Assembly: GCA_964421635.1 (NCBI GenBank)
Contig: CAYQWZ010000003.1
Location: 65,712-129,711, forward strand
Reading direction: 5' to 3'
DNA: 64,000 nucleotides
Source of the DNA: an uncultured Candidatus Saccharibacteria bacterium
Lineage (GTDB): Bacteria; Patescibacteriota; UBA1384; CAILIB01; JAUSJZ01
In this document: positions 1 through 64,000 of the stretch, in pieces
Layout of the letters: each line of letters starts with the position of its first letter
Numbering within the stretch: the stretch's first letter is position 1
Translations under genes and position numbers: made by a program
The notes under the pieces: generated by a model
The model's input: only the letters and a program-made list of their open reading frames with translations
What the model was told of the DNA's origin: nothing
Database searches by the model: none

Positions 1-132
1 AGCTCTTCCTCTTCTTCAGTTTCATGAAGGATTTGCTCTAAATGCTCTTTCAAAGCTTTAGCGGTAATAATTTTGTCGAGATCAACTTTAATCATGTCTT
101 TATTATATCTGCTTTTTGCTAAACTGAAACAT

Positions 133-1392
133 ATGAATACAACAACCAAGAAACTCAAAAACGGGGCGACTTTATTAGTCACCCCAATTAAAGAAGCCAA
201 GTCTACTACTTTATTTGTCACTGTCCCGCACGGCTCTCGACACGAAACTGCCGACCAAGCAGGATTAGCTCATTTTTACGAGCATATGGTTTTTAAAGGA
301 GGCAAAAAATATGCGGCGGCGGATGCGATTTCGCAAGCCCTTGATGCAGTCGGCGCCGACTATAACGCTTTCACAGACTTTCAGCAAACGGCGTATTACG
401 CGCGGGTGGCCGCAGCTAATTTCGACACGGCGCTCGATGTCATTTCAGATTATTTACAGTTCGCCAAGTTTGACCAGAAAGATATTGACCGCGAGCGCGG
501 CGTGATATTAGAGGAATACAATATGTATTGGGATATGCCCGACGCGCGAGCGGATATGCAATCACCTAAGTTAATTTTTGGCGATACTCCGCTTGGCCGA
601 CCAATAATTGGTACTAAAGAGAGAATACAAAAATTCAATCGTAAGGATTTTTCAGATTGGTACGAGCAAAAATACAGTGCCGAAAAGGTTGTAATTTCGG
701 TCGCTGGTGCAATCCCTAAAAATTTAGATGACCAAATTGAAGAGAAATTTAGCAGCCTGCCCGAATCCTCAAAAATAAAAATGGAAGGTGCAAAAAGCCT
801 AACTACTGGCCCAAACATAGTAATGGATGAACGAGCAGGCGAGCAAATTCGATTAGTGATGGCTTTTGAATCGAAGGCGGCGCAAGACGAGCAGCTGTGG
901 GTACAGCGAGTGATGCGTACTATTATGGGAGTTTCAATGAGTTCGCGACTGTTCTCTGAAATTAGAGAGAAGCGAGGATTATGTTATACCGTTTCAATGC
1001 AAGATCAAGCCTTTAGTGATACGGGAATTTTGACAGTTGAATCTGGTTTAGATAGTACCCGAATTGAAGAGGCAATAAAGGCCATTTGGGAAGAATTAAA
1101 AAAGATTACTCAAACTAATGTGAAGGACGAGGAACTTAAGAGAGCCAAAGAGTTTATAAAAAGTACTACTATTTTGTCTTTAGAATCTACCGCAGCAGTG
1201 GCTAGGTTCAAAGCAGCTCAATATATGTTTGAGGGTGTTACCATGCCAATAGAAGAGAGATTCAAACAGATTGATGCGGTAACGGCTGAACAAGTGAAAG
1301 CAATTTCAAAAGAGCTATTTCAACCAAATCGTATGGGGCTAGTAATGGTTGGCCCTAAACAAAACATTGACAAGATCTCTCAGATATTCTAA
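133..1392 (+). CDS. M16 family zinc metallopeptidase (insulinase-like). The ORF opens at 73 but the likely start is ATG 133 (MNTTTKK).
   Basis: The inverted zinc-binding motif HxxEH is present (HFYEHMVFKG). Length and domain order are typical of M16 family peptidases. Confidence 0.75.
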   Translation: MNTTTKKLKNGATLLVTPIKEAKSTTLFVTVPHGSRHETADQAGLAHFYEHMVFKGGKKYAAADAISQALDAVGADYNAFTDFQQTAYYARVAAANFDTALDVISDYLQFAKFDQKDIDRERGVILEEYNMYWDMPDARADMQSPKLIFGDTPLGRPIIGTKERIQKFNRKDFSDWYEQKYSAEKVVISVAGAIPKNLDDQIEEKFSSLPESSKIKMEGAKSLTTGPNIVMDERAGEQIRLVMAFESKAAQDEQLWVQRVMRTIMGVSMSSRLFSEIREKRGLCYTVSMQDQAFSDTGILTVESGLDSTRIEEAIKAIWEELKKITQTNVKDEELKRAKEFIKSTTILSLESTAAVARFKAAQYMFEGVTMPIEERFKQIDAVTAEQVKAISKELFQPNRMGLVMVGPKQNIDKISQIF

Positions 1393-1463
1393 TTATATAA
1401 TCCACCTGACATTTTTATGACATTTCTGCTATTGTCGTATCAAACAATCTAAATTATGTATTT

Positions 1464-2111
1464 ATGAATAAAAGCTCTGATAGCAAAAAAGATATCGCCA
1501 TGGAGAGAAGTTTCGTCATGATTAAGCCCGATGGAGTAATGCGCGGACTGATAGGCACAATTTTGCAAAGATTTGAGCAACGCGGATTAAAAATTATTGC
1601 CCTAAAGCTAATTGAGCCAACCAGAGAACAGATAGACGGGCATTATCCTAAAGAAGAGAGCTGGATTGACCGTTTGGGCGAAAAAACATTATCAACTTTT
1701 AAAGAATACAAACTTGACCCAAAAGAGATTTTAGGAACAGATAATCAAAAGGAGCTAGGTGCAAAAGTGCGCGAATGGCTCCTTGATTATATGACTATGG
1801 GTCCAGTCGTTTGCATGGTAGTGGAAGGAGTCCATTCGCGCGGCATGATTCGAAAAATTGTCGGCGCTACTTTGCCTTTTTTTGCCGACCCAGGAACAAT
1901 TAGAGGAGACTTCTCCGTGGACGCCTCAACTGCTGCCAATACGCAGAATCGAAGCATTTTTAATTTAATCCATGCCTCAGAAACAGAAGAAGAGGCTACT
2001 AATGAAATTGACCACTGGTTCTCGCCAGAAGATTTACACGAGTACTACAGAACAGATGACAGCATCGCTTACGGCGATCGTCGATCTGAAGATTTCACCA
2101 AGAAAAAATAA
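1464..2111 (+). CDS. ndk: Nucleoside diphosphate kinase with an internal insertion and C-terminal extension. The true start may be ATG 1500 (MERSFVMIKPDG).
   Basis: Carries the FVMIKPDGV...RGLIG...RF NDK N-terminal signature and the catalytic region (NLIHASE). At about 205-215 aa it is longer than the canonical 140-150 aa. Confidence 0.85.
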   Translation: MNKSSDSKKDIAMERSFVMIKPDGVMRGLIGTILQRFEQRGLKIIALKLIEPTREQIDGHYPKEESWIDRLGEKTLSTFKEYKLDPKEILGTDNQKELGAKVREWLLDYMTMGPVVCMVVEGVHSRGMIRKIVGATLPFFADPGTIRGDFSVDASTAANTQNRSIFNLIHASETEEEATNEIDHWFSPEDLHEYYRTDDSIAYGDRRSEDFTKKK

Positions 2112-2114
2112 AAA

Positions 2115-3239
2115 ATGCCATTAATTTTAAATAACTTTTTGCCTTCTTTCATTGCTGCTCTGCTTATCGCTTTTATTTTCACGGGCATTGTGCGCAAGCT
2201 GGCTAGTAAACTAAAAATTGTTGCCAAGCCACGCAAACGAGATATGCACAAGAAAGCGGTGCCAAGACTCGGCGGAGTAGCAATTGTGCTAGCCTTTGTT
2301 CTTGTACTGCTAGTAACCTCCGTTATTAATCCTGATTTAATCTTTTTTACGAACGAATATCGGTTCGGCATCGATCGTCATATTTTAGGATTAATTGCCG
2401 GCTCCCTAGTCTTACTAATGTGGGGAATTGCGGATGATGTCTACTCACTTAAACCTACACAACAATTTTTAGGCCAAGCCCTAGCTGCTATCATCATTAT
2501 CTTTTCGGGCATCGGCATAGATTCTATCACTAATCCTTTTGGCCTTCACGGGTCAATTATTGAATTAAACCAGATTAATTTTAATTTATTTACCGCCGGT
2601 GCCTACACCGCGTCGATTACTTTGTGGTCAGATCTATTCACTTTCATTTGGCTGATTGGCATGATGAATGTTATGAACTGGTTTGATGGTCTCGACGGAT
2701 TAGCCACAGGCGTCTCTGCTATCTCCGCCACTATGCTTTTACTGCTTTCAATTGCTGTTGGCAGCCCCGCTGGAATTATCGCCATGCTAGTTATTTTAGT
2801 TGGCGCCCTGATAGGATTTCTCCCTTGGAACTGGTATCCGGCTAAAATTTTTATGGGCACCGCGGGCAGTACTTTTTTAGGATTTGTTTTAGGAGTAGCG
2901 GCCATAATTTCGGGCGGAAAAATTGCCACCGCTTTGCTGGTGCTGGGAGTACCAGTTTTAGACGCGCTTTGGGTAGTATTTCGCCGAGCAATAAATAAGC
3001 AATCCATCTTTAAAGCCGATCGGCGTCATTTGCATCATCGTTTAGTGGACGCTGGCCTAACAGTGCCAAAAACGGTTATGACTTTGTATGTAATATCCTT
3101 AATTTTTGGCGGTTTGGCTTTGTATAAAAATAATACTAATATTAAGCTACAGCTGGCTTTTATTTTGGCCTTAGTGGTAGTCATTATTGGTTTAGGAACA
3201 TTAGCAGCTGAGAGAATTAAAACAAAAAAGAATGGGTAA
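2115..3239 (+). CDS. Polyprenyl-phosphate sugar-phosphate transferase, glycosyltransferase family 4 (MraY/WecA-like).
   Basis: Motif MNVMNWFDGLDGLATG, the DD motif (WGIADDVYSL) and about 10 predicted TM helices. Confidence 0.75.
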   Translation: MPLILNNFLPSFIAALLIAFIFTGIVRKLASKLKIVAKPRKRDMHKKAVPRLGGVAIVLAFVLVLLVTSVINPDLIFFTNEYRFGIDRHILGLIAGSLVLLMWGIADDVYSLKPTQQFLGQALAAIIIIFSGIGIDSITNPFGLHGSIIELNQINFNLFTAGAYTASITLWSDLFTFIWLIGMMNVMNWFDGLDGLATGVSAISATMLLLLSIAVGSPAGIIAMLVILVGALIGFLPWNWYPAKIFMGTAGSTFLGFVLGVAAIISGGKIATALLVLGVPVLDALWVVFRRAINKQSIFKADRRHLHHRLVDAGLTVPKTVMTLYVISLIFGGLALYKNNTNIKLQLAFILALVVVIIGLGTLAAERIKTKKNG

Positions 3240-3396
3240 GAAACCAATTGAAGTTGAGCCTCTGGGCTTTCGAAAAAAGCAGGAAGGATGTATGAAATGG
3301 ATAATGTGGTTAGTTTTGATATCTATGACTATTAGCTTCATTGTGGCATCTGCATACTACGGTTTTTAGTAATATTGAAAGTGCTATACTAAACCT

Positions 3397-3801
3397 ATGG
3401 AAATGGAAAATAAACCAGCAGTTTTAATTGTTGAAGATGAAGCGGGGCTACGCGAACTGTACGAAGAAGAGCTTATTAAAGCGGGCTATTTAGTGTTTGC
3501 GGTGGCTAACGGTGAAGAAGGTTTAGCCATAGCCAAAGAGCGAAAACCGATGGCAGTCATTCTTGACATTATGTTACCAGGTATGAGCGGGCTAGATATG
3601 CTAGCTAAAATGCGCGCGGATGAAAACATGAAAGACACTCCGGTCTATTTACTGACTGCCCTAGAAGACACGGACGATAGAGCGCGCGGCATCTCTTTAG
3701 GGGCAACCGAGTACTTGGCTAAAAATGAAGTTTCACCAGAAAGTGTAATAGTCAAAATAAAACAACTCAATGAATCAGGCTCCGTCAATCCTTCTAGTTG
3801 A
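3397..3801 (+). CDS. Stand-alone response regulator receiver (REC-only, CheY/PilH-like).
   Basis: VLIVEDE...ILDIMLPGMSGLDML...YLLTA...YLAK, with the phospho-acceptor Asp in the ILDIMLP context. No output domain. Confidence 0.8.
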   Translation: MEMENKPAVLIVEDEAGLRELYEEELIKAGYLVFAVANGEEGLAIAKERKPMAVILDIMLPGMSGLDMLAKMRADENMKDTPVYLLTALEDTDDRARGISLGATEYLAKNEVSPESVIVKIKQLNESGSVNPSS

Positions 3802-4150
3802 GGATGACTTAATTTTGCAAGAAATGTACCGCATTCGTCTGGAGCAGGCTGGGTTTCGAGTGACAGAATTAGTCTCTGGAGAAGAGGCGCTGCGGGCTAT
3901 AGCCAATAATAAGTTTGATTTGGTTTTGTTAGATATTATGCTGCCAGGTGTAAGCGGATTAGATGTTTTAGCCGAACTTAAGGATAATGATTCTACAAAA
4001 GATCTACCTGTTATTATGCTTTCGGCTTTATCGACAGATGAAGACAAGATGCGTGGTCGGGAGTTTGGTGCTACCGATTATATTGCCAAATCTGAGTCGA
4101 CGCCCAGAGAAGTTGTAGCAAAAATTAAATCTATATTAGATGCCAAATGA
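3770..4150 (+). CDS. Second stand-alone REC-only response regulator, paralogous to the upstream one.
   Basis: ILLVEDD...LLDIMLPGVSGLDVL...IMLSAL...YIAK. Overlaps the preceding REC gene by about 30 nt. Confidence 0.8.
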   Translation: MNQAPSILLVEDDLILQEMYRIRLEQAGFRVTELVSGEEALRAIANNKFDLVLLDIMLPGVSGLDVLAELKDNDSTKDLPVIMLSALSTDEDKMRGREFGATDYIAKSESTPREVVAKIKSILDAK

Positions 4151-4625
4151 GGAATATCGATTTCGTGGTCAGGGGACAGACGAAAAGGTTATTTTAGTGG
4201 TGCGGCATCATCCGGTGGTTTTGTTGCACGACGGATACATTATTTTAGCCATTGCTTTAGTGCCGTGGGCGGTTTTTGTTTTTTCAGCCTTTACGGCGGC
4301 TTTCGGTTGGACGCTACTCCTTTCTACTATCGCCGCCGCCTGGATGATCTTTCAAGCCTACTTTACATGGATTAACGACATCTATGTTTTGACTAATAAA
4401 AGAGTGTTGGTGACTGATCAGCGACAGGTGTTTGAGCGCGAAGTGAAAGAGGTCCGCTACGATCGAGTTCAAGAAGTATCACACGAAATAAAAGGATTAT
4501 ATGCGACCATGCTAAATGTCGGCAATGTGAAAATTAAAACCGCGTCGGGCGATGATATGAATCTTATTATGGTACCGGGCCCTTATGAAATTGAACAAAA
4601 AATTGCTCAGAATGTAAGCTCTTAG
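4140..4625 (+). CDS. Membrane protein with a bacterial PH domain (bPH_2/YdbS-like).
   Basis: Two predicted TM helices followed by INDIYVLTNKRVLV...VKIKTASG, typical of DUF304/bPH_2. Confidence 0.5.
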   Translation: MPNEEYRFRGQGTDEKVILVVRHHPVVLLHDGYIILAIALVPWAVFVFSAFTAAFGWTLLLSTIAAAWMIFQAYFTWINDIYVLTNKRVLVTDQRQVFEREVKEVRYDRVQEVSHEIKGLYATMLNVGNVKIKTASGDDMNLIMVPGPYEIEQKIAQNVSS

Positions 4626-4721
4626 GTTGTACTTTGACTTATTTTGAGATAATAGTAAGTTGTTTGGCGTACAGTAAGTAAGCATTATTTTTTTGTGAAG
4701 AATATTTCTGACGAACAATGC

Positions 4722-5255
4722 ATGAAGAAATTGGCAGAGGGAGATCAAAAAGCCCTATCTTTTTTGGTAGATAGATATGAGAATAAGCTCAGACATTTTA
4801 TTCACTCTTTGGGCAAAATTTCCGCCGACGATATCGAAGATATTTTACAGGAAACTTTTATTCGGGTTTATCAGAATGCCAAAGGATTCGATGCATCCTA
4901 CAGCTTTTCATCATGGGTTTACAGAATTGCCAGAAATCAGACCTATAGTTTTATGCGTAAAATGAAAGTGCGACCACATGTAGTTTTAGAAATTAGTGAT
5001 GTGCCAAGCAAGTTGCTGATTGATGAGGTTGATCTCCATCAAGATGTTATAACAAAAGAGAAGAAAGCCAAACTACAAAACTCAATAAATAGTTTACCAA
5101 CCAAATATGCGGAGGTATTGCAATTATTAGTTTATGAAGAGATGAGTCAGAAAGAAACATCAGATATTTTGAAAATACCTGTCAGTACAGTAGCCACTAG
5201 ATATGCTCGAGCCAAACAGCAATTAAAAATTGTTCTAAAAAATGAAAAAGACTAA
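4722..5255 (+). CDS. ECF-type RNA polymerase sigma-70 family factor. The ORF opens at a GTG at 4695; ATG 4722 is more likely.
   Basis: Region 2 (DIEDILQETFIRVYQN...FSSWVYRIARN) and region 4 HTH (EVLQLLVYEEMSQKETSDILKIPVSTVATRYARAKQQL). Confidence 0.8.
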   Translation: MKKLAEGDQKALSFLVDRYENKLRHFIHSLGKISADDIEDILQETFIRVYQNAKGFDASYSFSSWVYRIARNQTYSFMRKMKVRPHVVLEISDVPSKLLIDEVDLHQDVITKEKKAKLQNSINSLPTKYAEVLQLLVYEEMSQKETSDILKIPVSTVATRYARAKQQLKIVLKNEKD

Positions 5256-5763
5256 AGAAGAAATCTTAAAAATATTGAAGGACAAACAGATTGAGCAGAA
5301 GCCTCGATGGCACTTTCAATTACAAAAAATACTAATTTGGACAGCTGTCATTGGAGGATTAATAATTTCAGGCTTGCTGTCTTCAGTGTTAATTCAATTT
5401 AGTTTAGCAGCTGGCGTCAAAGAAGTAATTGGTCCGAATTTTCCTGCTATAATAATGGCTTTCCGCCTTGTTCCTTCATTATTTATTCTTATTATTATGG
5501 TGGCAGTTTTAATCAATAGTATTTTAAATAAACTCACTCCAAAGGGTTATCGTGTGACTTACTTAAAATCCTTATTTATTACTTTAGCTGTTGTCGGTTT
5601 ATTAGGGTCACTGTTCTTTGGTTTGGGTGTGGGACCAAGAATGCATCAACAATTTTTACATATTAAACCGTACAAGGCTGAATTTGACCGGCGTCATAGA
5701 TTGCCGAAAGAGGAAATTAAAGGTGTGAGATATTATCCTCCGGCTGCGCGTACTAATAGGTGA
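5242..5763 (+). CDS. Membrane protein directly downstream of and overlapping the ECF sigma gene. Possible anti-sigma factor.
   Basis: Overlapping start, multiple TM helices, no recognisable catalytic motifs. Assignment rests on position only. Confidence 0.35.
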   Translation: MKKTKEEILKILKDKQIEQKPRWHFQLQKILIWTAVIGGLIISGLLSSVLIQFSLAAGVKEVIGPNFPAIIMAFRLVPSLFILIIMVAVLINSILNKLTPKGYRVTYLKSLFITLAVVGLLGSLFFGLGVGPRMHQQFLHIKPYKAEFDRRHRLPKEEIKGVRYYPPAARTNR

Positions 5764-5795
5764 GGACGTCTTCAGAAAAATAAGTAAGAATAAAT

Positions 5796-6248
5796 ATGAA
5801 CAAGAATTACATTCCCTATTTGGTTGCTACTGCCGCTATAGTAACGGCAGGTGTAACAACAATTAGTGCGCAAGAAGTTGGTGAAACCGATCAGCCGGTT
5901 GACGAAGCTGTTAGTCAAGAAGATACATCCGTAAACTGTCGTGGTAAACGCCATGAAAACAAGGAGAATTTCGAAGCGGTAAAAACTGCTATCGAGAATA
6001 ATGACTACGAAGCTTGGAAGAGCGCTATTAGTGAGGCTCCCTTTGCTGATAAAATTTCCGAAGTAATTAATGCAGAGAACTTTGATAAATTTGTGGAGAT
6101 GCATAATTTACGACAAGACGGAGATATCGAAGGGGCACAAGAGATAAGAGATGAATTAGGATTACCAGCAAGACCTGGAAAGGGTGGCGCCGGTCCACGC
6201 GGAGAACATGGTTTTCATAAGGGAAATGTTGAGTCAGAAGCTCAATAA
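5796..6248 (+). CDS. Secreted hypothetical protein with a signal peptide.
   Basis: N-terminal hydrophobic signal (YLVATAAIVTAGVTTISAQE), followed by an acidic low-complexity sequence and a terminator downstream. Confidence 0.45.
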   Translation: MNKNYIPYLVATAAIVTAGVTTISAQEVGETDQPVDEAVSQEDTSVNCRGKRHENKENFEAVKTAIENNDYEAWKSAISEAPFADKISEVINAENFDKFVEMHNLRQDGDIEGAQEIRDELGLPARPGKGGAGPRGEHGFHKGNVESEAQ

Positions 6249-6279
6249 AATCTAATTTGCTATTAAACAGAAAGACTCT

Positions 6280-6306
6280 AGACCCTAGACTCTAGGGTCT
6301 TTTTGG
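6280..6306 (+). terminator. Rho-independent terminator. A 9 bp perfect stem AGACCCTAG/CTAGGGTCT is followed by a T-run.
   Basis: agaccctag-act-ctagggtct-tttt, directly read from the sequence. Confidence 0.7.
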
Positions 6307-6405
6307 TTGTGCAATGTCGAAAAAGCACTACTAGCTTGACTATCAAGCTTATTTTTGTTAGTGTTTTAGCAGTTCGTTAGGGGGGAAACCCCGGAAAGGT
6401 TGCAC

Positions 6406-7185
6406 ATGAACACGCGAAATCTCATCTCAACTCTGCTTGCTGTCTTCATCGTTCTGTCGGCTTTGATGCCGGCACTGGCCGATGATGAGGGCGCGCAGGC
6501 CTACGCTCCCACCACCCTCAGTGCCTACGCCGGTTACAACAGCGACTACATCTGGTCGTTGGGAGGTCACTCGTCTGAGGGTTCCTCGCGTGCTGGCGCT
6601 GCTATTACCGCGCCGCTCAACCGGCAGGGCAGTGTCTGGCTTCAAGCTCGCTTCGACGCCATGTATGGCGATGGGCCGTTCGGCAAGGAGAACGATGTTA
6701 CCTTGGCTTTTTGGGGTAATCTGCCCAAGGGTCAGGTCGTCGGTGGCGCTGTACTGTGGTACGATCTGGCGCCGACAGGCAGCAGCCGTGTCGGCGACAT
6801 GGTCGAGGTGGCACTTTTCTACAAGTGCCCATTCGAAAGCTCTGTTGGCACGCTGGTGGCTGAAGTGGGCACCCGCGTCTTCTATGTAGTCGATTTCCCG
6901 GTGTCAGGCACTGATGGAGTCGTCCCTTACGTGGGCGTTTCCGGTGCTTGGCCCGTCTCGAGCCGACTGACGGGTAGCTGGAATCAGCTTGTCGGCTACG
7001 ACTCGGGCGTCTATCTGGCTGACCGCGGCCTGATGGCGCTGGGCGACGGCAAGATGACCTATCAGCTGAGCGACAGCGACCAACTGTATCTCAACTGTCG
7101 GTTCTGGGCTCCGCTCTCGGGCATCGACGACCGGGTCAGCAAGGCTGAGATCGGAATAGGCTACGAGCATGCCTTCACCTTCTGA
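6406..7185 (+). CDS. Secreted beta-barrel outer-membrane-protein-like protein in a GC-rich island (about 60% GC). The ORF opens at a TTG at 6400; ATG 6406 is likely.
   Basis: Signal peptide (LISTLLAVFIVLSALMPALA), alternating hydrophobic beta-strand pattern, and the C-terminal OMP signature ...GIGYEHAFTF ending in Phe. Composition departs sharply from the flanks. Confidence 0.5.
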   Translation: MNTRNLISTLLAVFIVLSALMPALADDEGAQAYAPTTLSAYAGYNSDYIWSLGGHSSEGSSRAGAAITAPLNRQGSVWLQARFDAMYGDGPFGKENDVTLAFWGNLPKGQVVGGAVLWYDLAPTGSSRVGDMVEVALFYKCPFESSVGTLVAEVGTRVFYVVDFPVSGTDGVVPYVGVSGAWPVSSRLTGSWNQLVGYDSGVYLADRGLMALGDGKMTYQLSDSDQLYLNCRFWAPLSGIDDRVSKAEIGIGYEHAFTF

Positions 7186-7231
7186 CCAGACAACCTAACT
7201 GGCCGAGTTCTCGGTCAACGCCAGCATCTCA

Positions 7232-7259
7232 CCTCCGGGCCGTCCCGGAGGTTTTTTTT
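7232..7259 (+). terminator. Rho-independent terminator (CCTCCGGG-ccgt-CCCGGAGG then T8).
   Basis: An 8 bp GC stem plus a U-run immediately after the OMP-like gene. It overlaps the dnaE stop on the opposite strand. Confidence 0.75.
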
Positions 7260-10200
7260 AATACACATTTTCGATGCCTACAATTTCGGCTACCTGATTC
7301 TTTAGTTTTTCGTTAATTTCTACCGTAGATTTAGTGGCAATCTCTTTAATGCCGCCATTATGAGGTAGGCGCAAAGCTACCGGTTTATCACCAGGATAGA
7401 GTGCTAAAATTTGTTTCAGCTGCATTAGCGTATCTTTATTGGCCGAATTGGGCACTTCAATAATAAAACGATTCGCTTGACCAAAATTGCCGTTATTATT
7501 GTCGCCGGAGCCATTACTGTTCCAACCGTTCTTCGGTCTTTCCCGACGTTTTTGCGGTCTAAATTTCGGTAGGTTTGGCAATTCATTCCCTTCAACCTCA
7601 TAAATTTGTTCTACCAAAATTTTCATTTCTTTTGTTTGAACCTGTGTTCTAGAATCTTTGGCATTAACAAATCCGTCGACAACCAAAATTTTGCCCACTT
7701 CAAGCTTATTTTTATGTTCGGCGTGGACTTTTGGGAAAGCAATTAGTTCTAGAGAAGTCGCGGCATCTTCGAACTTAATAAAACTCATTGGGTCATCATT
7801 TTTGGTCATAATGGTACGGATATCTGAAATTAATCCTACTACTCGCACTTTCTGGTTGTGCAGCTTGGCGTTAATTTCGCTCAAAGGCTGTACTTCGGCG
7901 CCCAATTTTTTAGCCACTTCTTTTATAGGATGGTCAGAAAGATAAATTCCCAGAAGCTCGCGCTCCCAGTCGAGTTTGGTACGGTTATCAATAGCAGGGA
8001 CATCTGGCAAATCTAGTTTAAATTGCGCTCCTTCTTCTTCGTCTCCGAATAATCCTTCTTGACCAACAGAACTATTTTTATGCACCGCAGAAATGAAATC
8101 TAAAATTGCTGGCATTCCTTCGAGCACACGGTTGCGATCTTCGAGCGAATCAAGCGCTCCTGCTTTAGCCAAATTCTCAACCACTTTTTTATTAACTTTT
8201 TGACTGCCCAGTCGAATAAGAAAATCGGTTAAACTTTTGTATTTACCATTCTTTTCGCGCTCCTTCACAATTTCGGCGCTGACATCGACGCCGACATTCT
8301 TAATAGCGCCAAGACCGAAACGAATCACATTACCTGTTCTTTTTGGCGAAGGCTCGGGTGTGTCGTAAACAACAGCGAAATCAACGAAGGATTCATTAAC
8401 ATCTGGCGCCAGTACCTTAAGTCCCATTTGGTCGGCCTCTGCTAGCTCTATAGCTAGCCGGTCGAGATTGTGTAAGTCAGAGGTCATCAGGGCGGCCATA
8501 AACTCCGCCGGATAATTTGCCTTCAAATACGCTGTTTGGTAGGCAATCATGGCGTAACAGGCGGCGTGAGCGCGGTTGAACCCATAGCGAGCGAAAGGTT
8601 CGATAAAGTTCCAAATCTTTTCGGCTAAGGCTTGAGAAATGTTTTGCGTTTTAATTGATCCATTAATAAATTTCTCTCGTTGTTCATCTAGTAAGGATTT
8701 AATTTTTTTGCCCACTGCTTTACGCAAAATATCTGCTTCGCCGTAAGTGAAGCCGGCGAAATCGCGAGCAATTTGTAGTACCTGATCTTGCGTAACAATA
8801 ACACCGTAAGTGTCTTTCAAAATTGGCTCCAATGCGGGGTGAAGATAAGTTATAATTTTCCGGCCATGCTTTGATTCAATAAAATCGGGAATGGCTTCCA
8901 TTGGGCCAGGGCGGTATAAAGCCACCATTGAGATAATATCTTCAAATTCGGTCGGCTTTAGTTCTCTCAAATAGCGTTTCATGCCAGCTGATTCTAGCTG
9001 AAACACTCCAGTCGATTCAGCTCGCGACAGTAGTTGGTAAGATTTTTTATCATCTGTTTTTAGAGTGCGAATATCTATTTCGACATGGCGATGTTGACGC
9101 AACAGCTTCAAACATAAATCGATAGTGTTTAAGTTAGATAATCCTAAAAAGTCAATTTTCAAAATGCCCATATCTTCAATGGCGTGCATCTCATATTGAG
9201 TAGTTATGGATTGATCGGAGCGGGCGGCGTACTGGAGAGGAACATAGTTGTACAACGGCCCGGGAGTTACCACGACGCCGGCCGCGTGAATTGAAGTGTG
9301 GCGAACGGATCCTTCTACTTTTTTAGCTAAGTCAAGCAGTTTTTTCACCTGAGAATTAGAATTATAGTTATTCGTTAACTCTTCAGAGTGCTCCATAGCT
9401 TCAGAAATGTTGTCGCCGAAAGGAATTAGCTTGGCGATATAGTCACATTCTTGGTAGGGCAGACCTAACGCGCGACCAACATCGCGCACAGCGTTTCTGG
9501 CCTGCATAGTACCAAAGGTAATAATCTGCGCGACGTGGTCGCTGCCGTAACGGTCGCGGACATAGTCAATGACTTCGTCGCGGCGTGAATCTTGAATGTC
9601 GTTATCGATATCAGGCATTGAGAAGCGCTCAGGGTTTAAGAAGCGTTCAAAAATAAGTTTGTACACCAATGGGTCAATGTCTGTAATACCCGTGACATAA
9701 CCAACCATTGAGCCGGCGGCGGAGCCACGGCCGGGGCCAATCAAAATTCCTTGCTTACGCGCCCAGTTAATAAAGTCTTGAGTGATCAAGAAATATCCTT
9801 CAAAGCCCATATTCTCAACCACAGACAATTCGTAATCAACGCGATCGGCTACCCGTTTTTCGAGCGGAATTGATTCGTCGTTACTGTCAGGAGAAGGCAG
9901 AATTCCGTCAGTTGGCAGGTCGCCAACCTTGTAGTTAAAACCAAAGCGTTCTCTTACTCCTTCTTCGCAGAGCTGGCGTAAATAATCGTGCTCACTTATA
10001 CCTTCAGGCGTCGGATAGTTTGGTAAAATATTTTCGCCGAATTTGATTTCAACATTACAGCGTTCAGCAATTAGCTGGGTATTAGTTAAAGCTTCGGGCG
10101 CATCGGCGAACCATTCGGCCATATCTTTTGGGTCTGTAATTGACAAATCGGTATCTAAAAAGTTTAGCCGGTTGGGCTCGTCAACTTTTTTACCTGACGA

Positions 10201-10869
10201 AATACAGGTCAAAACATCTTGCGCCTCCGCATCTTCTGGGTGCACATAATGAGAGTCGTTGGTGGCAATTAATCCTAACTTTAATTCTCGCGCCAACTCT
10301 ATTAAAATTTTATTGAGTTTAGCCTGCTCCTCTAAATTAGGATGATGCTGCAATTCCAAAAAGAAATTATCAGGGCCAAAGATATCTACATACTCTAAAA
10401 TTACTTTCCGAGCCTCACTCAAAGAGCGCATAGCGGCTCGGGCAACTTCACCTTGCAAACAGGCTGAAGCAGCAATTAATCCTTTAGAATATTTTTTTAG
10501 AGTTTTTTTGTCGACCCGAGGTTTGTAGTAGTATCCGTCTAAATGAGCAATGGTAACAAGGCATAACAGATTCTGATATCCTTCGTTATTTTCAGCTAGA
10601 AGGATTAAATGATAAGGCTTAGTGTCGACGCGCGGAGTCTTGTCATTCAAAGAGCGGGGAGCGATATAAGTTTCAACTCCCAAGATTGGTTTTATTCCCT
10701 TTTCCTTCGCTTTCTGGTAAAACTCAATAGTACCGTACATTGCTCCATGATCGGTTAGGGCAACAGAGTTCATACCAAGCTCGGCTACTCTATCAAGTAA
10801 AGCGTCAATTTTACTTGCGCCGTCGAGTAGAGAATAATGGGAGTGTACGTGTAAATGAGTAAAACGCAT
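7258..10869 (-). CDS. dnaE: DNA polymerase III alpha subunit.
   Basis: 1203 aa. Has an N-terminal PHP domain (HLHVHSHYSLLDGA), polymerase core motifs, and OB-fold tail. Confidence 0.95.
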   Translation of the reverse strand: MRFTHLHVHSHYSLLDGASKIDALLDRVAELGMNSVALTDHGAMYGTIEFYQKAKEKGIKPILGVETYIAPRSLNDKTPRVDTKPYHLILLAENNEGYQNLLCLVTIAHLDGYYYKPRVDKKTLKKYSKGLIAASACLQGEVARAAMRSLSEARKVILEYVDIFGPDNFFLELQHHPNLEEQAKLNKILIELARELKLGLIATNDSHYVHPEDAEAQDVLTCISSGKKVDEPNRLNFLDTDLSITDPKDMAEWFADAPEALTNTQLIAERCNVEIKFGENILPNYPTPEGISEHDYLRQLCEEGVRERFGFNYKVGDLPTDGILPSPDSNDESIPLEKRVADRVDYELSVVENMGFEGYFLITQDFINWARKQGILIGPGRGSAAGSMVGYVTGITDIDPLVYKLIFERFLNPERFSMPDIDNDIQDSRRDEVIDYVRDRYGSDHVAQIITFGTMQARNAVRDVGRALGLPYQECDYIAKLIPFGDNISEAMEHSEELTNNYNSNSQVKKLLDLAKKVEGSVRHTSIHAAGVVVTPGPLYNYVPLQYAARSDQSITTQYEMHAIEDMGILKIDFLGLSNLNTIDLCLKLLRQHRHVEIDIRTLKTDDKKSYQLLSRAESTGVFQLESAGMKRYLRELKPTEFEDIISMVALYRPGPMEAIPDFIESKHGRKIITYLHPALEPILKDTYGVIVTQDQVLQIARDFAGFTYGEADILRKAVGKKIKSLLDEQREKFINGSIKTQNISQALAEKIWNFIEPFARYGFNRAHAACYAMIAYQTAYLKANYPAEFMAALMTSDLHNLDRLAIELAEADQMGLKVLAPDVNESFVDFAVVYDTPEPSPKRTGNVIRFGLGAIKNVGVDVSAEIVKEREKNGKYKSLTDFLIRLGSQKVNKKVVENLAKAGALDSLEDRNRVLEGMPAILDFISAVHKNSSVGQEGLFGDEEEGAQFKLDLPDVPAIDNRTKLDWERELLGIYLSDHPIKEVAKKLGAEVQPLSEINAKLHNQKVRVVGLISDIRTIMTKNDDPMSFIKFEDAATSLELIAFPKVHAEHKNKLEVGKILVVDGFVNAKDSRTQVQTKEMKILVEQIYEVEGNELPNLPKFRPQKRRERPKNGWNSNGSGDNNNGNFGQANRFIIEVPNSANKDTLMQLKQILALYPGDKPVALRLPHNGGIKEIATKSTVEINEKLKNQVAEIVGIENVY

Positions 10870-10873
10870 TCAA

Positions 10874-12151
10874 ATGATAATTGGTTACCAACTTGGCCGA
10901 ATAAAAGAACTTTCGGAGCTAGAAATAAAGAGCGTTGTCGCTCGCGATGTAGCTCCCTCCTTGGCACTTTCTATAGTAACGCAGGCGCCATTAACTTTCC
11001 ATACTGATAAATGGTCTACAAGCTGGGGACAACTACCCTCCGAGCGCATAGCTAGCACATGCTCTGAGGCTTTGTCAAATCAAATTCTTACTCTGGGAGG
11101 GACTATCAGAATTTACGAATTGCTAGCTAATGGCCGAGAAATTGAAAAGTTTTTAATTGAATCAAATACGCTAAAAAATATTGCTAAAAAAATATATTCC
11201 AAGTTAGCTCGCACGCCTAATAAAATGAATATCGGATTATCTGTTTTGAATGGAAATATTAAATTTGCCCAGCTGCGCACAATTATGCAGACCATAAAAA
11301 AGGAAGCAAAAAGTGAAGGGCAATCAATTCGTATCGTCATGCCCAAAGATCGACACTGTGAGTTGAATGCAGCCTCAGTGGTTAGCAATAAGCTGCTCAC
11401 TAAGGGTTATGAAATTGTTTTTATACCGACTGGAAAAAATAATTATTACTATATAGGATTAACCATAGCCATTCATAATCCTGATAGAGATGCGTGGTTG
11501 GATTTTGAAATTCCTCGGCCCGATGCTAGAAGCGGAATGTTACCGCCCAAGCTAGCGCGTATGATGGTTAATATCGCCGTTGATGGAGAAAAAGATGTAA
11601 CAGTTTTTGATCCTTTTTGTGGCAATGGCCGAGTGTTGCTCGAAGCGCTGCTTTTGAGATATCAGACATTTGGTCGTGATATAGATAGAGAAAAAGTTGA
11701 TTCTACCAAACAAAATATAGGTTGGCTAAGAGACAATGTGTCTACTAAGTCTTGGTTTTTGGGCGGGCCCCTACCAGACGCGCAGGTTTTTCAAGGGGAT
11801 GCTCGCGAGCGAGCTAAAATTAATGTGCCAAAACCCAATGTAATGGTGACAGAACCATGGCTGGGCCCGCCCCTTAGAGATTATCCTGAGCCAAATGTTG
11901 GGCGAAAAATTGCCTCCCAAGTTGAAGATCTGCTAATAGCCTCTATTCCTAATTTAGTAGCGGTGCAATCGAAAAGAATTGTGATGATTGTTCCGAGGTG
12001 GAAGCTAGCTGGCAAAGAAGAGCTATCAATAGCTCAAATTATACTTGACGAATTTATTAAAACGGGTTACGATGGCTCTTGTATTGCGAATGTAGGTCGC
12101 GATGATTCTTTTTTGACTCGAGAAATCCTACTCATGAATAGAAACAATTAA
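10874..12151 (+). CDS. Putative SAM-dependent RNA methyltransferase (UPF0020/Trm11/RlmL-like). The start is uncertain.
   Basis: Motif I VFDPFCGNGRVLLEA and a downstream EPWLGPP (DPPY-like) motif. The N-terminal 230 aa are uncharacterised. The start codon lies 4 nt from the divergent dnaE start. Confidence 0.45.
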   Translation: MIIGYQLGRIKELSELEIKSVVARDVAPSLALSIVTQAPLTFHTDKWSTSWGQLPSERIASTCSEALSNQILTLGGTIRIYELLANGREIEKFLIESNTLKNIAKKIYSKLARTPNKMNIGLSVLNGNIKFAQLRTIMQTIKKEAKSEGQSIRIVMPKDRHCELNAASVVSNKLLTKGYEIVFIPTGKNNYYYIGLTIAIHNPDRDAWLDFEIPRPDARSGMLPPKLARMMVNIAVDGEKDVTVFDPFCGNGRVLLEALLLRYQTFGRDIDREKVDSTKQNIGWLRDNVSTKSWFLGGPLPDAQVFQGDARERAKINVPKPNVMVTEPWLGPPLRDYPEPNVGRKIASQVEDLLIASIPNLVAVQSKRIVMIVPRWKLAGKEELSIAQIILDEFIKTGYDGSCIANVGRDDSFLTREILLMNRNN

Positions 12152-12157
12152 GTAGTT

Positions 12158-12472
12158 ATGGCTCATAAAAAAGCGGGTGGTTCAACTACCTTAGGAAGAG
12201 ACTCACAATCAAAACGCTTAGGCGTTAAAATTTTTGGTGGAGCCAAAGCCAGAGCCGGGTCAATTTTGGTTCGTCAAAGAGGAACAAAGTGGCACGCTGG
12301 TAAGAATGTGCAGAAAGGCTCAGACGACACTTTATTCTCTACAATTGCTGGCATGGTTCGTTTTCAGAAGAAAGCGGTTAATCATTTCACAGGCAAGAAG
12401 AAGTTAGTAACAATTGTGCATGTAGAAAATCTTGTTGCTAAACCAAAAACAAAAGCAAAAGAAACAAAATAA
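12158..12472 (+). CDS. rpmA: 50S ribosomal protein L27 with a C-terminal extension.
   Basis: [28 protein letters not shown]...[11 protein letters not shown]. Confidence 0.9.
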
Positions 12473-13017
12473 TGTCTTTACCAACCCATATTTATCAAGA
12501 GATAACAGCCAAGTTTGGTCGCCAGAAGGTGGCCGATTTGAAAGTGGGCAACACAATTCGAATTCACCAAAGAGTTAAAGAGGGTGAAAAAACTAGAGTT
12601 CAGGTTTTTGAAGGCATCGTTATTGCCATTAAACACGGACACGGTTTAGACGGTACTTTTAAGGTTCGACGCATCGCCGCCGGTGGAGTGGGAGTAGAGA
12701 AGACCTTTCCTTTTCACTTGCCATCTATTGAAAAAATTCAGGTTATTAAGCAAGCAAAAGTTCGTAGTTCAAAGTTATATTATTTACGAGAAAGATTTGG
12801 TAAAAGTGCCCGATTCAGTAATGAAAAAATTACCAATACTACTTGGGAAGAAGAGCTAGATGAAGAGGTCGGAGAAGCCTCTGACGAAAATACAGAGAAA
12901 GAAGAGAAAGCCGAAGAGAAGGAAGAGAAGCCAGCTGATGAAAAGAAGGATCAAGATAAAAAAGAAGCAAAGAAGGATGCTGATGACAAACCAAAAAAAG
13001 AAGAAAAATCTAAATAG
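12472..13017 (+). CDS. rplS: 50S ribosomal protein L19 with a long acidic/lysine-rich C-terminal tail.
   Basis: IRIHQRVKEGEKTRVQVFEGIVIAIKHGHG...FKVRRIAAGGVGVEKTFPFH, followed by an EEK/KKD low-complexity tail. Confidence 0.9.
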   Translation: MSLPTHIYQEITAKFGRQKVADLKVGNTIRIHQRVKEGEKTRVQVFEGIVIAIKHGHGLDGTFKVRRIAAGGVGVEKTFPFHLPSIEKIQVIKQAKVRSSKLYYLRERFGKSARFSNEKITNTTWEEELDEEVGEASDENTEKEEKAEEKEEKPADEKKDQDKKEAKKDADDKPKKEEKSK

Positions 13018-13351
13018 CAGACAAATTTTAGGGCGAGAAGGAGAGCGGCGGGCAGCCGCTTTTTTGCTAGCCCGCCGCTACAAAATTTTACGACAAAATT
13101 GGCGAATTGCCGGTGGAGAAATAGACATCCTAGCGCAAGACCAAGATGGTACACTAATAGTGGTGGAAGTTAAGACCCGAACCGAGTCTGGTTTCGCTAA
13201 TCCTCAAGATAATGTCGATTTCAAAAAAGTGCAAACACTCACTCGCTTAGCGCGAGCGGTCAGCACTAAAAATCCTGAACGAAATGTACAAATTGATGTT
13301 ATTGAGGTTACTGGAGACAAAATTAATCATATTCAAAATATAACCGTATGA
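12977..13351 (+). CDS. yraN: UPF0102 family protein (YraN-like endonuclease fold). The start is uncertain and probably lies near 13020; the upstream part of the ORF overlaps the L19 tail in another frame.
   Basis: GREGERRAAAFLLARRYKILRQNWRIAGGEIDILAQD...LIVVEVKTR, characteristic of YraN. Confidence 0.65.
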   Translation: MLMTNQKKKKNLNSRQILGREGERRAAAFLLARRYKILRQNWRIAGGEIDILAQDQDGTLIVVEVKTRTESGFANPQDNVDFKKVQTLTRLARAVSTKNPERNVQIDVIEVTGDKINHIQNITV

Positions 13352-14823
13352 GCAAAAAAGTGAGAGTTCGTTTTGCGCCGAGCCCTACGGGCGAGATGCA
13401 TCTGGGAAATGTACGCACCATGCTATTTGAAGCGCTTTACGCTAAAAATCAGGGAGGAGATTTCATTTTACGAGTCGAAGACACCGACACTGAGCGCGAA
13501 GTCAAAGGAGCCACTAAAAAAATTTTACAATCAATGCAGTGGTTAGGAGTAGAGCCTGACGAAGGAGTAATTTTAGAGGATAACAAGATTTTGCAAAAAG
13601 GAGATTTGGGGCCTTATATTCAGTCAGAGCGCAAAAATATTTACCAGAAATTTGCTGAGCAGCTTATTGGTGAAGACAAAGCTTATTACTGTTTCGCTAC
13701 CCGCGACGAGCTTGAAGAGATGCGGCGCGAACAACAGGCTAAAAAAGAGGCGCCGCATTATGATGGCCGTTTCCGCGAGCTAGACAAAGTCGAAGCAGCC
13801 AAAAAAGCGTCTGACGGGGAGGAGCATGTAATCCGTCTGAAAATGCCTGAGAAAGGCGAGTTAAAGGTGAAAGATCTAGTATACGGCGAAATAAAATTTG
13901 ATTACAAAGATTTTGACGATCATATTATTATAAAATCTGACGGCTTGCCGACTTATCATTTTGCCAATGTAGTAGACGATCACGAAATGAAAATCACGCA
14001 TGTTTTTCGCGGCGAAGAATGGATTTCTAGCTGGCCGCGCCATGTCGCCGGTTATGAAGCTTTCGGTTGGAATCCTCCAACTTATGCGCATCTGCCTCTA
14101 ATTTTTGGATCCGACAAAGCTAAGCTCTCCAAACGCCACGGTGCCAAAACGGTTATGCAGTACAAGCAAGAAGGATATCTCCCAGAAGCGGTGGTCAATT
14201 ATTTAGTCTTTTTAGGCTGGAGCCCCAAAACGGAGCAAGAAATTTTCAGCTGGGAAGAGCTTGGCAAAGTTTTTGACTCAAAGGGAATAAACAAGGCTAA
14301 TCCTATATTCGATGAAGTCAAATTAGATCACACCAACGGATTATACATTCGTATTTTGGAAGTGAAAGATTTAGTTAGTCGAGCAGCTGACTGGTTGAAT
14401 GAAGCGGGCATTCCAAGCGGTGATGCAGATTTATTACAAAAAGCAGTGGCTACCGTGCAGGAGCGTGCCAAAACTTTGGCCGAAATTCCCAATTTAATTC
14501 GATATTATTTTGTGGAGCCAGAATACAACGCCAACTTGATTCGCTTTAAAAAACAGACAAACGAAGATTGCGCTCGGTTGTTAGACTTGGCTTCTGAAGC
14601 GCTATCTGACATAAAAGAGAAAGATTGGAACCTAGATAATATTGAAATAGCCTTGCGAGCGAGAATTGAACAGGCCTCTGTCAAAGTGGGGGAGATGCTG
14701 TGGCCCGTTAGAGCGGCGCTAACTGGTGAGCAAGCCAGTCCCGGTGCTTTCGAAGTAGCTGAAGTTTTGGGTAAAGTGGAAACAGAAAAAAGATTAAGAC
14801 AAGCTATTCAAGCTTTGAAATAG
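13348..14823 (+). CDS. gltX: Glutamyl-tRNA synthetase.
   Basis: HIGH-class motif (PSPTGEMHLGNVRT) and KMSKS (KLSKRHGA). About 490 aa. Confidence 0.9.
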   Translation: MSKKVRVRFAPSPTGEMHLGNVRTMLFEALYAKNQGGDFILRVEDTDTEREVKGATKKILQSMQWLGVEPDEGVILEDNKILQKGDLGPYIQSERKNIYQKFAEQLIGEDKAYYCFATRDELEEMRREQQAKKEAPHYDGRFRELDKVEAAKKASDGEEHVIRLKMPEKGELKVKDLVYGEIKFDYKDFDDHIIIKSDGLPTYHFANVVDDHEMKITHVFRGEEWISSWPRHVAGYEAFGWNPPTYAHLPLIFGSDKAKLSKRHGAKTVMQYKQEGYLPEAVVNYLVFLGWSPKTEQEIFSWEELGKVFDSKGINKANPIFDEVKLDHTNGLYIRILEVKDLVSRAADWLNEAGIPSGDADLLQKAVATVQERAKTLAEIPNLIRYYFVEPEYNANLIRFKKQTNEDCARLLDLASEALSDIKEKDWNLDNIEIALRARIEQASVKVGEMLWPVRAALTGEQASPGAFEVAEVLGKVETEKRLRQAIQALK

Positions 14824-14917
14824 GTAAGAAATATTTAGAAAATATTTCAATTTAACCTGATATTTTAGGACAAAATTGCCGATAGGCAGTTTTTTTGTTG
14901 ACAAATAAAAACAGTAA

Positions 14918-14957
14918 GTGTAACTTATACACATAAGACATAGTGTAGCAACTACAC
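14918..14957. promoter_or_regulatory. Two tandem 15 bp palindromes GTGTA-N5-TACAC (aAGTGTAacttaTACACa and tAGTGTAgcaacTACACTa) 30-70 nt upstream of pnuC. Candidate NrtR operator.
   Basis: Inverted repeats read directly. The same AGTGTA/TACACT half-sites recur as the perfect palindrome AAGTGTACACTT upstream of the divergently placed Nudix regulator gene. Confidence 0.4.
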
Positions 14958-14988
14958 TAACAACAAAAAAATAAGTAACAAAAAAACT

Positions 14989-15684
14989 ATGGATGCAATA
15001 TTGAGCTTGTTAGATGTAAACCAAACGCTATTTACCGTCTTCGATTACCCTATGAGCTATATTGAGTTCTTCGGTACTATGTTGAATCTAATAGCAGTTT
15101 GGCTAGTAGCAAAAAATAATATTTGGACCTGGCCAATAGGTAACATTGCGGTTGTGCTGTTCGGAATTTTATTCTTCCAAATTCAGCTATATTCAGACTT
15201 CTTCGAACAAATTTATTACCTAATTACCGGTTTTTACGGGTGGGCAGTATGGCTAGCTTTGAGAAGAAACAAGAAAGATAAAACGAAAAATGACGAAGAC
15301 GATGTCATTACCTACAACACGCAAACGAATAATATGCGCTACTTAGGAGTAATTGCCATTGGCACACTAGTAATGGGTTACCTAATTAGCAATATCCACA
15401 TATATTTGCCTCAGTATTTCGTTGAACCGGCAAGCTATGCTTACTTAGATGCCTTCACTACCGTTATGAGTTTCGTGGCTAATATATTGCTAGTACATAA
15501 GAAAATTAACGCTTGGTATCTCTGGATTTTTGTTGATATCATCGGCATCTGGCTGTACTTCGTCAAAGGTGTGGTCTTCGTATCCTTGCTATATCTTGTC
15601 TTCTTATTCATGGCTACCAAAGGATTGCTCAACTGGAGAAAGATTTATCTTAAAAACAAGGCTGCTAAATTACAAACATCATGA
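14989..15684 (+). CDS. pnuC: Nicotinamide riboside transporter PnuC.
   Basis: Seven TM helices, a PnuC-like WTWPIGN motif, and translational coupling (ATGA overlap) to the downstream NMN adenylyltransferase / ribosylnicotinamide kinase gene. Confidence 0.8.
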   Translation: MDAILSLLDVNQTLFTVFDYPMSYIEFFGTMLNLIAVWLVAKNNIWTWPIGNIAVVLFGILFFQIQLYSDFFEQIYYLITGFYGWAVWLALRRNKKDKTKNDEDDVITYNTQTNNMRYLGVIAIGTLVMGYLISNIHIYLPQYFVEPASYAYLDAFTTVMSFVANILLVHKKINAWYLWIFVDIIGIWLYFVKGVVFVSLLYLVFLFMATKGLLNWRKIYLKNKAAKLQTS

Positions 15685-16652
15685 CAACAGGATTAGTAGT
15701 GGGAAAATTTTATCCTTTTCATAAGGGACACAAATATCTTATCGAAACTGCCAAGAGTCAGGTTGATAAAGTAACGGTATTGGTTTGCCATAAGGAGGGG
15801 CAGGTTATTCCGGGAGCTGAGCGAGCTAGATGGATTAGAAGAGATGTTGGTGGGGTTAAGGTAATGGTGATTCCTGATGTATTGCCAGACGAGCCATTAC
15901 CTTGGGCTAAATATACGCTAAAAGTTTTGGGCTTCATTCCTGACTTTGTATTTACCTCGGAGGATTACGGAGAGGAATATGCCAGATTGATGGGCAGTCA
16001 GCATATCTTAGTAGATAAAAAGCGTGCTAAAATTCCGGTGTCGGGAACGAAGGTTAGAAAAGATCCTTATGCAAACTGGCAGTATTTAACGCCGTCTGCT
16101 CGGGCTTACTTTGCCAAAAAGATATGCGTCGTAGGGGCTGAATCAACTGGTACGACTACCATGGCACAAGCTCTAGCAAAATATTACAAGACAGTTTGGG
16201 TGCCCGAATACGGTCGGTTTTATTATGAAGGTAGAATGCATCTGGCTAACTCAAAGTGGAAGACTGATGATTTTGAACACATAGCCAAACAGCAGAATCA
16301 ATTCGAAGATAAACTGGCTTCTATTAGCAACAAGATAGTTGTCTGTGATACCGACTCATTTGCCACCAATTTATGGCATGAACGATATATAGGGAAGGTG
16401 TCAAAAAGAGTAGCCAGATTTAGCAAAAACAGACACTACGACTTATATTTAGTCACTGACGACTCTATTCCCTTTGTGCAAGACGGGACGCGTGACGGAG
16501 AAAAGATTAGGCATCAAATGCACGAGCGTTTTATTGAGGAGTTAAAAAAAGCCGGTAAGGATTATATTATTCTAAAAGGCAACCATAAAGAGAGACTAAA
16601 TAAAGCTATCAGTGCATGCAATGAAAAGATGTTAGAGTCCGTTTTTGCTTAA
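15681..16652 (+). CDS. nadR: NadR-type bifunctional NMN adenylyltransferase / ribosylnicotinamide kinase (no HTH domain).
   Basis: HxGH nucleotidyltransferase motif (GKFYPFHKGH) plus a P-loop (VVGAESTGTTT) kinase domain. Confidence 0.8.
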   Translation: MTTGLVVGKFYPFHKGHKYLIETAKSQVDKVTVLVCHKEGQVIPGAERARWIRRDVGGVKVMVIPDVLPDEPLPWAKYTLKVLGFIPDFVFTSEDYGEEYARLMGSQHILVDKKRAKIPVSGTKVRKDPYANWQYLTPSARAYFAKKICVVGAESTGTTTMAQALAKYYKTVWVPEYGRFYYEGRMHLANSKWKTDDFEHIAKQQNQFEDKLASISNKIVVCDTDSFATNLWHERYIGKVSKRVARFSKNRHYDLYLVTDDSIPFVQDGTRDGEKIRHQMHERFIEELKKAGKDYIILKGNHKERLNKAISACNEKMLESVFA

Positions 16653-17341
16653 GCGAAATATACGAGTTTGCGGTTTTTAAAATGGTATAGTTCGGCGGGT
16701 CTGTGAGATCCGTCGAGCTGTTTTTTGCCTGTTTTAACAAATAAATTTAGAGAATGCATTTTCTTTCTAAAATTTCGTTTGTCTAATTTTTTGCCCAAAA
16801 CTATCTCATAAGTGGCTTGCAGCTGGCTCATAGTGAAATCTTTCGCTAGTAATCCTTTTACAATATTACTGTAATAGAGCTTGCTTCTTAGTCTTTGAAG
16901 TGCATACTGAATAATTTCTTGATGATCGAATGCTAGGTCGGGTAATTTTTTAATACTGTGCCAAGCGGCGGCTGAAGCGTCTGTAGTAGGATTTAATTTG
17001 CTATTGGTGTTAGGCATCAAAGCAAAGTAGGCGACTGTGATGACTCTAGTTCGTGGGTCTCTATCTATTTTGCTAAAGGTGTATAGCTGTTCTGAAAAAG
17101 ATAGGGAAAGGCCAGTTTCTTCTTTTAACTCTCTAGCGGCGGTTTGCTCTAAAGTTTCTTTTGGCTTAACAAATCCTCCTGGCAGAGCCCAATGATTTTT
17201 GTAGGGCCAAATATTTCTTTTAATTAAAAGTGTTTTCAGATCATTATTCTCAATGCTAAACAAGACAATGTCGACTGTTAGTGAAGGGCGGTCGAACACC
17301 GAAGCGTCATAATTATTCTTGTTCAGAGATTGTTTTTTCAT
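16649..17341 (-). CDS. nrtR: Nudix-related transcriptional regulator (NrtR-like). It has a Nudix domain plus a C-terminal winged-helix-like domain.
   Basis: Nudix box GGFVKPKETLEQTAARELKEETG. The roughly 90 aa C-terminal domain (LAFDHQEIIQYALQRLRSK...) and its position next to pnuC-nadR with shared palindromic operators support the call. Confidence 0.6.
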   Translation of the reverse strand: MKKQSLNKNNYDASVFDRPSLTVDIVLFSIENNDLKTLLIKRNIWPYKNHWALPGGFVKPKETLEQTAARELKEETGLSLSFSEQLYTFSKIDRDPRTRVITVAYFALMPNTNSKLNPTTDASAAAWHSIKKLPDLAFDHQEIIQYALQRLRSKLYYSNIVKGLLAKDFTMSQLQATYEIVLGKKLDKRNFRKKMHSLNLFVKTGKKQLDGSHRPAELYHFKNRKLVYFA

Positions 17342-17377
17342 GCTAATTTTAGGTTAGCAGATATTTGGGTTAGTGTC

Positions 17378-17389
17378 AAGTGTACACTT
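17378..17389. promoter_or_regulatory. Perfect 12 bp palindrome AAGTGTACACTT between the divergent nrtR-like and cdd-tdk genes.
   Basis: Read directly. It shares the AGTGTA half-site with the pnuC upstream repeats. Confidence 0.4.
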
Positions 17390-17422
17390 AAGGATTAATC
17401 AAAATAGTGGTAAACTAAGGTA

Positions 17423-17818
17423 ATGAAAAAGCTAATTGAGCAAGCGCAGCAGGCGCAACAAAATTCTTATTCACCTTATTCTAAATATAGGGTGGGGGCG
17501 GCTATCTTAACTGCAAGCGGCAAAATATATAACGGATGCAACGCGGAAGTCGCTTCATTCACAGGCACAGAGCATGCTGAGACGGCGGCCCTAGCTTCTG
17601 CTATAACTGCGGGCGAGGCCAAACAAAATGTAAAATTTATTAAGGTGGTAGCGGTAGTGACGAAAGATGGGGCGCACCCTTGCGGAAGTTGCTTACAAAG
17701 ATTAGCCGAACACGCTGATGATTTTAAAATAATTGTGGCCAATGATAAAGGAGAAATTCTAAACAACACCACGCTCAAAAAAATGCTGCCAATTCAATTT
17801 AAACTCGAAAATGCTTAA
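17423..17818 (+). CDS. cdd: Cytidine deaminase (tetrameric type).
   Basis: Zinc ligand motifs HAE (GTEHAETAAL) and PCGSC. 131 aa. Confidence 0.85.
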   Translation: MKKLIEQAQQAQQNSYSPYSKYRVGAAILTASGKIYNGCNAEVASFTGTEHAETAALASAITAGEAKQNVKFIKVVAVVTKDGAHPCGSCLQRLAEHADDFKIIVANDKGEILNNTTLKKMLPIQFKLENA

Positions 17819-18359
17819 ATTAGTGCTTGGTCCTATGAAGAGCGGGAAATCCTTCGCGCTAATTAACAAGTTTGCTCCGCTAGCTTTTTCAGATAAAACT
17901 TTTATGCTGTTTCAGCCCAAAATTAATGTGCGGGAAGATGAGATTAAATCTCGCAACGGGGTCAAGCTGCCAGCCAAAAAGATTGCTAAGATAGCAGATA
18001 TACTGAGTGTCAAACCGGTACCCGAAATCATTGGTATAGATGAAATCCATCTGTTTGATGGCGATGACATCGCGGCGATTGAGCAGCTGCTAAAACAAGG
18101 CCACGAAATTTTTGCTGTCGGATTAAATGTCGATTATCGGGGAAAAATGTTTGATATTGTAAAAAGTTTGCTGGAGCTTGTGCCCGATGAGGTAATTTAT
18201 TTGAAAGCGGTTTGTGAAATTTGTCAAAGTACAGAAGCAATTTACAGTCAAATTTGGTTTAAAAGCAAAGTCGTTACTGAAGGATTACCCTCTGTCGTCC
18301 CCGAAGACGGGACTTATGTTTATAAACCCGTGTGTCGAAAATGTTTTAGGAGCAACTAG
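17811..18359 (+). CDS. tdk: Thymidine kinase.
   Basis: P-loop GPMKSGKS, GIDEIHLFD, and a C-terminal zinc ribbon (CEIC...CRKC). Confidence 0.85.
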   Translation: MLKLVLGPMKSGKSFALINKFAPLAFSDKTFMLFQPKINVREDEIKSRNGVKLPAKKIAKIADILSVKPVPEIIGIDEIHLFDGDDIAAIEQLLKQGHEIFAVGLNVDYRGKMFDIVKSLLELVPDEVIYLKAVCEICQSTEAIYSQIWFKSKVVTEGLPSVVPEDGTYVYKPVCRKCFRSN

Positions 18360-18657
18360 CTTTAGAGGTTTGTTCTAGAAATTTTATTCGTCTTCTGTTA
18401 TCCATTACAACGCTATTCAGGGATTGTGAATCTTCTAGCTGGGTTGTTCGGAGTTGCTCTAAGCTCTCTTCAAGATTATCTACTTTTTTATCAACGCTAC
18501 CAAGACGAGATTCAATGCGAGCTCTCTCGGCTTGAGCATCAGTAAAACCGGCTTGCATGTCTTGACGCATAGCTTGCATATCTTGATGCATAGCCTGCAA
18601 ATCTTCATACATGGCTCGAATTAGCTTCATTAAATGTTGGTTAGTAATGCGCTTCAT
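18346..18657 (-). CDS. Hypothetical coiled-coil protein with short tandem heptad-like repeats (DMQAMHQ / DLQAMYE).
   Basis: Repetitive atcttgatgcatagcctgca-like DNA repeats. Predicted helical protein with no motif match. Confidence 0.35.
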   Translation of the reverse strand: MKRITNQHLMKLIRAMYEDLQAMHQDMQAMRQDMQAGFTDAQAERARIESRLGSVDKKVDNLEESLEQLRTTQLEDSQSLNSVVMDNRRRIKFLEQTSKASCS

Positions 18658-18705
18658 GGTGTATTAATTATACGCAGAAACAAGATTAAGAAAAGATTAA
18701 CTGAG

Positions 18706-19194
18706 TTACAACTTTTTTACCAAGCGGGTGCTGAGAGGTTGAAACTCGTTTTTTTGATAAAGATTTAGAGCTTCTTCATTGTCGTTATATACGGATACAG
18801 ATAGGTAATCGCGATTTTTTTTGATTGACCAGTCAATAGCAGTGGCAATTAAAGATTTCCCAACACCTTTATTTTGGTGTTCAGGCAGGACATATAAATA
18901 CTCAATATTTGCTTGTTTTGAACCATAATGATCGTCAGCTGCCTGAACATTATCAAATTGAACTTCGGCAAAACCGATGATTTGTTTCTCTACTGTGGCG
19001 ATAAAAATTACAGCTTTGCGATCTTCAAGTAAGCCAATATAATCACTTCGTTTAATAAAAGTTTTTACTAATCGCTCCTTAAAAATGTTCGGTAGTAACT
19101 GGTGATGATACTTTTGCCATGCACAATAAAGCCGATTAACGGCAGGATAATCTTTTTCTCTGGCGGATCGTATTTGGAAATTTAACTTATTCAT
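18706..19194 (-). CDS. GNAT family N-acetyltransferase (copy 1 of a tandem paralog pair).
   Basis: GNAT motif A region (EYLYVLPEHQNKGVGKSLIATAI). The N-terminus NFQIRSAREKDYPAVNRL is paralogous to NFSIRPAESGDYKAVNRL in the downstream copy. Confidence 0.8.
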   Translation of the reverse strand: MNKLNFQIRSAREKDYPAVNRLYCAWQKYHHQLLPNIFKERLVKTFIKRSDYIGLLEDRKAVIFIATVEKQIIGFAEVQFDNVQAADDHYGSKQANIEYLYVLPEHQNKGVGKSLIATAIDWSIKKNRDYLSVSVYNDNEEALNLYQKNEFQPLSTRLVKKL

Positions 19195-19261
19195 ACAAGC
19201 ACTTTATAGTTTTGGGTGTCCGGAGTCAACCGGACACCCTCAAGCGGAAGGCCGAGTCGAG

Positions 19262-19402
19262 CTATCGCCTGAACTTCGATCTGGTGAAGCTGGGCTTAGT
19301 CGGTCCTGGCTTTTTGCCAGGACCCTTCGGCCTTGATCTCTGATGACGATCGCGATGCGCCTTCTGACTACCAGTTGATTGGCGCCGTGGCTTATGTGAC
19401 AC
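19262..19402 (-). CDS. Small, strongly basic protein of about 46 aa encoded immediately upstream of GNAT copy 1. It has a GTG start with an AAGGTGG Shine-Dalgarno sequence and is not in the ORF track.
   Basis: Translation (V)SHKPRRQSTGSQKAHRDRHQRSRPKGPGKKPGPTKPSFTRSKFRR. It aligns with the copy-2 small ORF with many synonymous third-position differences, indicating purifying selection at the protein level. Confidence 0.55.
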   Translation of the reverse strand: MSHKPRRQSTGSQKAHRDRHQRSRPKGPGKKPGPTKPSFTRSKFRR

Positions 19403-19442
19403 TTGAATCACCACCTTTCGAAGTCAGCATAACATTAGAAAG

Positions 19443-19604
19443 ATTACAAAATTATTACGCAGAATTATTAGGTAGGTAGGATTGTAAATTGAAGTAGTTT
19501 ACGCTAAGCTAGCGGGTGAGATATTAATGCCCGGTGGCCAAATTGGTAAGGCAGCTGATTCTGGATCAGAAGATTGTAGGTTCAACCCCTACCCGGGCAA
19601 CCAA
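19443..19604 (+). repeat. Direct repeat copy 1 (about 162 bp): the tRNA-Gln upstream region plus the tRNA. Near-identical to 20497..20662.
   Basis: Only about 3 differences across the pair: a TAGG unit copy-number change, T/C at one upstream site, and C/T at tRNA position 3. Confidence 0.85.
19528..19603 (+). tRNA. tRNA-Gln (anticodon CUG) with encoded CCA.
   Basis: Manual fold gives a 7 bp acceptor stem with U1-A72, D-loop with GG, anticodon loop UUCUGGA, 5 nt variable loop and T-arm GTAGG-TTCAACC-CCTAC. It closely resembles E. coli tRNA-Gln. Confidence 0.8.
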
Positions 19605-19709
19605 ACGAAAGACCTCTGCTAATCGGAAATCTTTTCATTTGACTTCTTTTGGGATAAGGTTTGAACCGTGGTGGTTCGACTAAATAATTAACATATTTGG
19701 TGAGTATGT

Positions 19710-20201
19710 CTATTCTAAATCTTTATTTAACCGCAGGCTGCGCGTACTATAGCCATGCTCTTGCAGGAACATCTGCGCTTCTGTATTGTAGCCATACACT
19801 ATAGTCGATAATTCCGTGCCGTACCGGCGGGCCCAGCGCTCTGCTCGTTGCAGCAATTTAGAACCTAAACCTTGGCAACGGTACTTATCTTCAATGTATA
19901 GAGAGCCGATAACTGGCTGTTTGCTGGCCGTGGTTTCGTTATCAGCTGAGGTTTCTTCGATAAAGAGATAGATAACTCCGACAATGGTCTGATCGGCTAC
20001 GGCAACAAAAAGCTGGGTTGTTGATTGTTGCAGAAGTTGGTTATATGTATTGGCGGATAAGATGTAAGGTGGATTCTTCTTCAATGGGGAACGGGGCGAA
20101 CCCAAATAGTCAGCGTGGTGCAATGCCAACAACAACCGGTTAACTGCTTTATAGTCACCGGATTCTGCTGGGCGAATGGAGAAGTTTTGTTTGCCAGTCA
20201 T
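19710..20201 (-). CDS. GNAT family N-acetyltransferase (copy 2, paralog of 18706..19194).
   Basis: GNAT acetyl-CoA binding region (RCQGLGSKLLQRAERWARRYG). The N-terminus is conserved with copy 1. Confidence 0.8.
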   Translation of the reverse strand: MTGKQNFSIRPAESGDYKAVNRLLLALHHADYLGSPRSPLKKNPPYILSANTYNQLLQQSTTQLFVAVADQTIVGVIYLFIEETSADNETTASKQPVIGSLYIEDKYRCQGLGSKLLQRAERWARRYGTELSTIVYGYNTEAQMFLQEHGYSTRSLRLNKDLE

Positions 20202-20272
20202 TTTAATTTATTATACTGTTATTCACTATTAATAGAAGAGTGAGCCGCCCGTGGCGGGCGGCTCGAGGTGTG

Positions 20273-20431
20273 CTAACGCTTCGGTCTTGCTCCTGGCCGG
20301 TACTTCGGTGGCTGATAGCTCGTCCTAGTTGGTCCGGGTCCGGCACCCGGGCCTTTCGGCTTGCTGGTCTGATGCTGGTCACGATGTCGCTTCTGGTTGC
20401 CGGTCGACTGTTTCTTTCGACCGTGTGCCAT
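20273..20431 (-). CDS. Small basic protein of 52 aa, paralog of 19262..19402. Has an ATG start and a strong AAGGAG Shine-Dalgarno sequence. Not in the ORF track, which instead calls spurious overlapping ORFs in other frames.
   Basis: MAHGRKKQSTGNQKRHRDQHQTSKPKGPGAGPGPTRTSYQPPKYRPGARPKR. Followed by the strong hairpin GAGCCGCCCG-CCAC-GGGCGGCTC before GNAT copy 2. Confidence 0.6.
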   Translation of the reverse strand: MAHGRKKQSTGNQKRHRDQHQTSKPKGPGAGPGPTRTSYQPPKYRPGARPKR

Positions 20432-20496
20432 GGCCTTTCTCCTTTCTGTGGATTTCCATCTTTCAAGACGAATAGTCTTAATATATCACTGCTTAT

Positions 20497-20662
20497 ATTA
20501 CAAAATTATTACGCAGAATTATTAGGTAGGTAGGTAGGATTGTAAATTGAAGTAGTCTACGCTAAGCTAGCGGGTGAGATATTAATGTCCGGTGGCCAAA
20601 TTGGTAAGGCAGCTGATTCTGGATCAGAAGATTGTAGGTTCAACCCCTACCCGGGCAACCAA
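20497..20662 (+). repeat. Direct repeat copy 2 (tRNA-Gln upstream region plus tRNA).
   Basis: See copy 1. Confidence 0.85.
20586..20661 (+). tRNA. tRNA-Gln (anticodon CUG), second copy (G2-C71, U3-G70 variant).
   Basis: Identical to copy 1 except one C-to-T change in the acceptor stem. Confidence 0.8.
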
Positions 20663-20779
20663 AAAACAATTAAACATTCGGCCTGTCGGCAGGCAGGTAA
20701 CGAATTTTCGACGATTAGTATTCAGAAGAATTAGTCCCAGTTGGGGCTTTTTTGTTTGTCGACAAATTACTTAATGCTA

Positions 20780-20808
20780 TTGACAAAAAAGGCTCTTTAT
20801 AGTATAAA
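20780..20808 (+). promoter_or_regulatory. Consensus sigma-70-like promoter: TTGACA, 17 bp spacer, TATAAA.
   Basis: ttgaca-aaaaaggctctttatag-tataaa read directly. It drives the candidate sRNA. Confidence 0.55.
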
Positions 20809-20814
20809 AAACAC

Positions 20815-20984
20815 GGTGCAGCAGAAGCCCGAAAGGGTGTGGTGTCTACCCGCAGCCGACTAATATCAGTGAGACACCGACACGGCGCCAGATCGTTCTG
20901 GAAGTTATGCTGAAGACCCAGGACCTTGCAACCAGGTCAAAGCGGAACTTGCTCATCCCAACGCATCGGGGTGAGCAGTTTTTA
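20815..20984 (+). ncRNA. Candidate structured small RNA or cis-regulatory leader of about 170 nt. It is bounded by a consensus promoter and an intrinsic terminator. Its class is unidentified.
   Basis: GC-rich and stop-codon-rich in all frames. Internal helices include GGUGUCU...AGACACC and a GCCC-GAAA-GGGU tetraloop hairpin. It ends in the terminator UGCUCAUCCC-aacgcauc-GGGGUGAGCA plus a U-run at 20950..20984. Confidence 0.4.
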
Positions 20985-21027
20985 ATTTTAGAGAAATCCT
21001 TTATGACTACTATGATATTATTAAAAT

Positions 21028-21252
21028 ATGAAAATACAAACAGGCAAATATCGCCACTACAAAGGTAAAGATTATGAAGTAATAGGATTGGGCAGGCATA
21101 GCGAAACGCTTGAAGAGCTAGTAATTTACAAAGCTTTGTACTACTCCAAGGAATACGGAAATAACGCTATTTGGGCTCGCCCAAAGGCAATGTTCTTTGA
21201 AACAGTTGAGGTTGATGGTGAAACAAAGCCTCGTTTTGAGTATACTGGTTAA
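21028..21252 (+). CDS. DUF1653 family small protein.
   Basis: GKYRHYKGKDYEV...ALYYSKE matches the DUF1653 signature. Confidence 0.55.
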   Translation: MKIQTGKYRHYKGKDYEVIGLGRHSETLEELVIYKALYYSKEYGNNAIWARPKAMFFETVEVDGETKPRFEYTG

Positions 21253-21253
21253 T

Positions 21254-21640
21254 ATGAAACCTTATGTTGACGATATCGAAAAAATTACCCAAGCAAACGA
21301 AACCTTCCGCACCGTTTTATTTACCACGCCGCTAAGCCAGCTAGTGGTGATGAGCCTAAAACCAAAGGAGGATATCGGACAAGAAATGCACCGTATTGAC
21401 CAGTTCCTACGCGTGGAAAGTGGGGAGGGGCAGGCCATTTTAGATGGTCAAGAGTATGAACTAAAAGACGGATCAGCGCTGGTTGTGCCCGCGGGAGTGG
21501 AGCATAATCTGGTCAATACTTCTGCTGAAAAACCGCTCAAGCTCTACACAATCTATACTCCGCCTGAGCACAAAGACGGCACGGTACATGTTACCAAGGC
21601 GGATGCGGAGGCGGATGAACACGATCATTTTAAAGAATAA
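21254..21640 (+). CDS. Cupin domain protein. The ORF opens at 21197 but ATG 21254 (MKPYVDD) avoids overlap with the DUF1653 gene.
   Basis: Cupin motifs (HRIDQFLRVESGEG...VVPAGVEHNLVN). Confidence 0.65.
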   Translation: MKPYVDDIEKITQANETFRTVLFTTPLSQLVVMSLKPKEDIGQEMHRIDQFLRVESGEGQAILDGQEYELKDGSALVVPAGVEHNLVNTSAEKPLKLYTIYTPPEHKDGTVHVTKADAEADEHDHFKE

Positions 21641-21657
21641 AAAAGTAATCTAATGTT

Positions 21658-22800
21658 ATGAAAAGAAGTTTTCAATTTGCTCTGGGGGCTTTAGCCGCGG
21701 TAGTGCTGCCCGTCAGCATTGTCTGGGCTGCATCCTCGAGTAGTGATATGCAAAGTTTTCGTCTAGGTGACGATTTATTTATCGCTGGCCAAAGTGTAAT
21801 TGTAGATGAAGATGTAGAAGGTGATCTTTATGTGGCTGGTGAGAATATCCATGTTAACGGTGATGTTGGCGGCGATGTTACCTTTGGCGCCCACAGTTTA
21901 ACTATTGATGGTGAAGTTGCTGGAACAGTTCGCGGTGGTGGTCAATCAATAAATATCAACGGATCAGTCGGTCAGACAGTATTGATTGGTGGGCAAGATA
22001 TTAGTATCAATGAAGGATTAAAAGCGACTGTCAAAAATATTATGATTGGCGGACAAAGAGTAATCGTTAATCGACCAGTCAGTGGTGCTTTAGCGGTCGG
22101 AGCTTACACTCTTGAGCTAGACGGACCAGTTGCCGGTCAAGCCGATATCGCTGTCGAAGAGGCAATACTGGGTGATAGTGCAACACTTGGTGAAATTGTG
22201 ACATATTACAACGACAAAGATGATACAGACACTCAAACAGAACTTGAAGCTATTACAGCCGGAACCTTGACTCGCAAAGATGCTACACATTATGACAAAG
22301 GTGCTTATAAAAGTGTCGCAGTCGCCAGTTTCACCGCTTCAGCCCTCGGTCAACTACTATCGACTCTAACTGCTGTGCTGTTTGCTCTGGTTATTTATTG
22401 GTTATTTCCAAAAGCTACCTCTAGCTTAGTTGAGCTTCAAAGAAAGAGAACTTGGTTAGTGGTGCTGTTCGGAATCCTTTCCATTCCTTTGGTTGGCATA
22501 GTGGCTCTAATTATGTTTGTCACCGGTGTATTTGCGCCTTTGGCTTTGCTGTTATTAGTCTTGTCCATTCCGGTAGTTATCCTTTCTATCGCCAGCGTTT
22601 ATCAGAATACCGGTCAAGCGCTCTCTAAGAGTGGAGATAATAAAAAAGGATTAGCAATTGTGGTCGGTGGTATTGTTTTCTGGATTTTATACTTAATTCC
22701 AGTTGTTGGCGCTTTAGTCGGAACTATCGCTTTCATATTAGGAACAGGAAGCGTTATTGTAATGTTTTTACAAAGCGTCAAAGCTTTGCCTGCTAAATAG
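21658..22800 (+). CDS. Membrane protein with an N-terminal signal peptide and beta-helical repeat domain (bactofilin/polymer-forming-like repeats), plus a C-terminal multi-TM region.
   Basis: Repetitive VxGxVxGD motifs (VAGENIHVNGDVGGDVTFGAHSLTIDGEVAGTVRGGG...) and 4-5 C-terminal TM helices. Confidence 0.4.
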   Translation: MKRSFQFALGALAAVVLPVSIVWAASSSSDMQSFRLGDDLFIAGQSVIVDEDVEGDLYVAGENIHVNGDVGGDVTFGAHSLTIDGEVAGTVRGGGQSININGSVGQTVLIGGQDISINEGLKATVKNIMIGGQRVIVNRPVSGALAVGAYTLELDGPVAGQADIAVEEAILGDSATLGEIVTYYNDKDDTDTQTELEAITAGTLTRKDATHYDKGAYKSVAVASFTASALGQLLSTLTAVLFALVIYWLFPKATSSLVELQRKRTWLVVLFGILSIPLVGIVALIMFVTGVFAPLALLLLVLSIPVVILSIASVYQNTGQALSKSGDNKKGLAIVVGGIVFWILYLIPVVGALVGTIAFILGTGSVIVMFLQSVKALPAK

Positions 22801-23052
22801 TACAAAGGGTTAGATAAGGGCTAATATTGTTTGTTTGGCATCTAATGTAGTTTGGTTGAACAATGACCTGTTAGTAAGTAGTTTGTTCGAGCGCTCAGTC
22901 ATATAATCCGAAGCCTTCCTACGGAAGTCTTCTCCTTACGGAGCCAATTAAAATTGTCTCCTAAAACAGTGTCCGCTCTTAATATAAAAAAGCTCTCAAA
23001 ACTACTTACTAGCAGGCTCTAACGACAACAAGCAAACAATATCTAGCCTAAT

Positions 23053-24243
23053 CTAGTCTTTGTTCAATTTTCCAATGGATTTGGCGATTTTTGAGGCGAC
23101 TTCTTTATTTAACGGATTTGGCAAAATCTTTTTGGCGGTTGGATTTTTCACCATTTTGGCCAAAGTATGGGCGGCCGCGATTTTCATTTTTGTTGTAATT
23201 TTTGTTAGCCGATAATCTGCAACCGCTTTGAAAATACCTGGGAAGACCAAAACATTATTTACTTGGTTGGCGAAGTCGGAGCGGCCGGTGGCCACAACTT
23301 TTGCACCGGCCGCCAAAGCGATATCGGGCATAATTTCGGGAGTAGGGTTAGCCATAGCAAAAATTATTGCATCTTTTGACATTGATTTAATCATTTTTGA
23401 AGTAATGAGGTTTGGCTTGGAGACCCCGATAATAATATCGGCATCTTTGACGGCGTGCTCTAAAGTTCCGCACAGCTTTTGCTTGTTTATGGCTTCGTTA
23501 ACGGCGTGTTTGTAATCGTTTAAATCTTGGCGTTTTGAGCAGATGGCGCCTTTTGAATCGACTAAAATTACATCGCCTAAAACCTGATTAGCGTCTTTTT
23601 TGACAAACTTGCCATGGCGTCTTTCTAATCCCATTAAAAGTTGAGTAATAGCTATACCCGCAGCGCCTGCGCCAATAATAACCGCTTTCATATCTTTGGG
23701 CTTTTTATTCACAACTTTTGCGGCGTTCAGCAGGGCCGCTAGAACTACAATAGCGGTGCCGTGTTGATCATCATGGAAAACGGCGATTGGCAAATTTTGC
23801 AATGCATCCTCTACTATAAAACAGTTTGGAGCGGCGATATCTTCTAAATTTATTCCCACAAAACTGGGTGCAATCTGTTTAACAAATTTAATAATTTCAT
23901 CAGGATCTTGCGTATCTATTACTAAAGGAATTGAATCAACACCACCAAACTCGCGCATTAAAACAGATTTTCCCTCCATTACGGGTAAGGATGCGGCCGC
24001 GCCAATGTTGCCAAGCCCAAGCACCGCTGAGCCATCTGAAACCACGGCCACGGCGCGGCCGCGCCAAGTTAAATCAAACGACCTTTTTTCGTCTTTAGCA
24101 ATCGCCCGACAGGGTTCAGCCACACCGGGAGTATAGGCCAAAGATAAATCCTGCTTCGTTTTTAGAGATACTTTTGAGCGAGTCTCTAATTTGCCGCCGT
24201 TCTTTTTGTGAAATTTTAAAGAGTCTTGATAGATATCAGACAT
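23053..24243 (-). CDS. NAD(P)-dependent malic enzyme (short form).
   Basis: Malic enzyme signature LAYTPGVAEPC and Rossmann motif VIIGAGAAGIA. Confidence 0.85.
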   Translation of the reverse strand: MSDIYQDSLKFHKKNGGKLETRSKVSLKTKQDLSLAYTPGVAEPCRAIAKDEKRSFDLTWRGRAVAVVSDGSAVLGLGNIGAAASLPVMEGKSVLMREFGGVDSIPLVIDTQDPDEIIKFVKQIAPSFVGINLEDIAAPNCFIVEDALQNLPIAVFHDDQHGTAIVVLAALLNAAKVVNKKPKDMKAVIIGAGAAGIAITQLLMGLERRHGKFVKKDANQVLGDVILVDSKGAICSKRQDLNDYKHAVNEAINKQKLCGTLEHAVKDADIIIGVSKPNLITSKMIKSMSKDAIIFAMANPTPEIMPDIALAAGAKVVATGRSDFANQVNNVLVFPGIFKAVADYRLTKITTKMKIAAAHTLAKMVKNPTAKKILPNPLNKEVASKIAKSIGKLNKD

Positions 24244-24298
24244 GTAAAAAAGTTACTTACGAACTTAATTATAGCTTAATGGTCAAATGGCAATAATG

Positions 24299-25048
24299 CT
24301 ATTTCAATTCAAAGGTGACGGTAATTGAAGCGTTTATGGTTTGTTCACCCGGGTTAATTCGACTTGAATCTGCGCTAGCTGTTTCTCCAATATCAGCGGC
24401 AGCGATTCCTAAACTTTTTGACAAAGGATAGTAATCGTTGCTAGAAGCCGCGCTGGGCGTTAAACTCAGAATGCGACCAATTCTTTGACCATTAGCGGTA
24501 GCCATTGCTTCTGCTTGTGATTTAGCATCGGCTAAAGCTTCCGCTTGAGCTTCAGCTTGATGAGCCACAACTTCTGCTTTAGATAAATCGAAGTTTGGAC
24601 CAGCCACACTTTTAGCTTCATTCTTGGTTAAAATACTAATTACAGATTCGGCTTTAGAAGTATCCTTCAAATTAATTACAAAGGATGTGCTAGCGATGTA
24701 TCCTTCTTCGGTCACTTTACCTCTATCATATTTAGTTTTAGGATAAACAGAAACAGAAGTTTCGATATCCTTCTTGGCAATGCCGGCGGCTATTATTTGA
24801 TTGACCACCTCAGTAGCTTTGGCAGAGTTTTCTTTGTTGGCAGTATTTTGATTAGCGTTTTCGTTCTCTAAACTAGCGGTAATGCGTGCTTCATCTGGCG
24901 TGGCCTGTACTTCAGCGCTAGCGGTAACAGTTATTTTGGGCACATTATTGACATTGGAGTTAACAGAGTTAGTCACCAAATAGGTGAGAGCGATAATAAT
25001 TATCCAGCTTAAAATAATTTTTAAAGGTCGAGCATCAAAAATATTCAT
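24299..25048 (-). CDS. SIMPL/DUF541 family secreted protein (BP26/OMP28-like).
   Basis: Signal/TM anchor followed by the family-typical ITVTASAEVQATPDEARI...PNFDLSKAE architecture. Low-complexity similarity only. Confidence 0.45.
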   Translation of the reverse strand: MNIFDARPLKIILSWIIIIALTYLVTNSVNSNVNNVPKITVTASAEVQATPDEARITASLENENANQNTANKENSAKATEVVNQIIAAGIAKKDIETSVSVYPKTKYDRGKVTEEGYIASTSFVINLKDTSKAESVISILTKNEAKSVAGPNFDLSKAEVVAHQAEAQAEALADAKSQAEAMATANGQRIGRILSLTPSAASSNDYYPLSKSLGIAAADIGETASADSSRINPGEQTINASITVTFELK

Positions 25049-25113
25049 AAAATTAAATTACTTCATATATTAATATATCAAAAATAGAAGTTATCTTCTG
25101 TCATCAAAATTTA

Positions 25114-25569
25114 ATGTGTGATAAATTTGGTTTAGGAGGATCTATAACTATGGCTATGGCTGTAGGTTTGCCGGAGTCGATGAGCTGTCTGAGTGAAGAA
25201 ACAAAGGAGACAGAGACCGACAGAAGTTTTTGGAAAAGAGAATTGACAGTAATGTTGAGTGTCATGTCGATAGTGGCAATGGAGGTAGGAGTGCCTGAAA
25301 GCTATCTTCTATGTCATAATCCTAAAAACAATACTTGGTTTATTGTCATTTTTTCGGCAGAGAAAAATGTTTGCGAAGCTCATGCTTTAATGTTCAATGT
25401 TGGCAGAGAAGTTGACGGATACGATAGAGAAGCAGCTGATAATCTATTGCCAGAGTTTGATGAAATGACAGGTGTGAGTGAAGAGTTGAGAGTAGCAATT
25501 AAGGCGGCTTTCGTTACTCAAAGACGACATTGGCAACAAAGTAGGGGGGCTGCATGGGCCAGACAATAA
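25114..25569 (+). CDS. Hypothetical protein.
   Basis: ORF only. No recognisable motif. Confidence 0.3.
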   Translation: MCDKFGLGGSITMAMAVGLPESMSCLSEETKETETDRSFWKRELTVMLSVMSIVAMEVGVPESYLLCHNPKNNTWFIVIFSAEKNVCEAHALMFNVGREVDGYDREAADNLLPEFDEMTGVSEELRVAIKAAFVTQRRHWQQSRGAAWARQ

Positions 25570-25571
25570 CC

Positions 25572-25694
25572 ATGGAAAGAACAAGGTATCCGTTAATGTT
25601 CGTTCCTCGGCCAAAAATAGTAGCTCAAGGCAGTAAGACTCGAAAATGGTTTCGTAGCAAAGCAAGTCAAAGATCTCGAAGACGCACTTCCTGA
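25572..25694 (+). CDS. Candidate small basic peptide (40 aa) followed by an intrinsic terminator (25712..25738).
   Basis: MERTRYPLMFVPRPKIVAQGSKTRKWFRSKASQRSRRRTS. The terminator GGCGTGC-gtgta-GCACGCC plus T7 follows. Confidence 0.25.
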   Translation: MERTRYPLMFVPRPKIVAQGSKTRKWFRSKASQRSRRRTS

Positions 25695-25795
25695 TCTATA
25701 CAAACTTAAGGGGCGTGCGTGTAGCACGCCTTTTTTTATTAACTTCAAGCTTATTGTTTTAAACAAAAAAATATGGTAGAGTTAACCCGATAAAA

Positions 25796-26848
25796 ATGAA
25801 AAAAACCTATCTAGACAATTTAGTAAATCCTATAATTGGCCTGTCACCTATGGATGGAGTAACAGATGCGCCGTTTCGCCAAATTACGGCTGAAATTGGT
25901 AATCCTTCTTTAATATTTACGGAATTTGCATCTGTTGAAGGATTGGCCCGTAACGCTACAGCTTTACTGCAGCATTTTCGCTACAGCGAGAAAGAGCGGC
26001 CGATTATTGCCCAGCTTTACGGCATTGAGCCCGAATCTTTCCGTGTAGCCACTATAATTGCTTGTTTTTTAGGATTCGACGGTATTGATATCAACATGGG
26101 TTGTCCGGCTAAAAAAGTTTCGCGCCGTGGTGCTGGTGCGGCACTAATAACTAATACTAAATTAGCGGAGCAGATTATAACATCTTGTAAAGTGGGCTTA
26201 ACAGATTTTGCTGAAGGAATTAAGCTTGAAGATCTTGAGCTGAAAACAAAAATGAAAAATGCTATTTCTAAACTGCAAAAAGAGAACGGCATTAATGCAG
26301 ATAAACTCGAGAGAAAGATTTTGCCCTTATCCGTAAAAACGAGAATCGGTTTCGATAAACCAGCAGTTGAAGATTGGTTTTCATTTTTGGCCAAGCAAGA
26401 TTTAGCTATGATTTCAATTCATGGGCGGACGCTGAAACAAATGTATGGCGGAGAGGCAGATTGGGCAAATATTGCAGCGGCCGCAAAAATTATTAAAAAG
26501 GATAGCCAGGCTCTGGTACTAGGTAACGGAGATATCACTACTAGGGTCGAGGCAATAGAGCATATAAAAAAATATAAAGTTGATGGTGTACTCATTGGAA
26601 GGGCAGCTTTAGGCAATCCTTGGGTATTTTTAGGATACAATGCTTCAAAAAATGAGAGAATTGATTTGGCAATAAAACATGCAAAAATTCATGAGGTCAC
26701 ATACAAGCCGGCTGCGTTTTCAGCTTTTCGTAGACATTTAGCCGCTTATATAAAGGATATTAGAGGAGCAGCAAAATTGCGAGCCAAATTAATGCAGGTC
26801 AATAACGCCTCTGAGGTAGCAAAACTGTTAAAAAATTCGGCTAGATAA
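25796..26848 (+). CDS. dus: tRNA-dihydrouridine synthase.
   Basis: SPMDGVTDAPFR and INMGCPAKKV (FMN-binding TIM barrel with catalytic Cys). Confidence 0.85.
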   Translation: MKKTYLDNLVNPIIGLSPMDGVTDAPFRQITAEIGNPSLIFTEFASVEGLARNATALLQHFRYSEKERPIIAQLYGIEPESFRVATIIACFLGFDGIDINMGCPAKKVSRRGAGAALITNTKLAEQIITSCKVGLTDFAEGIKLEDLELKTKMKNAISKLQKENGINADKLERKILPLSVKTRIGFDKPAVEDWFSFLAKQDLAMISIHGRTLKQMYGGEADWANIAAAAKIIKKDSQALVLGNGDITTRVEAIEHIKKYKVDGVLIGRAALGNPWVFLGYNASKNERIDLAIKHAKIHEVTYKPAAFSAFRRHLAAYIKDIRGAAKLRAKLMQVNNASEVAKLLKNSAR

Positions 26849-26890
26849 TGGTATAATTTCTATATAGATAAGTAACAAAGGAGATTAATT

Positions 26891-27028
26891 ATGGATACTC
26901 CAGATCCAGTTGCACCTGCAGATGATCCTGCAGCAGCACCAGCTGATGTACCAGTAATGCCAGAAGAAGAGGAAGAAGAGGGAAACGAGGAGGAAGCTCC
27001 TGTTGATCCTGCTGTTCCAGCTGAGTAA
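26891..27028 (+). CDS. Candidate small acidic Pro/Ala/Glu-rich peptide (45 aa) with a strong AAGGAG Shine-Dalgarno sequence.
   Basis: MDTPDPVAPADDPAAAPADVPVMPEEEEEEGNEEEAPVDPAVPAE. Followed by a bidirectional terminator hairpin at 27042..27095. Confidence 0.3.
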   Translation: MDTPDPVAPADDPAAAPADVPVMPEEEEEEGNEEEAPVDPAVPAE

Positions 27029-27134
27029 ATAAAAAATTAAAACCGTCACTATCTATTGGGAATTATTTACCAATAGCGGCTGACGGTTTTTGTTTTACCC
27101 AATTTCACAATTAAAAAAGCGAGATCTCTCTCGC

Positions 27135-27623
27135 TCAGGTGGGTGCTCTGAAGGCCAAAACGATGTCTGGTCTGAGCCGGAATGTGTATTCTTCGTTACG
27201 AGGAATGAAAGTAGTCGGAGGGTCAGCAATGATAGCTTCTGCTTCGAGAGGAACGAAGAACCAAGGCATACAATCTCTCCATTCAAATAAGGAGAGGTTT
27301 GCTCGTTGGAGTATGTCTTTAACAGTAGGGAGCTGAGATAGTAGCCAGGCAATCTCTTCTTTGCTTAACATTTGTGGCAGTCTCTTCCAAGCAAGACTAT
27401 GCAACCACAGCGTGTCGCAGCCTTCTTGTAGGGTTAATCCATCTTCTTGTCGAAGAAAACCAGGGACGCTTAGCAAAACTCGTAGACCAGAAACGGTAAA
27501 GTAATTCTCTTCTGGAGTGTCAGATCTTCGAAAATCAATATCGTAATTATTTACCTTACCATCACAACAAATCTGAACTGCTCCAGCTGTCCATCCTCTA
27601 CTTATGCCATTGGCATGATTCAT
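27135..27623 (-). CDS. Hypothetical protein. Start chosen at MNHANGISRGW, which has an AAGGAGG Shine-Dalgarno sequence; the ORF extends to 27677.
   Basis: ORF with a strong RBS, no recognisable motif, slightly elevated GC. Confidence 0.35.
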   Translation of the reverse strand: MNHANGISRGWTAGAVQICCDGKVNNYDIDFRRSDTPEENYFTVSGLRVLLSVPGFLRQEDGLTLQEGCDTLWLHSLAWKRLPQMLSKEEIAWLLSQLPTVKDILQRANLSLFEWRDCMPWFFVPLEAEAIIADPPTTFIPRNEEYTFRLRPDIVLAFRAPT

Positions 27624-27680
27624 GTTTGCCTCCTTGGCAACAATTATATTTTGCCCATAAAGTGGGTGTATAATCAAGTT

Positions 27681-28409
27681 ATGACTACATTAATTACGGG
27701 TGCAGCTAATGGTTTAGGCCAGCAAATTGGCATTGCGTTAAATAAGCTAGGGCATGAGTTAGTACTAATGGATAAAGATGAGACGGCGCTAGTTAAATTC
27801 TGTGGCACACTAAGGCGAGTTACATACTTTGTGGCAGATATAACCAAGGAAGACGAAATAAAGGCAATTTCTGAAAAGTTGAAAGAGCAAAAAATTAGTT
27901 TAGACAATATCATTAATAATGCAGGTGTGGCATATTACCATAATTTAGTTGACATGCCAGCTAGTGAATTTAAAAAACAGCTTGATGTTAATATTTTAGG
28001 ATCCTTCTTAATAACCAAGCATTTTGTACCCGAACTGATTGCCAAAAAAAGCGGATCAGTAATAAATATTGGTTCGCGTATGGCTTATCTTTTTGAAGCC
28101 GAGCGTTCAGGCTATTGTGCTTCAAAATTTGGTTTACGGGGTATGTCACTGTGTTTTTCTGAAGAAGCAAAAGAGCACCAAGTGAAAGTTACTGTTATTG
28201 AACCAGACAGTATTTTGACAAATTTTAATAACGATTTACAAAACAAGCTTGATCGCCAAAAGAAAGGGGAAGCATTTTTGAACCCTGAAGAGGTGGCGCA
28301 GTTTGTGGCTAATCTTATTGCGGGCGAGGTTGACTGGCATACTGAATTTAAACTTTTAGCTAAACCCTCTGGCATGGAAATAGTGGGTGAAGACCTAGAT
28401 TCTATTTAG
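27681..28409 (+). CDS. Short-chain dehydrogenase/reductase (SDR). Probably leaderless, with TGTATAAT located 8 nt before the ATG.
   Basis: TGAANGLGQQIG (TGxxxGxG), NAG, YCASK (YxxxK). Confidence 0.8.
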   Translation: MTTLITGAANGLGQQIGIALNKLGHELVLMDKDETALVKFCGTLRRVTYFVADITKEDEIKAISEKLKEQKISLDNIINNAGVAYYHNLVDMPASEFKKQLDVNILGSFLITKHFVPELIAKKSGSVINIGSRMAYLFEAERSGYCASKFGLRGMSLCFSEEAKEHQVKVTVIEPDSILTNFNNDLQNKLDRQKKGEAFLNPEEVAQFVANLIAGEVDWHTEFKLLAKPSGMEIVGEDLDSI

Positions 28410-28417
28410 TTTAATTG

Positions 28418-30202
28418 TTAGGGCAAGAAAAATCTTTTTTTTCTAAAAATTGGGCGGGCCAAAAAATCTGCTAACACGCCGAGCCAAAATAACGGATGCC
28501 AATTAACATAAACCTGCTTTGGCAGGTATTTTCTTTTAAAAGTAAAGTATTGCATAATGGGAATTTCTTGAGAAGCAATTAATCCTAAAGAAAAAATTAG
28601 ACGAGCTTTGTTTTTGTATGACAGTTTTGCTGGACGATTAATTCTCAAATAGCTGCTGCTTTGTATGCCAATGTTTTTGCGCATCATAGATAGGCAGAAA
28701 GATAATGAAAGAGCGGAGTAATCTTGAAATTTTGAATTAAATAAATTACTAAGTGGCAAGTCTTTTGGTTTTATTACTAGCAAGTTCAAGACATCTATAG
28801 CTTTGGGGCCATCTGTAGTGTAGCCGTAAATAATTTGGTCGGGTAGCATGTTTTGTAGCCGTTCTCTAAATTTGTAATCTATTGTGCAATTACTGCCAAA
28901 ACATACTAAGTAGTCGAAAGATAAATTTGCTAGCTGTGAGTTAAGCTCGGTGGCTAAATTAGTAGAACAATTTTTTAAAACTGTATTTGGTGGAAATTGA
29001 GCATCGCGTAGTTGTTTATAAGTGAGATAATTTTGTGGAATGAGAGTCAGTTGGTCTTTTTCAGAATCAAAGCTAAGACTTTGAAGCAGGCAATGAAGCT
29101 GTTTTATGCTGGTTATCGAATGAAGTACATAGTTTATTGCTAGCGAAGTTTTTATAAGATTTGTGGAATTTTGTAAGCTGGCGGAATTTTGAAGATAGAT
29201 TTTGGACGGCTTTTGCGTGGCAATTTTTAGACCATGGCGCCAATTGACCTCAAATTGTTGGGCGGGCGATAAATATTGTGGATGAGCCAGACTGGTAACA
29301 GCTATTGAATGATATTGATCTTGATATTTTTTAATAAATGGAACGACGCACTGCTCAATTAAATTAGTATTTTGAGCATTGTTGATAAATATTAAAGATT
29401 TTATATTTTTATCACTATCTTGAGCCAACATGGCTGTGAGTCTCTGTTTTAGGTGTTGACCAGAACCACTAACAGAAATTAAAAAGGATGACGCAGGCAA
29501 GGTGTAGAAGGATTCATATTTTTTATGAACATACTGTCGGCAGGCTAAAATCTTAGCAAAATGTTGCGTGGTATTTTTTTTAGCTGATGAAACATAGTAG
29601 CGATAAATTGGTTTATCAATAAATTGATAACGAAGTTTGTGAGATAAATTATTTAAATGAAAGTCCCAATCTTCTTCAGAATAGGGAATATCTTTATCCC
29701 AAGGGTTTTTGGGCAAAGCTACTTTCTTTACAGCACAGCAAGTATCAATAGAGCTAATAAGATACAGACTAGAAAAAGATGGTAAATAAGAGTTAAAAAT
29801 AGCCTGATTTGCTTCTATTGATCCAAAATTTAAAGCTTGCCCAAAAACCACCTCAGCTTGGTTATTCATAATTGGAACGACAGTTTCAGAAAAAAAGTTT
29901 GGCAGTAGCTGGTTATCGGCGTCTAAATAGATAATAATCTGACCGCGCGACAATCTCGTTCCCAAGTTCCGCGCGACACTCGGGCTTTGAGCGCTAATGC
30001 GTCTAAATTGAAAATTAACATCTGTAAATTGTCGCATTACTACCTCTGGATTATCTTGAGAATTATCATCAATCAAGACAATTTCATACGCCAATTTAGC
30101 GGTCTGTTTAGTAACGGAATTGATGGCAGTAGCCAAAAACAGCCGGTGATTATGACAAGGAATAACGACACTAATTAAAGGTGGAGTTGTATTATTTGAC
30201 AT
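28418..30202 (-). CDS. Family 2 glycosyltransferase with a large C-terminal domain of unknown function.
   Basis: ISVVIPCHNH...YEIVLIDDNSQD...DADN (GT2 DxD). Confidence 0.7.
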   Translation of the reverse strand: MSNNTTPPLISVVIPCHNHRLFLATAINSVTKQTAKLAYEIVLIDDNSQDNPEVVMRQFTDVNFQFRRISAQSPSVARNLGTRLSRGQIIIYLDADNQLLPNFFSETVVPIMNNQAEVVFGQALNFGSIEANQAIFNSYLPSFSSLYLISSIDTCCAVKKVALPKNPWDKDIPYSEEDWDFHLNNLSHKLRYQFIDKPIYRYYVSSAKKNTTQHFAKILACRQYVHKKYESFYTLPASSFLISVSGSGQHLKQRLTAMLAQDSDKNIKSLIFINNAQNTNLIEQCVVPFIKKYQDQYHSIAVTSLAHPQYLSPAQQFEVNWRHGLKIATQKPSKIYLQNSASLQNSTNLIKTSLAINYVLHSITSIKQLHCLLQSLSFDSEKDQLTLIPQNYLTYKQLRDAQFPPNTVLKNCSTNLATELNSQLANLSFDYLVCFGSNCTIDYKFRERLQNMLPDQIIYGYTTDGPKAIDVLNLLVIKPKDLPLSNLFNSKFQDYSALSLSFCLSMMRKNIGIQSSSYLRINRPAKLSYKNKARLIFSLGLIASQEIPIMQYFTFKRKYLPKQVYVNWHPLFWLGVLADFLARPIFRKKRFFLP

Positions 30203-30898
30203 TCAACCGCTTTGTTTATACTGTTCAATTACTTTTTTAGGGCAACCGTCGGCAATAATTTTACCATTTTTTATGTATATGACGCGAGTTGCTATATTGA
30301 CTAAATTATCTAGCTGATGAGTGGCCAAAATTATAGTGCATTTCTGCTTTCTTAAGGATTCAAATTTCTTAGTCGCTTTGGCTGAAAAATTTTTATCTCC
30401 AACCGAAATAATTTCGTCTAAGCAAATTAATTTAGGATTTCCCATTGTCGCCACCGAATAAGCTAATTTCATGCGCATACCGCTAGAATAATGACTAAGT
30501 GGCTCTTGAATAACATGAGCTAAACCAGAGAATCTAATAATTGAGTCAAGGTGAGCTTTAATCTCCCTTTTTTCTATGCCAATTATGGCGCCAAAGTAAA
30601 AGATATTCTGTACACCGGTTGCTTCATATACCAGATTTTGGGTTAACTCAATAATTGTGCGAGGCATTACTTGCCGTTTAATTAATCCTTTATCTATGTC
30701 TAAAGTGCCGCCAATGGCGCGCAGAAGGGTGGTTTTGCCGCATCCGTTAGGCCCAATGACCCCGATTACTTCTTGCTCAAAAATATCGAAGCTGACCCTG
30801 TCGAGCGCCTTGACGAGCTGACGGCTGCCCTTGCCAGCCTGTGGGGACAGATATTGCTTGGTGACAGAGTTTAGAGTTATTAATGGATTATTCGACAT
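30203..30898 (-). CDS. ABC transporter ATP-binding protein (polysaccharide/teichoic-acid export type).
   Basis: Walker A GPNGCGKTT, signature LSSGMRMKL, Walker B ICLDE. Confidence 0.85.
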   Translation of the reverse strand: MSNNPLITLNSVTKQYLSPQAGKGSRQLVKALDRVSFDIFEQEVIGVIGPNGCGKTTLLRAIGGTLDIDKGLIKRQVMPRTIIELTQNLVYEATGVQNIFYFGAIIGIEKREIKAHLDSIIRFSGLAHVIQEPLSHYSSGMRMKLAYSVATMGNPKLICLDEIISVGDKNFSAKATKKFESLRKQKCTIILATHQLDNLVNIATRVIYIKNGKIIADGCPKKVIEQYKQSG

Positions 30899-31700
30899 CG
30901 TAAACTTTTTTTTGATTTCGCATAAAGAAAAAATTGGTCAAAATTAACAGAACGACAGACATTAGAAAGATTTTAATTAATTTGTCAGAGTCGAATGTAT
31001 TGGTCAGCATTATTTGGCGAAAGCTAGCGAGCATATGTACTAAAGGATTCAAATTGACGAACCATAGTTTGGGTGCAATTAAGGTTGCCGGATAAAAAAT
31101 AGGGGAAGACCAGAACCAAATAGAGAGAATGAACGAAATAAGGTGGCCAAAATCGCGAACGAAAATGTTGATTAAAGAGAAAAACAGACTGAGGGCGTAT
31201 ACAAAAATAAACAGACAGATGGCGAACAGAATAAGAGCCAAAATATTTATCTGTGTTTGCAGCTGAAGAGCGAAGACAATTATTAGTACTACAGCTGTGT
31301 CGGTTAAAAAATCAATAAATTTAACAATGGTATTAGAAAGGGGGAGCAAGAAGAGAGGAAGATAATTATTCTTGACTAATCCTTTATTCATAATGAAAGT
31401 ATTCATTGACTGAATAATAGTACGAGAGACGAAATTCCAGACAGTTAAGCCCGATAATATAATGACGGGCAGCTCTATTGTTTCGGTACCGGGAGCTTTC
31501 AGACCAATTACCTTAACCAAAAAGAAAGAGATGACCAAGGCTTGAATAATTGGGGTCAAGATAATCCATAGCCAACCCAAAACGGTGAATTTGTAGCGGG
31601 AACGGATCTCTTTCTGAGTTAACACAATTAGTCGTTCAAAGTTGATTTTGAACCAGTATTTGCGCGGCGGCGATAAGTGCTTAGTTAATGCTGTAGCCAC
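30888..31700 (-). CDS. ABC-2 type transporter permease (Wzm/TagG-like).
   Basis: Six TM helices. Overlaps the ATPase gene. Typical operon partner. Confidence 0.7.
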   Translation of the reverse strand: MATALTKHLSPPRKYWFKINFERLIVLTQKEIRSRYKFTVLGWLWIILTPIIQALVISFFLVKVIGLKAPGTETIELPVIILSGLTVWNFVSRTIIQSMNTFIMNKGLVKNNYLPLFLLPLSNTIVKFIDFLTDTAVVLIIVFALQLQTQINILALILFAICLFIFVYALSLFFSLINIFVRDFGHLISFILSIWFWSSPIFYPATLIAPKLWFVNLNPLVHMLASFRQIMLTNTFDSDKLIKIFLMSVVLLILTNFFFMRNQKKVYDVE

Positions 31701-31712
31701 ATATAAAGTATA

Positions 31713-33284
31713 TCAAGATGAGGTGGCTTTGGTAATTTTTCTTTTCAATTTTGGGGGTTGGGCGGCGGCGGGCAGAGTTATAACGAAAGATGTTCCAATA
31801 GAATTGTTTTTAGCTTCTATACCGCCGCCGTGCTGTTCAATAATCCATTTTACTAGGGGGAGTCCTAGTCCAGCGCTACCGGCAATGTTTTTAGTTTTTT
31901 TGTCCTGAAAATAAGTGTCGAAGATTTTTTTGTTTGCCGATTTGCTGATTCCGCATCCTTCATCAGCAATAGTGATTTTTACTTGATTCTCAATTTTTTT
32001 AGCCTCAATCGATATTTTAGAATTTTCAGGTGAAAATTTTTGAGCGTTGTCCACCAAATTAATCAAAGCCTCAAAAAAATAGTTGGTATCAATCTCGGTA
32101 TAACAGTTATCTTCTAGTGAAAAAACAATTTTGTGTGATGGAGCAAGAGATTTAATTTCGCCTGACCATGAACGAATCAGTTTTTTAATATTGGTATTTC
32201 GAGGCTGAATTTTAGCTAATTTTGAGTCAATTTTAGTATTTTGCACAATATTATGTACGGTTCTATAGGTAGCGTTGATTATGTTTTCAATATCCTGAAT
32301 ATCCTTTTTTATTAACTTGTTTTTATTTTTTGCAGTTCTGATTTTTGTTTGGGCAATTATTAGAGGGCCTTTAAGACGGTGCGCGACGTCGGATATGAAA
32401 TTCATGTTAGCTTTATGAACTTTTTCTAATTCTAGGTGCTCGAGCTCTTTTCTATTGATCTTGTTGACAATGTCCCAGCTGGCGAAAACAACTAATAGAA
32501 AAAGAAGGATTTTATATGTCAGAAGATTGCTTGGGGCGGCAATAGCAGCTGCTGTAGTAATCGTTAGCAGGGTTGTATAGAAGACAATTTCTTTCGCTAC
32601 AATACGGATGTCGAAGAGTTGGTGTTTATATATTGCAAAAGACAGAACAAGTACAAAAAAGAAGCCTGAGAGAAAAGGAAATGGATAAATACTAATATTA
32701 TATGCAGGCAGAAAAGCTAATGGGCCAATAGTGAATAATATAATAAAAGCTAGATATACAAGTTTGGTTTGGTTGGCAATATTTTTGTTTTTTTGTTTAC
32801 TTTTTTTATAGTGCAAATGTAAATTTCTAAGCATTCCAAGTGTATGAATAGTGAACCATAATAAGAAAATATGATGCCATATTTGAGCTTGTGTATGAAC
32901 ACCCCAAGGATAATAGAATAAGTCTTTTACAAAGTAGTCTGTTCGACTCATTATTAGGAATGTGAATGCTCCAAAATATGAGAAAGGAAGTAATTTACTT
33001 TGATTGTTGAGCTTTGTATAGGCAATACTGAAATGATAAACAAGTGTTGGTATGAAGACGACTCCGAGGTAAATAAATCTATCCCAAAAAATTTGTTGCG
33101 TAGAGAATTCAGATATAAACAACATAAAAGTGCCAAACAGCCATATAACAATTGAGATACTAAAAAAGATAAATATAGAATTTAAATCGTTCTTTCTATT
33201 CTTTTTATAAACAGCTAAAGAGAAAAGCAAAACAAGAATTGCGCTAATTAGTGGAAAGAAATCAGAGGTGTTAAATATTGGCAT
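31713..33284 (-). CDS. Membrane sensor histidine kinase (multi-TM N-terminal sensor).
   Basis: H-box FISDVAHRLKGPL and HATPase_c motifs (LVDNAQKFS...DEGCGI...GSAGLGLPLVK). Confidence 0.8.
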   Translation of the reverse strand: MPIFNTSDFFPLISAILVLLFSLAVYKKNRKNDLNSIFIFFSISIVIWLFGTFMLFISEFSTQQIFWDRFIYLGVVFIPTLVYHFSIAYTKLNNQSKLLPFSYFGAFTFLIMSRTDYFVKDLFYYPWGVHTQAQIWHHIFLLWFTIHTLGMLRNLHLHYKKSKQKNKNIANQTKLVYLAFIILFTIGPLAFLPAYNISIYPFPFLSGFFFVLVLSFAIYKHQLFDIRIVAKEIVFYTTLLTITTAAAIAAPSNLLTYKILLFLLVVFASWDIVNKINRKELEHLELEKVHKANMNFISDVAHRLKGPLIIAQTKIRTAKNKNKLIKKDIQDIENIINATYRTVHNIVQNTKIDSKLAKIQPRNTNIKKLIRSWSGEIKSLAPSHKIVFSLEDNCYTEIDTNYFFEALINLVDNAQKFSPENSKISIEAKKIENQVKITIADEGCGISKSANKKIFDTYFQDKKTKNIAGSAGLGLPLVKWIIEQHGGGIEAKNNSIGTSFVITLPAAAQPPKLKRKITKATSS

Positions 33285-33285
33285 T

Positions 33286-34839
33286 CTAATTATCTGCTAC
33301 TTGTTTGTTAATTAACCTGTTTTTTTTGTGGAGTGGTTTTTCTAAACATGGAAGGACAAGAGAGAAGGTTGTTCCACAATTTTTATTATTGTGTTTAATA
33401 GTACTTTCTACCAATATTTTACCGCCGTGCTGCTCGACGACCCATTTGACAAGGGGTAATCCTAATCCGGCGCTACCAGCAACTGTGGTTTTGTTTTTTC
33501 CTTGATAATGTCGTCGGAAAACTTTTTTCAATTCAGATTTATCTATTCCTGATCCTTCATCGGCAATTGATAGGTAAAGAAGATTAGAATCCTTTTTTAA
33601 TTGAATGGTGATTTTGCTTTTTGGTGGTGAGAATTTTCGAGCGTTATCTATAATGTTGGTTAATGCTTCCAATAGGTAGCCGCGATCTATTGAAGCATGA
33701 CAATTTGGTTCGGTTTGGAAAATTATTTTGTGATCTGGAGCCAAGGATTCTAAGTAAGTGAGTTGATGTTTTAGAAAGTCTGACAAATTGGTTGGCTGTT
33801 TGCGGATTGTTGCCATACCAAAATCAATTTTGCTGTTTTGGACAATGTTCTTTACGGTGTTGGTGGTCGCTAGTGATATTTCAGCGATTCCTTTTAATTC
33901 AGGTTGATAATTCTTTTTATTTTTTATTGCTTTGTTTGCTTTAGTGTTGATAATTACCAAAGGGCCTTTTAAGCGATGAGCGACATCTGAAATAAATTCC
34001 ATGTTAGCCTTGTATTCTCGTTGGAGATTTTTATACTGTGAGATATCTTTTCGGTTTTGTTTAGTTATATCTGTGAGGGCGACAATTGCAATAAAGGTTA
34101 CGAAAAGTTTTGTAAACATGGGAGTTGTGTTAGATAGAATAGTGAATGAAAATAAATGAAAAAAGAGCAATAGGGCAAAAAACTTGATAAGGGAATGATT
34201 GAGCTTGCTATCCTTTGTTTTAAAGGAACTAAAATAAATGAAAATGCTGAATATTAATGATGAGATTGGGCCAATGAAGACTAAATTTTCTTGGCCGACC
34301 AGAGGTAGGTAAAGGTCAGTTGTGCTGGCAATTAATGCAAAAGTGATAAAACCGATAAAAATAAATCGGTTACTAATTTTATTTTTACTATTATCTTTTA
34401 TAACAAATATTATTTGGGCGAGAATAGATACTGCGATGAAGACTGCGTATATATAGGTGAAATTATTAGTATCTGAAATTATTATTCCATTGATAATCTC
34501 TGAGTTAGGGAATATTCCAGGATTAACAGTTACGACAGCTAACAAAAGAGCAATAATACCAATAAGTATTAATATTTTATGATTAATTTTTGCTTTGGTT
34601 GATTGATAAAAAAATAAGAAAGAGGTTAGAGCAATAAATAATCCTGCAGTACCAATTAGTTTTTGGAAAACGTCAATTTCTGTTAAGTAGTACAAGAAAT
34701 ATGTGAAGTTGTACAAGCATAATGATAGCAGTATATATAAATAGTAAAGACGGATTTTATCTTTAATAGAAATTGAGAACGCAAAAGATAAGTGAATTAT
34801 AGCTGTAGAAAGAAGTATTAATTGAACATCACTCATCAA
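33286..34839 (-). CDS. Membrane sensor histidine kinase, tandem paralog of 31713..33284.
   Basis: H-box FISDVAHRLKGPLVI and N/G boxes (IIDNARKFS...DEGSGI...GSAGLGLPLVK). Confidence 0.8.
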   Translation of the reverse strand: MMSDVQLILLSTAIIHLSFAFSISIKDKIRLYYLYILLSLCLYNFTYFLYYLTEIDVFQKLIGTAGLFIALTSFLFFYQSTKAKINHKILILIGIIALLLAVVTVNPGIFPNSEIINGIIISDTNNFTYIYAVFIAVSILAQIIFVIKDNSKNKISNRFIFIGFITFALIASTTDLYLPLVGQENLVFIGPISSLIFSIFIYFSSFKTKDSKLNHSLIKFFALLLFFHLFSFTILSNTTPMFTKLFVTFIAIVALTDITKQNRKDISQYKNLQREYKANMEFISDVAHRLKGPLVIINTKANKAIKNKKNYQPELKGIAEISLATTNTVKNIVQNSKIDFGMATIRKQPTNLSDFLKHQLTYLESLAPDHKIIFQTEPNCHASIDRGYLLEALTNIIDNARKFSPPKSKITIQLKKDSNLLYLSIADEGSGIDKSELKKVFRRHYQGKNKTTVAGSAGLGLPLVKWVVEQHGGKILVESTIKHNNKNCGTTFSLVLPCLEKPLHKKNRLINKQVADN

Positions 34840-34873
34840 TATGAGTGTTAGCAGAAAGTAGATGAAGAATCAA

Positions 34874-35977
34874 TTAACTTTTAGATTTTTTTAGTTGGTT
34901 TGCAACAACCTTGAAGGGTTCGTCGAAAGACTTAATATTGGCGGTATCATCTTGCTTATCAATTTTTGGTTTGATATACGCATACAACTGTGGTTTTTCT
35001 GATTTAAAATATGCTAAATTTTTCTTAATTAATGGCAAATTTGAAGGTGGTAGGCTATTGTTTATTAGTTGCGCCTTAGCTTTTATTAGTTGGAGAGTTA
35101 TATCTGGTGGACCAAGGTTTCCTGTTGCGATAAGAAAATTATTGGTTTGTAGTCTCCTCATCTTTTTTAAAATTGTATTCTTGAGGTGTTTATCAAGATT
35201 TGTTTCAGAAATTATAGCTTGATCAATTAGCTTTGTAATATTATTAGGTTCGGTCAAATGATTAATTTTGCCTTTCTTGTGTATACACCTGATAATTTTA
35301 TTACATAGACGATCTACAGATGTAAAACCCATAAAGCTTGTGAGAAGAGCCACTTCATTATAAGTGTAATTACCACTTTCTCCACCATCAAGAGTAATTA
35401 TTTGTATATCAGAGGATCGTTTTTGTATTATTACAGGTGAAAATATACATAATCCTGGTTTGATTTCAATTACTTTCAACTTGTCACGCAAACCCCTTTG
35501 GAGTAGTAAATTCATTGAAGTAATAATGCCAGCTATGGCAGCTTTATTGATAATTGGTAAATTAGCTTGTTTTTCACCATGTGTAAATGGAATATTAAAC
35601 CCCAAACCACCTGAGCCCGTTGTTCCAATTTGAACATAAGTACATTTTTTCTCTAAAGATGTGAATATTTCAAAAAGATTAGCAAAAAAAGTTATAATTT
35701 TATTTACATCTGCTATTCCATTTTTTGAGCAGATAGTGGCCATGTTAACAGAATTAATTATCAGATCTGGTTTGGTTGATTGAATAATGAATGTTAATTT
35801 TTTATTATCAAAAATGTCATAAAACAAATATTTAACATTGTGCAATTTTCTTTTTACTGAAATGTCTATTACAATAAGGTCGTAGTTATCGACTAGTTTG
35901 GCTGTAAGATTCCTTCCGACAAGGCCATTACCTCCAAACACAAGAGCGGTTTTTTTATGGGTTATATTTTTCAACAT
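34874..35977 (-). CDS. NAD(P)-binding Rossmann-fold protein, function unknown (saccharopine-dehydrogenase/epimerase-like).
   Basis: N-terminal TALVFGGNGLVGRNL (GxxGxxG). The remainder has no clear motif. Confidence 0.4.
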   Translation of the reverse strand: MLKNITHKKTALVFGGNGLVGRNLTAKLVDNYDLIVIDISVKRKLHNVKYLFYDIFDNKKLTFIIQSTKPDLIINSVNMATICSKNGIADVNKIITFFANLFEIFTSLEKKCTYVQIGTTGSGGLGFNIPFTHGEKQANLPIINKAAIAGIITSMNLLLQRGLRDKLKVIEIKPGLCIFSPVIIQKRSSDIQIITLDGGESGNYTYNEVALLTSFMGFTSVDRLCNKIIRCIHKKGKINHLTEPNNITKLIDQAIISETNLDKHLKNTILKKMRRLQTNNFLIATGNLGPPDITLQLIKAKAQLINNSLPPSNLPLIKKNLAYFKSEKPQLYAYIKPKIDKQDDTANIKSFDEPFKVVANQLKKSKS

Positions 35978-35978
35978 T

Positions 35979-37511
35979 ATGTCAACCTACTTTCCATTAA
36001 TACCATATTATTCAAGGAGAGCATATCAAATATTAAAGCAGTCAAAGAATTCTTTTTTTTCCGCGTTAACATATTTTAATGTTGATTTTGCATATAATTA
36101 CATAACAAAATCAACACCAAATGTCATTATTAGAGATGGTGTAATTTCAGAAAGAAAGCTTGGCGAATATATTTGTTTAAAAGTGCCTGCATATAAACGT
36201 TTGTTAAAAGAAAATAGGGTAGATAAACCTGTGATTGATAAAGAAAATTATCTATTAGAAAATGATTTTACTGATATGTTACCAAATGGTGATATTGGTT
36301 ATGCTGATGTGATATCGGTTAGTTCTGGCTCTAGTGGTAAACCATTTTTTTGGCCACGTGGCAAATATCTTGAATTAGAAACGACTATTATCCATGAAAT
36401 ATTATTGAAATATGTGTTTGATATTGATAAAAAACACACATTATTTATTAACGCATATTCTATGGGAATGTATGTTGCTGGTGTTTTTACCAACAATGCA
36501 GTAACAAGAATTGCTGAAAGAGGCTACAATATCAGCATTATTAATCCGGGAATTTCTGAAAAAGATATTATCAGAATAATAAAGGAAATAGGAAGAGCAT
36601 ATGACCAAATTATTATTAGTGGTTACCCGCCTTTTATTTTAGATGTTATAGAAGCTGGTAGAAATGAAGGAATCAAGTGGAAGGAAAAAGATTTGAAATT
36701 TATATTTGGTGCTGAAGCTATTAGTGAAGAATGGAGGAATAATTTATTAAAATTAATCGGAGACACAAATAAATATTTTTCTAGCTTTAATACATATGGT
36801 TCAGCTGATCTTGCTATGCTTGGTCACGAAACACCTTTTAGTATTTTCATTAAAGATCAACTAGTTAAAAACAAACATTTGTATAAAACAATACTAAATT
36901 CCCGTTCAATATCTACATTGGTACAATATCATCCATCATTAAAACACTTTAATGAAAAAAATGGTGAGTTATTTTGCTCAGGGCTCGGTGGAATACCACT
37001 ATATAATTACAATTTACATGATCATGGCTCAGTTTATACCATTGAAGATATGATTGGTCTTTTTGAATCTGTAGGTGTTAATATAATTAAATTAGCAGAA
37101 AAAGAAAATATACCAATTTGGAATCTTCCTTTCGTTGTTCTTTTTGGTAAGAGTGATCAGACAGTTACATTGTATGGTTTAAATGTTTATCCTCAAACAA
37201 TAAGGAAAGCACTTGAATCAAAAGAATTAATTGATTTTGTGACAGCAAGATCTACTATATCAACAGAATATAAGAAAAGAGGGACACAATATTTGAAAGT
37301 AATTGTTGAGTTGAAAAAAGGGGAAAGGGTATCAAATAGTAAAAGGAATAAAATATCTGAAAAAGTATTCCAAATATTATTTGAAGATAATTATGAATAT
37401 AGAACGCTTTATCAAAAAATAGGTGATAAGGCTAAACCAGTTATTAAGCTAGTGATGTATGGTAGGATTGCTGAAAATAGGGGAATAAAACAACAATGGA
37501 TAAAGAGATAA
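35979..37511 (+). CDS. Adenylate-forming enzyme of the ANL superfamily (PaaK/F390-synthetase/CapK-like acyl-CoA ligase). The ORF opens at 35898 but the first ATG is at 35979.
   Basis: Phosphate-binding loop VSSGSSGKPFFWPRG (the SSGTTGKP equivalent) and a YGSAD (YGxTE-like) motif. Confidence 0.55.
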   Translation: MSTYFPLIPYYSRRAYQILKQSKNSFFSALTYFNVDFAYNYITKSTPNVIIRDGVISERKLGEYICLKVPAYKRLLKENRVDKPVIDKENYLLENDFTDMLPNGDIGYADVISVSSGSSGKPFFWPRGKYLELETTIIHEILLKYVFDIDKKHTLFINAYSMGMYVAGVFTNNAVTRIAERGYNISIINPGISEKDIIRIIKEIGRAYDQIIISGYPPFILDVIEAGRNEGIKWKEKDLKFIFGAEAISEEWRNNLLKLIGDTNKYFSSFNTYGSADLAMLGHETPFSIFIKDQLVKNKHLYKTILNSRSISTLVQYHPSLKHFNEKNGELFCSGLGGIPLYNYNLHDHGSVYTIEDMIGLFESVGVNIIKLAEKENIPIWNLPFVVLFGKSDQTVTLYGLNVYPQTIRKALESKELIDFVTARSTISTEYKKRGTQYLKVIVELKKGERVSNSKRNKISEKVFQILFEDNYEYRTLYQKIGDKAKPVIKLVMYGRIAENRGIKQQWIKR

Positions 37512-38599
37512 AAATTTTTGATTGTACAGAAAAAGAGATTCAAAAATATAGTATAAAATATAAGGCACTTGGTTATGAATGGATTGATATAGTTGATGAG
37601 AATATTAGAGAGCTTGAAGAGATATATAAATATCAAGATGAAGCAATTATATTTAATCTGATAAAGAATAAAACCGTATTAGTCGATTATCCATGGTTGA
37701 GGAGTATAGTGAGGATTTGTCCAGAAGGGTATTTCCTCGAGTTACTTTCTTCAAGAAATAGGAATTTAATTAGCTCTAAAGAACAAAAGACACTTAGGAA
37801 GGCAAAGATCTCTGTTGCTGGTTTGAGTGTTGGAAGCAACATCTGTAAAATTATGGCAATGCAAGGTGTGGGAAGAGATTTTAATATTGCTGATTCAGAC
37901 ATCCTATCCTCAACTAATCTAAATAGAGTGAGCGAGAGTATTTTGAATGTTGGAAAGCCAAAGACACTATTAACCAAAAGAAGACTTTTAGAGATCAACC
38001 CTTTTTTAAATATAAATTTATTCAATAGAGGATTGACAATAAAGAATATCACGACATTCATCAGAGGAGCATCTGTTGTTTTTGATGAAATAGATAATTT
38101 AAATTTAAAACTTAAGTTAAGAGAGGCGGCAAAAAATGAGAGAAAACCACTTGTGATGATTACAGATAATGGTGATAACGTTATGGTGGATATTGAAAGG
38201 TATGATACAGACCCAAAACTGATACCTTTTCACGGCTTATTAAATAAGTTTGATCTTGATTTAATAAAAAAAGCAAAAAAGGGACTTAAACCAAGTGAAA
38301 GAGTTAAACTATCGTTGAAAATTGTGCAACCACAAAATGCAGTACCTAAAATGCAAAAATCACTTGTCGATGTTGGAAAAACATTAAACACATGGCCTCA
38401 ATTAGGGACTGCAGCGACACTTGCGGGTGCTGTTGGTTGTATGATTGCTAGAAAAATAATATTAAAAGAAGCACTTGTTTCTGGTAGGCGACACATCTCC
38501 TTAGACGCCGAACTTGAGCCAGGTCATAGAAAAGTAAGGTCAGTTCTGCGTAGACATATTCATACTATGAATTTCAAAAAGAGTTTAGGAAGAAAATGA
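37496..38599 (+). CDS. ThiF/MoeB/E1-like adenylyltransferase family protein with an N-terminal extension of about 100 aa.
   Basis: Rossmann motif ISVAGLSVGSNICKIMAMQGVGRDFNIADSDILSSTNLNRV (GxGxxG...D.D.V..SNLNRQ pattern). Confidence 0.6.
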   Translation: MDKEIKIFDCTEKEIQKYSIKYKALGYEWIDIVDENIRELEEIYKYQDEAIIFNLIKNKTVLVDYPWLRSIVRICPEGYFLELLSSRNRNLISSKEQKTLRKAKISVAGLSVGSNICKIMAMQGVGRDFNIADSDILSSTNLNRVSESILNVGKPKTLLTKRRLLEINPFLNINLFNRGLTIKNITTFIRGASVVFDEIDNLNLKLKLREAAKNERKPLVMITDNGDNVMVDIERYDTDPKLIPFHGLLNKFDLDLIKKAKKGLKPSERVKLSLKIVQPQNAVPKMQKSLVDVGKTLNTWPQLGTAATLAGAVGCMIARKIILKEALVSGRRHISLDAELEPGHRKVRSVLRRHIHTMNFKKSLGRK

Positions 38600-40890
38600 G
38601 TAGTGGTTTATTAATATTAATTATTGGAAGTCTTGCAAATTTAATGCTTGGTTGGTTAGTATTCAGAAATTCAAAAAGAAGATCTATTAAATTGCCTTTC
38701 TTCTTACTGACATTAGCTATTGTATTTTGGGCGATTGCAAATTATATATCAATAGTTGAAGTAAGACCTGAATCTATATTATTTTGGATGAGAACAGTAA
38801 TGAGTTTAGCGGTCTTTCAGTCGGTCTTTTTTTTGCTGTTTGCATTATCATTCCCAGAAGGGTTGCCAAAAAAATATTTTAAAATACTGTCCTATTATTA
38901 CATTCCGTTAGTGTTATTTGCAGTAATATTAACACAGACTAAATTTCTTTTTTCAGGTGTTAATATTGATGATATTACAAATCAAAGAAGTCCTATAATA
39001 CAGCCTGGTATGGTAGTATTTGTTGTTGTAGCAATAGGATCAATATTAGCTGGATTGATTAATCTTATTATCAAATATCGTAAGTTTATAGGTAGAAAAA
39101 GATTGTTAATTGGCTATCTTTTCATTGGGATCTTTATAATGTTCTTTTTATTAATTTTTAATAATTTAATTGTAGTTGTAATTTTTAAATATGATTCATA
39201 TGTTCAACTTGGTCCAATTTATACTTTGCCATTTGTATTAATTACTACCTACGCCATCCTTAAGCACCAGCTCTTCGACATTCGGGTTGTAATTCGGAAG
39301 ATTGTTGTTTACTCAGTTTTGTTGGCGGTGGTATTTGGAGTTTACTCGGGCGTTGTATCCTTATTAACTTCATATTTGCCAATCAACCAAACAATGGGTA
39401 GTCTGGTGGCTGCGCTGTTCATCGCCTTTGGCTTTGATCCTCTAAAAAAGAAGCTAACCGCCACCACTGAAAAATATCTGTTCGTCTCTGAATATAACGA
39501 CGACGAAGAAATCAAAAAACTAAGCTCAACTTTATCAAGTGTCATCGACCTAGACGAAGCACTCAGATCTTTAATGCAAAATGTTATGTCAGCCGTTAAA
39601 CTAGAGCGGGCAGCCACTTTGGTTTTATCGCGCAATGTTGAGCATCCTAATACCAAAGAAGTCGATGATCTACTCAATGAAGAACAGGGCAAAAAAGCCA
39701 AAGAAATTACAGTTAAAAGGATTCAAGAGGTCAATTTCAAAGCGCCCGACCGACTGCTAGGGCCAAGCATGCAGCCGGTAATTGAGTACTTCAACAAAAA
39801 GCCAACCATTCAGCTTTTGCAAACCATGATTCAAGAAGTTGAGGAATCGGAGCTAATTTACCAAAATCTAACCAAAAAAGTTTCCAAAGGACAGCATCTA
39901 GATTTAGCTGAGGGAGGGCGCGTTCTGGCCATTAAGAAAAAGGTGATAGAAGAACTTGAAAGGTTGAAAGTAGCAATTGTCATTCCAATTTTAGTGAAAG
40001 AGCAATTAGTAGGATTAGTCTTCTTCGGTGAAAAACTTTCAAATGACGCATTCTACGAACAGGATTTAAATTTCCTAGGTGTAGTCGGCTCGCAAACAGC
40101 GAACGCTATTGAAAAAGCTCGCTTCTACGAAGAGGACCAATTAAAGAGTGAATTTGTTTCTATTGCTTCGCACGAACTTCTAACTCCAACCGCCGCCATA
40201 GAAGGATACCTGAGCATGATTTTAGAAGAGAAGATGGCTAAGGTTGACCCTAAAGCAGAAGAATATTTATGGAAGGTCTTCAACTCTTCGAAGCGATTAT
40301 CTCGGTTAGTCAAAGATCTATTGTCTGTTTCGCGCATTGAAAGTGGACGCATTAAGGTTGAGTCAAAAGTATTTAATTTAGCAGAAGTTGTCAGCCAGCA
40401 AATGGATCAACTAATGATTAAAGCCAAAGAAGCCAACCTTTATTTGAAAGCCGATCTGCCTAAAATTCCAGCTAATGTTTTTGCCGATCCTGAGCGAGTT
40501 GCCCAAGCGGTCGTAAATTTGGTAGGCAACTCGCTGAAGTACACCAAAGAAGGCGGCGTCACAGTAAAAATTGCCCAAAAACCAAAATTCTACGAAGTGC
40601 AGGTAATAGATACGGGAATTGGTATTTCTCAAGAAGATCGTGAACATCTGTTTCAAAAATTTAGTCGCATCGATAACAAGCAAACGAGCGGTATTGCCGG
40701 CACCGGTCTTGGCTTGTACATTACCAAGTCAATGATAGAATTAATGGGAGGATCAATTTCAGTTCAATCAGAAGTTGGCAAAGGCTCAACCTTTGCGTTC
40801 ACAGTGCCTCGTCAAAATATCCGGAATGTTAAGCTTTCGGCTGGTCAGTCTGAATCCTTAAAAAATAAACAACCTCAAGTAAATAAATAA
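38596..40890 (+). CDS. Membrane sensor histidine kinase (multi-TM N-terminus, central GAF-like region, HisKA plus HATPase_c).
   Basis: H-box FVSIASHELLTPTAAIEGY, N-box VVNLVGNSLKYT, and G-boxes DTGIGI, GTGLGLYI. Confidence 0.8.
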   Translation: MSSGLLILIIGSLANLMLGWLVFRNSKRRSIKLPFFLLTLAIVFWAIANYISIVEVRPESILFWMRTVMSLAVFQSVFFLLFALSFPEGLPKKYFKILSYYYIPLVLFAVILTQTKFLFSGVNIDDITNQRSPIIQPGMVVFVVVAIGSILAGLINLIIKYRKFIGRKRLLIGYLFIGIFIMFFLLIFNNLIVVVIFKYDSYVQLGPIYTLPFVLITTYAILKHQLFDIRVVIRKIVVYSVLLAVVFGVYSGVVSLLTSYLPINQTMGSLVAALFIAFGFDPLKKKLTATTEKYLFVSEYNDDEEIKKLSSTLSSVIDLDEALRSLMQNVMSAVKLERAATLVLSRNVEHPNTKEVDDLLNEEQGKKAKEITVKRIQEVNFKAPDRLLGPSMQPVIEYFNKKPTIQLLQTMIQEVEESELIYQNLTKKVSKGQHLDLAEGGRVLAIKKKVIEELERLKVAIVIPILVKEQLVGLVFFGEKLSNDAFYEQDLNFLGVVGSQTANAIEKARFYEEDQLKSEFVSIASHELLTPTAAIEGYLSMILEEKMAKVDPKAEEYLWKVFNSSKRLSRLVKDLLSVSRIESGRIKVESKVFNLAEVVSQQMDQLMIKAKEANLYLKADLPKIPANVFADPERVAQAVVNLVGNSLKYTKEGGVTVKIAQKPKFYEVQVIDTGIGISQEDREHLFQKFSRIDNKQTSGIAGTGLGLYITKSMIELMGGSISVQSEVGKGSTFAFTVPRQNIRNVKLSAGQSESLKNKQPQVNK

Positions 40891-40892
40891 CA

Positions 40893-41381
40893 ATGGATGA
40901 AAACAAGCAAAGCATTTTGCTAGCCGAAGACGATGCGGTGTTGCAAGAGATGTATAAAGAGCGATTAACGGCCGAAGGATTTGCCGTAGATTTAGCCAAA
41001 GATGGTTTAGAAGCGTTAGATAAAATTCAAAACACCACCCCCAGTTTAATGATTTTAGATATTATGATGCCCAATTTAAATGGCATCGATGTATTGAAGA
41101 AAATTAAAGCCTCAGATAAAACTAAAAATATTCCTGTTATTGTGGCTACTGCGCTGGTGCAAGATATGACCGAAATAAAGAAGATGCTTGGCGCTAACGA
41201 TTCGTACTTAATTAAATCTGAAGTTATGTCCGGCGATGTAATTAAACTTGTTAAAGATAAACTCGGTGCCGCCGCCGCCAGCAATGGGGAAGCTCCCGTA
41301 GCTCCCGCCGAGCCAGCCGTTCCCGAACCACCAGTTGAACCTGCTGTGCCAAAAAATTCAACCGAACCCCCAGTTAATTGA
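40893..41381 (+). CDS. REC-only response regulator with a Pro/Ala-rich C-terminal tail.
   Basis: ILLAEDD...MILDIMMPNLNGIDVL...VIVATAL. Translationally adjacent to the upstream kinase. Confidence 0.8.
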   Translation: MDENKQSILLAEDDAVLQEMYKERLTAEGFAVDLAKDGLEALDKIQNTTPSLMILDIMMPNLNGIDVLKKIKASDKTKNIPVIVATALVQDMTEIKKMLGANDSYLIKSEVMSGDVIKLVKDKLGAAAASNGEAPVAPAEPAVPEPPVEPAVPKNSTEPPVN

Positions 41382-41383
41382 TA

Positions 41384-41836
41384 TTAATTCCAAGATACAT
41401 CTAGCTTATAGTCATCTATCACTGTTTTGCTGTCCATAATAATGACTTTAAATGGTGCAGTTTTAGTTTTTTCTAGGGGTGAACTTCCTGTGTCACCAGC
41501 ATATGTAAATTCTGTTCCTGTAACTGAACCCTTAGAATCGTAGAATGTTGCTGTAATCTGAACAAATGTTGCACTAGTATTGCCGTTATTCTCAACCTCA
41601 CCTACGATACTGCGCATACCATAGCCCTCATCTTTGAGTGTGTGGCTTTTTACTATGACTGAACCGGTTTTAGTATCAGATGTAGTAGAGTCAGCATTCT
41701 TTGAGGTTGAAGTACTACTTGAATTGCTACTTGAACCAGCTGACCCAAGCATTATTATTGCTATTATTACGATAATTATTCCGATACAACCACCAATGCC
41801 AAGTCCAATTCCTTTTTTAACACTATTTTCAGACAT
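41384..41836 (-). CDS. Membrane-anchored secreted protein with a Ser/Thr-rich linker and beta-sandwich (DUF4352-like) domain.
   Basis: N-terminal TM anchor, low-complexity linker, and a beta-rich C-terminal domain. Confidence 0.35.
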   Translation of the reverse strand: MSENSVKKGIGLGIGGCIGIIIVIIAIIMLGSAGSSSNSSSTSTSKNADSTTSDTKTGSVIVKSHTLKDEGYGMRSIVGEVENNGNTSATFVQITATFYDSKGSVTGTEFTYAGDTGSSPLEKTKTAPFKVIIMDSKTVIDDYKLDVSWN

Positions 41837-41888
41837 AAATAATAATTACTAATTTATTTGCATAATAGCATACAAGCTACACAACTGC

Positions 41889-42359
41889 TTAAAACCCCGT
41901 AATATTAGATATATCTTCCGGTAGATCAGGTAATTCATCTGAGTCACCAGGATCTTCAATTTCCGAAAGCGGGCCGCCCTGACTAGTACCCGTTACAGAT
42001 TCGCTATCTTCATCTTCAGAATCTTTAGAATTTTCGTCGTCCGTACTCTCCGCGTCTTCTTCAGTTGCTTCAGGTGGCGTGTAAGATGAGTAAAATGTAA
42101 AAGGATTATCACGAGTACCCGTAGCTTCATTCTTAAAATTAACCTCAGAGACGGCATCGTATCGCTGTCTGACATCATTTAGCGCCTGCTTGTCATAACT
42201 TGGTAGCTCAATATTTGGCTCTTTTAAATCTCCAAGCTTAACAATGGATTGAATCTTTAAAGCACCATAAATTATAAAAGCTAAACCAGCAAACAAAACT
42301 AAGGGCATAATGAGTTTGCCAATTTTTGCCAAATTGAGTTTAATCTTTGGTATCTTCAT
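41889..42359 (-). CDS. Membrane-anchored acidic protein, the last gene of the pilus assembly operon (function unknown).
   Basis: Single TM anchor and an acidic C-terminal tail. Overlaps the pilO-like gene. Confidence 0.35.
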   Translation of the reverse strand: MKIPKIKLNLAKIGKLIMPLVLFAGLAFIIYGALKIQSIVKLGDLKEPNIELPSYDKQALNDVRQRYDAVSEVNFKNEATGTRDNPFTFYSSYTPPEATEEDAESTDDENSKDSEDEDSESVTGTSQGGPLSEIEDPGDSDELPDLPEDISNITGF

Positions 42360-43017
42360 TCGATGTTTCTATAGGTATTTCTTTAGCCGGATTTTGATGG
42401 TAAGTCCAAAAAACTATACTAGCGGTTAGTGAATCGGAGGTTTCGCCATTGTTCGCTAGCTGCAATGACGATAAAATTGAGTACCTGTCTAAATTAGTTA
42501 TGTGGTCTAAAAAGGCAATTATATTAGGATATCCTCCAGAAAAAGAGATGCTATAAACTGTGGCGTGATATTTAGACAGCAGATCTTCCTCATAAGCTAC
42601 CTGACTGCTGGCCGGTTTATCTTCATCTTCTTTTTTGTCTTTATCATCATCTTTCTTTTTAGATATCTTTTTGGCGCGCACAGAGGTGCTCAGATTGCTA
42701 ATAGATATTCCGGTGTCGGCGGCGACTTGCTCGATAGCCGCTACCATTAAACCGGTGTCACTATCTTTTGGAATGGCTATGCTGATTTTATCTAAATCGG
42801 CTTTAATTGTTTGGTACTCTTTTTCAGCTTGCGACAAGAGCTCTTCTTTTTTATCGTTTTCGAGCAGCTTTAGTTGGGCATCGTCGCGTCTGTTGGCTGC
42901 ATCCTTCAATTTATTGAATTCAGGATTAACTAAAAACATATAGATGGCGGCGCCAATTAAAAAGGTACCGATAATCAGTATAAAAGTTTTGGTTGCGAGG
43001 AAGCTTTTAGAATTCAT
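42340..43017 (-). CDS. pilO: Type IV pilus assembly protein PilO-like.
   Basis: N-terminal TM plus coiled-coil. Positioned after pilM/pilN with overlapping stop/start. Confidence 0.55.
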   Translation of the reverse strand: MNSKSFLATKTFILIIGTFLIGAAIYMFLVNPEFNKLKDAANRRDDAQLKLLENDKKEELLSQAEKEYQTIKADLDKISIAIPKDSDTGLMVAAIEQVAADTGISISNLSTSVRAKKISKKKDDDKDKKEDEDKPASSQVAYEEDLLSKYHATVYSISFSGGYPNIIAFLDHITNLDRYSILSSLQLANNGETSDSLTASIVFWTYHQNPAKEIPIETSNEDTKD

Positions 43018-43592
43018 TATGGTGTTAAATCAAAGGTGGCTCTTAAGGAAAAGTTTTGGCCGCCTCCTGAGTCGCCAGGGACAGCGTTAATGGAATCAAT
43101 GACTACATCTGATACGCGTTGTTGTCGCTCTTCTTCTGCTGTTTGATAAAGCAGAGTCTCTCTAAATACTCCAACCGAGCGTCTGTTTTCGGCTAATCCG
43201 GAAATAGAAACAATGTACTTGCCCTGATCTTGCGAAGTGTTTAAGGTTACAATATGCACATTTGGTGGTAAGGATTTTTCAATGTAATTGAACATAGTGG
43301 CCCAGTCGCGATCGTTTTTAACAATGCCCGAAAATTCATTAATACTTTTGGCTAGCTCAGCTGCTTCGGTTGATATTTTATCGTACTTGGCTACCGCTTT
43401 ACTCAGCTGCTGGCTTTCGGTGATTAATTCTCCCGTCTTTTTTTCAATACTTTTTCGCTGATATAAAGCATAGCCCCAAACAGAGAGTAGTGATATAAGA
43501 ATGATAGCCAAAAAAAGTCTCGCTTTGGGCGCGTGCCGCTCGAACGCTAGTACATTTTTTCGATTTTTAGGCAGTAAGTTAATGCTATTCAT
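43017..43592 (-). CDS. pilN: Type IV pilus assembly protein PilN.
   Basis: N-terminal INLLP motif followed by a TM helix, which is the PilN hallmark. Confidence 0.7.
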   Translation of the reverse strand: MNSINLLPKNRKNVLAFERHAPKARLFLAIILISLLSVWGYALYQRKSIEKKTGELITESQQLSKAVAKYDKISTEAAELAKSINEFSGIVKNDRDWATMFNYIEKSLPPNVHIVTLNTSQDQGKYIVSISGLAENRRSVGVFRETLLYQTAEEERQQRVSDVVIDSINAVPGDSGGGQNFSLRATFDLTP

Positions 43593-44547
43593 TGATATTT
43601 CTTAAGCTGGCTCCTAAAGCTGACAAGTAACTGGTATCGCAGCTTTCGTGATCTTTACAGTTGACGGTGGGTTGGCCAATTTCGACAGTTTCATTTAAGT
43701 ACTCGGCTAAAATTGAATCTAGGTGCGGCACGCGCGCCCCTGAGCCAGAAATAAAAATCTTCTCCAACTTCTCAGTATTTTGATTACGATTTTTATAGAA
43801 GCGAATTGAGGCTTGTATGCGATCTGTTAGACTAGTCAACATAGTGTTAAAGGTCTGTTTTATTTCATCGGCGGTTAAGTTTAGCTCGTTTTTGGCCAAG
43901 AAAGCATCCCAAGCTTTATCTTGCAGTGCCACGGTGTTCATAACATGAATTAAATCATTATCGAAGACAGCAATAGCTGCGTGGGTTGAACCAATATCAA
44001 CTGTTACATAATTATTATGGTCAGCCTTGTGCAGGCGCCCCAAAGAAATTGAAGTAGTCTCAATAGCTTGCAAATTTAATCCGGTTTGGTCAGTAGAGGT
44101 CAAAATCCATTCAATAAAACGACGATTAGTAGCAAAGACCATCACTTCCATCTGCTTTTTCTCTTCATTAGTGCTCAAAATAAACAGATCAACATACATA
44201 TTTTCGGCCTTCAAAGGTAAATCAGGCTCCAGTTCATTAGGTGCAGCTTCTTTTGCATCAGCCAAAGACATTTGAGGCATAGTGAGAATTTTTGTGAAAA
44301 CACTTTCGTCTCCGACAGTAACAACGGTATTTTTAGTGTGAGCTGCTCGCGGTTTAGTTTTGCTCAAAGCGTGCGTTATGGCCTGTGATAATTCTTCAGA
44401 TTTTGTATCTTTACGCATTTCCGTAAAAGTGCGAGGCAAGGGAATGTGTCCAAAATTAGCTACCTTTCGGCCATTATCAACAGCTTCAATTATCCGAATG
44501 CTATGTTCGGTTAAATGGATTCCGAGTTGTCGATTTGGATTACTCAT
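43585..44547 (-). CDS. pilM: Type IV pilus assembly protein PilM (actin-like ATPase fold).
   Basis: Operon position, about 320 aa, and actin/FtsA-like glycine motifs (VDIGSTHAAIAVF). Confidence 0.8.
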   Translation of the reverse strand: MSNPNRQLGIHLTEHSIRIIEAVDNGRKVANFGHIPLPRTFTEMRKDTKSEELSQAITHALSKTKPRAAHTKNTVVTVGDESVFTKILTMPQMSLADAKEAAPNELEPDLPLKAENMYVDLFILSTNEEKKQMEVMVFATNRRFIEWILTSTDQTGLNLQAIETTSISLGRLHKADHNNYVTVDIGSTHAAIAVFDNDLIHVMNTVALQDKAWDAFLAKNELNLTADEIKQTFNTMLTSLTDRIQASIRFYKNRNQNTEKLEKIFISGSGARVPHLDSILAEYLNETVEIGQPTVNCKDHESCDTSYLSALGASLRNINE

Positions 44548-45755
44548 TAAAAAGCGTCAACTAAACCATACATTGGCTGTAATACGGAGACTAATAATAA
44601 GGCGATAGCGATACCCAACACAACCATTATTATAGGTTCTAGAGCGGCTGATAAATTACGGGTGGTGTTGTCAACTTCCTGTTCGTAGAAATTGGCAATC
44701 ACTTTGAAGGATTGATCAAGCGTGCCAGATTTTTCACCAACCTGAGTCAGCTGGGCTACCATATTGGGGAAATACTTACTTTCGCGCAACGCTGAGGCTA
44801 TAGGCATGCCATTTTCTACTTTCTTTTCAATATGTCCTAGCTCTTCCTCTATGGCGTCGTTACCGACTAGCTTTTTAGTAGTGGAGAAGATCTCCAAAAT
44901 TGGTAAGCCAGAAGATAACAACGAAGAAAAGCCGAGACTAAAACGGGCTAGATAGACATGCTTTAAAAGAGTGCCAAAAACTGGAACCCTCATCTTTATC
45001 TTATCCCAAAGTAGCTTGATTTTTTTGACTTTTAAGCCGAAGTGAAAAGCAATAAAACCAAAAATAATAAATAATATTAACCAGAGCCAATATTTAACAG
45101 TGAAGTCTGAAAGTTTAATTAACATTCTAGTGGACATCGGTAAATCTATACCGGCGTCATCGAAAACAGTTTTCAGTCTAGGAATTACAACAATCACAAT
45201 GACAGCAATAACTAACACCATTAAAATAGAGATTATCGCTGGATACATTAAGGCGGAGCGAACCTTGCCTTTAATTTCCGCATCCTTCTGCAGCTGTTTA
45301 GTTATGCGAGCTAAAATTTTATCTAAATTACCCGATTTTTCACCAGCTCGCACCATCTGTATATATACGGAGTCAAATGCTTTAGGATATTTAGATAGCG
45401 CCTCAGAAAGGGGAGCTCCTCCTTCAACCTCAGAAGCAAGGTCGTTAAGCATTTTAGAGATTGGCTTTTTGGTTGACTCAGAATTGATAGATTTTATTGC
45501 ATCTGACACAGACAAACCCGACTTGACCATGACGGCTAGCTGTTCAGTAAGAATTATCTTCTCTCTTAATTTGAGTTTAGTGCTTCCCTCGCCAAATAAG
45601 TCAGAATTAAAAAGTTTGCTGCCTTCTTCAACCGAAAAGATAATTAATTTTCTAGATCTTAATATTTTTCTGGCTTGACCAATTGATTTAGCGTCAATCT
45701 TACCTTTGATTGTCTGCCCATTATTGTCGCGTGCCCGATATTTATAAGTTGGCAT
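44547..45755 (-). CDS. pilC: Type IV pilus platform protein PilC (GspF family).
   Basis: Two T2SS-F domains and three TM helices. About 400 aa. Confidence 0.85.
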   Translation of the reverse strand: MPTYKYRARDNNGQTIKGKIDAKSIGQARKILRSRKLIIFSVEEGSKLFNSDLFGEGSTKLKLREKIILTEQLAVMVKSGLSVSDAIKSINSESTKKPISKMLNDLASEVEGGAPLSEALSKYPKAFDSVYIQMVRAGEKSGNLDKILARITKQLQKDAEIKGKVRSALMYPAIISILMVLVIAVIVIVVIPRLKTVFDDAGIDLPMSTRMLIKLSDFTVKYWLWLILFIIFGFIAFHFGLKVKKIKLLWDKIKMRVPVFGTLLKHVYLARFSLGFSSLLSSGLPILEIFSTTKKLVGNDAIEEELGHIEKKVENGMPIASALRESKYFPNMVAQLTQVGEKSGTLDQSFKVIANFYEQEVDNTTRNLSAALEPIIMVVLGIAIALLLVSVLQPMYGLVDAF

Positions 45756-47911
45756 TAATCTTTAGTTACTCTCCATACTTCTTCTAGTGAGGTAATACCG
45801 TCAATCGCTTTCATTAATCCATCTTGCATCATAGTTGTCATGCCGTCGGCAATGGCTTGAGCAGAAATTTTTGAGTCGTCTGAACTTTGATTAGCAAGTT
45901 CTTTTATAGCGGTGTTGACATCTAAAATTTCAAATAATCCTACTCGGCCTTGGTAGCCAGTGTCGTTACAGACTTCGCAGCCTTTGCCCTTAAAGAAATT
46001 CATTTTGGCGGGCATTTTGTAATCCTTAATTTTGGCTAGCTCTTCTTTAATAGTCTGTAGTTCTTGGGCCGAAGGATTATAACTTTCCTTGCAGTGCTCG
46101 CAAATTTTTCGCGCTAGTCTTTGAGCGATAACTGTATTAACAGATGAAGAAATTAAGAATGGTTCTACACCCATATCTATTAGGCGAGGGAAGGCGCCAG
46201 CGGCGTTGTTGGTGTGTAAAGTAGAGAGCACAATGTGGCCTGTGAGGGCGGATTGAATAGCAATTTCGGCTGTTGGTTTATCACGAATTTCACCAACCAT
46301 AATAATGTCTGGGTCTTGACGCACAATGGCTCGCAATCCATCGGCGAAGTTGTATTTAATGTCGGGGTTGACCTGACTCTGGTTAATTCCCTCAATTCTA
46401 TATTCAATCGGATTTTCTAGAGTCACAATATTTACTCCGACATCCATTAGTTGACCTAAAAGTGCGTACAGGGTGGTAGTTTTGCCAGAACCGGTTGGTC
46501 CGCAAACCAAAGTCATGCCGAAGCTTTTTTTGACATTGTTTTTTACAATATCGTAAGAACGGCCACGCACACCAATTTCTTCCAAAGATAATATTCCTTG
46601 CGATTTGTCGAGTACGCGCATAACTGCTTTTTCGCCGTCTGCTACAGGTAAAATTGAGAGACGAAAGTCAACTCGGTTTTTATCTATCTCTATCATAAAT
46701 CGTCCGTCCTGAGGTAGGCGGTGCTCATCAATTTTTAGGTTGGCAATAATTTTGAGCCTAGCAATTATAGCTGCTTGAATAGTCTTTGGCAGCCTTATTC
46801 GTTCGCGCAGTACACCATCAATCCTAAATCTTATTACCACAGCGTTTTCGTAAGGCTCAACATGAATATCTGATGCCTTCTCCCGCACCGCCCGTCGCAT
46901 TAGTGACAGTACAATTTTGGAGGTAGGAGAATCTTCACCTGAAGTTTCCACATTTTCGTTCTGGGCTTGGGCAATCTCTTTTTTAGAAATTTCTAAGTCA
47001 GTATCTTTAATGACCGTTTCAACTTCTTTCTCCAAGCCTGAATATTGGTTTAAAATTCGATTGATATCTTCGGTGGTGGCCAAAACAGGCACTACATCGC
47101 GGCCAGTGCTTTTTTTAATCAGCTGAACTATCTCTAAGTTTTCAGGATCAACCATAGCCACTGTAATGGTGTTTTTGTCGGCTTCTATGGGGGCGGCTTT
47201 GTGACGGCGAGCGAAAAGTTCAGGCAAAATATTTAAGATTTTTTTGTCAACCTTAATATTAGATAAATCTTTGTAGCTAATAGTTTTTGGCTTGATAGCT
47301 TGCCTAAATTGGCTAGTTTGGGTTTTGGCGTCTACGGTTATAGGATCGCGTTTCTTAAATTTATCAAACAGAATCAATAGATTCGGCGATTTTTTATTTT
47401 GTTCCGTCTTCACTGTTTCTGCTGTTGCTGGTTCTGTCGCTGTCTCAGCAGGCGCTGCTGCTTCAATGATATCTTCTTTCAGCTCAGTGTCAGCTTCAAA
47501 CTCAGCCACATTAACACCATCGCCAGCTTGATTTTCGCCTGCCTGAATTTGATCAACTTCATCTGGCGGAGCACTCATCACTTGGCCATCTTTGTCGTAA
47601 CGAGTAGCGACTTTATGCAAAGTGCCACGACGGATTTCCACCGCATTTCTAAATTTGTCGGCCGGTTTAAACTTAACAACTTTTGTTGGAAGGATTAATA
47701 TCTGATGACCGCGACCCTGCGGGTCAGGCACCGATTTAGAAGGATAGTGGTGAATCTTGAAACGACCAAAATTGGTAATATTAACAACCTCACCTTTATT
47801 AAGGCTGCCGGCAATAACATTTGAGATCTCGTTTATTATTTTCCTAGAACGAGCTAAAGATAGCCCTGACCGCTGGGCTACTAAATTATAAACATCGGAT
47901 GTTTTTAGCAT
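45755..47911 (-). CDS. pilB: Type IV pilus assembly ATPase PilB (GspE family) with an N-terminal HU/IHF-fold domain fusion.
   Basis: Walker A GPTGSGKTT, a T2SSE_N domain, and a C-terminal CxxC zinc motif. N-terminal residues 1-95 align to HU (VNITNFGRFKIHHYPSKSVPDPQGRGHQILILPTKVVKFKPADKFRNAV versus the HU consensus GFGTFEVRxRAARTGRNPQTGEEIKIPAxKVPxFKAGKALKDAV). Confidence 0.85.
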   Translation of the reverse strand: MLKTSDVYNLVAQRSGLSLARSRKIINEISNVIAGSLNKGEVVNITNFGRFKIHHYPSKSVPDPQGRGHQILILPTKVVKFKPADKFRNAVEIRRGTLHKVATRYDKDGQVMSAPPDEVDQIQAGENQAGDGVNVAEFEADTELKEDIIEAAAPAETATEPATAETVKTEQNKKSPNLLILFDKFKKRDPITVDAKTQTSQFRQAIKPKTISYKDLSNIKVDKKILNILPELFARRHKAAPIEADKNTITVAMVDPENLEIVQLIKKSTGRDVVPVLATTEDINRILNQYSGLEKEVETVIKDTDLEISKKEIAQAQNENVETSGEDSPTSKIVLSLMRRAVREKASDIHVEPYENAVVIRFRIDGVLRERIRLPKTIQAAIIARLKIIANLKIDEHRLPQDGRFMIEIDKNRVDFRLSILPVADGEKAVMRVLDKSQGILSLEEIGVRGRSYDIVKNNVKKSFGMTLVCGPTGSGKTTTLYALLGQLMDVGVNIVTLENPIEYRIEGINQSQVNPDIKYNFADGLRAIVRQDPDIIMVGEIRDKPTAEIAIQSALTGHIVLSTLHTNNAAGAFPRLIDMGVEPFLISSSVNTVIAQRLARKICEHCKESYNPSAQELQTIKEELAKIKDYKMPAKMNFFKGKGCEVCNDTGYQGRVGLFEILDVNTAIKELANQSSDDSKISAQAIADGMTTMMQDGLMKAIDGITSLEEVWRVTKD

Positions 47912-48041
47912 CTACTCTATTTTATCAACGCCTGAGTGTTAACTCTACGGGTTAGCTCCAGATAACAGTTGGGGGGTCTAAAAAGACAATACAGCAGTCG
48001 TAATTTCTTGATAATATGAATGGTGATAAGCTAAATACTAC

Positions 48042-49583
48042 ATGTATCAATCGTTATATCGAACTTATAGGCCAACAAATTTTAGCCAAATTGTCGGTCA
48101 AGAACATGTCGTTCGTCTTTTGCGGGCGGCTTTAGCAAAACAAAAAGTCGCCCACGCTTATTTTTTTACAGGACCGCGCGGAACGGGCAAAACTACTGTC
48201 GCGCGGCTATTAGCCAAGGCTGTAAACTGCGAAGGTACGAAGGATAATTCAGAAGATGTCATTTGTGATAGCTGCGATTCCTGCGCCGCTGTGACAGATG
48301 GCAAAAGCCTAGATGTGATAGAAATAGACGCTGCTTCTAATAACGGCGTTGAAGATGTGCGCGCTTTGCGTGAGCGAATTCAGTTTCCACCCCAAGAGCT
48401 CAAAAAGAAGGTCTACATTATTGATGAAGTACACATGCTCTCGACAGGCGCTTTTAACGCACTTTTAAAAACACTAGAAGAGCCACCGGCACACGCCATG
48501 TTTATTTTAGCTACAACAGAGCCTCATAAAGTGCCAATTACTATTCAATCGCGCTGTCAAAGAGTAGATTTTCATCGAGCTACAAATAAGCAAATTATTC
48601 AAAATCTTAAGAATATTACCCAAAGTGAAAAGATTAAAATTAAAAATGATGCTTTAGAACTGTTAGCCGAGCTTTCAGAAGGCAGCTTCCGTGATTCTAT
48701 CACCCTGTTAGAGCGAGTGATGCAAGAGAAAGACGAAGTAGATATTGAGCGCGTTAATGAGCTTTTAGGATTAGGAGACGAAAAAACAATCCAAGATATA
48801 TTAGAGGCGGTTTTAGATTTTGATCAAACAAAATCTTTTAAAAAATTAGATATCGCCATTGAAAAAGGGGTTAATGCGACTTACTTGGCTTACAGTATGA
48901 TTCATTTAATTCGGCGACTGTTATACATTCGCGTTGGTGTCATAAAAAGTAGTCGAGATTTTGATAAACAAAATTCTATTAAGGCCAGCGTTGAACAGTT
49001 TAGGCAGCTTTTAAAACTCTGGCAAGAAGCGGCCATAGATTCGCGCCATTCTCCAATTACACAACTGCCCTTAGAACTAGCGTTGGCTGAATGGTTAGGG
49101 AAAGCAGAGCCAAAAACTGATCTCGAATTGAAGCCAGAAATGATTACAGAAAATCTGCCACAACAATCAACTGAACAAGATTCTATCAGTCAGCAAACCA
49201 CAAAGATAGTTCAAAATTCTAAAACCTATGTTTTAGACAACAAACAGTGGGATGAAGTTCTAGCCAAATTGATTAAGTACAACCATTCATTAACTAAATT
49301 ATTGCAACAGGCTAGCCTTGGTCGGGTACAAAATAATAAACTGCCAATTTATGTACAATATAAATTTCATGCTGAAACGCTAGCTCAAAAAATCAATTTC
49401 GATGCTCTAGCTAAAGCTTTACTAGAAGTAACAAAAACTACTTTGGTGCCCGTATTCGAAATTGGCCAGCCGAAAGAAGTAGTCAACCAGAGCAATCCTC
49501 AAGAAATACCAAGCTCTACCAACTTCGAAAATTCTACCGACTCTGACGATTTGCTTAACAAAGTGAACGAGGTTTTCACATAA
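48042..49583 (+). CDS. dnaX: DNA polymerase III subunit gamma/tau.
   Basis: Walker A GPRGTGKTT and a zinc module (CDSCDSCAAV). Confidence 0.9.
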   Translation: MYQSLYRTYRPTNFSQIVGQEHVVRLLRAALAKQKVAHAYFFTGPRGTGKTTVARLLAKAVNCEGTKDNSEDVICDSCDSCAAVTDGKSLDVIEIDAASNNGVEDVRALRERIQFPPQELKKKVYIIDEVHMLSTGAFNALLKTLEEPPAHAMFILATTEPHKVPITIQSRCQRVDFHRATNKQIIQNLKNITQSEKIKIKNDALELLAELSEGSFRDSITLLERVMQEKDEVDIERVNELLGLGDEKTIQDILEAVLDFDQTKSFKKLDIAIEKGVNATYLAYSMIHLIRRLLYIRVGVIKSSRDFDKQNSIKASVEQFRQLLKLWQEAAIDSRHSPITQLPLELALAEWLGKAEPKTDLELKPEMITENLPQQSTEQDSISQQTTKIVQNSKTYVLDNKQWDEVLAKLIKYNHSLTKLLQQASLGRVQNNKLPIYVQYKFHAETLAQKINFDALAKALLEVTKTTLVPVFEIGQPKEVVNQSNPQEIPSSTNFENSTDSDDLLNKVNEVFT

Positions 49584-49615
49584 TCTGGTAAATTAAGATT
49601 AACTAAATTAATTTT

Positions 49616-49912
49616 ATGCGTGTAAAAATAGATAAAGATGCCTGCCAAACCGCCGCTACCTGTTTGCAATTTCAGCTCAGTGACGAAAAAACGCTTTATG
49701 AGTTAGACGATGATTCAATTGCTGTTTTGAAAACGAAGGATGGCCAAGCTGTAGGTGACGAATGGGTAGATATTAAAGAATTAGCTGGCTATGACGAAAC
49801 GAAGGATGTCAAGATGCGCGAAATTTTGCTTGATTCAGCCAAAGCTTGCTCCTTCAACGCCATTGTCATTGAAGATGATAATGGCAAGGTAATCTGGCCC
49901 GAAGAGATTTAA
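49616..49912 (+). CDS. Small ferredoxin-fold protein with a 3-Cys pattern (CxxAxxC...C), possibly a [3Fe-4S] or degenerate cluster site.
   Basis: VKIDKDACQTAATCLQF...AKACSFNAIVIED resembles mono-cluster ferredoxins with the middle Cys replaced by Ala and CP replaced by CS. Confidence 0.35.
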   Translation: MRVKIDKDACQTAATCLQFQLSDEKTLYELDDDSIAVLKTKDGQAVGDEWVDIKELAGYDETKDVKMREILLDSAKACSFNAIVIEDDNGKVIWPEEI

Positions 49913-49913
49913 T

Positions 49914-50762
49914 ATGACCAAACCACGAATTGGAGCGCATGTCTCAGCAGCGGGAGGGGCCAAAAAACTTCTGGCTCGAGTCGAAGATTTAGGTGTTGAG
50001 GTGGCGCAGATTCATCCTTCGGCGCCGCAGACCTATCGACAATCATCTATTTTGGCACCCGACCGTCAACTAATCAAAGAAACTCTTGAGAAAAAGAAAA
50101 TCCTGCTTTATTTTCATTCAATTTATTTAATCAATTTGGCCAATGAAGATAATCAAAAATGGCACGCCTCTATTTCAGCGGTGAAACATTATTTAGAAAT
50201 TGCGCCTGAGTTTGGCGCTATTGGCACGGTCACTCATGTTGGCTCGCATAAAGGTAAAGGATTGGCTGCGGTTGAGGCGCGGCTGCAAAAGGCAGCTCAA
50301 AAACTGGCTAAAGAAACGACGCAGCCGCGCGGTAAATTTATTATTGAAAATACGGCTGGTGGTGGCGGAACTTTAGGACGGAATCTAGATGAGCTAGAAT
50401 TTTTATACAAAATCTTTTCTGAGTATTTAGACACAGGAATCTGTCTGGATACCTGCCATCTGTTTGCGGCTGGCGTTCCTATTAATGATCAGAAAAAATT
50501 TTCTGTTTGGCTCGACCAATTCGATCATACTATCGGATTAGAAAAGGTGCTAGCAATCCATCTAAATGATTCAAAAACTAAATTTAATTCTAATCGTGAT
50601 CGGCATGCAAATATTGGGGAGGGGGAGATTGGGGAAGATATTTTGCGCCGAATTGTGAAGGAGCCACGACTGGCTCACTGCGATTTTGTATTAGAAGTTC
50701 CTGGTGCAGGCGAAGGGCCAGATAAGCCAAATATTGAAAAGGCAAAGTCGTTTCGCAGTTAA
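49914..50762 (+). CDS. nfo: Endonuclease IV (AP endonuclease, TIM barrel).
   Basis: Metal-ligand motifs (HVGSHKG, IENTAGGG, CLDTCHLFAAG, AIHLNDSK). Confidence 0.9.
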   Translation: MTKPRIGAHVSAAGGAKKLLARVEDLGVEVAQIHPSAPQTYRQSSILAPDRQLIKETLEKKKILLYFHSIYLINLANEDNQKWHASISAVKHYLEIAPEFGAIGTVTHVGSHKGKGLAAVEARLQKAAQKLAKETTQPRGKFIIENTAGGGGTLGRNLDELEFLYKIFSEYLDTGICLDTCHLFAAGVPINDQKKFSVWLDQFDHTIGLEKVLAIHLNDSKTKFNSNRDRHANIGEGEIGEDILRRIVKEPRLAHCDFVLEVPGAGEGPDKPNIEKAKSFRS

Positions 50763-50807
50763 AAAAAGGAGCAAAAAACAGGCAACAAAAACAGGCAATA
50801 AAAAGAA

Positions 50808-50831
50808 GGGGCGGCGGAGCCGCCCCTTTTT
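50808..50831. terminator. Bidirectional intrinsic terminator (GGGGCGGC-gga-GCCGCCCC flanked by A/T runs) between the convergent nfo and lipoprotein genes.
   Basis: An 8 bp GC stem with a T-run on the plus strand and a U-rich tract on the minus strand. Confidence 0.75.
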
Positions 50832-50886
50832 GAGTGCGCCAAGATGAGACTTGGCGGGGGTATCCAACGATTCGTAACATCGACTG

Positions 50887-53013
50887 TTACCAGTTGATGG
50901 TGTACTCTTCGAACCGTTGGGAGTGGTTGTTGTTGGTGCTAGGCCCGCGAGGGAAGCCGTGGTGGTAAAGGGGGCCGCTGTAACGAGACAGCATGCCACC
51001 GTAAACCGCCCAAGCGTTGTTGACGCCGAGTTCACAGATTCGACCATGTTGGAAGATCTGTTCCTCGCCGTAACGAGCGCTACAGCCCGACCTCACCCTT
51101 GTGACCTTGGCAGTCAGCGGATAGCCCATGGGTCCAGAGGGGCCACCAGTGCGTTCGTATTCACGGAAGAATCCTCCTGTGATTACATGCTCCGTTTGAC
51201 TCCACTCCGCGATGCAACCACCTTGGAAGGGCTGGTACATGCCATACCCACCATTGGTGTTTACATACTGCGGAGCGCCAGATTTGGGCGATCGGCGATG
51301 GTCGGCGGGAAAGCTGAGTTCGCCAGACCATTTGCCCTTGTGTTCCCAGACGCGGGCGAAATCGCCAATCACATGGGTAACGAGACCCTTGCATTTGACG
51401 ATGTAGCCACTTTCGAATTGCTGTGCCTCGCCGATTTCACCATCGACGCCGGATCGCAATCCTCGCATCTGGTCGCCAATGGGACAGCCTAGTTCGCCGT
51501 TGCCGCCACCTTTTGTCTCATGGTATCTGGAGAACTCTCCCTCGACCGGGTAGACATTCGTGCCGAGGTTGTACAGTACTCCATTCTCACCTCGTTGTCT
51601 GGTGTAGCCACGGTTAGATACGCCGGAGACATACCGACCGTCTCTTCCATCCATCTGGGAAGGTTCAACTGATCGTCCCACATTACTGCGAGCGGCTGCC
51701 GCCTCCCACTTTTCACGGAAGAAGGCGTTATGTCCCCAGACGATGCCGACTACTTGCTGTGCTACCTGTTGCGGCGCCGACGCTGTGGAAGAAGAAGTAG
51801 CGCCGTTACTGCTAGTTTGGCTTGCCGGTATGGAGGCGTAGGTAGTTACGGATGAGCTACCAGACTCGCTGCCGGTGTCGATTACTTCTGCCAACTCGTT
51901 ATAGACACGCTCCATGGCTGAAGGGTGACTATGCAAAGCAGAATGTCCGAGTGGCAGAACAGCCGATTCCCAGCGAGCTTCATTGGCCAGACCCGACCAG
52001 TTGCAGCTGTTAACACTAACAACCCAGTCTTTGCTTCCTGCCAGAGTGAAGTAATCTGTATCAGCGTGGGTCGGCTGATTCAGATCGTTGAGAAATATAC
52101 TATTGTGCATCATATTACCGATGGATGGAATAGTATAATTGGCAATAAAATACGCTATTAATGATGTTTCGATTAATGCTGGATTCAGTGTAACTCCAGC
52201 AGCAAAGATAAGGTTATCCGTTGTTAATCCAGCGAAAGAAACACCATCATTAGGTGTACCAAGCATTACTAATTTCTTAACGTCATGATCCATCCCTCTT
52301 TTCTCAATAAGATGTCGAGCGACAAGACCACCTTGGCTGTGGCCGACTACAACCAACTTCTTGTAACCGCAGGTATTATGTAATTCATGTAATGCATCGT
52401 ATATTTGTTGGGAGCTTGTAGTGATTGATTGAAGATCATAATAATCGATATAAAGAAGATTTGAAACCAATCTTGTTTTTGATTCTTGACCAGGAATGAA
52501 TCCATTAATAGAATTTGCAACATCCTTCATGGAGGTATGATTGGTGAAAGTACCATGAAGAACTATTCCTATGGGTAATTCAGATGTCGCACGACCCGAA
52601 GTGTTTGTACCCATATAATTGATTTGTGGAGGAGTTGCTTGTGGCAAAGTGATTTTGAACAAACTGATGCTTTTTGGAGCAACATCCTCTTGAAGCGGGG
52701 TACTAGAAAATTTTGTAACAACAGTGTTCCCGTCAAGTTCACCAACAACTGGTTGCCAAGAGCCATTCTCGTATGTCAATGTCAGCAAGAAAGCCTCATT
52801 GTCTCTCAGAGAATCATTGTAGTTGAGGGTCACATCTTTGTTTAGGCTTCTTTTCGCTTCGATTTGTTGCTCATGAACTTTCACCGATGTGAAATCAGTA
52901 CTTTCCGAAGTGAACGAAGGCTCATCTAGTTGATTAAGTGATGGGCTGGAATCATTGTTTGAACCGCAACCGTATAGAAGCGCCAACGCAATTGACAGCA
53001 GCAGCCTCTTCAT
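50887..53013 (-). CDS. Lipoprotein with an N-terminal alpha/beta-hydrolase (lipase/esterase) domain, a Ser/Thr-rich linker, and C-terminal tandem LGFP repeats. The two halves differ sharply in GC.
   Basis: Lipobox LLYGCGS, nucleophile elbow VVVGHSQGGLVA, and C-terminal repeats containing LGCP/LSFP/MGYP/HGFP with the W..GG..G.LG.P spacing typical of LGFP repeats. GC is about 38% at 52000-53000 and about 58% at 50887-51800. Confidence 0.65.
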   Translation of the reverse strand: MKRLLLSIALALLYGCGSNNDSSPSLNQLDEPSFTSESTDFTSVKVHEQQIEAKRSLNKDVTLNYNDSLRDNEAFLLTLTYENGSWQPVVGELDGNTVVTKFSSTPLQEDVAPKSISLFKITLPQATPPQINYMGTNTSGRATSELPIGIVLHGTFTNHTSMKDVANSINGFIPGQESKTRLVSNLLYIDYYDLQSITTSSQQIYDALHELHNTCGYKKLVVVGHSQGGLVARHLIEKRGMDHDVKKLVMLGTPNDGVSFAGLTTDNLIFAAGVTLNPALIETSLIAYFIANYTIPSIGNMMHNSIFLNDLNQPTHADTDYFTLAGSKDWVVSVNSCNWSGLANEARWESAVLPLGHSALHSHPSAMERVYNELAEVIDTGSESGSSSVTTYASIPASQTSSNGATSSSTASAPQQVAQQVVGIVWGHNAFFREKWEAAAARSNVGRSVEPSQMDGRDGRYVSGVSNRGYTRQRGENGVLYNLGTNVYPVEGEFSRYHETKGGGNGELGCPIGDQMRGLRSGVDGEIGEAQQFESGYIVKCKGLVTHVIGDFARVWEHKGKWSGELSFPADHRRSPKSGAPQYVNTNGGYGMYQPFQGGCIAEWSQTEHVITGGFFREYERTGGPSGPMGYPLTAKVTRVRSGCSARYGEEQIFQHGRICELGVNNAWAVYGGMLSRYSGPLYHHGFPRGPSTNNNHSQRFEEYTINW

Positions 53014-53095
53014 CCGTCTCTCCTCGTTGTTCAGGTTCTAGATCGCCCTATTGCGACCCTGCATTCATTAAAACGAAGTCTTCATTACAGGATAT

Positions 53096-53140
53096 TTATT
53101 ACGAATGAAGATGAGATAATGATTTTGTAATGTAAGTTGG
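53096..53140 (+). promoter_or_regulatory. Conserved promoter-like element (copy 1), ACGAATGAAGATGAGATAAT...TGTAATGTAA, 14 nt upstream of ATG 53155.
   Basis: A 20 nt identical core plus a similar downstream part recur at 53878..53920. TGAGATAAT resembles an extended -10. Confidence 0.45.
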
Positions 53141-53154
53141 TTTAACCTATTGTT

Positions 53155-53454
53155 ATGCATGATCTCTACTTATTGTTTGTAGCAGTAATATCTATGATTC
53201 TTTCCTGGTTTTTTGTAAGGACATTAGTTTTTGTTGGTTTAGAGAGGAAAAAAATTAGTAATGAACAAAAAACATTATTACAAGAAGAAATTAAAAGAGT
53301 AGCTTTTGGGCCGCTTATATATTATGGAATTAGTAAGAAATATGATATTGTTTGTAATATTGTTCCAAGATACTGGATAGATTTTTCTGTAATTATTGGC
53401 TATTTCTTTCTTTTTATATGTTTTAGATTATTATCATTAGTAATTTATTTATGA
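53155..53454 (+). CDS. Small membrane protein (2-3 TM), hypothetical, in a very AT-rich island.
   Basis: ORF with predicted TM helices. GC is about 28-30%. Confidence 0.35.
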   Translation: MHDLYLLFVAVISMILSWFFVRTLVFVGLERKKISNEQKTLLQEEIKRVAFGPLIYYGISKKYDIVCNIVPRYWIDFSVIIGYFFLFICFRLLSLVIYL

Positions 53455-53858
53455 ATACAAAAAACACAAATAGAAATCAATTAATAACTGGCTTATTCTA
53501 TATTTTGTCAGCAATCATTTTTGTGTGGTTGCCTTTGCCATTTCTTTATCCTGCAATGAATGATTTGAGTCTTATCATTCTCTTAATGTATCCAATATTC
53601 ATTACTCCATTATTTGCTATTTTTCTAGTGTTATTAAAAGTAATAGGAAAAAAAATCCCGCTAAATATAATAGTATTATCTACAGTGTTTGCATTAATAT
53701 TTAGTGTGGTGGCATTAAGATTGGAATCACAATACAGTATCCTTTCTAATCTTATGGAGGGGAATATACATTTCGAAAAAAAATCAACTGAATTGATAAT
53801 AATAGATCAAAATGACGATTCTAATACTATTGGAGAAGAAACAATAACCTCAGATTAG
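53451..53858 (+). CDS. Small membrane protein (3 TM), hypothetical.
   Basis: Overlapping start with the upstream ORF. Predicted TM helices. Confidence 0.35.
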   Translation: MNTKNTNRNQLITGLFYILSAIIFVWLPLPFLYPAMNDLSLIILLMYPIFITPLFAIFLVLLKVIGKKIPLNIIVLSTVFALIFSVVALRLESQYSILSNLMEGNIHFEKKSTELIIIDQNDDSNTIGEETITSD

Positions 53859-53877
53859 TTACTTGATGTAAAATTTA

Positions 53878-53920
53878 TCACGAATGAAGATGAGATAATT
53901 AAAATGTAATGTAATTTAGA
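53878..53920 (+). promoter_or_regulatory. Conserved promoter-like element (copy 2), 13 nt upstream of ATG 53934.
   Basis: See copy 1. Confidence 0.45.
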
Positions 53921-53933
53921 ATAGGATTAATGC

Positions 53934-54386
53934 ATGCAAATAAATTTCTTGAAACACGGTCAGTCGTCGAAGCTGATGACTTTTTCTTCCTCTTTGTTTT
54001 CTCTGATAATTATTTTTTTTCTTACTTCCAAAAATGTTTTAGCATTTCTGCCATATTTAATTTTTGTGCCGTTAGCTTTAACATTTATTGCCTATATTAT
54101 TTCCAATTCTCTATATAAAAAGAAAAAAATAGATCAAAAAGAATACTCCTTTATACCAAAGTATGTGTTTATATTGAATTTGTTTCTATACTCGCTTGAG
54201 TTAGGATTTCATATTTTTTACAATGCCAGATCTCAAATAAATTTTTTCACATCTGGAATGTTAGGGGCAAAGATCGTATATATAATCAGCACTTATTCTT
54301 TGCAAATATTCATAATATTGTTTTTGGCTGCAATTATATTATGGTTTTATCAAATATTACAAGGTGTGCCTAAAAGTGAGAAATAG
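53934..54386 (+). CDS. Small membrane protein (4 TM), hypothetical.
   Basis: ORF with predicted TM helices. AT-rich. Confidence 0.35.
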   Translation: MQINFLKHGQSSKLMTFSSSLFSLIIIFFLTSKNVLAFLPYLIFVPLALTFIAYIISNSLYKKKKIDQKEYSFIPKYVFILNLFLYSLELGFHIFYNARSQINFFTSGMLGAKIVYIISTYSLQIFIILFLAAIILWFYQILQGVPKSEK

Positions 54387-54429
54387 TATTTAATCTATCA
54401 ATGAAAAATATTACACAATTACTATATCT

Positions 54430-54708
54430 ATGATGAGCAAGAGCTTTATCATTTCATCTTTGAGTATTACTATAGTTGGAATATTTATTTTAATGAATGC
54501 TTCTGCCCTTGGAATGGAAGGATTAGCAATTGCAATGTATTACATACCCATGTCGCTACTGATTGCTTTCTTTATAGTTGTACCAATAGCAAATAAATTA
54601 AGGGATAAGAAAATCTTAGATCATAATCAGTACATATTTTTTACCATTTTATTGTTATTTACCAACATATTGTTTCTACTGATTAAACTTAATCACGGCT
54701 TTTCGTAG
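54430..54708 (+). CDS. Small membrane protein (2-3 TM), hypothetical.
   Basis: ORF with predicted TM helices. Confidence 0.3.
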   Translation: MMSKSFIISSLSITIVGIFILMNASALGMEGLAIAMYYIPMSLLIAFFIVVPIANKLRDKKILDHNQYIFFTILLLFTNILFLLIKLNHGFS

Positions 54709-54736
54709 AATCCTAACCTAACCCCACCACAATTTT

Positions 54737-56197
54737 TTGCTGTACAATAGTAGTATGGCAAATGGCTCTTGGAGTAATAATCTGGCTCAATCTGGAGCAC
54801 CAGAAGTGGCATCAGACTTTAAAGGAGTAAAAATCCCTCCCCAAAATACTGACGCAGAAGTTTCTGTTTTGGGCTCTCTTTTAATAGATCAAAACGCCAT
54901 CGTCAAAGTAGCTGACATTTTAACGGCGGAAGATTTTTACGATCGCCGCCACCAAATTATTTATGAAGCCCTACTGGTTTTATTTGGCAAACGCCAACCC
55001 CTCGACATCCTTACCCTAAAATCACGCTTGGAAGACACAGCCAAACTGGAGGATTCAGGCGGCGCTAGCTACATTGCAACTTTGGTCAATTCGGTGGCCA
55101 CTGCTACGCACATTGTCGATCACGCCAACATTGTGCGCGAAAAATCGGTGTTGCGACGGCTAATTTCGGCGGCTAATGAAATCCATCAGTTAGGATTCAA
55201 AGAAGGAGATGATGTTGATGTAATACTTGACCAGGCTGAACAAAAACTTTTTGCTGTTTCGCAACAATTTTTGAAGCAGAATTTCGTCGGCGTGCGTTCC
55301 GTTTTGACGCAAACTTTTGAACGCATTAACGAACTGACAGAACACAAGGGTACTCTGCGGGGTATTCCAACCGGTTTTAGAGGGCTGAATAATCTGCTTG
55401 CCGGATGGCAAAGATCCGACTTAATAATCTTGGCGGCCAGACCGAGCATCGGAAAAACTTCGCTAGCGCTTAACTTTGTGCAAAGCGCCGCCATAGAATC
55501 TAAAAAATCCGTCGGGGTGTTCTCTTTGGAGATGAGCGCCGACCAACTAACTGATAGATTGTTATGTGCTTTGGGCGGCATAGATTCATGGCGCTTGCGA
55601 ACCGGGAACTTGCGTGACAACGATTTTAATAATCTACATGAAGCTATGGGCAAACTAGCTGAAGCCAACATCTATATCGACGATTCACCGTTTATCAATG
55701 TTATGGAGATGAGAGCCCGAGCCAGAAGACTACAAATGGAGCACGAATTAGATTTATTAGTGATAGATTATTTGCAGCTAATGGGCGGCTCAGATAAATT
55801 TCAAGGGTCTGACAACCGAGTACAAGAGGTCAGCTATATTTCAAGATCACTAAAAGCCCTAGCTCGCGAATTAAATATTCCAATAATTGCGTTATCACAG
55901 TTATCTCGCGCAGTAGAAAGTCGTTCACCCAAAATCCCAATCCTAGCCGATTTGCGTGAATCAGGTTCTATTGAGCAGGATGCAGATGTGGTGATGTTTA
56001 TTTACAGGGAAGATGTTTATGATAAAGATACAGACCGAAAGAATATTGCCGAAATTCATATCGCCAAGCATAGAAACGGTCCAACAGGTAGAATTGATCT
56101 GTTCTTCAAAAATGATCAAACTAGGTTCCTAGATATAGACACCACGAGGCTCGAGGGAAGTGAGCAGGAAGCTCCACCATCTGAAACATCACAATAA
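54737..56197 (+). CDS. dnaB: Replicative DNA helicase DnaB.
   Basis: DnaB N-terminal domain and RecA-like core with Walker A (ARPSIGKTSLAL) and Walker B (LLVIDYLQLM). Confidence 0.9.
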   Translation: MLYNSSMANGSWSNNLAQSGAPEVASDFKGVKIPPQNTDAEVSVLGSLLIDQNAIVKVADILTAEDFYDRRHQIIYEALLVLFGKRQPLDILTLKSRLEDTAKLEDSGGASYIATLVNSVATATHIVDHANIVREKSVLRRLISAANEIHQLGFKEGDDVDVILDQAEQKLFAVSQQFLKQNFVGVRSVLTQTFERINELTEHKGTLRGIPTGFRGLNNLLAGWQRSDLIILAARPSIGKTSLALNFVQSAAIESKKSVGVFSLEMSADQLTDRLLCALGGIDSWRLRTGNLRDNDFNNLHEAMGKLAEANIYIDDSPFINVMEMRARARRLQMEHELDLLVIDYLQLMGGSDKFQGSDNRVQEVSYISRSLKALARELNIPIIALSQLSRAVESRSPKIPILADLRESGSIEQDADVVMFIYREDVYDKDTDRKNIAEIHIAKHRNGPTGRIDLFFKNDQTRFLDIDTTRLEGSEQEAPPSETSQ

Positions 56198-56698
56198 AGC
56201 ATACAACAGCATACGAAGTATGACGAGTGCATAAATTAAATAAAATGGCTTCGTGCTTTGGTAGCCAATTGTCAAATAGGGCACAAGCTTTGCATCTTGA
56301 CTATTAAGACCCCTCGAGGTACAATCGGCTTAACTTGAAAAAGTTGGTAACGCCAGTACAAATAGAGTCAACACGAGGTCCCTAGCGAAAGCTAATTACT
56401 AAATGTTGTCTCTATCTGCGCTCGACATTCGGATGAATCCTATCAATAGATTTATCGGAAGAAAGAGCAAGAATGTGCGTTTATGCTAGTCTCTTGAGCC
56501 AATAGGTTTAAGGGGTTAGATAAGTAAGCGTCCGTTACCTAGAGGCAATCGACTACGCGGGGTTTGTTTAAATCTAGACCCTACAGCGTTATAAAGTCGG
56601 CGGCCTCTTTTTTAATTGACGCAATTTAGCTAAAGTGATACCCTCAAACTGCTGATGTGCGTTACTCACTGCTGGCTGAAAAGACGAAGGAGACGAGG

Positions 56699-57226
56699 AT
56701 GCCAGATTGTGTAATCGTGGAATTCGATAAGGTATTTCTTGGCTTTAAAGCAGAGCCGTGGGATATTGCTGAAGGATTAGCTAAGGTTTGGCACAGTCTT
56801 CCTAAGAATGTAGTTTTCACTACCACCACCAGAGGAGGAATGGTTTTTGACCTCATTGCCTACGAAGCCGATGGCTTGTGGATGTACCACGCAGTACGGA
56901 CCGGTTCAAGAGGTGGATTAAGAGAGGGAGTAATTGTGATAGATCCTGAACAGGAGATTTTGGCTGACCAAGTGTTGATGGCTGGTTTAGCTTTAGCTCC
57001 TGGAATCTTTGGTGATATTCAAGCTTTAAGAAGAGAACATAGGGGCTGCAGAACCAATCATGAAAGATTACAACTGATTTGCCAGTATTTGTATGATATT
57101 CACCGAAGGTTTATGCGTGAGTCTAATAAGCGCATTCGGAGTGTGGTTTTGACCAATGTTGGTTCAATATCGCAATCTATCATTGTGACTAGGTTGCCAG
57201 GAAGTTATGGCACCGGAAAGCCCTAG
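56699..57226 (+). CDS. Hypothetical protein of about 175 aa. Start chosen at MPDCVIVEF, which has an AAGGAG Shine-Dalgarno sequence; the ORF opens at 56657.
   Basis: ORF with a strong RBS. GC about 47%. No motif recognised. Confidence 0.35.
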   Translation: MPDCVIVEFDKVFLGFKAEPWDIAEGLAKVWHSLPKNVVFTTTTRGGMVFDLIAYEADGLWMYHAVRTGSRGGLREGVIVIDPEQEILADQVLMAGLALAPGIFGDIQALRREHRGCRTNHERLQLICQYLYDIHRRFMRESNKRIRSVVLTNVGSISQSIIVTRLPGSYGTGKP

Positions 57227-57355
57227 TCACCAATCCTAAATACTAGGGGGTCGCAAGGCGGCCTCTTTTTTATTTTTCTTGACAAAATGTAAAGCAGGCT
57301 TTACATTGAGTGATGAAAAAGCTAATATAGATTTGTAAAAAGTAACTGCTAGATT

Positions 57356-59352
<1,997 letters not shown>

Positions 59353-59354
59353 AG

Positions 59355-60122
59355 CTATTCTCGAAGTTTTATAGATTCAACAATTTTATCTAAAATGGCA
59401 GCGTTTTCTTCGTTAATTTCGTCAGCGAAAACTACGAAAGAGTAGGAATTTTCAGTTCCTGTGTCTTTGGTGGTGAATGCTAGGTATAGGTGACTATCTA
59501 TAGATTTGTCAATTGACGGACCGTAGGTGCGAGTAAAGACTTGGTTATCTTTATTTACTAATTCAGTTCTATTATCTGGACTCCAAGATTCAAAACCAGC
59601 TGATAGTAATGGCTGGTAAATTATACCTGAAATTCCGTCTGGTCCTGTTACTATAACCTGAGATTGTTCGTACGATGATTTATCAACAATTTTGTCAAAT
59701 TTTGCTTCCCATTCATCAGAATTAGGATACTCAAAAGTATAAGAAATCGTATCTTTTTCTTCGAAAGTTACATAATCACTATCTGCTTCTTCACTTTCTT
59801 CTGCTGGAGCTGGCTCAGTCTGTTCCTCTGCAACTTCTTCGAGCTCAGCTGGTTCGGGCACATTTGATTCATTATTAGCCAGCATTCTCCAAGCTAAAAC
59901 TGTAATTATTAAAGCCACTACTAAAAACAAAGCTCCCCACATTACCCAAGCCCAACTATCACGAGCCGGTTTATCGACAGGCACAGTGTTGGTATTAGAA
60001 AGTGGGGTAGAATTATCTACTGGAGGTTCAACTGTTTTTGGCTCAGCTGGACTAGATGCAGGCATCGCTTCAGGCGCCGTTGGTTGAGGAATTTTTTCTG
60101 GGCTTGGTGGTTCGTTTTCCAT
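59355..60122 (-). CDS. Membrane-anchored hypothetical protein. It has a Pro-rich N-terminus, a single TM, and an acidic extracellular domain.
   Basis: ORF. TM at WAWVMWGALFLVVALIITVLAW. Confidence 0.35.
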   Translation of the reverse strand: MENEPPSPEKIPQPTAPEAMPASSPAEPKTVEPPVDNSTPLSNTNTVPVDKPARDSWAWVMWGALFLVVALIITVLAWRMLANNESNVPEPAELEEVAEEQTEPAPAEESEEADSDYVTFEEKDTISYTFEYPNSDEWEAKFDKIVDKSSYEQSQVIVTGPDGISGIIYQPLLSAGFESWSPDNRTELVNKDNQVFTRTYGPSIDKSIDSHLYLAFTTKDTGTENSYSFVVFADEINEENAAILDKIVESIKLRE

Positions 60123-60146
60123 AGGGTCAATTATTTAGTAACTTAA

Positions 60147-60449
60147 TTATTTAATTACTTGACTGGCATCTTGTAAAGATTTCAATGCTCCATTTGACAG
60201 ATCTCCTAAAATTGGAATATAGCCTAAGTAGTGAAACAGCAATAAAACTAGGGCTACACCGAAGGTGGAGCCTAGAGCTATAAATAATCCGTTCATAAAA
60301 CTAAAAATAAAAAATTTCAACGGATGGGCATAAATAGACCACCGTTGTTTAATTTCAATGCGCTCAACTGTACGAGCTAATTTATTTGTTTCGGAGCTTA
60401 ACTTACGCAAAGCTGCTCGCAAATCTTGCCCCTCTTTTGCATTAAACAT
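60147..60449 (-). CDS. Small membrane protein, hypothetical. Start trimmed to the internal Met to avoid overlap.
   Basis: ORF with one or two TM helices. Confidence 0.3.
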   Translation of the reverse strand: MFNAKEGQDLRAALRKLSSETNKLARTVERIEIKQRWSIYAHPLKFFIFSFMNGLFIALGSTFGVALVLLLFHYLGYIPILGDLSNGALKSLQDASQVIK

Positions 60450-60481
60450 TCTATAATTATTATATACCAGATAAAGAGTTC

Positions 60482-61000
60482 TCAATTTACTGGGTTGGTT
60501 GCAGCACCGATATCCGCTTGCCACTTAAATTTCGGATTAATAACATCTTCAATGAAAATTACTTCTGTATCGGTAATCTGTTTGATTTGATTTTTTGCGA
60601 GTAATCTTTCCCCACTTTCTGTCTCAACTACTACTTGCCAAATATCTCCAATAGGCCAGACAATATTTAAATCGGTCACGGTACCAAAAGGCTGTCCGCT
60701 TTCAACAACTGCTGGCAAACCAATTATGTGAGCATCAGCTTTTAAGGCTCTATCTGCTAAAGAGTTAACCGGAATTTCAGTCAAGCTAGAAATATTGTCT
60801 ATAAGTACTGCCTGTTTAGAAATTTCTACAATGTGATCTATTTTTACTAAATGAAAATGATTTGGCAAATTATATTTTTCCACAATCACAGCCATTAGTG
60901 TCCCTTTGGATTTATCAAAGACAACCAAATACACTAATCCGGCGTTCTTTTGCCCTACCAAACAATTTAATGTTTGAATTTCCTTAATCGATAAAGTCAC
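60482..61000 (-). CDS. PRC-barrel-like domain protein (tandem), hypothetical.
   Basis: Two segments resembling PRC barrel (GLPAVVESGQPFGTVTDL...). Confidence 0.35.
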   Translation of the reverse strand: MTLSIKEIQTLNCLVGQKNAGLVYLVVFDKSKGTLMAVIVEKYNLPNHFHLVKIDHIVEISKQAVLIDNISSLTEIPVNSLADRALKADAHIIGLPAVVESGQPFGTVTDLNIVWPIGDIWQVVVETESGERLLAKNQIKQITDTEVIFIEDVINPKFKWQADIGAATNPVN

Positions 61001-61001
61001 A

Positions 61002-61568
61002 CTATTTTGTTACTCGCTCTACATAACTTCCGTCAGTTGTATTCACTTTTATAATATCATTCTCTTTTATGAACATAGGTACTGTAACAGAGGTGCCCGT
61101 TTCAATTTGCACCATCTTATTGCCACCCGAAACGGTATTCCCTTTAACATTAGGTGGCGCGTCAACTACTTTGTAATCAACTTTAATTGGTAGTTCAATG
61201 GCTACTGCTTCTTCGCCAATTAACAACACATTAACAATTAATCCTTCTTTGAGAAATTTCTGTTGAGTTGATAGTGACTCGCTGTCGATTTCAAACTGTT
61301 CAAAAGATTCAGAATCCATAAATAAAGATTTGTTCTGATTTTGGTCAGAATACAAGAAGGATGCGCGGGTGCGATTTAAATCGGCCCAGTCGAGATTGTC
61401 TGATGGTTTAATGGTGCGATCAATTACCGCCTTAGTTTTTAAATTCTTTAATTTAGCTTTCAGTAAAGCTCCGCCTCGTCCAATTTTTTGGTGCTGGGCT
61501 TTTATTACTAAAAAAGTTTGATTATCAAGCTCAATGGCTGAGCCGTCTTTAATTTTTGCTAAATCCAT
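61002..61568 (-). CDS. efp: Elongation factor P (Arg at the loop-tip modification position).
   Basis: KIGRGGALLKAKLKNLKT corresponds to the KPGKGQAF loop, and the protein has a three-domain length. Confidence 0.85.
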   Translation of the reverse strand: MDLAKIKDGSAIELDNQTFLVIKAQHQKIGRGGALLKAKLKNLKTKAVIDRTIKPSDNLDWADLNRTRASFLYSDQNQNKSLFMDSESFEQFEIDSESLSTQQKFLKEGLIVNVLLIGEEAVAIELPIKVDYKVVDAPPNVKGNTVSGGNKMVQIETGTSVTVPMFIKENDIIKVNTTDGSYVERVTK

Positions 61569-61570
61569 AA

Positions 61571-61774
61571 TTATCTAGTGAATGGCAGTAAGGCCAAATG
61601 TCGAGATTTTTTAATGGCTTGTGCCAAGCGGCGTTGCTGGGCGGCGGTTAAACCAGTGTAGCGGCGAGATTTTATGCGACCAGCGGAAGTCAAAAAACGC
61701 TTTAACAAAGCTACATCTTTATGATCTATTTCGATGTTTTGGTGTGTGCCCAATGGGTTATTCTTTCTTTTCAT
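61571..61774 (-). CDS. rpsR: 30S ribosomal protein S18.
   Basis: [43 protein letters not shown]. Confidence 0.85.
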
Positions 61775-61782
61775 AATATTAA

Positions 61783-62328
61783 TTAAAACGGAATGTCTTC
61801 TATATCTATTTCGTCGTCATTACTGTCTGCGGCTGGAGTAGCTGGTTCAGCTGAAGTGGCAGGAGTTGAATCAGCTGGAGCAGAGGCGGCAGAAGGAGCA
61901 GGAGTTGGGGAGTCAACAGGAGTAGGATTAGTTGGTACAGTCGGAGCAGAAGCTACAGCTGGGCCGGAATTTGCTTCAAAAGAAGCGCGCATTACTTGGT
62001 CAGGACCCAAAATTGTATCAGCTACAATCTCTGTCTTGTTGCGTCGGTTGCCATCTTTTCCTTCCCAAGTTTGTGTTTGGGTGCGACCAGCAACATAAAC
62101 TCGCTCTCCTTTTTTCAGTGTTTTATTAACTGCTTCTGCTAGCTTGGCCCAAACTACAATTTCATGAAATTCCGGATCAGCTTCAACCCAATTTCCCGTC
62201 TGATCTTGCCAGCGGCGGTTGGTGGCAACGGCGAAAGAGGCGACTGCTTGGCCGTTTGGCGTATATCTAAGCTCAGGGTCGCGAGTTAGATTGCCGATAA
62301 CTTCAATTCTATTTAAGTTAAGTGCCAT
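61783..62328 (-). CDS. ssb: Single-stranded DNA-binding protein.
   Basis: OB fold ([25 protein letters not shown]) and an acidic C-terminal tip ([11 protein letters not shown]). Confidence 0.9.
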
Positions 62329-62330
62329 AA

Positions 62331-62867
62331 TTATATGCTACTTTTTTTCTTATTATCCTTTAATTTACTTTCATCTTCATTATCAGTAAGGATTCCTTCC
62401 AAAGCAGCATCAACCTGAGATTTTCGCTCAGATTCATCTTCAACTGCTTTTTTAGGTTTAACAGATTTCTTCTGGCTAGTTTTAGTAGCTTCTCTTTTGG
62501 AGCTGCCGCGACGCAGCGACTCTTCAGCTGAGCGCGAACCGTCATCTTTCTTCTTCTCAACCTCTACCAAAGCGACAGAGTTTTCGTATCCGCGCGTCAA
62601 CAGAAAACGAAGCACACCTTTATTTAGGCGTAGTGCTTTTTCAATGCTGGCATTGGTTGAACCGTCAGATTCAAATTCCAAAGTGGTGTAAAAACCAAAC
62701 TTTTCTTTATTAATAGGATAGGCCAACATGCGCTTACCCCATTTATTCTCACTCAAAAGTTTATCTGAGTGTTTTTCGACCAAATCAATAATCTGATCGT
62801 TCGTATTGGTGACATCCTTCTCGCTCATGCTTCCAGGAGCGACAAAGGTTAATTCAAATTTACTCAT
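62331..62867 (-). CDS. rpsF: 30S ribosomal protein S6 with a charged C-terminal extension.
   Basis: FELTFVAP...GKRMLAYPINK (the S6 RQLAYPINK signature). Operon with ssb and rpsR. Confidence 0.8.
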   Translation of the reverse strand: MSKFELTFVAPGSMSEKDVTNTNDQIIDLVEKHSDKLLSENKWGKRMLAYPINKEKFGFYTTLEFESDGSTNASIEKALRLNKGVLRFLLTRGYENSVALVEVEKKKDDGSRSAEESLRRGSSKREATKTSQKKSVKPKKAVEDESERKSQVDAALEGILTDNEDESKLKDNKKKSSI

Positions 62868-63025
62868 ACCTTTTTATGGACTCTTGTCTTAAATCTATCA
62901 TAAAAGATTTAAGAAAAAAGGTTAATTTGTTACTTCTATATTGTAATAGTCACTCTACCAGATAGGGCGAGGTTTTGCAAGCATTGACCGCGAAGTTATT
63001 AGCTGCTATAATCGTTTAATTTAAT

Positions 63026-63187
63026 GAAACAGGAAAATATCGACAATCAAGCACCAATCTCTATTTCTCATCTTCAGCGTGAAGCTAAAAAGAGAGCCGA
63101 CTATATTCAACGAATCAAGGCCTATCTGACTAGTGATGGACGCGGAGTGAAAGCACCAAAAAGATTAGAACCAAATATCGCTTAAAT
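63026..63187 (+). CDS. Small hypothetical protein (53 aa) downstream of a TTGACC-17-TATAAT promoter.
   Basis: ORF MKQENIDNQAPISISHLQREAKKRADYIQRIKAYLTSDGRGVKAPKRLEPNIA. Promoter at 62959..62987. Confidence 0.3.
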
Positions 63188-63425
63188 GATTCATTTAGAT
63201 ATAATTACAATTTATTCACCAGAGGAGGGAATTCGATGTGAAGGAGGATTACGCATTTTTGAAACTCGTCAGGTTGGCAAAAGATATATGCGCATTAAAG
63301 ATGATCGTTCACCTGGTGAAGAGATGCTGATTCCACTTGAGAGTTTAGATGAAGTTTGGAATGAGATGGATAATGAAGCAGAAATTCCACAATTGGGTGG
63401 TCAAAAATTATTAAATCCTTTTTAA
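63186..63425 (+). CDS. Small hypothetical protein (79 aa).
   Basis: ORF, translationally coupled to neighbours. Confidence 0.3.
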   Translation: MIHLDIITIYSPEEGIRCEGGLRIFETRQVGKRYMRIKDDRSPGEEMLIPLESLDEVWNEMDNEAEIPQLGGQKLLNPF

Positions 63426-63674
63426 ATGAACGAAAATATTGAGCCAAAACCAGAATATCTTTTAGCTTCTAATGAGCCGCTGCCAGATGTTGGTCGAGAT
63501 GTAATCAATGTGCGAACAGAATTAGAGGTTCAAGAGCAGCTCGATAGATTAGCTGACAGAAAGCCAGAAGAGGGAGGGGCACGAATTATTATCAAAAAAG
63601 AATATCCTATTGGAAGTCCCGAATGGCAAGCTGAAATTGATCGAGTGCGTGCTATTATTGAGCTAGAAGACTAA
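63426..63674 (+). CDS. Small hypothetical protein (82 aa).
   Basis: ORF, translationally coupled. Confidence 0.3.
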   Translation: MNENIEPKPEYLLASNEPLPDVGRDVINVRTELEVQEQLDRLADRKPEEGGARIIIKKEYPIGSPEWQAEIDRVRAIIELED

Positions 63675-64000
63675 TTTAAAATTGATTCTAAATTTAGTCT
63701 TGAATAAGTAAAATTTTGTTATGAGTCCTAATGAAACTTTAGGTGGGGCCGAAGGAGCCCCTGAAATGGAGCTTGATGAGCGATTAAAGCGGGAGTTACA
63801 AAGACGAATAGAAATGTTAGAGCATACTCGAGGTCCAAAGTTAGAAGGAGTGGCAGATATTCTGGTACCGATATCAGTACCACGAGATATACAGTTTGAA
63901 GTTCATCTTTCTGCTGAGCTTATCAAAGATTTAAAAACAGCAATGTCGAATGTGCAAAACAATGATCAGTTGGCAGTTATAGAGAGCGCCATTGAGGTGG

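Follow-up and report, generated by a model that had tools for sequence, protein, structure and literature searches.

Oxazolone synthetases of the OxzB/TyzB/TrzS family are ThiF-like enzymes whose substrates are small N-acyl amino acids, not ubiquitin-like proteins or peptides (PMC12856293; PMC10404671; 10.1101/2020.06.11.147165). In the tyrazolone/phenazolone synthetases, OxzAB of Pseudoalteromonas rubra and TyzACB of Mycobacterium tuberculosis, an N-acyl amino acid is converted to an oxazolone by ATP-dependent ThiF-type cyclisation, with or without flavin-dependent desaturation, in systems that depend on an acyltransferase and lack a kinase linkage (bioRxiv 10.1101/2020.06.11.147165; PMC10404671). 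In the TrzAS system (Rv1356c/Rv1355c), which produces N-acyl tryptazolone in M. tuberculosis and its relatives, TrzA is an acyl-CoA N-acyltransferase, and TrzS (Rv1355c) combines a cyclase that forms oxazolones with the use of ATP and a flavin oxidase in one protein; biochemical work has shown that it carries out ATP-dependent cyclisation and O2-dependent desaturation of N-acyl-Trp, and the D217A exchange in TrzS abolishes cyclisation (JBC 2025; PMC12856293). TyzB and OxzB were placed by the authors in a cyclase sub-cluster apart from TrzS, and TyzB, at 318 aa, is too short to hold the long N-terminal domain. In the assembly of the indolmycin oxazolinone, which proceeds without a ThiF-like cyclase, the NADH-dependent 2-oxo-acid reductase Ind2 turns arylpyruvate into a 2-hydroxy acid and thereby feeds the ATP-dependent enzyme Ind3, after which coupling to an amine partner leads to the ring (PMC8246080).

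The locus described here lies in the window, the whole 64-kb stretch of CPR bacterial DNA that was analysed. ORF calls and translations place in it an NAD(P)-binding reductase (RED; 34874..35977, minus strand, 367 aa), a PaaK-fold ANL ligase (35979..37511, plus strand, 510 aa) and a ThiF-like cyclase (37496..38599, plus strand, 367 aa), three genes for which a sequence-only reading had proposed a common activation and modification pathway. RED is transcribed divergently from the ligase, with the two start codons on opposite strands 1 nt apart. Ligase and cyclase overlap by 16 nt, the start of a sensor histidine kinase (38596..40890, plus strand; HisKA_7TM, GAF, HisKA and HATPase_c domains) lies over the cyclase stop in a 4-nt overlap, and a 2-nt gap separates this kinase from the final gene of the plus-strand operon, a stand-alone REC-only receiver (PF00072) with a Pro/Ala/Glu-rich tail (40893..41381, plus strand). 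Directly downstream of RED are two paralogous multi-TM histidine kinases (31713..33284 and 33286..34839, minus strand), which share 46% identity in the kinase core and adjoin an ABC-2 permease and ABC ATPase (30203..31700, minus strand), themselves contiguous with a GT2 glycosyltransferase (28418..30202, minus strand); by ORFs and domains, the flanking genes are those that the sequence-only reading had listed. The ligase ORF spans 35898..37511 and contains VSSGSSGKPFFWPRG; translation probably starts at the ATG at 35979, picked by gene callers on four public contigs, which gives the 510-aa protein.

The Pfam ThiF match spans only residues 86-220 of the cyclase, whose glycine motif is AGLSVGS (G109..G113) and whose following motif is TNLNR, where SNLNR had been read before. 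Over its cyclase half, the NCBIfam model NF005901 (Rv1355c family) matches the protein with E=1.1e-82 and 278 bits, with residues 30-347 aligned to positions 36-346 of the 722-position model; the score is under the whole-protein cut-off of 476 because half of the model, the flavin-oxidase part, is absent from the window protein. TcdA (37 bits, cut-off 304) and MoeB (62 bits, cut-off 266) score far lower, and a plain housekeeping identity of this kind, considered earlier, was rejected on these NCBIfam scores. Like the window protein, TcdA (the tRNA ct6A dehydratase), ThiF and MoeB have an E1-like Rossmann core and activate carboxylates with ATP, and TcdA also forms an oxazolone ring, but the conserved neighbourhood differs, a Ubl partner is missing, and neither a conserved Cys (thioester) nor a Zn-binding CxxC was found in the family alignment. 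The aligned adenylation residues R87, G109, G113, D133, N141, R144, K156 and D200 are conserved, including every one common to Escherichia coli ThiF, and D200 is the probable counterpart of TrzS D217. The AlphaFold model (pLDDT 93) has the E1 core. By homology, the window protein is a stand-alone member of the TrzS (Rv1355c) subfamily of oxazolone-synthetase cyclases, without the flavin-oxidase half.

In a neighbourhood survey of 69 species-representative loci from GTDB, the ligase was found next to the cyclase (<=3.5 kb) in at least 59, with seven of the remaining ten cut by contig ends. At least 59 loci had a nitroreductase-type flavin oxidase (FDO) beside the cyclase, and in 48 a HisKA_7TM kinase lay downstream of the cyclase in the same orientation. 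The full layout of the window, with the reductase diverging from ligase, ThiF-like and kinase genes, recurs in at least nine other loci from different organisms (ThiF identity 39-62%), and the association of these genes is far beyond chance, which bears out the earlier proposals that the three genes form a functional unit, here seen to be conserved, and that the adjacent kinase is linked to it. The gene order ligase-cyclase-FDO parallels trzA-trzS and oxzA-oxzB, the gene for the first-step enzyme lying directly upstream of the cyclase as in TrzAS. The same FDO occurs in CPR relatives either adjacent or fused: two ThiF-FDO fusions (L018, L023) match NF005901 over its full length at 451-453 bits, and its C-terminal half is matched by a split FDO (L011), so that the complete TrzS architecture does exist in CPR bacteria. 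Other fusions join ligase and cyclase (P0361, of 863 aa, which matches the window ligase at 37% identity and E=7e-108; L044, 893 in-frame codons), an ELFV amino-acid dehydrogenase, ligase and cyclase (P0374), or cyclase and an aromatic amino-acid lyase (P0330; PF00221, 568 bits), and FDO and 7TM kinase are also present at the loci of the latter two. The accessory enzymes all turn amino acids into deaminated acids, or plausibly do so, and their fusion to the cyclase suggests an amino-acid-derived acid as acyl donor.

We think it somewhat more likely than not that these genes specify an oxazolone-synthetase-like pathway to a small molecule, in an undescribed layout and tied to a two-component sensor; the combination, unrecognised by the sequence-only reading, is new as a layout but has a described relative in the cyclase family. 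The ligase would adenylate a carboxylic acid and pass the acyl group on to the amine of an amino acid, so that an N-acyl amino acid results; it would stand where the described systems have an acyl-CoA-dependent N-acyltransferase (OxzA/TyzA/TrzA). The ThiF-like enzyme, as a close homologue of TrzS, would then adenylate the carboxylate of the N-acyl amino acid, and attack by the amide oxygen would close the 5(4H)-oxazolone ring. In most relatives the FDO, a nitroreductase-superfamily enzyme, would desaturate the ring substituent, a step missing from the sub-clade of the window, while RED would most likely supply the acid by reducing an amino-acid-derived 2-oxo acid (e.g. arylpyruvate) to the 2-hydroxy acid. 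The window thus differs from TrzAS in its ATP-dependent PaaK-fold ligase, its stand-alone cyclase with an Ind2-like reductase and no FDO, its co-transcribed 7TM histidine kinase and REC protein, and its host, a CPR bacterium instead of a mycolic-acid actinobacterium.

RED, to which the sequence-only reading had given the redox step, is a lineage-specific accessory; most relatives carry the FDO instead. It adjoins the ligase in the window and in L005, L008, L009, L013, L014, L015, L021 and L078, and weakly in L041; a neighbour-joining tree places the cyclases linked to it in a single clade, and an FDO was detectable neither in the 64-kb window nor at the loci of this clade. The N-terminus of RED carries the Rossmann motif GGNGLVG and is matched weakly by Pfam Epimerase (residues 11-121; Epimerase/RmlD at the N-terminus only). 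PDB profile matches of RED are likewise confined to this Rossmann part, and precomputed annotation of public records assigns its C-terminal domain to PF27054, 'Beta_methylindole_red_C', named after Ind2 (PMC8246080). By this domain annotation, the locus has in common with Ind2/Ind3 that a PF27054-type NAD(P)H reductase is paired with an enzyme for ATP-dependent coupling, although Ind1 and Ind4-7 are absent here. The family is small and mostly CPR (65 matches), and its alignment shows an invariant GTTGSGGLGFNIPFTHG...K motif; the invariant residues do not form the classical SDR Ser-Tyr-Lys triad. A distant PF27054 protein is translationally coupled to an AMP-binding ligase in a gammaproteobacterium.

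The predicted product of the FDO-less clade is a saturated 5(4H)-oxazolone. Such compounds are hydrolytically labile, so the final product of this clade may be something else, and they are also good acylating agents. The enzymes could work together towards something other than a free oxazolone signal: the reactive azlactone, or the adenylate itself, could serve as activated acyl donor in the modification of a glycan, lipid or protein at the surface, or RED could reduce it to an aldehyde, with export by the ABC-2 and GT2 proteins, an alternative that we regard as unlikely. It would account for the missing FDO throughout the RED-linked clade, for the resemblance of the RED N-terminus to extended SDRs, which include thioester-reducing R domains, and for the way in which the GT2 and ABC-2 genes extend the minus-strand gene string past RED and two kinases. 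These genes, however, which had been taken as part of the setting, are kept only in the closest relative (L005) and are absent from L008, L009, L013-L015 and L078; moreover, RED has no obvious Tyr-x-x-x-Lys motif and is divergently transcribed, its named homologue Ind2 acts before ligation and not after it, and the lyase and amino-acid dehydrogenase fusions found elsewhere indicate substrate supply.

The ligase model (pLDDT 89.7) matches PaaK1, PaaK2 and BT_0428 in Foldseek at E~3e-18, and the family profile matches PaaK structures at 1.5e-12; the alignment shows SSGSxG, W125, R127 and a C-terminal K504 as invariant. The fold (Foldseek E~1e-18) and the P-loop-like SSGSSGKP are shared with PaaK and PaaK-like ANL ligases (PDB 2y27, 2y4o, 4r1l; ClxA 9s3l), but identity is 14-17%, the window ligase is ~70-80 residues longer (510 vs 423-435 aa), and its partner is a cyclase and not a set of paa catabolic genes. 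It is, judging from the model, a divergent PaaK-fold adenylate-forming (ANL) family. Rather improbably, it could be an ordinary aryl/acyl-CoA ligase that feeds an unlinked OxzA/TyzA/TrzA-type N-acyltransferase, in a pathway otherwise like the described ones; these do use acyl-CoA, and the top fold and profile matches (PaaK1/2, BT_0428, 2-hydroxyisobutyryl-CoA ligase) are CoA ligases. ClxA and McbA are also among the fold matches, however, and some enzymes with ANL and PaaK-like folds form amides or esters without CoA. The PaaK equivalog match is very weak (30 bits, cut-off 646), no acyltransferase family was represented among the neighbours at any annotated locus, and the ligase fills the operon slot of the acyltransferase, with at least three fusions that join it to the cyclase (P0361, P0374, L044). 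An N-acyl amino acid is the proposed product of the ligase.

That the ThiF-like protein instead modifies the C-terminus of a peptide or protein, as a RiPP-type enzyme like MccB and PaaA or as a Ubl E1 with its N-terminal domain as peptide clamp or RRE, is very improbable, even though PaaA and MccB are among its fold matches and the N-terminal ~85 residues lie outside fold-match coverage. The extension described before as ~100 residues amounts to ~65-70, which the NF005901 alignment shows to be common to TrzS, whose substrate is N-acyl-Trp, and the N-terminal domain of ~85 residues is typical of the TrzS subfamily; as a family trait, the extension is no evidence for an RRE or a peptide substrate. 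Its predicted topology (beta-alpha-beta-alpha-alpha-beta-beta-alpha) differs from the canonical RRE topology. PADLOC E1-E2 matches are weak (<=45 bits) and cover the Rossmann core only, and a conserved Cys is lacking. No precursor-sized free ORF and no Ubl, E2, JAB or YcaO gene was found at the locus, in keeping with the earlier reading as to precursor, Ubl and YcaO genes: all ORFs >=20 aa in 34800..38650 are nested within the three genes. Across the 69 loci, no conserved short ORF or Ubl co-varies with the operon, and a 40-aa ORF of L011 is an N-terminal nitroreductase fragment. Finally, the notion of coincidental neighbours without shared function (a housekeeping TcdA/MoeB/ThiF enzyme, a catabolic phenylacetate-CoA ligase and a sugar-nucleotide epimerase), which draws on public names such as 'tRNA A37 threonylcarbamoyladenosine dehydratase', 'molybdopterin/thiamine biosynthesis adenylyltransferase', 'phenylacetate-CoA ligase' and 'nucleoside-diphosphate-sugar epimerase', is effectively refuted by neighbourhood and fusion data, as the proteins fall far short of every equivalog cut-off, the genes show translational coupling and in places fusion, and their adjacency is kept over many CPR lineages and Actinobacteria with differing flanks.

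All ten sampled downstream kinases share the HisKA_7TM architecture, as do those of L084 and L085, and many loci have a REC-only gene alongside the module. This linkage couples the 7TM kinase functionally to the pathway; the co-transcribed HisKA_7TM-GAF kinase and REC-only protein would sense the product or control the output. The two minus-strand kinases may be part of the same regulatory unit and are kept in close relatives only (one in L005, one kinase with a REC in L008). An ultrasmall (candidate phyla radiation, CPR) bacterium carries enzymes akin to those of the M. tuberculosis oxazolone-lipid pathway, with a different first enzyme and redox partner, and the layout with a membrane sensor kinase, recurrent in dozens of CPR bacteria, suggests a self-made signalling molecule.

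The three genes described in the sequence-only reading are real and tightly packed, as ORF calls and translations confirm, and the motifs quoted for them were found. A predicted NAD(P)-binding, Ind2-like reductase (RED, 367 aa) is encoded on the minus strand (34874..35977), and the plus strand carries a PaaK-fold ligase (LIG, ORF 35898..37511) and a ThiF-like protein of 367 aa (37496..38599), here termed the cyclase. The likely start of LIG is the ATG at 35979, which yields 510 aa and was chosen by the gene callers on four public contigs with identical proteins. The start codons of RED and LIG thus lie on opposite strands with a single base between them (CAT t ATG; 35975..35981), so that the promoter and ribosome-binding region of each gene fall inside the coding sequence of the other. 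LIG and the cyclase gene overlap by 16 nt, the latter overlaps by 4 nt with the gene of a 764-aa histidine kinase (HisKA_7TM-GAF-HisKA-HATPase), and 2 nt separate this kinase from a REC-only gene. Two paralogous kinases (46% identity over the kinase core), an ABC-2 permease/ATPase pair and a GT2 glycosyltransferase come after RED on the minus strand with virtually no gaps, so that the neighbourhood, too, is as originally described. The G+C content is 0.30-0.33 over 32000..38000, a stretch comprising the two minus-strand kinases, RED, LIG and the cyclase (~0.30 over 34-38 kb), and ~0.40 for the remaining window, a dip that could indicate foreign origin or mere composition. A promoter and terminator scan of 28-42 kb returned counts equal to the shuffled expectation. 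The remaining window is unremarkable chromosomal DNA (DnaE, GltX, malic enzyme, Dus, DnaX, DnaB, GroEL, NAD-salvage genes and a type IV pilus cluster), and its G+C maximum, a local peak of 0.51, coincides with the gene of a 708-aa protein (50887..53013, minus strand) that has a palmitoyl-thioesterase/alpha-beta-hydrolase domain and weakly matches an LGFP repeat.

In the cyclase, Pfam recognizes a ThiF domain at residues 86-220 only. The best NCBIfam match is NF005901, the 'Rv1355c family' (E=1.1e-82, 278 bits), with residues 30-347 aligned to model positions 36-346 of 722, and the second-best family reaches 78 bits. The 278 bits lie below the whole-protein equivalog cut-off of 476 bits, which applies to a two-domain protein of cyclase plus nitroreductase-superfamily flavin oxidase (FDO) and is unreached because the window protein ends where the FDO half would start. 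Rv1355c is TrzS, which turns N-acyl-L-tryptophan, the product of the acyltransferase TrzA (Rv1356c), into an N-acyl tryptazolone by ATP-dependent cyclization and subsequent O2-dependent desaturation (PMC12856293). Judged by its sequence, the window's cyclase is in the same family as TrzS, N-terminal domain included. The NF005901 match spans the N-terminal extension of about 100 residues, which is hence a trait of the TrzS subfamily; the suggestion that it might be an RRE-like domain found no support, as it is common to TrzS and its topology is not that of a canonical RRE. R87, G109/G113, D133, N141/R144, K156 and D200, which correspond to the adenylation residues of Escherichia coli ThiF, are invariant in 39 homologues, and D200 is by its position the probable counterpart of TrzS D217. 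The AlphaFold model (pLDDT 93) has an E1 core, and the best solved fold matches are AclA (9egb), ThiF, PaaA, MoeB, MccB and TcdA, with alignments of ~250-275 columns that cover the core only. The closest solved structure is AclA from Tenacibaculum discolor (PDB 9egb/9egc; sequence E=3e-9, fold E=2e-13). The two entries were released in 2025 'in complex with substrate', and the AclA substrate could be informative; a literature search found no paper describing AclA.

The fold matches to MccB and PaaA could also point to an E1-like enzyme of the RiPP type. This reading was rejected, as the N-terminal domain is the one found in TrzS and there is no precursor ORF: a search for small genes, as had been proposed, found every ORF of at least 20 aa in 34800..38650 to be nested inside the three genes. 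A 40-aa ORF between LIG and the ThiF gene in the related locus L011 was considered as a precursor peptide and turned out to be an N-terminal nitroreductase fragment (...LRYAILAPSTYNN). The gene called there (L011 7872..7994; ...YAILAPSTYNN) is a leftover piece, and a full nitroreductase gene lies 3' of the cyclase, which suggests a past rearrangement. MoeB and TcdA are fold matches as well, and a plain housekeeping enzyme of this kind had been named as the outcome that would speak against a dedicated pathway; the NCBIfam scores argue otherwise, with 37 bits against a cut-off of 304 for TcdA, 62 against 266 for MoeB and 67.5 against 159 for ThiF, and there is neither a small ORF nor, among the 39 homologues, a conserved Cys or CxxC motif. 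An anti-phage E1-E2 or CBASS Cap2-like system was dismissed, since PADLOC matches reach at most 45 bits and cover the E1 Rossmann core only, and RED and LIG have no PADLOC match.

Membership of the TrzS family is accompanied by a conserved gene neighbourhood. Cyclase homologues are found mostly in CPR/Patescibacteria and in some Actinobacteria, and on annotated contigs at 36-62% identity an unannotated protein of ~470-510 aa is encoded directly 5' of the ThiF gene in all cases, Gordonia included. A GTDB scan with one genome for each species and a 12-sequence alignment query yielded 69 loci, the locus counts resting on HMMs built from sequences gathered in this analysis. LIG lies at most 3.5 kb from the cyclase in 59 of the 69, and 7 of the other 10 are cut by contig ends, so that the pair is co-conserved well beyond the window, a point on which the initial proposal could have failed. 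An FDO is present in at least 59/69 loci, usually directly downstream and sometimes fused, with the divergent actinobacterial FDOs detected by a 46-sequence HMM and Pfam, and a histidine kinase is encoded 3' of the cyclase on the same strand in 48/69. All ten kinases sampled combine HisKA_7TM, HisKA and HATPase_c domains. The canonical operon thus reads LIG, cyclase, FDO, 7TM kinase, with REC-only genes nearby, and the loci come from Saccharibacteria, Wolfebacteria, Magasanikbacteria, Doudnabacteria, Liptonbacteria, Berkelbacteria, Nealsonbacteria, Wildermuthbacteria, Lloydbacteria and Paceibacteria, among which the flanking genes vary. CPR bacteria carry the complete TrzS architecture, given that fused proteins of two CPR loci (L018, L023) match NF005901 end to end (451-453 bits) and the C-terminal half of this model is covered by the split FDO in L011. 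The Streptomyces loci combine LIG, cyclase and FDO and lack the kinase. In Streptomyces sp. NPDC018019 (L066 5030..11949), the trio lies just 3' of a flavin-dependent tryptophan halogenase (PF04820, 240 bits) and a P450, an arrangement suggestive of a small natural-product cluster whose product may be a halogenated oxazolone derived from Trp.

LIG matches no Pfam family, and against the PaaK phenylacetate-CoA ligase model (TIGR02155) it scores 30.3 bits, the cut-off being 646.3. The predicted model (pLDDT 89.7) clearly has the two-domain fold of an adenylate-forming, PaaK-like ANL enzyme, with Foldseek matches at E=3e-18 to BT_0428 and PaaK1/2 (4r1m/2y27) and further ones to 2-hydroxyisobutyryl-CoA ligase, ClxA and the amide synthetase McbA, and the LIG family profile matches PaaK structures at E=1.5e-12. 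Invariant residues are those of a Ser/Gly loop (S115, S116, G117, S118, G120) and a C-terminal K504, which is probably the catalytic lysine. The functional tie between ligase and cyclase is also visible in gene fusions. A profile search of 1.84 billion representatives gave 1318 cluster representatives of the cyclase family at E<=1e-30, and among the best 150 of these about two-thirds are stand-alone cyclases and about one-third cyclase-FDO fusions. LIG and cyclase are joined in an 863-aa protein (P0361; 37% identity to the window LIG, E=7e-108) and in an ORF of locus L044 with 893 codons in frame, and a 1242-aa protein (P0374; L085 7001..10729) adds a Glu/Leu/Phe/Val-type amino-acid dehydrogenase to this pair. 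A 924-aa protein (P0330; L084 153..2927) consists of the cyclase and an aromatic amino-acid lyase (PF00221, 568 bits). An FDO (nitroreductase) and a HisKA_7TM kinase are likewise encoded in the loci of both P0374 and P0330, and in the former an alpha/beta hydrolase gene is located between fusion and kinase.

The RED family is small (65 hits), and nearly all members carry, in precomputed annotation, the domain PF27054 'Beta_methylindole_red_C' after a Rossmann N-terminus, as does RED itself by the same source. A GTTGSGGLGFNIPFTHG...K motif is strongly conserved in the family, and no solved relative was found beyond the Rossmann part. PF27054 takes its name from Ind2, an NADH-dependent reductase that makes indolmycenic acid from 3-methyl-indolepyruvate; Ind3/Ind6 subsequently form an oxazolinone by joining this acid to an amine partner in an ATP-dependent reaction (PMC8246080). 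A gammaproteobacterial MAG (L082 5445..8689) encodes a distant 562-aa PF27054 protein in translational coupling with an AMP-binding ligase, which hints that the pairing of reductase and ligase is more general; nearby are also a PP-binding/AMP-binding/acyltransferase gene and pyruvate:ferredoxin-oxidoreductase-like genes.

Two carboxylates must be activated to turn an acid and an amino acid into an oxazolone, first for amide formation and then for cyclization, and the module contains two ATP-dependent carboxylate-activating enzymes in this order. In the window, RED would supply a 2-hydroxy acid by reduction of an arylpyruvate-type 2-oxo acid, LIG would join this 2-hydroxy acid to an amino acid, and the cyclase would close the ring. 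The cyclization step is proposed from close homology to a biochemically characterized enzyme. The ANL superfamily includes CoA-independent amide formers, and this, together with the position of LIG in the operon slot of TrzA/OxzA, its fusion to the cyclase in several lineages and the lack of an acyltransferase nearby, is the basis for the step assigned to LIG. The accessory enzymes act, or plausibly act, on amino acids or 2-oxo acids (Ind2-like reductase, ELFV dehydrogenase, aromatic amino-acid lyase), and the Streptomyces tryptophan halogenase fits the amino-acid theme. This suggests that the acyl partner is a deaminated amino-acid derivative, namely a 2-oxo acid, 2-hydroxy acid or aryl-acrylate, which fits a phenylacetate-ligase-like enzyme. 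An N-acyl oxazolone-type compound is the predicted product.

The desaturating enzyme is missing from the branch to which the window belongs. In a neighbour-joining tree of cyclases, which serves as a rough guide only, the window forms one clade with L005, L008, L009, L013, L014, L015 and L078, and all eight loci have RED divergent from LIG and a kinase 3' of the cyclase. No FDO was detected with the 46-sequence HMM (filters off) in the loci of this reductase-linked clade, nor at E<=10 in the 64-kb window, and RED and FDO occur together in two loci that fall outside the clade (L021, L041). The final product in the window's clade is uncertain because of the missing FDO. A saturated azlactone is labile, and in this clade it may therefore be an intermediate or acyl donor.

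Conservation of the gene order links the kinase to the pathway. This linkage may mean that the product is sensed through the 7TM domain or, in the window's clade, the GAF domain, or that the kinase regulates the pathway. The receiver encoded downstream in the window (40893..41381, plus strand) has no output domain, and its C-terminal ~40 residues are of Ala/Pro/Glu-rich low complexity (…APVAPAEPAVPEPPVEPAVPKNSTEPPVN), an uncommon feature in a CheY-like receiver. The type IV pilus cluster directly adjoins the operon in the window's clade, with PilM detected in the window, L005, L008, L009 and L015, and the pilus as output of kinase and receiver is speculative. The PilB gene of the window (45755..47911, minus strand; T2SSE and MshEN) encodes an N-terminal HU-type DNA-binding domain (PF00216, E=2e-14), a fusion also found in L005 and L009 that could connect the pilus motor with DNA, for instance during DNA uptake. 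A bolder and rather unlikely scenario is that the module makes a small amphiphilic or aromatic N-acyl amino acid or oxazolone that is the ligand of the co-transcribed HisKA_7TM kinase, forming a CPR-wide autoinducer or host-cue circuit that acts in the window's clade through the CheY-like receiver on the type IV pilus. If true, ultrasmall episymbionts would have their first proposed system of self-made chemical signals, and the HisKA_7TM sensor domain, for which the two papers mentioning it by name give no ligand, would gain its first. A Cell 2023 genetics paper and a PNAS 2024 perspective on CPR bacteria contain no ThiF or kinase terms, and the former also lacks nitroreductase and phenylacetate.

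ThiF-type oxazolone synthetases were found in 2021-2025 in Proteobacteria and mycolic-acid Actinobacteria and are, in the described cases, always accompanied by an acyl-CoA N-acyltransferase. TyzACB and OxzAB make tyrazolones (PMC10404671; bioRxiv 10.1101/2020.06.11.147165), and according to a 2025 review no ThiF-like enzyme other than OxzB is known to have a small-molecule substrate (PMC12596934). The module resembles OxzAB, TyzACB and TrzAS in its proposed way of working and shares its cyclase family with TrzS, the comparison with TrzS/TrzA and Ind2/Ind3 being drawn through family models and descriptions. However, no acyl-CoA N-acyltransferase adjoins the window's cyclase, where all adjacent genes encode a reductase, ligase or kinase, and no acyltransferase Pfam family occurs among the neighbours in annotated related loci. 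As FDO and N-acyltransferase are two defining features, the locus should not be classed as orthologous to TrzAS. The initial impression that the combination is not a described system needs qualification: its cyclase belongs to a described family, yet the oxazolone-system papers and the 2025 ThiF-like review mention neither a ligase partner nor a kinase link nor CPR bacteria, and among the papers listed in a literature search none combined 'oxazolone' with CPR.

A related module in which an ATP-dependent ligase replaces the acyltransferase is thus widespread in CPR bacteria and also occurs in Streptomyces, Gordonia and Millisia. Its modular accessories (Ind2-like reductase, aromatic amino-acid lyase, amino-acid dehydrogenase, and the Streptomyces tryptophan halogenase/P450) suggest a family of kindred yet different products within reach of genome mining. 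CPR bacteria have very limited biosynthetic capacity, hence a conserved pathway dedicated to a small molecule is unexpected. The interest of the locus lies mainly in the CPR-wide coupling of such a pathway to a sensor kinase, and the fixed link to a 7TM kinase provides a concrete, testable hypothesis of chemical signalling in CPR bacteria.

Follow-up and report, generated by a model that had tools for sequence, protein, structure and literature searches.

Gene and protein layout

The minus strand of the 64-kb stretch of DNA analysed here (the window) carries a complete lipoprotein gene at positions 50887..53013, with an intact reading frame that encodes 708 amino acids and ends in a stop codon at 50887-50889. 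Downstream lies an intrinsic terminator hairpin (50806..50828, minus strand) with a 10-bp stem, 8 G-C pairs and a T-run on both strands, which serves both the lipoprotein gene and the convergent AP endonuclease gene. Four small ORFs of 99, 135, 150 and 92 aa (53155..54708, plus strand) diverge from the lipoprotein gene; they have a GC content of 25-30% and two to three predicted transmembrane (TM) segments each. No paralogue of either the N- or the C-terminal half was found within the window. An antisense ORF of 191 aa (50917-51492), seemingly conserved in the related lineage L002, was dismissed as a by-product of high GC and conservation of the sense strand.

The lipoprotein signal peptide (residues 1-16; 52966..53013, minus strand) was assigned from the sequence and eight orthologues. 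The N-terminus, MKRLLLSIALALLYGC, comprises an n-region (MKR), an h-region (LLLSIALALL) and a lipobox (L-Y-G-C) ending in Cys16, in which the Tyr at -2 is atypical. The Cys16-Gly17 pair is invariant in all eight orthologues, whose lipoboxes read VVGC, CVGC, LYGC, LIGC, LTGC, LSAC or LTAC. The 708-aa protein thus displays the signature of a lipoprotein, a signal peptide that ends in a lipobox with Cys at +1. Residues 17-145 (52579..52965, minus strand) form a variable region that is only 15-27% identical among the aligned orthologues and is missing from the shortest forms (L009 and L013); a low-confidence full-length model built from two sequences (pLDDT 30) predicts it to be beta-rich. It is followed by an alpha/beta-hydrolase domain, a Ser/Thr/Pro-rich linker (residues 379-419; 51757..51879, minus strand), which was delimited by sequence and by a change point in third-position C usage, and a repeat-containing C-terminal domain. 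This layout of lipobox, hydrolase with a GHSQGG motif, Ser/Thr linker and C-terminal repeats agrees with the original prediction and was confirmed from the sequence.

The hydrolase domain

Pfam, PDB and the orthologue alignment place the alpha/beta-hydrolase at residues 146-378 (51880..52578, minus strand). The GHSQGG nucleophile elbow occupies residues 224-229 with Ser226 as the nucleophile (codon 52336-52338), the remaining catalytic residues are Asp329 (52027-52029) and His357 (51943-51945), and H153-G154 provide an HG oxyanion motif. Invariant across the eight orthologues are C16, G17, H153, G154, H225, S226, G228, G229, D329 and H357. The hallmarks of a serine alpha/beta-hydrolase (GxSxG, the order Ser-Asp-His and the HG oxyanion motif) are therefore all conserved despite an overall identity of ~30%.

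The best Pfam matches were Palm_thioest (top, 50 bits), DUF7379 and PGAP1, with Abhydrolase_1 and DUF915 among the others recovered. The esterase-D/Ag85 family was not among the Pfam matches down to E = 1, and NCBIfam returned no usable match for the 708-aa protein. The domain shares its GxSxG and HG motifs, its Ser-Asp-His order and a compact size of ~230 aa with secreted lipases and esterases (BlEst2, 6WPX; a Streptomyces lipase, 5H6B; the family I enzymes 1TAH, 1CVL and 1YS1; Pfam Lipase_2, PGAP1, Palm_thioest and DUF7379), but the similarity to those in the PDB is weak (E 7e-4 to 1e-2). Residues 146-378 are a serine alpha/beta-hydrolase of the lipase/esterase type, with no characterised relative near enough to predict its substrate.

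The LGFP-type domain

LGFP arrays serve as wall anchors of envelope enzymes, mainly in Actinomycetota, and to our knowledge MytA/PS1 is the sole solved example. The C-terminal domain of the window protein (residues 420-708; 50890..51756, minus strand) contains four LG[FYC]P-type motifs, LGCP (508-511), LSFP (566-569), MGYP (629-632) and HGFP (685-688), spaced by 56-63 aa, and a degenerate fifth, VGRS (445-448). Orthologues carry LGCL, LGYP, LGYP and HGFP. The domain is hence organized in tandem like known LGFP arrays, which consist of ~54-aa units with an L-G-[FYW]-P-type motif.

Profile searches upheld the LGFP assignment. Pfam PF08310 scored 27.7 bits on the whole protein and 28.7 bits, in three stretches, on residues 416-708, which is only modestly above the gathering threshold of 22 bits; the orthologue P0002 scored 25.6 bits. 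An exhaustive phmmer search of 1.84 billion representatives with the C-terminal half yielded 238 matches, including bona fide LGFP proteins down to E 1e-26. When ten of these were run through Pfam, nine were outside-clade proteins scoring 170-700 bits on LGFP. P0004, P0005 and P0012 (E 1e-25 to 1e-17) were left out as spurious, being translations of repetitive sequence, among them one from pomegranate. Against the PDB, a profile search ranked PS1 (6SWZ and 6SX4) best with weak sequence-level support (E 0.006), and a single-sequence phmmer search gave nothing meaningful.

Structure prediction pointed in the same direction. The AF2 model of the C-terminal domain (pLDDT 83, pTM 0.81) shows an N-terminal helix followed by about five predicted units, each composed of LGxP, three to four strands and a helix, of which 4.5-5 can be counted as LGFP-type. 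In PMC11299179 an LGFP unit is described as one helix plus a three- to four-stranded antiparallel sheet, the units of MytA forming an elongated stalk, and the model reproduces both features. Foldseek with this model returned significant matches only to the LGFP domain of MytA in 6SX4 and 6SWZ (E 2e-12 to 7e-12, probability 1.0, TM 0.72 on the target; E 7e-12 for 6SWZ), the next match being at E 1e-2. Sequence profiles and the structural model together indicate that residues 420-708 are an LGFP domain.

Like the window protein, MytA/PS1 of C. glutamicum (6SX4; C-terminal domain 6SWZ) consists of an enzyme of the alpha/beta-hydrolase fold followed by a five-unit LGFP stalk. By analogy with the role described for MytA in PMC11299179, the stalk of the window protein would hold an envelope enzyme on the cell wall. 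Their catalytic families differ. MytA is of the esterase-D/antigen-85 type, whereas the window hydrolase resembles Palm_thioest, DUF7379, PGAP1 or lipases, so that the hydrolase-plus-LGFP architecture which had been proposed to be shared with PS1 and the mycoloyltransferases does not extend to the type of hydrolase. Further differences are the lipobox and Ser/Thr linker of the window protein and its LGFP units, which are only ~20% identical to those of MytA and carry conserved cysteines. Other PF08310 proteins, from Actinomycetota and further phyla (for instance Blastococcus mobilis WP_176445544.1, Aquisphaera giovannonii WP_148594851.1 and the JGI proteins P0015 and P0017) have the same tandem LGxP units of ~55-60 aa and likewise pair the array with an envelope-acting enzyme, including an esterase: P0015 is annotated as 'LGFP repeats/lysophospholipase L1-like esterase' (GDSL) and P0017 as 'LGFP repeats/L,D-transpeptidase YkuD'. 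They score 170-700 bits with 4-16 clear repeats, compared with 28 bits for the window protein, to which they are at most 38% identical, and they differ in partner domains and domain order. None of those checked is a lipoprotein with a PGAP1/Palm_thioest-like hydrolase.

A conserved slot with and without the LGFP module

Eight related uncultured lineages, which make up the orthologue set, have the gene in one conserved slot flanked by AP endonuclease and DnaB. With L002 the window is syntenic for more than 20 kb, and in the sister of the window lineage (L004/L005) and in L007, L009, L012, L013 and L014 an orthologue likewise sits in this slot. Hydrolase and LGFP domain occur together in four of the eight (the window lineage, L004/L005, L002 and L014), and these full-length orthologues are colinear across the hydrolase/LGFP junction; the other four (L007, L009, L012 and L013) encode the hydrolase alone. 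As hydrolase-only orthologues occupy the same syntenic slot, the LGFP module was evidently added to a pre-existing hydrolase gene. It is missing at the slot only in L007 and the outgroup lineages. L007 falls within the group of long forms (98% bootstrap). A single gain thus requires that the module was later lost or the allele replaced; otherwise the module would have moved between lineages.

At four-fold sites the C-terminal half is 0.28-0.46 identical between lineages, compared with 0.24-0.46 for GroEL, DnaB, AP endonuclease and GroES and a chance expectation of 0.23-0.33. Four lineages have the fused gene at one locus, and its synonymous sites have reached the same saturation as those of GroEL and DnaB, which implies that the addition is ancient. 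Recent exchange between the sampled lineages was rejected because four-fold identity of the C-terminal half is no higher than that of housekeeping genes. The tree of the C-half also follows that of the species. An apparent L002/window mosaic in the L004 C-half, noticed by eye, was traced to acceleration specific to the window lineage in residues 436-570, not to recombination. The proposal of a domain acquisition therefore stands as far as a module joined to a resident hydrolase gene is concerned; the event was neither recent nor specific to the window genome.

The two halves evolve very differently. Among LGFP-carrying lineages the anchor is 80-93% identical, like GroEL, whereas the enzyme half is only ~30% identical. 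Hydrolase halves are about equidistant, at identities of about 0.25-0.38, and this includes sister lineages with a C-half identity of 0.90, while outgroup sisters at an equal housekeeping distance have hydrolase halves that are 0.69 identical. Rapid evolution and cassette replacement fit these sequence data alike.

Outside the clade, the best protein in the exhaustive search was 35-38% identical to the C-half. Word-indexed searches for homologues of the two halves, run one at a time, gave no match, and a metagenome scan with a two-sequence alignment recovered one weak hydrolase-only fragment (L003). The named outside relatives of the LGFP half include an actinomycete (Blastococcus) and a planctomycete, and these searches found no donor, be it an actinobacterial host, as originally envisaged, or any other organism. 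The nearest named GroEL is from Berkelbacteria (68%), and from GroEL alone the clade can be weakly placed as CPR-like. The data analysed contain no pointer to a Saccharibacteria-like organism or to an actinomycete host, both of which had been raised as possibilities.

GC and codon composition

The lipase-encoding 5' part of the gene has a GC content of 40% and the 3' part 56.5%, close to the ~38% and ~58% estimated in the original prediction. A maximum-likelihood fit with two change points delimited a GC-rich block from 50805 to ~52010-52085, with a GC fraction of 0.565 inside and 0.40-0.42 on either side; its lower edge coincides with the terminator hairpin at 50806-50828. GC3 climbs from ~0.35 to ~0.60 across the gene, and the step is thus not merely a matter of amino-acid composition. 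Background codon preferences predict a GC3 of 0.377 for the C-half, whose actual value is 0.585 (z = 7.7); among 80 background windows of 300 codons GC3 peaks at 0.487. The change point in third-position C (C3) falls at codon 377 (2-unit support 290-461), the hydrolase/linker junction, bearing out the claim that composition and domain boundaries coincide. L004 has a matching C3 change point at codon 379; L002 and L014 have none.

Comparison with the orthologues altered the meaning of this step. In the orthologue lineages the gene has a GC3 of 0.61-0.80 against backgrounds of 0.36-0.68, mostly through C-ending codons. The whole gene is GC3-rich in L014 (0.66-0.74 against a background of 0.38-0.46), in L002 and in the LGFP-less L007 (0.67 against 0.34-0.41), L009, L012 and L013, and its 5' half is at genome background only in the window lineage and its sister L004. 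Since the hydrolase part is GC3-rich in relatives, including those that lack LGFP, the GC step is not a donor signature, and the contrast drawn earlier between a native low-GC lipase and a foreign high-GC LGFP domain does not hold. The genomes of the eight lineages span 40-57% GC, and the GC3 bias of the gene is present in all of them.

Minus-strand genes have a C3 of 0.21 and a G3 of 0.14, a replication-strand skew that accounts for part of the excess of C over G. This weakens the reading that the bias is specific to C3 and hence not a GC effect. Translational selection is an unlikely cause, as GroEL has no preference for C-ending codons. If the gene has been inherited strictly vertically, saturation of its synonymous sites means that some force must hold GC3 ~0.1-0.25 above background.

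Origin of the composition step

We favour the reading, with a probability of roughly 0.6, that an intact gene for a surface lipoprotein, in which an LGFP module was joined long ago to a resident hydrolase, has been passed down vertically, and that the GC step is not a foreign scar. The competing reading, in line with the original prediction, takes the step for the composition of a donor: a native lipase of low GC would recently have acquired its high-GC LGFP module from an actinobacterial (mycolata) host. The step is indeed real and sits at the domain junction, the fold matches that of corynebacterial MytA, outgroup lineages are without the module, and the distant LGFP relatives, of which one named is Blastococcus, are mostly of high-GC-type amino-acid composition (median GARP/FYMINK 2.1). 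Such a capture is nonetheless highly improbable. The fusion is common to four lineages at one locus with synonymous sites saturated like those of housekeeping genes, identity outside the clade does not exceed 38% among 1.84 billion representatives, and GC3 is equally high in hydrolase-only orthologues and in the L014 and L002 hydrolase halves. Moreover, another named relative is a planctomycete, the hydrolase family is unlike that of MytA, and no evidence of an actinomycete host was found. The marks of recent transfer were thus missing: there is no close donor homologue, relatives also have the module, and the composition deviation is confined to the LGFP segment only in the window lineage and L004. 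An abrupt change within one ORF could also betray an assembly chimera, with two organisms of different GC joined in frame at ~51.8-52.0 kb. As syntenic low-GC sequence (terminator and AP endonuclease) resumes immediately downstream, a chimera would take two in-frame joins in the space of 1.2 kb. The same sequence, encoding an identical protein, is present on an independent ENA contig (L001) with different ends, this second assembly differing by 1 mismatch in 20,319 bases; both the architecture and the GC step recur in three independent samples and assemblers of the sister lineage, and full-length orthologues run colinearly across the junction. The chance of a chimera is therefore negligible, as the original prediction had also argued.

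A possible, if unlikely, account is that the AP-endonuclease-to-DnaB slot is a recombination hotspot, repeatedly overwritten, wholly or partly, by alleles of related lineages with other GC contents. The GC-rich 3' half would then have come from a GC-richer relative before the split of the window lineage and L004 and would still be ameliorating, and the 5' half would be a low-GC cassette, either adapted or replaced. This would accommodate the nested position of L007, which has neither the 3' module nor the TM genes on the 5' flank and whose gene has a GC3 of 0.67 in a genome at ~0.37, and likewise the entirely GC3-rich gene of L014 in a low-GC genome, the low identity of hydrolase halves between sisters and the differing gene content of the slot. 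Four-fold identity between the window lineage and L004 over residues 571-708 is 0.46 against 0.26 expected; by our arithmetic each lineage has kept about half of the sites, and this could account for a GC3 excess of about the size seen. The C-half phylogeny agrees, however, with the species tree, and synonymous identity of the C-half is no higher than that of DnaB. A GC3 excess in all eight lineages would call for many independent imports, always from GC-richer donors, and the gene is invariant among near-identical assemblies.

Discussion

Under the favoured reading of ancient fusion and vertical inheritance, an LGFP module would have become fused, in an ancestor of the ingroup, to a hydrolase gene that already existed. 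GC3-rich, C-ending usage would be a property of the whole family, and the window lineage and L004 would have lost this bias in the 5' half only. The N-terminal lipid would anchor the protein at the outer face of the membrane, and the LGFP stalk may bind a conserved cell-wall glycopolymer. The model for such binding is MytA, and it is the likeness to this one characterised LGFP protein that suggests the mechanism. According to PMC11299179, which cites the structural work on MytA, the MytA LGFP domain binds peptidoglycan-arabinogalactan. Arabinogalactan is unlikely to be the ligand here because the lineage that carries the gene does not make mycolates. Positioned by the stalk, the hydrolase might cut esters or lipids of the envelope, be it that of its own cell or that of an attached partner.

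The LGFP anchor is found here on a lipoprotein with a different hydrolase family and in an uncultured, probably CPR-related lineage, and comparison of the loci catches the states before and after the gain of a domain. Should the organism be an episymbiont, a wall-binding stalk carrying a lipase would be a plausible device for contact or foraging. The sharp GC step at a domain boundary resembled a textbook recent transfer and only the orthologue comparison showed otherwise, a lesson of method. Two puzzles, the gene-specific GC3 excess across genomes and the GroEL-like anchor beside a ~30%-identical enzyme, bear on the evolution of genome composition and on CPR surface biology.

More doubtfully still, the slot may house a surface system with two regimes. 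An LGFP anchor as conserved as GroEL would be combined with a hypervariable enzyme 'head', under diversifying selection or cassette replacement, and with variable small membrane genes, and the lipoprotein gene would keep its own GC3-rich, C-ending usage in genomes of 40-57% GC. Were this so, either synonymous-site selection or recurrent allele replacement would be acting on a surface gene in particular, perhaps in connection with episymbiotic contact with the wall of a partner. Extra genes at the position of the four small ORFs occur only in loci with the long, LGFP-containing form, and from this pattern the small TM proteins may be functionally tied to the lipoprotein.

An intact lipoprotein gene spans a compositional step

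The minus-strand ORF at 50887–53013 of the window is intact and encodes 708 aa. A lipoprotein-type signal peptide (MKRLLLSIALALLYG-C16) forms the N-terminus, followed by the nucleophile elbow GHSQGG (Ser226), a linker rich in Ser and Thr (approximately residues 379–419) and a C-terminal region bearing the motifs LGCP (residues 508–511), LSFP (566–569), MGYP (629–632) and HGFP (685–688) at a spacing of 56–63 residues, with a degenerate fifth motif at residues 445–448. A two-change-point likelihood fit delimited a GC-rich block from 50805 to ∼52010–52085, with a GC of 0.565 inside and 0.40–0.42 outside (0.40 for the whole window); its lower edge is a GC-rich 10-bp terminator hairpin at 50806–50828. 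Third codon positions were shifted too. The C-terminal half had a GC3 of 0.585 against 0.377 expected for the same amino acids with background codon preferences (z=7.7), exceeding the highest of 80 background windows of 300 codons (0.487). Third-position C alone placed the change point at codon 377 (support 290–461), the hydrolase/linker junction. The original prediction of a GC step within one intact ORF, near a domain junction, was thus confirmed.

An assembly chimera was rejected as the source of this step, in agreement with the original prediction. The exact protein was found on an independent ENA contig (ERZ27248922 k141_1086317, 49.4 kb), whose ends are unlike those of the window; the one mismatch between them in 20,319 bases, at 44349, falls outside the lipoprotein gene. 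A sister lineage was sampled as L004, L005 and L006 from one ENA and two JGI samples. In both of its loci that cover the gene (L004 and L005), the orthologue is 716 aa long and shows the internal GC step again. The three loci mutually differ at 1–6 positions, none of them in the lipoprotein gene. Moreover, low-GC sequence syntenic with relatives begins again immediately past the stop codon.

An antisense ORF (50917–51492, plus strand, 191 aa) lies within the GC-rich 3′ half and has a 40% identical counterpart in the relative L002. High GC together with conservation of the sense strand explains this ORF most simply, and it was not accepted as a gene.

A hydrolase head is joined to an LGFP stalk

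Pfam matched residues ∼150–340 to Palm_thioest (4e-13), DUF7379, Abhydrolase_1, PGAP1, DUF915 and, more weakly, lipase and cutinase families, and an NCBIfam search of the lipoprotein gave no useful match. Solved structures with weak similarity to the hydrolase (E 7e-4 to 1e-2) were BlEst2, family I lipases and a lipase secreted by Streptomyces. The catalytic domain is not of the mycoloyltransferase type. All eight of the eight orthologues keep the lipobox Cys-Gly, the HG motif, the H-S-x-G-G elbow, Asp329 and His357.

The C-terminal half scored 27.7–28.7 bits against Pfam LGFP (PF08310; cut-off 22). An exhaustive phmmer search of 1.84 billion representatives with residues 416–708 returned 238 proteins at E ≤ 1e-3, which, one orthologue excepted, were multi-repeat proteins of 30–38% identity; all nine that were checked scored 170–700 bits against PF08310. 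Named matches of the search include entries labelled 'LGFP repeat protein' in Aquisphaera (Planctomycetota) and in Blastococcus (Actinomycetota), and JGI proteins in which a YkuD transpeptidase or a GDSL esterase accompanies the LGFP repeats. When the orthologues were searched as a profile, the best PDB match was Corynebacterium glutamicum PS1 (6SWZ, 6SX4; E 0.006). The AlphaFold2 model of residues 416–708 (pLDDT 83, pTM 0.81; 15-sequence alignment) consists of a leading helix and 4.5–5 units of 3–4 strands plus a helix. Foldseek aligned it to MytA (6SX4, E 2e-12) and to the isolated LGFP domain (6SWZ, E 7e-12, TM 0.72 on the target); no non-MytA structure in the PDB was significant, the next match having an E of 1e-2. 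No LGFP structure other than that of MytA has been solved, and its LGFP unit is a helix with a 3–4-stranded sheet (PMC11299179). Taken together, these data make the assignment as an LGFP domain solid, and the original call was correct.

Three highly repetitive 'proteins' that the phmmer search also matched to the C-terminal query (P0004, P0005 and P0012; E 1e-25 to 1e-17), one annotated as Punica granatum, were discarded as spurious since they look like translated repeat DNA; such matches could mislead automated annotation.

An old fusion that arose within the clade

A scan of a genome collection gave one relative, L002 ('MAG: bacterium isolate E14_metabat.bin.335'), whose 733-aa protein has the same architecture and whose synteny with the window exceeds 20 kb (GroEL, GroES, DnaB, lipoprotein, AP endonuclease, DnaX, PilB/C/M and others). 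Further relatives were reached through the window's GroEL. The closest GroEL proteins are 72–84% identical, the nearest named one is from a Berkelbacteria (CPR) genome (68%), and Patescibacteria and Clostridia follow at 63–66%; these identities weakly suggest a CPR-like placement.

In every relative whose contig reaches there, the interval between AP endonuclease and DnaB holds a lipoprotein hydrolase. It occurs as a long form with LGFP in the window lineage (708 aa), L004/L005 (716 aa), L002 (733 aa) and L014 (732 aa), and as a short, hydrolase-only form in L007 (363 aa), L012 (369 aa), L009 (259 aa) and L013 (258 aa). A bootstrapped neighbour-joining species tree from 1338 aligned positions of GroEL, DnaB, AP endonuclease and GroES grouped the window with L004 (100%), L002 with L014 (100%), L012 with L009 and L013 (100%), and the window and L004 with L007 (98%). 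From slot occupancy by both forms and this tree, we infer that a hydrolase gene already resident in the slot gained the LGFP module in the ancestor of the ingroup. To account for the short form of L007, the module would either have been lost or replaced there afterwards, or have moved at an early stage between the two long-form pairs.

The original prediction read the gene as a native low-GC lipase joined to a foreign high-GC LGFP module. We compared the GC3 of each lineage's lipoprotein gene with that of its own housekeeping genes. For the 5′ and 3′ halves, respectively, GC3 was 0.36 and 0.61 in the window (background 0.35–0.41), 0.41 and 0.61 in L004 (0.45–0.49), 0.66 and 0.74 in L014 (0.38–0.46) and 0.76 and 0.80 in L002 (0.62–0.65). 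The short-form genes reached 0.67 in L007 (0.34–0.41), 0.72 in L012 (0.66–0.71), 0.79 in L009 (0.57–0.70) and 0.75 in L013 (0.58–0.68). An internal change point in third-position C (C3) was found in the window (codon 377) and L004 (codon 379), and none in L002 or L014. High GC3 is therefore a trait of the gene family, with or without LGFP, and it is the window's 5′ half that deviates. The chimeric lipoprotein and its domain call stand, but the original reading of the composition is contradicted by GC3-rich genes that include the LGFP-less L007, and the GC step is no mark of a donor.

Most of the GC3 excess is carried by C-ending codons. C3 is 0.42 and G3 0.19 in the window's 3′ half of the gene, and 0.21 and 0.14, respectively, in genes of the same strand; C3 is ≤0.26 in all other checked window genes except ORF 6400–7185; ordinary replication-strand skew accounts for part of the C-over-G asymmetry. 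Ordinary translational selection is argued against by GroEL, which lacks this codon preference. If the locus of this surface protein recombines, selection or biased conversion there could cause the excess; another candidate is repeated replacement by alleles of GC-richer relatives, for which L007 and L014 are suggestive. By rough arithmetic, about half of four-fold sites were retained per lineage since the split of the window and L004, which would fit a GC3 that began near 0.8 in the ancestor and has fallen to the 0.61 seen now.

Four-fold-site identity in the C-terminal half (sites under conserved residues) was 0.28–0.46 by pair, resembling the 0.24–0.46 of GroEL, DnaB, AP endonuclease and GroES (chance expectation 0.23–0.33). 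The C-half tree equals the species tree, residues 571–708 being 0.88–0.90 identical between sisters and 0.79–0.85 across pairs. These sequence comparisons argue that the fused gene has descended vertically since the ingroup ancestor, with no recent exchange among the sampled lineages. The domain gain proposed originally is real but took place long ago within the clade, and recent capture of the module from a host is highly improbable. No outside protein in the phmmer search (1.84 billion representatives) was close enough to point to a donor. An ancient origin in a high-GC lineage is plausible, since the majority of distant LGFP relatives are of high-GC type in amino acids (median GARP/FYMINK 2.1).

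Head and stalk evolve unevenly

Among the long forms, residues 571–708 are 79–93% identical, compared with 78–88% for GroEL and DnaB. The hydrolase halves are 0.25–0.38 identical in all ingroup pairs, including the sisters L002 and L014 (housekeeping distance 0.16), whereas the outgroup sisters L009 and L013, at equal housekeeping distance, retain 0.69. This difference suggests that the ingroup head either evolves very fast or is swapped, with its catalytic residues fixed. Only in the window lineage are LGFP units 1–2 (residues 436–570, window 51403–51705) accelerated: their identity with the other three long forms is 0.52–0.54, and among those three it is 0.79–0.82. GC3 remains high across these residues.

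Lipid-modified Cys16 would hold the protein at the outer face of the membrane, from which the flexible Ser/Thr linker and LGFP stalk would engage a conserved wall glycopolymer, by analogy with MytA, whose LGFP domain pulls down with peptidoglycan-arabinogalactan (PMC11299179). The wall bound would be the cell's own or a partner's, and the Ser226-Asp329-His357 hydrolase would act on an envelope ester or lipid substrate. So strongly conserved a stalk implies that its ligand does not vary, and the variability of the head suggests that it faces selection imposed by phage, by a partner cell or by substrates that change. MytA/PS1 is the closest known system, sharing the anchor fold, five units and the hydrolase-plus-anchor logic; in contrast, the present protein is a lipoprotein outside that enzyme family. 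As a lipoprotein of a non-actinobacterial, probably CPR-related lineage, it pairs a PGAP1/Palm_thioest-like hydrolase with a divergent LGFP stalk, which makes it a new variation on that system. Its interest lies in the gene-specific codon bias and in the pattern of a conserved anchor with a variable head.

Neighbouring genes and other features of the window

The interval from the lipoprotein gene to DnaB measures 3.5–4.4 kb at long-form loci versus 0.9–1.4 kb at short-form loci. Only long-form loci carry extra low-GC genes there, encoding small proteins with 2–3 transmembrane segments (window 53155–54708, plus strand, 25–30% GC; L004 4913–5932; L002 8788–9855; L014 3383–4069). Those of L002, L014 and L004 are weakly related to one another (E 9e-7 to 9e-3), and Pfam gave no significant family for these small proteins. 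These genes could encode functional partners of the lipoprotein, or could have come along with the LGFP module. The AP-endonuclease side likewise varies: L004 has a GC-rich ORF (1662–2462, minus strand; 266–320 aa in L004/L005, no family), L002 a low-GC 184-aa secreted PsbP_2-like protein (12405–12959, plus strand; 1.6e-8), and the window a terminator alone.

ORF 6400–7185 (plus strand, 261 aa) lies in a second GC-rich island (52% GC over 6001–7000) and has a GC3 of 0.71, a C3 of 0.42 and a codon bias like that of the lipoprotein 3′ half. It has a signal-peptide-like N-terminus and an ending (...GIGYEHAFTF) resembling an outer-membrane-protein terminus, and gave no Pfam match. Together with the lipoprotein gene, it may represent a class of surface-protein genes of odd composition.

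The type IV pilus ATPase PilB (45755–47911, minus strand) carries an N-terminal HU-like domain (Bac_DNA_binding, 53.9 bits, residues 4–91) before MshEN and T2SSE, an unusual architecture for a pilus motor that is kept clade-wide and is also present in L007, L009, L012, L013 and the independent ENA contig (L001). Positions 31713–38599 form a block of 30% GC within the 40% GC window, with two tandem genes for 7TM-type histidine kinases, an epimerase-like gene, a ThiF-like gene and a 537-aa ORF of no family. The block may have come from elsewhere as an island or may just be rich in membrane proteins. Two tRNA-Gln(CTG) genes (19528–19603 and 20586–20661, plus strand) lie ∼1 kb apart.
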